In this document: positions 1 through 64,000 of the stretch, piece by piece | Numbering within the stretch: position 1 is the stretch's first letter | Layout of the letters: each line of letters begins with the position of its first letter | Origin: Balanoglossus misakiensis | Lineage: Eukaryota; Animalia; Hemichordata | DNA: 64,000 nt | Direction: 5' to 3' | NCBI GenBank assembly: GCA_040954595.2 | Contig: CM082587.2 | Location: 276,517-340,516 of the forward strand | Notes under the pieces: model-generated | Database searches by the model: none | Told to the model about the DNA's origin: nothing | What the model saw: only the letters and a program-made list of their open reading frames with translations | Translations under genes and position numbers: made by a program

Positions 1-28757: not shown

Positions 28758-30178
28758 CTAACTACTGCTTGCTCGTGTAAGAGTAGCGCCCCCGCTAGGG
28801 CGTGTTTGCTGGGTCATTCGAACCACTGTGGAGCGAAACCTGTGCGATGTGTTTGATAAGTAACTGACGCCGTTGATGCTGCCTCGCCCTCGATACTTGC
28901 GACAGATATCGGGGATCTGAGCGATGTACTTCCGGAAGTTAGGGTTGAAAACCACGTATATGAACGTGTTGAACACACTGTTGCCCATGGCTGCTGTTTC
29001 GACAAGGTAGAAGATGGTGAGATGGTGTCGAATATCTTCCAAGGTGTCGAATTTTCCGATCCAGAAGAAATCTCTGAGGACACTGTACACGTAGTAGGGG
29101 GTCCAGCAAATGACAAACATGACGACTACAATTATCAGCATCTTGATACTTTTTCTCTTGGATTCTTCGATGGCTACTTCTTGAGATTGGGTCAGTTGGC
29201 CGTGGCTTCCAGGGATCTGCCGAAACCACAGTTTCCGAGCGACGATGCTGTAGGCTATGGTTATGATCAGAAAGGGTATGACAAACTCTGACATTAAAAG
29301 GAAGAGCGTGTTAATCTGCATGGATTTGGGACTCTTCCAGTAAATTTCGCCACAGTGGGATGACCCCGGATATTGCCAAGTACCGGAGTGGATAGCAGAC
29401 GGCAATGAGACGGCGATGGAAACGAACCATGTGATGCCGACGACGATCATGGCCTTTCGAACAGACATCCGGGGCTTCAGAGGGTTCATTATCATACAGT
29501 ATCTGATGTAGAAAAGAAATAATCAAGAAAGGAAAACATGTTCAGTGGAACAACGACACTCATTTTCTCATCAAAACATATAGATTTACATCAGAGGACC
29601 GCGCTGTTACGACGATGGTTTATTTTCAGATTTGGAGAAAGGTGCAACTTTTTTAACGTGTCACCTTTGTGAGGATTAATATCTTGGGAAATATTTAAAA
29701 CGTACCTGTCGATTGCTATAGCCAAGAGTGAATTGGTCGACACGTAAAGCGACAGTGGTTTCACGAAGCTAACAATGAGGCAGACACATTTCCCAAATGG
29801 CCAGTTTTGATTGATGTAATAATAAAAGTTGAACGGTGCACACGACAATGCCAAAATTAAGTCAGAGAGAGCCAGGTTGCCAATCAGTAAGTTCGTAGTG
29901 GTGCGCATTCGACGGAATCTGTAGATGACGTAGCAGAGTAGTATGTTGCCCACACCACATACTCCAATGGTTAGCGTATACACTATCCCAATAATCGCCT
30001 TCACCCCCACTGGAACTGTCGGGAATGGCAAGAGTTCGGTATAAGATTCGTTACACTGGTAGAAGTTGTCCAGATGGTTTCCGTAATCACCGTAATAATC
30101 TAACATTTGGCAGATATGTCCATAAAACTTCGGGTCGTTGTGACTGTCGTTCAGAACTCCGGGCCTAATCGTTGCCAT
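28758..30178 (-). CDS. Class A (rhodopsin-like) peptide GPCR, prokineticin-receptor-like; exons 30178-29706 and 29502-28758
   Basis: Seven hydrophobic segments; GVGN in TM1, TNLLIGNLALSD in TM2, SLYVSTNSLLAIAIDRY in TM3 (intron within DR|Y), CWTPYY in TM6 and FYLVETAAMGNSVFNTFIY in TM7; the TM3 string and NTxxY in place of NPxxY resemble PROKR1/2. Confidence 0.88.
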
Positions 30179-33100
30179 AATATCAAAGCCTTGAAGACAC
30201 TACGGTGTTGTTAGTTAGATAAACATTGGCATCGTCTGTTGAAACTGTAGCTGAGATCGGTTGCTAGGTGAGAAATATGCAAAATCAATGTCTCAGATGT
30301 GTACAGATTTATTTGTAAGTCGATCGATCTTATATCAGGAAGTGAGCAAGAAATTTGTGGGCAGCAGCCTTCTAGATATATATATTCATGTTGATACCAC
30401 AAGCCCACCCTGAGACTGTACCAACGAAATGCTCTCCACAACCAGGGGATCCCAGTAGCCTGCAAAATATGACAATGTAAAGAAAATATTGGTGAAAATA
30501 ATTCGTAGACAGCTCACTATTAGAAAGTATCTTCGCATTTCCTAAGCATCGGTTATAAAATTAACTTGCATATTCAGAACAATCCAAAGATCACAGAGAC
30601 CAACCGTTTTTGTAACTACACTTTAAGCAATTCTGGAGACTTTCTCTTCCTATCCAGACATCTCTAAATTATGGTAATGGAATTCAAAAGTAGCTTGTTC
30701 ATTCGCCCCTTTCATCAGATAGCAAAAGACTCGAAGGATCAGGCTAACTGACAGCTTAAAAGATAAAAAATCGCAACATTTCGCTGATCAGGAAATGGTT
30801 TCCTGACAACGCCGGATTTTGCTTCAGGAATCCAGGACGACAAAGGGATGAGTATCTTCCTTTACAGTCAAAGATGTTTCTTCCTGCAATTGACAACGCG
30901 CATCATGAATACTCCCGCCATCCATATACACGCACTTACAAAGTGTCACGCGTTGATCGCGACAGCAGACATTGAGTTCCGGGGTTCAGCATAGACCTGG
31001 CATATACAGCCGGTATTTGCCGCGATGGTTATGTAAGGATGGCTGAGTAAGTGGACGTAACCTTGGGATGGGAACGGAATGATGGAAATACACTTCAGAA
31101 TTTGCCTATTAGCGCAGATCATCAAATTTAAAGATAAAAAGACCAAATAATAAGAATTTGAAAACATCCAGTCTTTAACATCTGAGACCGCAATTCAAGA
31201 TTTTTGCAACCATAGCAACCATGACTAAGCAACAACATCTCCCAAAGGATAAGTATCATGTTGATCAAAACTGAGCCACTAACCTAACCTTGAGGTACAC
31301 CTGTATTACGTTGTCTGTGTTTGTTTGTTGGTTGTGTTGTGTTGTGTATTGCGCAGAAAATTTGCAAAGAAGCGAGAACAAATCCTTGAAAAATATGTCA
31401 CTGTCAACTCCAGGTAAAACGGCTACAGTAAAGCACGATTGAAGGGAATTTCAACGAAAAGCGAGAAACTACTTCGTAGAATAGCTTTGTGTATGTCTCT
31501 TTAGGGCTTGAAATTAATGATATCACGCGATGTGCTTTGAGGTTCAGTAAACTAGCCTTCCTTAAGGCAGTGTATTAACATGTACAAAACACCATGCCTG
31601 AAAGAAGGCCGGTTCTCCGAACCCATGCGTGTGTACACGCCATTATAGGAAATGAGGCTATAGGGCCTTAGCTGCAACAAAGACATCCACGCCAGAGAAA
31701 ATGATCAATACCAAGATACTATATCGTCGCCATCTGAATATTCACGTCTCAAAACGAAATCATCTGCCTAGCGTTATACAGTACAAAGTCATAGAATAGT
31801 AATCAGTTCATTGACGAAGCAGAGTCATTCCACGTGTTTTTATTGTACATGTATCTTTGATTTATCTCAGCGTTGATAATTATAAAATGTATAATTAGTA
31901 GCAGGAGCTGAGGATGTTCAAACACGTGTTCTAGGAGTGGACATATCTTTCAACATTTGCATTTACATTGTATAATGAAATGAAAAAACCATTGGCCTTT
32001 TTTACACATATCGTTCCACTTTTGCCTCAGTTTATCATGGGTTAGATTTCAACTGTGGAAACTGTTTGATGAGACGATGAACACGGATACAAAATATAAA
32101 GATATGCCAAATGTGAGACTTCTCTCTTAAAATGTACCAATTTTCTGGTTATGTTGGCGCGTGTTGAAGAGGTTTGATCATAACTCTGGCTACACCAATG
32201 CATGAAATCCAATTACTAACTCTGGCCCCGAAAGGACAGCGTCAGACGCTAATTTATGTTCTTTGTACAAATGTATAAAGGCACTTGTGATTAATAGCTT
32301 ATACGCAGTAGATTTGAATGATAATAATGACAATAATCATTTTGGTGTTCCTGTAACTGTGGCTTGATGTAATACTCTCACCGAAGTCAACTTCGATTGA
32401 AACGAGAATAAAGAATTGCAAAGTGGCACTAAAGGTGATCGAATATGGATATGACCACTGCCTGTCGTCGATAGATTAAAACATTTCATGATGTTTTCTC
32501 AACAAATTGTCGCCCTTCAACATGAGCTACATTTCTAAAGTCACAAGAACACGCATAATTTTTTTCTATGGACATGTCATGTCACACACGATTATACCAC
32601 AATCGTTGGTCTCACAGAAGAGCACAATTGCCATTATTCACATAAGAGTGTTCCCACGCCGGATATTTCATGAACAATAATGAAAGGGCTAACAACTAAC
32701 CTTGTCAAAAATTAAAACAGTATGAAACACGTCGAATGATGAAGTGAAAACCACAGCTCGACACTCATAATGACAAAGTGCCAATCTTTGTACTGAAAGT
32801 AATGGTTGTGCATGAGTGGCAATGGCTCGGTTTTCCACTGGACTCACTTCAATAAGCGCATTGTGTGCAAAACAGACACGTCAAAAATGACATTCATTTC
32901 AAGCAATTGAAGCAGAAATAAGTATCAGTAACGTTACATGACTTTCTATTGTGTACTTAACTATATGGAAGTAATTTATCATACCGACTGAATAAAGGAT
33001 ATCATCAATATCTTCAATAGTCATTGTGTCGTCAATGTCATTATATGAATAATTAAAGATTGGTTGACAGTTCTGCATATGTATATAATAGGCTATACGA

Positions 33101-33993
33101 TATACCATTAATATTACTGTTACATATTTCTAATGTTACCTTAGGAGAAATGTTAAACTTGCTTACCTAGATCCTGTCGATGAATCATCAAACATATCAC
33201 TGAATAGACGATTGCGCTGCTCGATGTTTTTGACTACAGATAATGGTAAGTATTCATCCCGAATCTTGCTTTTCTATTCGACAAGACAACATGAATATTC
33301 AGTATAAAGCGCCCCCTATACACATTTAATGAAATGCGTGGATATTGATGGTGACGTAGTGACCAAGTCCGCAGATGGTTTTGTATGAATTTCATGACAA
33401 ATTAAAGAAAAAACTGATATAATTTATCAGTTATGTGTTTTATTCTATCAATGTCACCACAGTGTGTATGGTAATACAAATCTAATCAAAGAGACTCTTA
33501 AATGTCTGGCGCACATTTGCATTAACAAAACCAAGAAATAAATTCAGGCAAACATTTTTTTACTGACGGAACGAAATTTATCAGAAATTTATCTCGGTCT
33601 TCTATACAATTTGACATTTAAACTTGACGCCAGCTCTGTATTTAGCCTGTACTGGATTTTATTGACAACAAAATGGCAAAACCCTGAGTTTCATCTTGAT
33701 GTTGAATAGAAAATCGAAAAACAAGTTTATAAGAATTCAATTTCCTCGACATCTGTCCTTGAAGTGTGCATCCGTAGTGTTTTAACTTCCTGATAGCAAC
33801 ATGCAACAAGGACATTTAGATAATTACACAAGACGAGACATAAGGTTTTTTTTATCTCACGTGTTTACACCAACTGTATTACAGTTAATAGATAAACAAT
33901 CAGTGCGTATCACCGAGACGATCATTGGCATCTTGTAGACTCACATCCTCACCATTCTCATTTGAAAGGTTAACGACATTCTTAAATACAATG

Positions 33994-34024
33994 CACACAC
34001 GCACGCACGCACGCACGCACGCAC
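33994..34024. repeat. (GCAC)n microsatellite
   Basis: cacacacgcacgcacgcacgcacgcacgcac. Confidence 0.8.
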
Positions 34025-37000
34025 TAAGAAAGCATTCTGATGCGCATGCTAAACATTTTTTTACTTGTCTTACCTGCCTATAAGTCTTTAAATTTTGACG
34101 CGGTCTTGCAAATCTTGCGTCGGAAAATAATTACTTTTGTGAGAGTTTTAAATCCAACAAATGTACGATACGTTCCTCTCTAAAGGTCAACGAATCATGT
34201 CTTGGAGATCCGGTCTTCAGCGCAGCTGTTACTATGGTCACGGAATAATGCTAATTACACTCTCAAGTGTTTGTCATGTCTTCCTTGTGGGTGTATCATT
34301 GCCATCAGACAGAATAGAGGATTCTCATTTCCTTGCCTTTGAGTCTCTGTCAGTCTTCAAAGACTGTCAAAGCTTATCCTGTTTATAACATCTTGCTAAC
34401 CATTATGTCTTCTGCCGGATCAAACATGGAAAACAAACAACGGGTTAAAATGATGTGAATATACAAGGTCTAATTTTCAAAATCGCTTAAATGTGGCATA
34501 AGGACAACTCATCCAATTCGTGCTATTCACAACCATTAAAAAGTATTAGAGATCAAAATTAAAGTAGGCTAATCAACCAAGAATTATTTTATTATCATAA
34601 ATCGGAATACTAATTATAATACTAAAACTTCAAGTGGCGAGTCGTTTACAAAGAAGCCTGTCAGTATCCACGTGTGTGGTCTGGGGGGGCCCGGGGAGGG
34701 GGGGGGGTTACTTGTTGCCGTAAATAGGCCCGTCATTTACGACGATAGGTCTACTAGAACTTAAAAGATTTCAACTGCAGTCTCGAACAGGATGTTAGCA
34801 TGTGGCCCTTTAACTCTTTTGATCAACAATTTTATTTTTCCTAATAATTTGCCAGTCCGATTTCTTAGTAATTTGGTTTGCGGGACCCGTGGTTGCTCTT
34901 GTTAGGAGATCTATACTTGTTTTGAGTCCCAGTGCTTTACATTTGGCGTTCATATTCCCAAGAATATTCTCCGTCAGATTTATGTCTAATTATCACATAA
35001 ATTATGTAGATATCGTATGAACAATGGTAATCAGTATCGATCTTGTCCGAAAACTATCAAAGTTCAAGTATTGGCATGCCACAATTAGCTGTAGCGATTC
35101 TGCTCAAATGGGAGCACAGTGCCACTGAATCTATTGTTTTATTAATTATTATGTTTTTAGGCCACACGACTTTGCAGATCATCCATTCGCAACGTTTTAT
35201 TGGGATTTTAGAAGGCTTTGCTGACAGTCGCAAATCGACAATAGTAAACAGACAGACAGAGAGACAACATCCAGCTAATACTAGCGGTGTAACCATTTAC
35301 TAAAAAATCTCGCCATCAGCACTGCCATGTTGATTTGACAACTTCGACCTTTAGGGCTTCCTGTGTCTTTATTCCACTGGTATTCGCTAAGAGCAAAGAC
35401 GGACTCGCGCGGGAAGGCGCGCTACGGGAATCGACGGAACTTTAACAGATCCTTCTGCAAACGCGAAACTGGCTTGATTTTGTTAAATAATTAAGTGTCG
35501 AATGCACCAGCTTCGAACTTTTGACATAAAATTACCGCGGTCCCAAATCTGTTGAAACTTGTACACTAGAATGTAAGTCACTGTTGCGGTTGATTAATAA
35601 AGACAAATTATAATGACGCAAGAGGCATATTCAGTACATATCTGGTTTTAATGACGAAGACTGGCAAAATGCAATCAGGCCGTAACTATGGAGAAAGAAA
35701 ATACGTAGATTGGTTGATTGAACACTTGATTTGCTGCTTGACTTATATATTGCCATGGCAACAGAGATTGCCTTCCACTCTATGGATTTTGTAAAGGTTC
35801 CAAGGCTTTTAAACTTCCAAACCACTTGCTGAACATTTGAGCTGTTAATGAAACTCGGCATTTAATTGTTTCGTATAAAATTCCCAGGGATCCCAGCTTT
35901 TGTCACAACATTTATCTGGTTTTTGCATCAAGGGTTTACAAGGTGCGATATTTCTTACATTAAGGTAGAATGAGTCTTAAACTTTCTCTCATATTTTGCT
36001 CGAGACAACTTTAGATTATTCTCTCTTCAAGTAAATGTGAGTGGGTGTCACCACGCAATACTTTCAATGAGATTGCCAAATTGTCTCACATTCAAAATGG
36101 CCGCCAAAAAATTGGAACATTTCCGCTGTTGCATTCCCTGGGTAATACGTTAAATTAATTACCCGACGCCATTAATAATTACAGCCATATAAAACTGAAA
36201 TGCCGTCTACATTGTTTAGAATTTGTTTTATTTATAAAATTTGATAATTAATTCATGACAGATTTGTCAAGACTCACGCCATATAAATGTTTAATGCAGG
36301 CTAAATCGAAAAGATTGTTTTCTCAGTTAAAAGTAAACTTTGGGAGGAGGGCTTTTCCCGCTTCTAACATTGCTTCCATTTGTGTGACTGTGTTCAGCAG
36401 CACGTATGAGAGAAAATAAGATGCAAGGACGAAATACTAAACATGACCTTTCTTCTCAAGGTTGCAAATCTATCCTGGGGCCCAGGTGTTCTTGAACATT
36501 TGTATGCGCGTATTGATTCTGAACATGGACGTACCGCATTACGTCAGTGCACTGAACTCGTTTACCTTTCTGAAGATTAATCCGCACATCAAAGTACATG
36601 TACCCAGCTAATTTGAACGAGCTTTACTCGGGCTCATATTACGAAGACGCCAGTTCAATTTTTAGCCACCAATTGATTATGCGATTTCGCATGTCAGAGA
36701 AATGTAAGCACTCTTGTGTGATGAATTTCCCCTCCACACATGTGCAAAACATTTTATAAGATTCAAGAAGTACTGTTCCCAGCACAAGCTTTGTCATTTC
36801 AAAACTAAACCCGGCAGGTGTAGACGGATTGACAATATGTAAATCAAACTTTCGAAAGATGTCTAGTCTTTGGAAATTCAAGGCGTATATGGAAATTAGA
36901 TCCCTGGTGCAATGGAGTACGCCAAATTGTTTGCTGACTTCTGGGTCTTGCCATCATTCTATGTACATATGCTGCGTTGCTGGTTGTTGCAAAGCTAGGC

Positions 37001-38839
37001 ATAACCGGCTGAGTTTCATGTCAGGCGTCATTTGAACTTATACTGCATGTCAACGATATTTTGGGAAAGAGCAAAGCCGGATGCATGGATAGCTGTACAT
37101 AATACGGTTTTACGAATGCGGTCACGTTGCAAAGATTTGCACCGACTGCTCTTCTTTATTGAGAGATAGAATTCCACATCTAATCATTCAGAGCACAATC
37201 AGTGAGGAGTTATTTTCCAGTTAATTTAGGAGAGGCAGAACGATTGGAAACCAATCTTCTTTGATAATTTATATAATACTTTCTTAAAGAATCGATTTCC
37301 TGAATATTAAAAAGCAAACTGACAGCCGACTTCCGAACAATAATTTTTTGGCGAAGCAACAAAAGATTTTCTTTACATCTGGTACCAATTGCACGGATTT
37401 CAACGTAGTTGTGGTATAAAGGGTAAACTTGAGGAAAGAGATTCTTAACTTTCATGCAGCGAAGAAGTCACTTGATTGTCCATTGGAGTCATTTGAGAGG
37501 AAAATTTCGGAGATTGTCTTAAAGGCTACGTGTGTATTCTTTTGATCCTCAGAAAACTAACCTAACAATAGTACACCCGGAAATTGTTCGCAATAAGTAC
37601 AAGAGTTAATAGGAAAAATGGCATGCAATTTCCTGGTATGTGTAAAAATATTTTTTTTCCATCCAGAGTTAAAAGATAACTGGTAGATTTTTTCCGGTGC
37701 ATTTTTTTCAGTTGCAATGATTGGATGATGCACGGACCGTGAGAGGCCCCCCCCCCCCAACCATGGATACTTTTAGCTCCCTTGTTTCGGTTGTAACGTT
37801 TGGTTTAAGAAAAGAATATCAAGCAATATGTAAAAAGAAACTCTAAGAAGTTAATGTCTATTAAAGCTCACCCTATGGTCGATACACTGCTTTGAGCAAT
37901 GGACGTCACGTCGTAGACTGAGAAACCTCGCCGCGTCTCTCCCAGCGCCATGCATCGCTTCTCAAAATGGAGGAGCACAGCTAACGCCCTCGAGCGACAG
38001 GATTCCCAGACTAGAGGACGTCCGTGCATCTCGTCGCAACCTGCAGTGGTAGAGCAGGTGTGAATGTACTTTTTTTACGCCTCGCCGAATAGAAATATAG
38101 ATTCCTGAATTTCGCACTTCATTTCTCGCTTCCCCATCTGGTGAAATTAGTAGAGGCAAATCCAGAAAGTCACACTAGGCTGTTTTACATTGGACGCCTC
38201 CACAGACCGACCTGGAAACGCCACTGAATATACACGTGCAACCGGGTATGGTACAAAAGAACGGATCGATAAAATCGATAACCATGCTACTAGCGCGGAA
38301 TGGAATGGGCAGGGTCTAGAAGATGATTATAAAATATTACCGTGATCTTCCCATCACGGTGAAAGGCCACAAAGCAACTGTAATGTAATAGTCATAATTT
38401 TTATTTTGAACACAACAGTCATTGAATCAATATTTACCAATAAAAGTAAGGAATATCTACGATTTGTATACATACAGTCCAAGTCGGGAAATTTCGTTTA
38501 TGTCAGCAAAAAGATTGTCCATATTTTCATGAAAGAAGAAATGGAGTTGATTATCCCTATGGCATTAATATTTGGCTGTAAAGAGCATATCACAAGAACG
38601 AGTGGTCTACACTTGCGATTGACAATTACAAAAACAGATGTTGCATACTGAAAATGTTTCTCAAGTGCTATGGAAGAAGATATTTAACAGCCGTCATCTC
38701 TGGTAACAATTCTTTTCTCGGAATATTACTTTGTAACTCAAAAAACATGTAGAAGCTTATTGTGGAAATTTCCTCAGGTTGTCTCTTCACATTCCACAGT
38801 TTGGACGAAAGTGAAAACCTTGCCAAAAGATGCTGACAA

Positions 38840-41453
38840 TTACATTCCATATGCGAATGCGAAAATTCGTTGAATGGTATCTAACTGTATCCAGAAACGA
38901 GAGATAATGACATATTGCATAAATCCGATTGCAATGCCTGCAACCACATCCATCACATGGTGGCGCCCAAGCATCAGCCTCGACAAGATGATAGTGGCGA
39001 AGACCAGATCCAGGGTAATTGATGCGCATGTGTTTATATCCAGATTGGTTGCCAGGATACAGCAAACAAGTGTGGAGCGGGTGGCGTGTCCAGATGGAAA
39101 GGACAATCCAATGTCGTTGGCGGTCAATGTCATGAACATTTTGTCGGTTGAATTACGTTTGGGACGAGGACGCCTTACTAGAAACTTCAGGGTGACGACC
39201 ACGATGATGTCCATACAGATTGCTGTAAACATGAAACAAAACATATGTAAATAGCGGCTTTTAAACCACTTAACACAGCTCTTCCGACGGTCAAGTTTCT
39301 TTAAACATATCTCAAACAGCTTGCTTCTGATCACATTCCTATCTGCTTCAAATCATTCGCCATCTGACTCAACCATCCAATCATATTGAATATATTGGAT
39401 TTTGCAAGCAGTCCCCACTAACACTGTCAGAAACCGCCGCTTTCCTTTGGCACTTCTCAGCGCCTTTCCAACCAGATGATGGTTAAAAACTATTATAGTC
39501 AAAAAGATACCACAAGCTGACACTGGCTTTCTCTGTTTTTATTAGATTGCTATATATATGACTTCCGAATAATGTAACTTTCTCAAACACGGTTGGTTCG
39601 CCAGTCCAATCAAAATCGGAAGAACCATGGCGCCTCTAAATTGAATTATTTCACAGACAGAAGAATGATCTCAAATAACACTTTATCACTGTTGTTGACT
39701 TGTTCAACAGATATTAGCCAAATAAATATCATACTAGCAAATGTGACCAACGGCAGTATACATTCACCCAATCGCCCAAGAAAAATTAAATTTCAGTAAG
39801 CTTGCCTTCAAATTTAATAGAAAAACACCAAACGCAATGATTAAATTAAAAATCGATCGTACAAAATGAGGTGAGTTGTTCCACAGACGGAGTTGATAAG
39901 AGTCTAGTTCATGTATTACTATTACCTGCGTTATCAACTTTTAGTGAACACGCCGTTACGTTAACCCTTGGAGTTGAACGATTCGGCCTTTAGACTGTTG
40001 AATATAATTGATATTTATGGACATTACAGATCAGCAAGGTCGTCAAACGCTACCAAATCAGCTTACATAGTATTACCTGAGTAAACTGTCGTTGATTTTC
40101 CAATTAGTTTTGCCCAAGGATATAAATTGGCCAAAACCCTCCTCGCCAATCAGTTTGGCGTCAATTTTCCCAATACAAATTTCATTTCCTTTGACAATAG
40201 CTTAAAACTGGATTTAGAGTCCATTGTTTGAGCAGTTGTCCCTAGAGTAAACACTTACAAGATGGAAACTATTGTGTTGTTCTTGATATTTGGTCGCTTT
40301 CATTTACCTTCAAATTGATGCAGTTGTTCAAAAGACGCCGAGAAAGTTTGCAGGTAACTCGTCTTTTGTCTCTGAGAAAACAGTGAATCGTACTGGATAT
40401 GAATAAGGTTTGAAAAAGCAACGTTTGTCACATTTGAGGAGAAAGTCACATTTGTGCCATCGTTTGAATAAAACAAAATAACATATAACAGCGACTTGGT
40501 ACATGTAGTAAAATTACTCTTGTACAGATTTGTCCACGTGCAATTATCCCCAGATAGTTCCAATTGCGTTTTCTGTTTGTACAGGTGCGATTCGGTGTGT
40601 TTGCAGCGATATGAAGTTGACTTCCACAGGTAAATTTAATTTAATATACACACAATGTAGGTCCACCAAAATAGAACGTGGTACTAAAATGATGACATGT
40701 CCTACATCGATTTCGCGGAATTCTACTAAGCTATTGTAAGAAGTGACGTTAACACCAAACGATTCCACGAACTTCATTGTGTTCCTGATGTGTGTACATA
40801 AAGCCGAAATATATGGCATCGGTTGGTACTCGTACTTCCGAAGGCCATCGCAAAATCTGTGATAAATCATCCACGTCATCTATCTTTCCTGGAAAACGTT
40901 GCATTATGCGCACGCGAGCGGAATCCATGATCCGGGTGTCATTTTTGTGACCGAGAGGGAAGGATCCTATGAAAGCCTTGAAATAAACGCAAATTTGCCA
41001 ACATGTTTTATTTACAAATTCACTAACTATATTTAGCTTGAAATTGAACAAACTTTTCGTGCTAAATAATGACCCCATACGAGCTTTCGAGACTCAATCA
41101 CCAAGTCTTTACTTTAGCTTATATATTCCTCCATATGGATATATTTTCACTAGTGTTATCTACTCCAATTTCTGCAAAATTATGTTTTCTTGAAAAATAT
41201 TGAAAGAATCGTGAAATAACTCACCAATGGACACATTAAACATAAGTTGCTTGATATGGTCATCCGCGACGAGGATAAATGACGTCACTGTAACAAAGAG
41301 CCACAAGAGACCATGGCCGAATATTTCCATCACTTTCATCAATGGTCTCAGACTTCCCAGTGCCGAGTCTTTTCTTGCGCAGACACTCATCATTTCCGTC
41401 AGGTGGACGTCCAAGTCAAGCAGTCTTTTCACGAAGCTTTCCGTCGCAAACAT
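38840..41453 (-). CDS. PAP2-superfamily lipid phosphate phosphatase, PLPP6/PPAPDC2 (polyisoprenoid diphosphate phosphatase)-like; exons 41453-41225 and 39222-38840; start codon tentative
   Basis: Exon 1 LLDLDVHLTEMMSVCARKDSALGSLRPLMKVMEIFGHGLLW resembles the PLPP6/7 N-terminal region; exon 2 has all three PAP2 catalytic motifs: KFLVRRPRP (KxxxxxxRP), SFPSGH and SRLMLGRHHVMD; phase-1 GT-AG junction. Confidence 0.88.
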
Positions 41454-42100
41454 TTCGCTGTCTACATCGAGGTTATCGTGTAGGTCGCTTTCTTTTATCA
41501 ACGGGCGAATACCAGACGTTTCATTCGTATGCTAGCGTTGTGCACCTGCAGTGAAAATCCCGGCGTCCTTTACACCATTCACCTGGATCAACTAAATGCG
41601 CATAGTCTGTAACTTCAAACGAGCGAAGCTCTTCCAAAGTCGAACATTCAATTAACGTCGCGGAAACTTTCCAAAATTTGGAAGAGTTGTGTCCAGTTGG
41701 AGCGTTGGGATACAGCAATGACCCCTTCGCTTAACATCTGCAGTCAATCGACGACCGTCGAGCTGTGCACTCGTTGTTGAGTTTTCTCATCCAATGAGAT
41801 CAGTCCCTCAATGCTGACAATCGAAGCATACAGTTTACAGTGAATAGCAAGTGCAAGTGGTGGTAACATTTTGTAACAGATTGCAACGCTGACCCTGGTA
41901 TCATTAATTATTACGGTTTAAATATCTGTTGGCACAGTAAAGTTTATTATTTACGATCCCAGCTGCCTATATCATAACACAGAATGCGTCTAAGGTCATA
42001 TTGATCATGCGAGTCTCTGAGAATTACAGACTTTGAACGCTTGTTGCCTGAAAAAGATCACTTACTTTGCTTTCCAAGTTTCTTATTCAATTTACCGATT

Positions 42101-42796
42101 ATGATTTCATGAGCTATAACCCATGATTTTTTTCAAAAATCGACGAAATTTTGAAATTTCGCGAAGTCGAAAAATTGACATTTCTGGATGATTTTTATGA
42201 GCTATAACCCATGGTTTTTATCAAAAAATGACCAAATTTTGAAATTTCGCGAAGTCGAAAAATTGACATTTCTGGATGATTTTCATGAGCTATAACCCAT
42301 GGTTTTTATCAAAAAATGACCAAATTTTGAAATTTCGCAAAGTCGAAAAATTGACATTTCTGGATGATTTTCATGAGCTATAACCCATGGTTTTTATCAA
42401 AAAATGACCAAATTTTGAAATTTCGCGAAGTCGAAAAATTGACATTTCTGGACGATTTTCACGAGCTATAACCCATGGTTTTTATCAAAAAATGACCAAA
42501 CTTTGAAATTTCGCGAAGTCGAAAAATTGACATTTCTGGATGATTTTCATGAGCTATAACCCATGGTTTTTATCAAAAAATCACCAAATTTCGAAATTTC
42601 TCGAAGTCGAAAAATTGACATTTCTGGACGATTTTCATGAGCTCTATTCCATGGTTTTTATCAAAAAATGACCAAATTTTGAAATTTCGCGAAGTCGAAA
42701 AATTGACATTTCTGGATGATTTTCATGAGCTATAACCCATGGTTTTTATCAAATAATGACCAAATTTTGAAATTTCGCGAAGTCGTAAAATTGACA
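42101..42796 (+). repeat. Edge satellite subfamily: ~8 tandem copies of an 88-bp monomer GAGCTATAACCCATGGTTTTTATCAAAAAATGACCAAATTTTGAAATTTCGCGAAGTCGAAAAATTGACATTTCTGGATGATTTTCAT
   Basis: The GAGCT anchor recurs at 42111, 42199, 42287, 42375, 42463, 42551, 42639 and 42727 (period 88); roughly 80% identical by eye to the 87-bp main monomer. Confidence 0.95.
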
Positions 42797-45700
42797 CGCA
42801 AACTCGAAAAATCCTCGATTTTTGACGATTTTCCTGAGCTATAACCCATGGTTTTTTCAAAAAATGACCAAATTTTGAAAATTCGCAAACTCGAAAAATC
42901 CTCGATTTTTGACGATTTTCCTGAGCTATAACCCATGGTTTTTTAAAAAAATGACCAAATTTTGAAAATTCGCAAACTCGAAAAATCCTCGATTTTTGAC
43001 GATTTTCCTGAGCTATAACCCATGGTTTTTTCAAAAAATGACCAAATTTTGAAAATTCGCAAACTCGAAAAATCCTCGATTTTTGACGATTTTCCTGAGC
43101 TATAACCCATGGTTTTTTCAAAAAATGACCAAATTTTGAAAATTCGCAAACTCGAAAAATCCTCGATTTTTGACGATTTTCCTGAGCTATAACCCATGGT
43201 TTTTTCAAAAAATGACCAAATTTTGAAAATTCGCAAACTCCAAAAATCCTCGATTTTTGACGATTTTCCTGAGCTATAACCCATGGTTTTTTCAAAAAAT
43301 GACCAAATTTTGAAAATTCGCAAACTCCAAAAATCCTCGATTTTTGACGATTTTCCTGAGCTATAACCCATGGTTTTTTCAAAAAATGACCAAATTTTGA
43401 AAATTCGCAAACTCCAAAAATCCTCGATTTTTGACGATTTTCCTGAGCTATAACCCATGGTTTTTTCAAAAAATGACCAAATTTTGAAAATTCGCAAACT
43501 CGAAAAATCCTCGATTTTTGACGATTTTCCTGAGCTATAACCCATGGTTTTTTCAAAAAATGACCAAATTTTGAAAATTCGCAAACTCGAAAAATCCTCG
43601 ATTTTTGACGATTTTCCTGAGCTATAACCCATGGTTTTTTCAAAAAATGACCAAATTTTGAAAATTCGCAAACTCGAAAAATCCTCGATTTTTGACGATT
43701 TTCCTGAGCTATAACCCATGGTTTTTTCAAAAAATGACCAAATTTTGAAAATTCGCAAACTCGAAAAATCCTCGATTTTTGACGATTTACCTGAGCTATA
43801 ACCCATGGTTTTTTCAAAAAATGACCAAATTTTGAAAATTCGCAAACTCGAAAAATCCTCGATTTTTGACGATTTTCCTGAGCTATAACCCATGGTTTTT
43901 TTCAAAAAATGACCAAATTTTGAAAATTCGCAAACTCGAAAAATCCTCGATTTTTGACGATTTTCTTGAGCTATAACCCATGGTTTTTTCAAAAAATGAC
44001 CAAATTTTGAAAATTCGCAAACTCGAAAAATCCTCGATTTTTGACGATTTTCCTGAGCTATAACCCATGGTTTTTTCAAAAAATGACCAAATTTTGAAAA
44101 TTCGCAAACTCGAAAAATCCTCGATTTTTGACGATTTTCCTGAGCTATAACCCATGGTTTTTTCAAAAAATGACCAAATTTTGAAAATTCGCAAACTCGA
44201 AAAATCCTCGATTTTTGACGATTTTCCTGAGCTATAACCCATGGTTTTTTCAAAAAATGACCAAATTTTGAAAATTCGCAAACTCCAAAAATCCTCGATT
44301 TTTGACGATTTTCCTGAGCTATAACCCATGGTTTTTTCAAAAAATGACCAAATTTTGAAAATTCGCAAACTCCAAAAATCCTCGATTTTTGACGATTTTC
44401 CTGAGCTATAACCCATGGTTTTTTCAAAAAATGACCAAATTTTGAAAATTCGCAAACTCCAAAAATCCTCGATTTTTGACGATTTTCCTGAGCTATAACC
44501 CATGGTTTTTTCAAAAAATGACCAAATTTTGAAAATTCGCAAACTCCAAAAATCCTCGATTTTTGACGATTTTCCTGAGCTATAACCCATGGTTTTTTCA
44601 AAAAATGACCAAATTTTGAAAATTCGCAAACTCGAAAAATCCTCGATTTTTGACGATTTTCCTGAGCTATAACCCATGGTTTTTTCAAAAAATGACCAAA
44701 TTTTGAAAATTCGCAAACTCGAAAAATCCTCGATTTTTGACGATTTTCCTGAGCTATAACCCATGGTTTTTTCAAAAAATGACCAAATTTTGAAAATTCG
44801 CAAACTCGAAAAATCCTCGATTTTTGACGATTTTCCTGAGCTATAACCCATGGTTTTTTCAAAAAATGACCAAATTTTGAAAATTCGCAAACTCGAAAAA
44901 TCCTCGATTTTTGACGATTTTCCTGAGCTATAACCCATGGTTTTTTCAAAAAATGACCAAATTTTCAAAATTCGCAAACTCGAAAAATCCTCGATTTTTG
45001 ACGATTTTCCTGAGCTATAACCCATGGTTTTTTTCAAAAAATGACCAAATTTTGAAAATTCGCAAACTCGAAAAATCCTCGATTTTTGACGATTTTCTTG
45101 AGCTATAACCCATGGTTTTTTCAAAAAATGACCAAATTTTGAAAATTCGCAAACTCGAAAAATCCTCGATTTTTGACGATTTTCCTGAGCTATAACCCAT
45201 GGTTTTTTCAAAAAATGACCAAATTTTGAAAATTCGCAAACTCGAAAAATCCTCGAATTTTGACGATTTTCCTGAGCTATAACCCATGGTTTTTTCAAAA
45301 AATGACCAAATTTTGAAAATTCGCAAACTCGAAAAATCCTCGATTTTTGACGATTTTCCTGAGCTATAACCCATGGTTTTTTCAAAAAATGACCAAATTT
45401 TGAAAATTCGCAAACTCGAAAAATCCTCGATTTTTGACGATTTTCCTGAGCTATAACCCATGGTTTTTTCAAAAAATGACCAAATTTTGAAAATTCGCAA
45501 ACTCGAAAAATCCTCGATTTTTGACGATTTTCCTGAGCTATAACCCATGGTTTTTTCAAAAAATGACCAAATTTTGAAAATTCGCAAACTCCAAAAATCC
45601 TCGATTTTTGACGATTTTCCTGAGCTATAACCCATGGTTTTTTCAAAAAATGACCAAATTTTGAAAATTCGCAAACTCCAAAAATCCTCGATTTTTGACG

Positions 45701-48700
45701 ATTTTCCTGAGCTATAACCCATGGTTTTTTCAAAAAATGACCAAATTTTGAAAATTCGCAAACTCGAAAAATCCTCGATTTTTGACGATTTTCCTGAGCT
45801 ATAACCCATGGTTTTTTCAAAAAATGACCAAATTTTGAAAATTCGCAAACTCGAAAAATCCTCGATTTTTGACGATTTTCCTGAGCTATAACCCATGGTT
45901 TTTTCAAAAAATGACCAAATTTTGAAAATTCGCAAACTCCAAAAATCCTCGATTTTTGACGATTTTCCTGAGCTATAACCCATGGTTTTTTCAAAAAATG
46001 ACCAAATTTTGAAAATTCGCAAACTCCAAAAATCCTCGATTTTTGACGATTTTCCTGAGCTATAACCCATGGTTTTTTCAAAAAATGACCAAATTTTGAA
46101 AATTCGCAAACTCCAAAAATCCTCGATTTTTGACGATTTTCCTGAGCTATAACCCATGGTTTTTTCAAAAAATGACCAAATTTTGAAAATTCGCAAACTC
46201 CAAAAATCCTCGATTTTTGACGATTTTCCTGAGCTATAACCCATGGTTTTTTCAAAAAATGACCAAATTTTGAAAATTCGCAAACTCGAAAAATCCTCGA
46301 TTTTTGACGATTTTCCTGAGCTATAACCCATGGTTTTTTCAAAAAATGACCAAATTTTGAAAATTCGCAAACTCGAAAAATCCTCGATTTTTGACGATTT
46401 TCCTGAGCTATAACCCATGGTTTTTTCAAAAAATGACCAAATTTTGAAAATTCGCAAACTCGAAAAATCCTCGATTTTTGACGATTTTCCTGAGCTATAA
46501 CCCATGGTTTTTTCAAAAAATGACCAAATTTTGAAAATTCGCAAACTCGAAAAATCCTCGATTTTTGACGATTTTCCTGAGCTATAACCCATGGTTTTTT
46601 CAAAAAATGACCAAATTTTCAAAATTCGCAAACTCGAAAAATCCTCGATTTTTGACGATTTTCCTGAGCTATAACCCATGGTTTTTTTCAAAAAATGACC
46701 AAATTTTGAAAATTCGCAAACTCGAAAAATCCTCGATTTTTGACGATTTTCTTGAGCTATAACCCATGGTTTTTTCAAAAAATGACCAAATTTTGAAAAT
46801 TCGCAAACTCGAAAAATCCTCGATTTTTGACGATTTTCCTGAGCTATAACCCATGGTTTTTTCAAAAAATGACCAAATTTTGAAAATTCGCAAACTCGAA
46901 AAATCCTCGAATTTTGACGATTTTCCTGAGCTATAACCCATGGTTTTTTCAAAAAATGACCAAATTTTGAAAATTCGCAAACTCGAAAAATCCTCGATTT
47001 TTGACGATTTTCCTGAGCTATAACCCATGGTTTTTTCAAAAAATGACCAAATTTTGAAAATTCGCAAGAAAAATCCTCGATTTTTGACGATTTTCCTGAG
47101 CTATAACCCATGGTTTTTTCAAAAAATGACCAAATTTTGAAAATTCGCAAACTCGAAAAATCCTCGATTTTTGACGATTTTCCTGAGCTATAACCCATGG
47201 TTTTTTCAAAAAATGACCAAATTTTGAAAATTCGCAAACTCCAAAAAATCCTCGATTTTTGACGATTTTCCTGAGCTATAACCCATGGTTTTTTCAAAAA
47301 ATGACCAAATTTTGAAAATTCGCAAACTCCAAAAAATCCTCGATTTTTGACGATTTTCCTGAGCTATAACCCATGGTTTTTTCAAAAAATGACCAAATTT
47401 TGAAAATTCGCAAACTCGAAAAATCCTCGATTTTTGACGATTTTCCTGAGCTATAACCCATGGTTTTTTCAAAAAATGACCAAATTTTGAAAATTCGCAA
47501 ACTCGAAAAATCCTCGATTTTTGACGATTTTCCTGAGCTATAACCCATGGTTTTTTCAAAAAATGACCAAATTTTGAAAATTCGCAAACTCGAAAAATCC
47601 TCGATTTTTGACGATTTTCCTGAGCTATAACCCATGGTTTTTTCAAAAATGACCAAATTTTGAAAATTCGCAAACTCGAAAAATCCTCGATTTTTGACGA
47701 TTTTCCTGAGCTATAACCCATGGTTTTTTCAAAAAATGACCAAATTTTCAAAATTCGCAAACTCGAAAAATCCTCGATTTTTGACGATTTTCCTGAGCTA
47801 TAACCCATGGTTTTTTCAAAAAATGACCAAATTTTCAAAATTCGCAAACTCGAAAAATCCTCGATTTTTGACGATTTTCCTGAGCTATAACCCATGGTTT
47901 TTTCAAAAATGACCAAATTTTTGCAAAATTCGCAAACTCGAAAAATCCTCGATTTTTGACGATTTTCCTGAGCTATAACCCATGGTTTTTTCAAAAAATG
48001 ACCAAATTTTGAAAATTCGCAAACTCGAAAAATCCTCGATTTTTGACGATTTTCCTGAGCTATAACCCATGGTTTTTTCAAAAAAATGACCAAATTTTCA
48101 AAAATTCGCAAACTCGAAAAATCCTCGATTTTTGACGATTTTCCTGAGCTATAACCCATGGTTTTTTTCAAAAAATGACCAAATTTTGAAAATTCGCAAA
48201 CTCGAAAAATCCTCGATTTTTGACGATTTTCCTGAGCTATAACCCATGGTTTTTTCAAAAAATGACCAAATTTTGAAAATTCGCAAACTCGAAAAATCCT
48301 CGATTTTTGACGATTTTCCTGAGCTATAACCCATGTTTTTTTCAAAAAATGACCAAATTTTGAAAATTCGCAAACTCGACAAATCCTCGATTTTTGACGA
48401 TTTTCCTGAGCTATAACCCATGGTTTTTTCAAAAAATGACCAAATTTTGAAAATTCGCAAACTCGAAAAATCCTCGATTTTTGACGATTTTCCTGAGCTA
48501 TAACCCATGGTTTTTTCAAAAAATGACCAAATTTTGAAAATTCGCAAACTCCAAAAATCCTCGATTTTTGACGATTTTCCTGAGCTATAACCCATGGTTT
48601 TTTCAAAAAATGACCAAATTTTGAAAATTCGCAAACTCCAAAAATCCTCGATTTTTGACGATTTTCCTGAGCTATAACCCATGGTTTTTTCAAAAAATGA

Positions 48701-51700
48701 CCAAATTTTGAAAATTCGCAAACTCCAAAAATCCTCGATTTTTGACGATTTTCCTGAGCTATAACCCATGGTTTTTTCAAAAAATGACCAAATTTTGAAA
48801 ATTCGCAAACTCCAAAATCCTCGATTTTTGACGATTTTCCTGAGCTATAACCCATGGTTTTTTCAAAAAATGACCAAATTTTGAAAATTCGCAAACTCCA
48901 AAAATCCTCGATTTTTGACGATTTTCCTGAGCTATAACCCATGGTTTTTTTCAAAAAATGACCAAATTTTGAAAATTCGCAAACTCGAAAAATCCTCGAT
49001 TTTTGACGATTTTCCTGAGCTATAACCCATGGTTTTTTCAAAAAATGACCAAATTTTGAAAATTCGCAAACTCGAAAAATCCTCGATTTTTGACGATTTT
49101 CCTGAGCTATAACCCATGGTTTTTTCAAAAAATGACCAAATTTTGAAAATTCGCAAACTCGAAAAATCCTCGATTTTTGACGATTTTCCTGAGCTATAAC
49201 CCATGGTTTTTTCAAAAAATGACCAAATTTTGAAAATTCGCAAACTCGAAAAATCCTCGATTTTTGACGATTTACCTGAGCTATAACCCATGGTTTTTTC
49301 AAAAATGACCAAATTTTGAAAATTCGCAAACTCGAAAAATCCTCGATTTTGACGATTTTCCTGAGCTATAACCCATGGTTTTTTAAAAAAATGACCAAAT
49401 TTTGAAAATTTGCAAACTCGAAAAATCCTCGATTTTTGACGATTTTCCTGAGCTATAACCCATGGTTTTTTCAAAAAATGACCAAATTTTGAAAATTCGC
49501 AAACTCGAAAAATCCTCGATTTTTGACGATTTTCCTGAGCTATAACCCATGGTTTTTTCAAAAAATGACCAAATTTTGAAAATTCGCAAACTCGAAAAAT
49601 CCTCGATTTTTGACGATTTTCCTGAGCTATAACCCATGGTTTTTTCAAAAAATGACCAAATTTTGAAAATTCGCAAACTCGAAAAATCCTCGATTTTTGA
49701 CGATTTTCCTGAGCTATAACCCATGGTTTTTTCAAAAAATGACCAAATTTTGAAAATTCGCAAACTCGAAAAATTCTCGATTTTTGACGATTTTCCTGAG
49801 CTATAACCCATGGTTTTTTCAAAAAATGACCAAATTTTGAAAATTCGCAAACTCGAAAAATCCTCGATTTTTGACGATTTTCCTGAGCTATAACCCATGG
49901 TTTTTTCAAAAATGACCAAATTTTGAAAATTCGCAAACTCGACAAATCCTCGATTTTTGACGATTTTCCTGAGCTATAACCCATGGTTTTTCAAAAAATG
50001 ACCAAATTTTGAAAATTCGCAAACTCGAAAAATCCTCGATTTTTGACGATTTTCCTGAGCTATAACCCATGGTTTTTTCAAAAAATGACCAAATTTTGAA
50101 AATTCGCAAACTCCAAAAATCCTCGATTTTTGACGATTTCCTGAGCTATAACCCATGGTTTTTCAAAAAATGACCAAATTTTGAAAATTCGCAAACTCCA
50201 AAAATCCTCGATTTTTGACGATTTTCCTGAGCTATAACCCATGGTTTTTTCAAAAATGACCAATTTTGAAAATTCGCAAACTCCAAAAATCCTCGATTTT
50301 TGACGATTTTCCTGAGCTATAACCCATGGTTTTTTCAAAAAATGACCAAATTTTGAAAATTCGCAAACTCCAAAATCCTCGATTTTTGACGATTTTCCTG
50401 AGCTATAACCCATGGTTTTTTCAAAAAATGACCAAATTTTGAAAATTCGCAAACTCGAAAATCCTCGATTTTTGACGATTTTCCTGAGCTATAACCCATG
50501 GTTTTTTCAAAAAATGACCAAATTTTGAAAATTCGCAAACTCGAAAAATCCTCGATTTTTGACGATTTTCCTGAGCTATAACCCATGGTTTTTTTCAAAA
50601 AATGACCAAATTTTGAAAATTCGCAAACTCGAAAAATCCTCGATTTTTGACGATTTTCCTGAGCTATAACCCATGGTTTTTTTCAAAAAATGACCAAATT
50701 TTGAAAATTCGCAAACTCGAAAAATCCTCGATTTTTGACGATTTTCCTGAGCTATAACCCATGGTTTTTTCAAAAAATGACCAAATTTTGAAAATTCGCA
50801 AACTCGAAAAATCCTCGATTTTTGACGATTTCCTGAGCTATAACCCATGGTTTTTTCAAAAAATGACCAAATTTTGAAAATTCGCAAACTCGAAAAATCC
50901 TCGATTTTGACGATTTTCCTGAGCTATAACCCATGGTTTTTTCAAAAAATGACCAAATTTTGAAAATTCGCAAACTCGAAAAATCCTCGATTTTTGACGA
51001 TTTTCCTGAGCTATAACCCATGGTTTTTTCAAAAATGACCAAATTTTGAAAATTCGCAAACTCGAAAAATCCTCGATTTTTGACGATTTCCTGAGCTATA
51101 ACCCATGGTTTTTTCAAAAAATGACCAAATTTTGAAAATTCGCAAACTCGAAAAATCCTCGATTTTTGACGATTTTCCTGAGCTATAACCCATGGTTTTT
51201 CAAAAAATGACCAAATTTTGAAAATTCGCAACTCGAAAAATCTCGATTTTTGACGATTTTCTGAGCTATAACCCATGGTTTTTTCAAAAAATGACCAAAT
51301 TTTGAAAATTCGCAAACACGAAAAATCCTCGATTTTTGACGATTTTCCTGAGCTATAACCCATGGTTTTTTCAAAAAATGACCAAATTTTGAAAATTCGC
51401 AAACTCGAAAAATCCTCGATTTTTGACGATTTTCTTGAGCTATAACCCATGGTTTTTTCAAAAAATGACCAAATTTTGAAAATTCGCAAACTCGAAAAAT
51501 CCTCGATTTTTGACGATTTTCCTGAGCTATAACCCATGGTTTTTTCAAAAAATGACCAAATTTTGAAAATTCGCAAACTCGAAAAATCCTCGATTTTGAC
51601 GATTTTCCTGAGCTATAACCCATGGTTTTTTCAAAAAATGACCAAATTTTGAAAATTCGCAAACTCGAAAAATCCTCGATTTTTGACGATTTTCCTGAGC

Positions 51701-54700
51701 TATAACCCATGGTTTTTTTCAAAAAATGACCAAATTTTGAAAATTCGCAAACTCGAAAAATCCTCGATTTTTGACGATTTTCCTGAGCTATAACCCATGG
51801 TTTTTTCAAAAAATGACCAAATTTTGAAAATTCGCAAACTCGAAAAATCCTCGATTTTTGACGATTTTCCTGAGCTATAACCCATGGTTTTTTCAAAAAA
51901 TGACCAAATTTTGAAAATTCGCAAACTCCAAAAATCCTCGATTTTTGACGATTTTCCTGAGCTATAACCCATGGTTTTTTCAAAAAATGACCAAATTTTG
52001 AAAATTCGCAAACTCGAAAAATCCTCGATTTTTGACGATTTTCCTGAGCTATAACCCATGGTTTTTTCAAAAAATGACCAAATTTTGAAAATTCGCAAAC
52101 TCGAAAAATCCTCGATTTTTGACGATTTTCCTGAGCTATAACCCATGTTTTTTCAAAAAATGACCAAATTTTGAAAATTCGCAAACTCGAAAAATCCTCG
52201 ATTTTTGACGATTTTCCTGAGCTATAACCCATGGGTTTTTTCAAAAAATGACCAAATTTGAAAATTCGCAAACTCGAAAAATCCTCGATTTTTGACGATT
52301 TTCCTGAGCTATAACCCATGGTTTTTTCAAAAAATGACCAAATTTTGAAAATTCGCAAACTCGAAAAATCCTCGATTTTTGACGATTTTCCTGAGCTATA
52401 ACCCATGGTTTTTTCAAAAAATGACCAAATTTTCAAAATTCGCAAACTCGAAAAATCCTCGATTTTTGACGATTTTCCTGAGCTATAACCCATGGTTTTT
52501 TCAAAAAATGACCAAATTTTCAAAATTCGCAAACTCGAAAAATCCTCGATTTTTGACGATTTTCCTGAGCTATAACCCATGGTTTTTTCAAAAAATGACC
52601 AAATTTTCAAAATTCGCAAACTCGAAAAATCCTCGATTTTTGACGATTTTCCTGAGCTATAACCCATGGTTTTTTCAAAAAATGACCAAATTTTCAAAAT
52701 TCGCAAACTCGAAAAATCCTCGATTTTTGACGATTTTCCTGAGCTATAACCCATGGTTTTTTCAAAAAATGACCAAATTTTGAAAATTCGCAAACTCGAA
52801 AAATCCTCGATTTTTGACGATTTTCCTGAGCTATAACCCATGGTTTTTTTCAAAAAAATGACCAAATTTTGAAAATTTCGCAAACTCGAAAAATCCTCGA
52901 TTTTTGACGATTTTCCTGAGCTATAACCCATGGTTTTTTTCAAAAAATAACCAAATTTTGAAAATTCGCAAACTCGAAAAATCCTCGATTTTTGACGATT
53001 TTCCTGAGCTATAACCCATGGTTTTTTCAAAAAATGACCAAATTTTGAAAATTCGCAAACTCGAAAAATCCTCGATTTTTGACGATTTTCCTGAGCTATA
53101 ACCCATGGTTTTTTCAAAAAATGACCAAATTTTGAAAATTCGCAAACTCGAAAAATCCTCGATTTTTGACGATTTTCCTGAGCTATAACCCATGGTTTTT
53201 TCAAAAAATGACCAAATTTTGAAAATCGCAAACTCGAAAAATCCTCGATTTTTGACGATTTTCCTGAGCTATAACCCATGGTTTTTTCAAAAAATGACCA
53301 AATTTTGAAAATTCGCAAACTCGAAAAATCCTCGATTTTTGACGATTTTCCTGAGCTATAACCCATGGTTTTTTCAAAAAATGACCAAATTTTGAAAATT
53401 CGCAAACTCGAAAAATCCTCGATTTTTGACGATTTTCCTGAGCTATAACCCATGGTTTTTTCAAAAAATGACCAAATTTTGAAAATTCGCAAACTCGAAA
53501 AATCCTCGATTTTTGACGATTTTCCTGAGCTATAACCCATGGTTTTTCAAAAAATGACCAAATTTTGAAAATTCGCAAACTCGAAAAATCCTCGATTTTT
53601 GACGATTTTCCTGAGCTATAACCCATGGTTTTTTCAAAAAATGACCAAATTTTGAAAATTCGCAAACTCGAAAAATCCTCGATTTTGACGATTTTCCTGA
53701 GCTATAACCCATGGTTTTTTCAAAAAATGACCAAATTTTAAAATTCGCAAACTCGAAAAATCCTCGATTTTTGACGATTTTCCTGAGCTATAACCCATGG
53801 TTTTTTCAAAAAATGACCAAATTTTGAAAATTCGCAAACTCGAAAAATCCTCGATTTTTGACGATTTTCCTGAGCTATAACCCATGGTTTTTTCAAAAAA
53901 TGACCAAATTTGAAAATTCGCAAACTCGAAAAATCCTCGATTTTTGACGATTTTCCTGAGCTATAACCCATGGTTTTTTCAAAAAATGACCAAATTTTGA
54001 AAATTCGCAAACTCGAAAAATCCTCGATTTTTGACGATTTTCCTGAGCTATAACCCATGGTTTTTTCAAAAAATGACCAAATTTTGAAAATTCGCAAACT
54101 CGAAAAATCCTCGATTTTTGACGATTTTCTGAGCTATAACCCATGGTTTTTTCAAAAAAATGACCAAATTTTCAAAATTCGCAAACTCGAAAAATCCTCG
54201 ATTTTTGACGATTTTCCTGAGCTATAACCCATGGTTTTTTCAAAAAATGACCAAATTTTAAAAATTCGCAAACTCGACAAATCCTCGATTTTTGACGATT
54301 TTCCTGAGCTATAACCCATGGTTTTTTCAAAAAATGACCAAATTTTGAAAATTCGCAAACTCGAAAAATCCTCGATTTTTGACGATTTTCCTGAGCTATA
54401 ACCCATGGTTTTTTCAAAAATGACCAAATTTTGAAAATTCGCAAACTCGAAAAATCCTCGATTTTTGACGATTTTCCTGAGCTATAACCCATGGTTTTTT
54501 CAAAAATGACCAAATTTTGAAAATTCGCAAACTCGAAAAATCCTCGATTTTTGACGATTTTCCTGAGCTATAACCCATGGTTTTTTCAAAAAATGACCAA
54601 ATTTTGAAAATTCGCAAACTCGAAAAATTCTCGATTTTTGACGATTTTCCTGAGCTATAACCCATGGTTTTTTCAAAAAATGACCAAATTTTGAAAATTC

Positions 54701-55447
54701 GCAAACTCGAAAAATCCTCGATTTTGACGATTTTCCTGAGCTATAACCCATGGTTTTTTCAAAAAATGACCAAATTTTGAAAATTCGCAAACTCGAAAAA
54801 TCCTCGATTTTTGACGATTTTCCTGAGCTATAACCCATGGTTTTTTCAAAAAATGACCAAATTTTGAAAATTCGCAAACTCGAAAAATCCTCGATTTTTG
54901 ACGATTTTCCTGAGCTATAACCCATGGTTTTTTCAAAAAATGACCAAATTTTGAAAATTCGCAAACTCGAAAAATCCTCGATTTTGACGATTTTCCTGAG
55001 CTATAACCCATGGTTTTTTTCAAAAAATGACCAAATTTTGAAAATTCGCAAACTCGAAAAATCCTCGATTTTTGACGATTTTCCTGAGCTATAACCCATG
55101 GTTTTTTCAAAAAATGACCAAATTTTGAAAATTCGCAAACTCGAAAAATCCTCGATTTTTGACGATTTTCCTGAGCTATAACCCATGGTTTTTTCAAAAA
55201 ATGACCAAATTTTGAAAATTCGCAAACTCGAAAAATCCTCGATTTTTGACGATTTTCCTGAGCTATAACCCATGGTTTTTCAAAAAATGACCAAATTTTG
55301 AAAATTCGCAAACTCGAAAAATCCTCGAATTTTGACGATTTTCCTGAGCTATAACCCATGGTTTTTTTCAAAATATGACCAAATTTTGAAAATTCGCAAA
55401 CTCGAAAAATCCTCGATTTTTGACGATTTTCCTGAGCTATAACCCAT
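42797..55447 (+). repeat. Satellite DNA array, 87-bp monomer GAGCTATAACCCATGGTTTTTTCAAAAAATGACCAAATTTTGAAAATTCGCAAACTCGAAAAATCCTCGATTTTTGACGATTTTCCT, ~145 copies, forward orientation
   Basis: Period 87 (e.g. GAGCT at 42836, 42923); monomers near-identical, with a few recurrent variants. Confidence 0.98.
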
Positions 55448-58400
55448 TTTTTGAAAAAACTATGGGTTATAGCTCAGGAAAATCGTCAAAAATCGAGTAT
55501 TTTTCGAGTTTGCGAATTTTGAAAATTTGGTCATTTTTTGAAAAAACCATGGGTTATAGCTCAGGGAAATCGTCAAAAATCGAGGATTTTTCGAGTTTGC
55601 GAATTTTGAAAATTTGGTCATTTTTTGAAAAAAACATGGGTTATAGCTCAGGAAAATCGTCAAAAATCGAGGATTTTTCGAGTTTGCGAATTTTCAAAAT
55701 TTGGTCATTTTTGAAAAAACCATGGGTTATAGCTCAGGAAAATCGTCAAAAATCGAGGATTTTTCGAGTTTGCGAATTTTCAAAATTTGGTCATTTTTTG
55801 AAAAAACCATGGGTTATAGCTCAGGAAAATCGTCAAAAATCGAGGATTTTTCGAGTTTGCGAATTTTCAAAATTCTGGTCATTTTTTGAAAAAACCATGG
55901 GTTATAGCTCAGGAAAATCGTCAAAAATCGAGGATTTGTCGAGTTTGCGAATTTTCAAAATTTGGTCATTTTTTGAAAAAACCATGGGTTATAGCTCAGG
56001 AAAATCGTCAAAAATCGAGGATTTGTCGAGTTTGCGAATTTTCAAAATTTGGTCATTTTTGAAAAAACCATGGGTTATAGCTCAGGAAAATCGTCAAAAA
56101 TCGAGGATTTTTCGAGTTTGCGAATTTTCAAAATTTGGTCATTTTTTGAAAAAACCATGGGTTATAGCTCAGGAAAATCGTCAAAAATCGAGGATTTTTC
56201 GAGTTTGCGAATTTTCAAAATTTGGTCATTTTTTGAAAAAACCATGGGTTATAGCTCAGGAAAATCGTCAAAAATCGAGGATTTTTCGAGTTTGCGAATT
56301 TTCAAAATTTGGTCATTTTTTGAAAAAACCATGGGTTATAGCTCAGGAAAATCGTCAAAAATCGAGGATTTTTCGAGTTTGCGAATTTTCAAAATTTGGT
56401 CATTTTTTGAAAAAACCATGGGTTATAGCTCAGGAAAATAGTCAAAAATCGAGGATTTTTCGAGTTTGCGAATTTTCAAAATTTGGTCATTTTTTGAAAA
56501 AACCATGGGTTATAGCTCAGGAAAATCGTCAAAAATCGAGGATTTGTCGAGTTTGCGAATTTTCAAAATTTGGTCATTTTTTGAAAAACCATGGGTTATA
56601 GCTCAGGAAAATCGTCAAAAATCGAGGATTTGTCGAGTTTGCGAATTTTCAAAATTTGGTCATTTTTTGAAAAAACCATGGGTTATAGCTCAGGAAAATC
56701 GTCAAAAATCGAGGATTTTTCGAGTTTGCGAATTTTCAAAATTTGGTCATTTTTTGAAAAAACCATGGGTTATAGCTCAGGAAAATCGTCAAAAATCGAG
56801 GATTTGTCGAGTTTGCGAATTTTCAAAATTTGGTCATTTTTTGAAAAAACCATGGGTTATAGCTCAGGAAAATCGTCAAAAATCGAGGATTTGTCGAGTT
56901 TGCGAATTTTCAAAATTTGGTCATTTTTTGAAAAAACCATGGGTTATAGCTCAGGAAAATCGTCAAAAATCGAGGATTTGTCGAGTTTGCGAATTTTCAA
57001 AATTTGGTCATTTTTTGAAAAAACCATGGGTTATAGCTCAGGAAAATCGTCAAAAATCGAGGATTTTTCGAGTTTGCGAATTTTGAAAATTTGGTCATTT
57101 TTGAAAAAACCATGGGTTATAGCTCAGGAAAATCGTCAAAAATCGAGGATTTTTCGAGTTTGCGAATTTTGAAAATTTGGTCATTTTTTGAAAAAACCAT
57201 GGGTTATAGCTCAGGAAAATCGTCAAAAATCGAGGATTTTCGAGTTTGCGAATTTTCAAAATTTGGTCATTTTTTGAAAAAACCATGGGTTATAGCTCAG
57301 GAAAATCGTCAAAAATCGAGGATTTTTCGAGTTTGCGAATTTTCAAAATTTGGTCATTTTTTGAAAAAACCATGGGTTATTGCTCAGGAAAATCGTCAAA
57401 AATCGAAGATTTGTCGAGTTTGCGAATTTTCAAAATTTGGTCAATTTATGAAAAAACCATGGGTTATAGCTCAGGAAAATCGTCAAAAATCGAGGATTTG
57501 TCGAGTTTGCGAATTTTCAAAATTTGGTCATTTTTTCAAAAAACCATGGGTTATAGCTCAGGAAAATCGTCAAAAATCGAGGATTTTTCGAGTTTGCGAA
57601 TTTTGAAAATTTGGTCATTTTTTGAAAAAACCATGGGTTATAGCTCAGGAAAATCGTCAAAAATCGAGGATTTTTCGAGTTTGCGAATTTTGAAAATTTG
57701 GTCATTTTTTGAAAAAACCATGGGTTATAGCTCAGGAAAATCGTCAAAAATCGAGGATTTTTCGAGTTTGCGAATTTTGAAAATTTGGTCATTTTTTGAA
57801 AAAACCATGGGTTATAGCTCAGGAAAATCGTCAAAAATCGAGGATTTTTCGAGTTTGCGAATTTTGAAAATTTGGTCATTTTTTGAAAAACCATGGGTTA
57901 TAGCTCAGGAAAATCGTCAAAAATCGAGGATTTTTCGAGTTTGCGAATTTTGAAAATTTGGTCATTTTTTGAAAAAACCATGGGTTATAGCTCAGGAAAA
58001 TCGTCAAAAATCGAGGATTTTTCGAGTTTGCGAATTTTCAAAATTTGGTCATTTTTGAAAAAACCATGGGTTATAGCTCAGGAAAATCGTCAAAAATCGA
58101 GGATTTTTCGAGTTTGCGAATTTTCAAAATTTGGTCATTTTTGAAAAAACCATGGGTTATAGCTCAGGAAAATCGTCAAAAATCGAGGATTTTTCGAGTT
58201 TGCGAATTTTCAAAATTTGGTCATTTTTTGAAAAAACCATGGGTTATAGCTCAGGAAAATCGTCAAAAATCGAGGATTTTTCGAGTTTGCGAATTTTCAA
58301 AATTTGGTCATTTTTTGAAAAAACCATGGGTTATAGCTCAGGAAATCGTCAAAAATCGAGGATTTTTCGAGTTTGTGAATTTTCAAAATTTGGTCATTTT

Positions 58401-61400
58401 TTGAAAAAACCATGGGTTATAGCTCAGGAAAATCGTCAAAAATCGAGGATTTTTCGAGTTTGCGAATTTTCAAAATTTGGTCATTTTTTGAAAAAACCAT
58501 GGGTTATAGCTCAGGAAAATCGTCAAAAATCGAGGATTTTTCGAGTTCGCGAATTTTGAAAATTTGGTCATTTTTTGAAAAAACCATGGGTTATAGCTCA
58601 GGAAAATCGTCAAAAATCGAGGATTTTTCGAGTTTGCGAATTTTCAAAATTTGGTCATTTTTTGAAAAAACCATGGGTTATAGCTCAGGAAAATCGTCAA
58701 AAATCGAGGATTTTTCGAGTTTGCGAATTTTCAAAATTTGGTCATTTTTTGAAAAAACCATGGGTTATAGCTCAGGAAAATCGTCAAAAATCGAGGATTT
58801 TTCGAGTTTGCGAATTTTCAAAATTTGGTCATTTTTTGAAAAAACCATGGGTTATAGCTCAGGAAAATCGTCAAAAATCGAGGATTTTTCGAGTTTGCGA
58901 ATTTTGAAAATTTGGTCATTTTTTGAAAAAACCATGGGTTATAGCTCAGGAAAATCGTCAAAAATCGAGGATTTTTCGAGTTTGCGAATTTTGAAAATTT
59001 GGTCATTTTTTGAAAAAACCATGGGTTATAGCTCAGGAAAATCGTCAAAAATCGAGGATTTTTCGAGTTCGCGAATTTTGAAAATTTGGTCATTTTTTGA
59101 AAAAACCATGGGTTATAGCTCAGGAAAATCGTCAAAATCGAGGATTTTTCGAGTTTGCGAATTTTGAAAATTTGGTCATTTTTTGAAAAAACCATGGGTT
59201 ATAGCTCAGGAAAATCGTCAAAAATCGAGGATTTTTCGAGTTTGCGAATTTTGAAAATTTGGTCATTTTTTGAAAAAACCATGGGTTATAGCTCAGGAAA
59301 ATCGTCAAAAATCGAGGATTTTTCGAGTTTGCGAATTTTGAAAATTTGGTCATTTTTTGAAAAAACCATGGGTTATAGCTCAGGAAAATCGTCAAAAATC
59401 GAGGATTTTTCGAGTTTGCGAATTTTCAAAATTTGGTCATTTTTTGAAAAAACCATGGGTTATAGCTCAGGAAAATCGTCAAAAATCGAGGATTTTTCGA
59501 GTTTGCGAATTTTCAAAATTTGGTCATTTTTTGAAAAAACCATGGGTTATAGCTCAGGAAAATCGTCAAAAATCGAGGATTTTTCGAGTTTGCGAATTTT
59601 CAAAATTTGGTCATTTTTTGAAAAAACCATGGGTTATAGCTCAGGAAAATCGTCAAAAATCGAGGATTTTTCGAGTTTGCGAATTTTCAAAATTTGGTCA
59701 TTTTTTGAAAAAACCATGGGTTATAGCTCAGGAAAATCGTCAAAAATCGAGGATTTTTCGAGTTTGCGAATTTTGAAAATTTGGTCATTTTTTGAAAAAA
59801 CCATGGGTTATAGCTCAGGAAAATCGTCAAAAATCGAGGAGTTTGCGAATTTTCAAAATTTGGTCATATTTTGAAAAAACCATGGGTTATAGCTCAGGAA
59901 AATCGTCAAAATTCGAGGATTTTTCGAGTTTGCGAATTTTCAAAATTTGGTCATATTTTGAAAAAACCATGGGTTATAGCTCAGGAAAATCGTCAAAATT
60001 CGAGGATTTTTCGAGTTTGCGAATTTTCAAAATTTGGTCATATTTTGAAAAAACCATGGGTTATAGCTCAGGAAAATCGTCAAAATTCGAGGATTTTTCG
60101 AGTTTGCGAATTTTCAAAATTTGGTCATTTTTTGAAAAAACCATGGGTTATAGCTCAGGAAAATCGTCAAAAATCGAGGATTTTTCGAGTTTGCGAATTT
60201 TCAAAATTTGGTCATTTTTTTTAAAAACCATGGGTTATAGCTCAGGAAAATCGTCAAAAATCGAGGATTTTTCGAGTTTGCGAATTTTGAAAATTTGGTC
60301 ATTTTTTGAAAAAACCATGGGTTATAGCTCAGGAAAATCGTCAAAAATCGAGGATTTGTCGAGTTTGCGAATTTTGAAAATTTGGTCATTTTTTGAAAAA
60401 AACATGGGTTATAGCTCAGGAAAATCGTCAAAAATCGAGGATTTGTCGAGTTTGCGAATTTTGAAAATTTGGTCATTTTTTGAAAAAAACATGGGTTATA
60501 GCTCAGGAAAATCGTCAAAAATCGAGGATTTGTCGAGTTTGCGAATTTTGAAAATTTTGTCATTTTTTGAAAAAACCATGGGTTATAGCTCAGGAAAATC
60601 GTCAAAAATCGAGGATTTGTCGAGTTTGCGAATTTTCAAAATTTGGTCATTTTTTGAAAAAACCATGGGTTATAGCTCAGGAAAATCGTCAAAAATCGAG
60701 GATTTGTCGAGTTTGCGAATTTTCAAAATTTGGTCATTTTTTGAAAAAACCATGGGTTATAGCTCAGGAAAATCGTCAAAAATCGAGGATTTGTCGAGTT
60801 TGCGAATTTTCAAAATTTGGTCATTTTTTGAAAAAACCATGGGTTATAGCTCAGGAAAATCGTCAAAAATCGAGGATTTGTCGAGTTTGCGAATTTTCAA
60901 AATTTGGTCATTTTTTGAAAAAACCATGGGTTATAGCTCAGGAAAATCGTCAAAAATCGAGGATTTTTCGAGTTTGCGAATTTTCAAAATTTGGTCATTT
61001 TTTGAAAAAACCATGGGTTATAGCTCAGGAAAATCGTCAAAAATCGAGGATTTTTCGAGTTTGCGAATTTTCAAAATTTGGTCATTTTTTGAAAAAACCA
61101 TGGGTTATAGCTCAGGAAAATCGTCAAAAATCGAGGATTTTTCGAGTTTGCGAATTTTCAAAATTTGGTCATTTTTTGAAAAAACCATGGGTTATAGCTC
61201 TGGAAAATCGTCAAAAATCGAGGATTTTTCGAGTTTGCGAATTTTCAAAATTTGGTCATTTTTTGAAAAAACCATGGGTTATAGCTCAGGTAAATCGTCA
61301 AAAATCGAGGATTTTTCGAGTTTGCGAATTTTCAAAATTTGGTCATTTTTTGAAAAAACCATGGGTTATAGCTCAGGAAAATCGTCAAAAATCGAGGATT

Positions 61401-64000
61401 TTTCGAGTTTGCGAATTTTCAAAATTTGGTCATTTTTTGAAAAAACCATGGGTTATAGCTCAGGAAAATCGTCAAAAATCGAGGATTTTTCGAGTTTGCG
61501 AATTTTGAAAATTTGGTCATTTTTTGAAAAAACCATGGGTTATAGCTCAGGAAAATCGTCAAAAATCAAGTGAGTTTGCGAATTTTCAAAATTTGGTCAT
61601 ATTTTGAAAAAACCATGGGTTATAGCTCAGGAAAATCGTCAAAATTCGAGGATTTTTCGAGTTTGCGAATTTTCAAAATTTGGTCATATTTTGAAAAAAC
61701 CATGGGTTATAGCTCAGGAAAATCGTCAAAATTCGAGGATTTTTCGAGTTTGCGAATTTTCAAAATTTGGTCATATTTTGAAAAAACCATGGGTTATAGC
61801 TCAGGAAAATCGTCAAAATTCGAGGATTTTTCGAGTTTGCGAATTTTCAAAATTTGGTCATTTTTTGAAAAAACCATGGGTTATAGCTCAGGAAAATCGT
61901 CAAAAATCGAGGATTTGTCGAGTTTGCGAATTTTCAAAATTTGGTCATTTTTTGAAAAAACCATGGGTTATAGCTCAGGAAAATCGTCAAAAATCGAGGA
62001 TTTTTCGAGTTTGCGAATTTTCAAAATTTGGTCATTTTTTGAAAAAACCATGGGTTATAGCTCAGGAAAATCGTCAAAAATCGAGGATTTTTCGAGTTTG
62101 CGAATTTTCAAAATTTGGTCATTTTTTGAAAAAACCATGGGTTATAGCTCAGGAAAATCGTCAAAAATCGAGGATTTTTCGAGTTTGCGAATTTTCAAAA
62201 TTTGGTCATTTTTTGAAAAAACCATGGGTTATAGCTCTGGAAAATCGTCAAAAATCGAGGATTTTTCGAGTTTGCGAATTTTCAAAATTTGGTCATTTTT
62301 TGAAAAAACCATGGGTTATAGCTCAGGTAAATCGTCAAAAATCGAGGATTTTTCGAGTTTGCGAATTTTCAAAATTTGGTCATTTTTTGAAAAAACCATG
62401 GGTTATAGCTCAGGAAAATCGTCAAAAATCGAGGATTTTTCGAGTTTGCGAATTTTCAAAATTTGGTCATTTTTTGAAAAAACCATGGGTTATAGCTCAG
62501 GAAAATCGTCAAAAATCGAGGATTTTTCGAGTTTGCGAATTTTGAAAATTTGGTCATTTTTTGAAAAAACCATGGGTTATAGCTCAGGAAAATCGTCAAA
62601 ATTCGAGGAGTTTTGCGAATTTTCAAAATTTGGTCATATTTTGAAAAAACCATGGGTTATAGCTCAGGAAAATCGTCAAAATTCGAGGATTTTTCGAGTT
62701 TGCGAATTTTCAAAATTTGGTCATATTTTGAAAAAACCATGGGTTATAGCTCAGGAAAATCGTCAAAATTCGAGGATTTTTCGAGTTTGCGAATTTTCAA
62801 AATTTGGTCATATTTTGAAAAAACCATGGGTTATAGCTCAGGAAAATCGTCAAAATTCGAGGATTTTTCGAGTTTGCGAATTTTCAAAATTTGGTCATTT
62901 TTTGAAAAAACCATGGGTTATAGCTCAGGAAAATCGTCAAAATTCGAGGATTTTTCGAGTTTGCGAATTTTCAAAATTTGGTCATTTTTTGAAAAAACCA
63001 TGGGTTATAGCTCAGGAAAATCGTCAAAAATCGAGGATTTTTCGAGTTTGCGAATTTTCAAAATTTGGTCATTTTTTTGAAAAAACCATGGGTTATAGCT
63101 CAGGAAAATCGTCAAAAATCGAGGATTTGTCGAGTTTGCGAATTTTGAAAATTTGGTCATTTTTTGAAAAAACCATGGGTTATAGCTCAGGAAAATCGTC
63201 AAAAATCGAGGATTTGTCGAGTTTGCGAATTTTGAAAATTTGGTCATTTTTTGAAAAAACCATGGGTTATAGCTCAGGAAAATCGTCAAAAATCGAGGAT
63301 TTGTCGAGTTTGCGAATTTTGAAAATTTGGTCATTTTTTGAAAAAACCATGGGTTATAGCTCAGGAAAATCGTCAAAAATCGAGGATTTGTCGAGTTTGC
63401 GAATTTTGAAAATTTGGTCATTTTTTGAAAAAACCATGGGTTATAGCTCAGGAAAATCGTCAAAAATCGAGGATTTGTCGAGTTTGCGAATTTTCAAAAT
63501 TTGGTCATTTTTTGAAAAAACCATGGGTTATAGCTCAGGAAAATCGTCAAAAATCGAGGATTTGTCGAGTTTGCGAATTTTCAAAATTTGGTCATTTTTT
63601 GAAAAAACCATGGGTTATAGCTCAGGAAAATCGTCAAAAATCGAGGATTTTTCGAGTTTGCGAATTTTCAAAATTTGGTCATTTTTTGAAAAAACCATGG
63701 GTTATAGCTCAGGAAAATCGTCAAAAATCGAGGATTTTTCGAGTTTGCGAATTTTCAAAATTTGGTCATTTTTTGAAAAAACCATGGGTTATAGCTCAGG
63801 AAAATCGTCAAAAATCGAGGATTTTTCGAGTTTGCGAATTTTCAAAATTTGGTCATTTTTTGAAAAAACCATGGGTTATAGCTCAGGAAAATCGTCAAAA
63901 ATCGAGGATTTTTCGAGTTTGCGAATTTTCAAAATTTGGTCATTTTTTGAAAAAACCATGGGTTATAGCTCAGGAAAATCGTCAAAAATCGAGGATTTTT
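55448..64000 (-). repeat. Same 87-bp satellite in reverse orientation, ~98 copies, continuing past the window end
   Basis: Monomer reads ATGGGTTATAGCTCAGGAAAATCGTCAAAAATCGAGGATTTTTCGAGTTTGCGAATTTTCAAAATTTGGTCATTTTTTGAAAAAACC, the reverse complement of the left-arm monomer. Confidence 0.98.

What the first reader, a model, noticed from the sequence alone, without database searches (positions are those of the whole stretch)
55380..55520. Satellite polarity switch: giant inverted repeat joined through a 3-bp microhomology with a 14-bp spacer
Seen: the forward array ends ...GAGCTATAACCCAT (55447) and continues as TTTTTGAAAAAACT-ATGGGTTATAGCTC..., the reverse-complement monomer. CAT (55445-55447) is shared between forward ccCAT and reverse gtCATTTTTTG. 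No foreign DNA is inserted, and the arms (at least 8.5 kb each in this window) are separated only by 55448-55461. The arms are not mirror images in their variant patterns: CTCC blocks occur only on the left, and GATTTGTCG is common on the right but sporadic on the left. That argues against a simple fold-back read artefact. Inference: a template-switch/fold-back or microhomology-mediated inversion, followed by independent homogenisation of each arm; the junction could extrude a cruciform.
Basis: partly seen in the sequence, partly recalled or inferred. Interest (0 to 1): 0.8.

Follow-up and report, generated by a model that had tools for sequence, protein, structure and literature searches.

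The report
Inversion scar in a satellite array
An 87-base repeat array in an animal genome flips direction once, at a join with no inserted DNA; this is likely an ordinary inversion scar of a kind common in satellite DNA, but the join was not found in public sequence data and lies in a stretch that looks poorly supported.

Summary
The switch is in the sequence as described. A forward array (42797-55447) meets a reverse array (55445-64000+) at a shared CAT, with 14 bases between the arms and no insertion. The arms are not mirror images at any offset, so a fold-back read is unlikely.

A random join in this 87-bp unit gives a spacer of 14 or less in 34% of cases and a microhomology of 3 or more in 12%. 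The fold-back hairpin at this site is about 0 kcal/mol, rank 52 of 87.

For a real join: three private substitutions lie within 120 bases of it (P about 0.001). Against: an indel-rich 12-kb zone spans it, and none of 4112 contigs laid on it spans it (inconclusive).

Best reading: one breakpoint of an inversion inside the array (0.5). Rivals: single-molecule or assembly artefact (0.27), fold-back (0.12). Strand switches are common in human and Tribolium satellites.

Side lead: one run shows T>C/A>G-rich satellite contigs resembling A-to-I hyper-editing, not tied to this locus.

The parts
42101..42796 (+). Older 88-bp subfamily of the same satellite (about 8 units, about 83-87% like the main unit) forming the array's left edge; it starts mid-unit, with no multi-copy terminal domain
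   Evidence: depth 26.6 up to 42092, then over 50,000
42797..55447 (+). Left arm: 145.6 copies of the 87-bp unit, with higher-order blocks (period 19 units) in its outer part
55445..55447 (.). 3-bp microhomology (CAT) shared by both arms: the join
55448..55461 (-). 14-base spacer, part of the reverse unit in the young-subfamily form, with a private substitution at 55461; predicted to pair internally, leaving a 3-base loop
55412..55497 (.). Perfect 36-bp inverted arms (55412-55447 and 55462-55497) around the spacer
55445..64000 (-). Right arm: at least 98.7 copies in reverse orientation, same commonest unit as the left arm, own variant blocks (12- and 32-unit repeats); continues beyond the window
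55461..55566 (-). Cluster of three private substitutions (55461, 55498, 55566) next to the join
55260..55433 (+). Last two full left units; they carry the linked T71A then A28T marks otherwise typical of right-arm blocks (A28T in 1 of 145 left units, 9 of 98 right)
46666..58512 (.). Indel-rich zone spanning the join: 54 of 135 units carry a small indel, against 2 of 44 and 2 of 64 outside; likely low read support

Best explanation
The satellite switches direction once, at a 3-base overlap with no inserted DNA, and this is likely one breakpoint of a real inversion that joined two distant parts of the same young array in opposite orientation. Shown: the join, the overlap, the shared commonest unit on both sides, and variant patterns that differ and do not mirror. 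Inferred: a break in the array was repaired by end joining or a template switch onto an inverted unit, helped by the unit's weak CAT...ATG quasi-palindrome. The other breakpoint would lie beyond 64000 or has been lost. The giant inverted repeat is then a by-product, since any two opposed stretches of units that are 98% alike form one. No function is needed. If transcribed through, it would fold into long double-stranded RNA.
For: (1) No mirror symmetry. At offset 0, 98 unit pairs share 2 variant marks and disagree at 94 (rotation null mean 2.9); the first 10 pairs share 0 and disagree at 7. The best local match at any offset scores 9.4 against a shuffled null of mean 9.4, while within-arm controls score 22.2 and 26.8. 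(2) Both arms have the same commonest unit and share rare variants (T84A, G16T, C23A, T71A, A28T), so they come from one local lineage. (3) Three private substitutions lie within 2.35 units right of the join, where 0.21 are expected at the noisy-zone rate (P=0.0013, a post-hoc test). That fits an edge that escapes homogenisation, or error-prone repair (inference); Tribolium inversion sites are also diverged (PMC13081366, passages). (4) The only A28T unit on the left is the one at the join, preceded by T71A as in right-arm blocks. (5) PacBio HiFi data showed virtually no foldback reads in three samples (PMC12870357, passages); that this assembly is HiFi is my inference. (6) Human beta-satellite and HSat3 arrays carry hundreds of strand switches, read there as stochastic by-products (bioRxiv 10.64898/2026.07.22.740206, passages). 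(7) An unchecked note reports opposed arrays of an 87-base repeat elsewhere in this genome (e1-10617120).
Against: None of the 1468, 2624 and 20 contigs laid from X1, X2 and X3 spans the join, although contigs of depth 3.5-8 inside the satellite were kept in the same answer. The tool warns that contigs drop rare variants and that a filter leaves records out. The join sits in a 12-kb indel-rich zone about the length of one long read, and indel rates differ across the join (29 events in 4.4 kb left, 11 in 3.9 kb right, P=0.017), which one uniform read would not give. The private substitutions could be read errors. The reciprocal breakpoint was not seen: no strand-changing row among the 6 joints, and no genome is held. 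The microhomology (12% by chance) is weak evidence for the repair route.
Confidence: 0.5

Rival explanations
1. The join is an artefact or a one-molecule event: a chimeric or somatic long read joining two pieces of the same subfamily was laid into the contig, because chimera filters work poorly inside a very deep satellite.
For: An indel-rich zone (46666-58512) spans the join: 54 of 135 units against 4 of 108 outside. No contig of 4112 laid spans the join. The indel rate steps at the join (P=0.017).
Against: The arms are not mirrors, so it is not the described foldback read (definition in PMC12870357). A ligation chimera would need both pieces from one minority subfamily: the C at unit position 55 is not among the 40 of 61 difference rows shown. 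Private substitutions cluster at the join. A real palindrome centre could also lose coverage (my inference; PMC12870357 notes that palindromes amplify poorly by PCR).
Confidence: 0.27
2. A fold-back event: a broken strand ended at the unit's ATG, snapped back onto the CAT 14 bases upstream and was extended into a palindrome, and the arms later lost their mirror pattern by unequal exchange.
For: Read on the minus strand, the join is exactly a CAT-14-base-ATG fold-back, with 4 more T:A pairs inside. Microhomology-primed foldback is documented in yeast, though for short 5-34-bp inverted duplications (PMC11724301, abstract).
Against: There is no mirror trace even in the units next to the join. The hairpin is -0.1 kcal/mol, rank 52 of 87 possible 3' ends, the best being -7.2. 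One search lists 30 joins with a longer microhomology and a spacer of 20 or less. A spacer of 14 or less arises in 34% of random joins.
Confidence: 0.12
3. An overgrown foldback-type transposon whose inverted arms are tandem arrays, with this join as its centre.
For: Long opposed tandem arrays fit the foldback layout (Tetris, PMC4079207, sections 10 and 17). The array lies in gene-rich DNA with older units at its outer edge. An unchecked note proposes this for an intron elsewhere in the genome (e1-10617120).
Against: There is no multi-copy terminal domain: depth stays at 26.6 up to 42092, and the loose ends at 42105 are just the preceding unit. There is no middle domain. The centre is in the young form, not the old-edge form. 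A centre shared by many copies should be deep in the contigs, and none was seen.
Confidence: 0.08

Closest known systems
Strand switches in human beta-satellite and HSat3 arrays (bioRxiv 10.64898/2026.07.22.740206; 9 of 9 passages read)
   Same: Orientation change inside one satellite array, with no known function.
   Different: One switch in at least 22 kb of a dispersed array beside genes, in an invertebrate; not confirmed in reads.
Macro-dyad symmetries of Tribolium madens TmSat1/TmSat2 (PMC13081366; 12 of 20 passages read)
   Same: Two multi-kilobase opposed subarrays of one unit, diverged bases at the inversion site, predicted hairpin or cruciform.
   Different: The Tribolium inversion sites are conserved in thousands of copies, confirmed on raw HiFi reads and putatively (peri)centromeric. 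This join was seen once and in no contig.
Foldback transposons, e.g. Tetris of Drosophila virilis (PMC4079207; abstract and sections 10 and 17 read)
   Same: Inverted arms built of tandem repeats.
   Different: No flanking terminal domain, no middle domain, arms far longer than 1.7 kb, target-site duplication untestable.
Microhomology-primed foldback inversions at breaks (yeast, PMC11724301; abstract only)
   Same: Inverted join at a short microhomology with a short spacer.
   Different: The arms here are kilobases long and not mirror copies, and the priming hairpin is not stable.

Membership tests
Satellite strand switch (inversion breakpoint) | Same unit in opposite orientations on the two sides of one point | tested here: met
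Satellite strand switch (inversion breakpoint) | Join present in independent molecules | tested here: inconclusive
   0 of 4112 laid contigs span it; contigs only, one sample, rare variants dropped
Satellite strand switch (inversion breakpoint) | Reciprocal breakpoint | not testable with these tools
   right arm leaves the window; no genome held
Tribolium-type macro-dyad | Multi-kilobase opposed subarrays | tested here: met
   12.65 kb and at least 8.55 kb
Tribolium-type macro-dyad | Conserved inversion site repeated in thousands of copies | tested here: not met
   a high-copy join should be deep in the contigs; none at 90% likeness; once in the window
Tribolium-type macro-dyad | (Peri)centromeric setting | not testable with these tools
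   the left flank holds PAP2, 7tm_1 and WDR5-like exons; chromosome position unknown
Foldback transposon (Tetris-like) | Long inverted arms with internal tandem repeats | tested here: met
Foldback transposon (Tetris-like) | Multi-copy outer terminal domain | tested here: not met
   depth 26.6 in X1 up to 42092; loose ends at 42105 are the preceding unit
Foldback transposon (Tetris-like) | Middle domain between the arms | tested here: not met
   the spacer is 14 bases of the unit itself
Foldback transposon (Tetris-like) | 8-10-bp target-site duplication | not testable with these tools
   right end outside the window
Fold-back palindrome (hairpin-primed) or foldback read artefact | Second arm is a mirror copy of the first | tested here: not met
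Fold-back palindrome (hairpin-primed) or foldback read artefact | Favourable priming hairpin at the join | tested here: not met
   -0.1 kcal/mol, rank 52 of 87

The most novel reading that the evidence does not exclude
This 87-bp family habitually forms giant opposed arrays at dispersed, gene-rich sites (this one, and an intron-filling one in an unchecked note), each with its own centre. These palindromes are transcribed into multi-kilobase hairpin RNA that ADAR hyper-edits. That would extend Tribolium-like macro-dyads to a distant animal lineage and make satellite palindromes a major source of edited double-stranded RNA there.
Probability: 0.15. Interest if true: 0.55.

Novelty: new member of a known kind. 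Interest (0 to 1): 0.25.

Why it matters
As a single inversion scar it matters little: such switches are common in long-read assemblies of satellites. It is a clean, datable marker for how opposed arms of one array exchange or drift, and a reminder that a short spacer and a short microhomology are expected by geometry in short AT-rich units. It would matter more if opposed arrays proved typical of this family and fed ADAR-edited hairpin RNA, since one of the papers read states that macro-dyad satellite arrays have so far been documented only in Tribolium (PMC13081366).

Tried and rejected
No whole genome is held, so the right end, a reciprocal switch and other loci could not be read.

Public runs: 3 listed, one sample and one study, all as contigs. 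X1 and X2 hold 0.84 and 0.73 of the flank words and may be the assembly's own source, so they are not independent. Junction laying: no spanning piece; table 8 showed 24 pieces and left out 4091. Left-edge laying: one X1 contig (depth 26.6, one differing letter at 42012) runs from the flank 30 letters into the array, one short of the tool's bridging rule. None of 6 joints in table 5 changes strand; table 5c has no kind label and 14 of its 26 rows were not shown.

A metagenome scan with a 15-base motif gave 120 loci; the 80 listed each had a single match. BLAST of the unit against all 120 gave at most 39-base pieces at about 85%: no relative of the array.

Look-ups of earlier findings by sequence, near the place and in relatives gave nothing, so I could not check that the 87-base repeat of e1-10617120 is this family.

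Literature: the search 'acorn worm' + 'satellite DNA' gave one unrelated paper; 'hemichordate' + 'satellite' + 'tandem repeat' + 'genome assembly' gave 7 papers, 6 listed, none on this repeat by title; a search on palindrome loss in short reads gave none. Supplements were not read and may hold junction-level data for the Tribolium and human cases.

Rejected: mirror copy at any offset; a hairpin hot spot at this site; lack of G58C in the 40 left units nearest the join as a sign of exchange between arms (about 7 clusters, roughly 0.1 by hand estimate, not significant); coding meaning for the long stop-free frames of the 29-codon unit (no test run, taken as a by-product of the repeat).

Full report
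Observation. The window's right third is an 87-bp satellite. It runs forward at 42797-55447 (145.6 copies) and in reverse at 55445-64000 (98.7 copies, leaving the window); GC skew flips sign at the same place. There is one switch only, and its 24-mer occurs once. The arms overlap at CAT (55445-55447). The 14 bases 55448-55461 belong to the reverse unit, nothing foreign is inserted, and the perfect stem is 36 bp. The variant claims hold: G58C 21 of 145 against 0 of 98, A60C 3 of 145 against 23 of 98, G42C 9 of 145 against 27 of 98 (units are clustered, so those Fisher P values overstate the difference). The array really begins at about 42101, with some eight units of an older 88-bp subfamily that change abruptly to the young form through a 109-bp hybrid unit at 42727. 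The left flank is animal DNA with PAP2, rhodopsin-type receptor and WDR5-like exons (4 of 7 frames scanned had Pfam hits). Earlier unchecked notes call the host a likely acorn worm; I did not test that.

Is the join special? I enumerated all 87 x 87 insertion-free forward-to-reverse joins. The spacer can never exceed 43 bases. It is 14 or less in 34% of products, a microhomology of 3 or more arises in 12% of cut pairs, and both together in 5%. Thirty listed joins have a longer microhomology with a spacer of 20 or less. As a fold-back primer the site is poor: -0.1 kcal/mol, rank 52 of 87, against -7.2 for the best end. The finished centre does fold almost fully, with 4 extra T:A pairs and a 3-base loop (-23.0 kcal/mol for 56 bases). 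A cruciform is therefore possible on paper but untested.

Are the arms mirrors? No. At offset 0, 98 unit pairs share 2 marks and disagree at 94 (rotation null mean 2.9, maximum 8), and the first 10 pairs share none. The best local match at any offset scores 9.4, equal to the block-shuffled null (mean 9.4, 100 shuffles), while the same method finds the within-arm higher-order repeats at 22.2 and 26.8. Unit by unit, the arms differ by 118 substitutions and 92 gap columns in 8547. They share their commonest unit and several rare variants, so they come from one young local lineage. This argues against a foldback read and against a recent fold-back palindrome, and it favours joining of two distant parts of one array.

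Is the join real? For: three substitutions found nowhere else among 243 units lie at 55461, 55498 and 55566, where 0.21 are expected (P=0.0013, post hoc). The last two left units carry the T71A-then-A28T signature of right-arm blocks. Against: small indels affect 54 of 135 units between 46666 and 58512 but only 4 of 108 outside. That looks like uncorrected long-read error over about one read length (inference), and the rate differs across the join (P=0.017 by events; P=0.075 by units). Three public runs of one sample exist as contigs. None of 4112 contigs laid on 55412-55497 spans the join, though low-depth satellite contigs were kept. The satellite's summed depth is in the millions against 26.6 in the flank, so a single-copy join could be simplified away, and the tool says that a hole proves nothing. 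I put artefact or one-molecule event at 0.27.

Transposon reading. An earlier unchecked note (e1-10617120) describes two opposed arrays of an 87-base repeat filling an intron elsewhere in this genome and proposes an overgrown foldback element. Here the defining outer domain is missing: depth stays at 26.6 up to 42092, and the loose ends at 42105 are the preceding unit. There is no middle domain, and the spacer has the young form. Tetris has an outer flanking domain, a middle domain and 8-10-bp duplications (PMC4079207, abstract and sections 10 and 17). The duplication cannot be tested here.

Comparison with what is known. Human beta-satellite and HSat3 arrays show hundreds of strand switches, spread at random and scaling with array length (bioRxiv 10.64898/2026.07.22.740206, passages). 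Tribolium madens has macro-dyads up to 75 kb with conserved inversion sites in thousands of copies, confirmed on reads (PMC13081366, passages). Two notes on other genomes report copied inversion scars in satellites (unchecked). Foldback read artefacts map back to the same place on the other strand and were virtually absent from HiFi data (PMC12870357, passages). Microhomology-primed foldback makes short inverted duplications in yeast (PMC11724301, abstract). This finding works like a satellite strand switch and is filed as a new member of that kind, subject to read confirmation. It does not meet the conserved, amplified-site feature of Tribolium.

Side lead. Run X3 is small (28 million letters, longest contig 6357) and holds next to none of the flank words. 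Its kind is guessed as DNA; I infer that it may be RNA. On the satellite, 21 of its 39 changed places are A>G or T>C, against 30 of 98 in X1 and X2 (P=0.018). T>C at 42205 has a share of 3.5% in X3, against 0.002% and 0.023%. One loose end matches the young unit (55411-55440) with 9 of 13 T read as C and no other change (compared by eye; most of its length rests on one contig). Four of the 6 X3 loose ends shown look T>C-rich, none of the 12 shown for X1 and X2 does, and one search shows one with an A>G run. This resembles ADAR hyper-editing of double-stranded RNA, which is known in transcribed repeats of animals (PMC5850803 and PMC3834823, seen only as search listings). It fits opposed arrays being transcribed, but also sense and antisense transcripts of this very abundant family pairing with each other. 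It cannot be tied to this locus.

Verdict. The best explanation is a single inversion breakpoint in a young satellite array (0.5), then artefact (0.27), fold-back (0.12) and foldback transposon (0.08). Novelty: new member of a known kind. Interest 0.25.

Noticed in passing
run X3 laid on window 41950-42275 and 55412-55497: Satellite contigs rich in T>C and A>G changes, including one in the young-subfamily form with 9 of 13 T read as C; resembles A-to-I hyper-editing of double-stranded satellite RNA if X3 is an RNA run.
   Followed up: partly
window 42101-42835: An older 88-bp subfamily forms the array edge and is replaced abruptly by the young 87-bp form through one 109-bp hybrid unit at 42727.
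   Followed up: partly
window 43880-46930 and 59800-63100: Higher-order repeats: a 19-unit period on the left arm; 12- and 32-unit repeats on the right, with three different 7-8-base deletions at the same place in the block (units at 59895, 61628, 62665).
   Followed up: partly
window 46666-58512: Zone with about ten times more homopolymer indels than the rest of the array; likely low consensus quality.
   Followed up: yes
window 38840-39352 and 41160-41531 (minus strand): A PAP2-family phosphatase exon (Pfam PF01569, E 2.8e-17) and a probable upstream exon of the same gene (no Pfam hit); the satellite starts about 570 bases beyond the second frame.
   Followed up: partly
window 28758-30199 (minus strand): Two-exon rhodopsin-family receptor gene (7tm_1 in both frames).
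   Followed up: partly
window 1178-1525: WDR5-like WD40 exon; other frames nearby (6328-6777, 14241-14897) had no Pfam hit.
   Followed up: partly
window 3889-4006: Perfect 60-bp tandem duplication in otherwise unique DNA.
   Followed up: no
window 42723-44964 (minus strand): The 87-bp unit is 29 codons long and gives stop-free frames of 392 and 673 residues; probably a by-product of the repeat.
   Followed up: no
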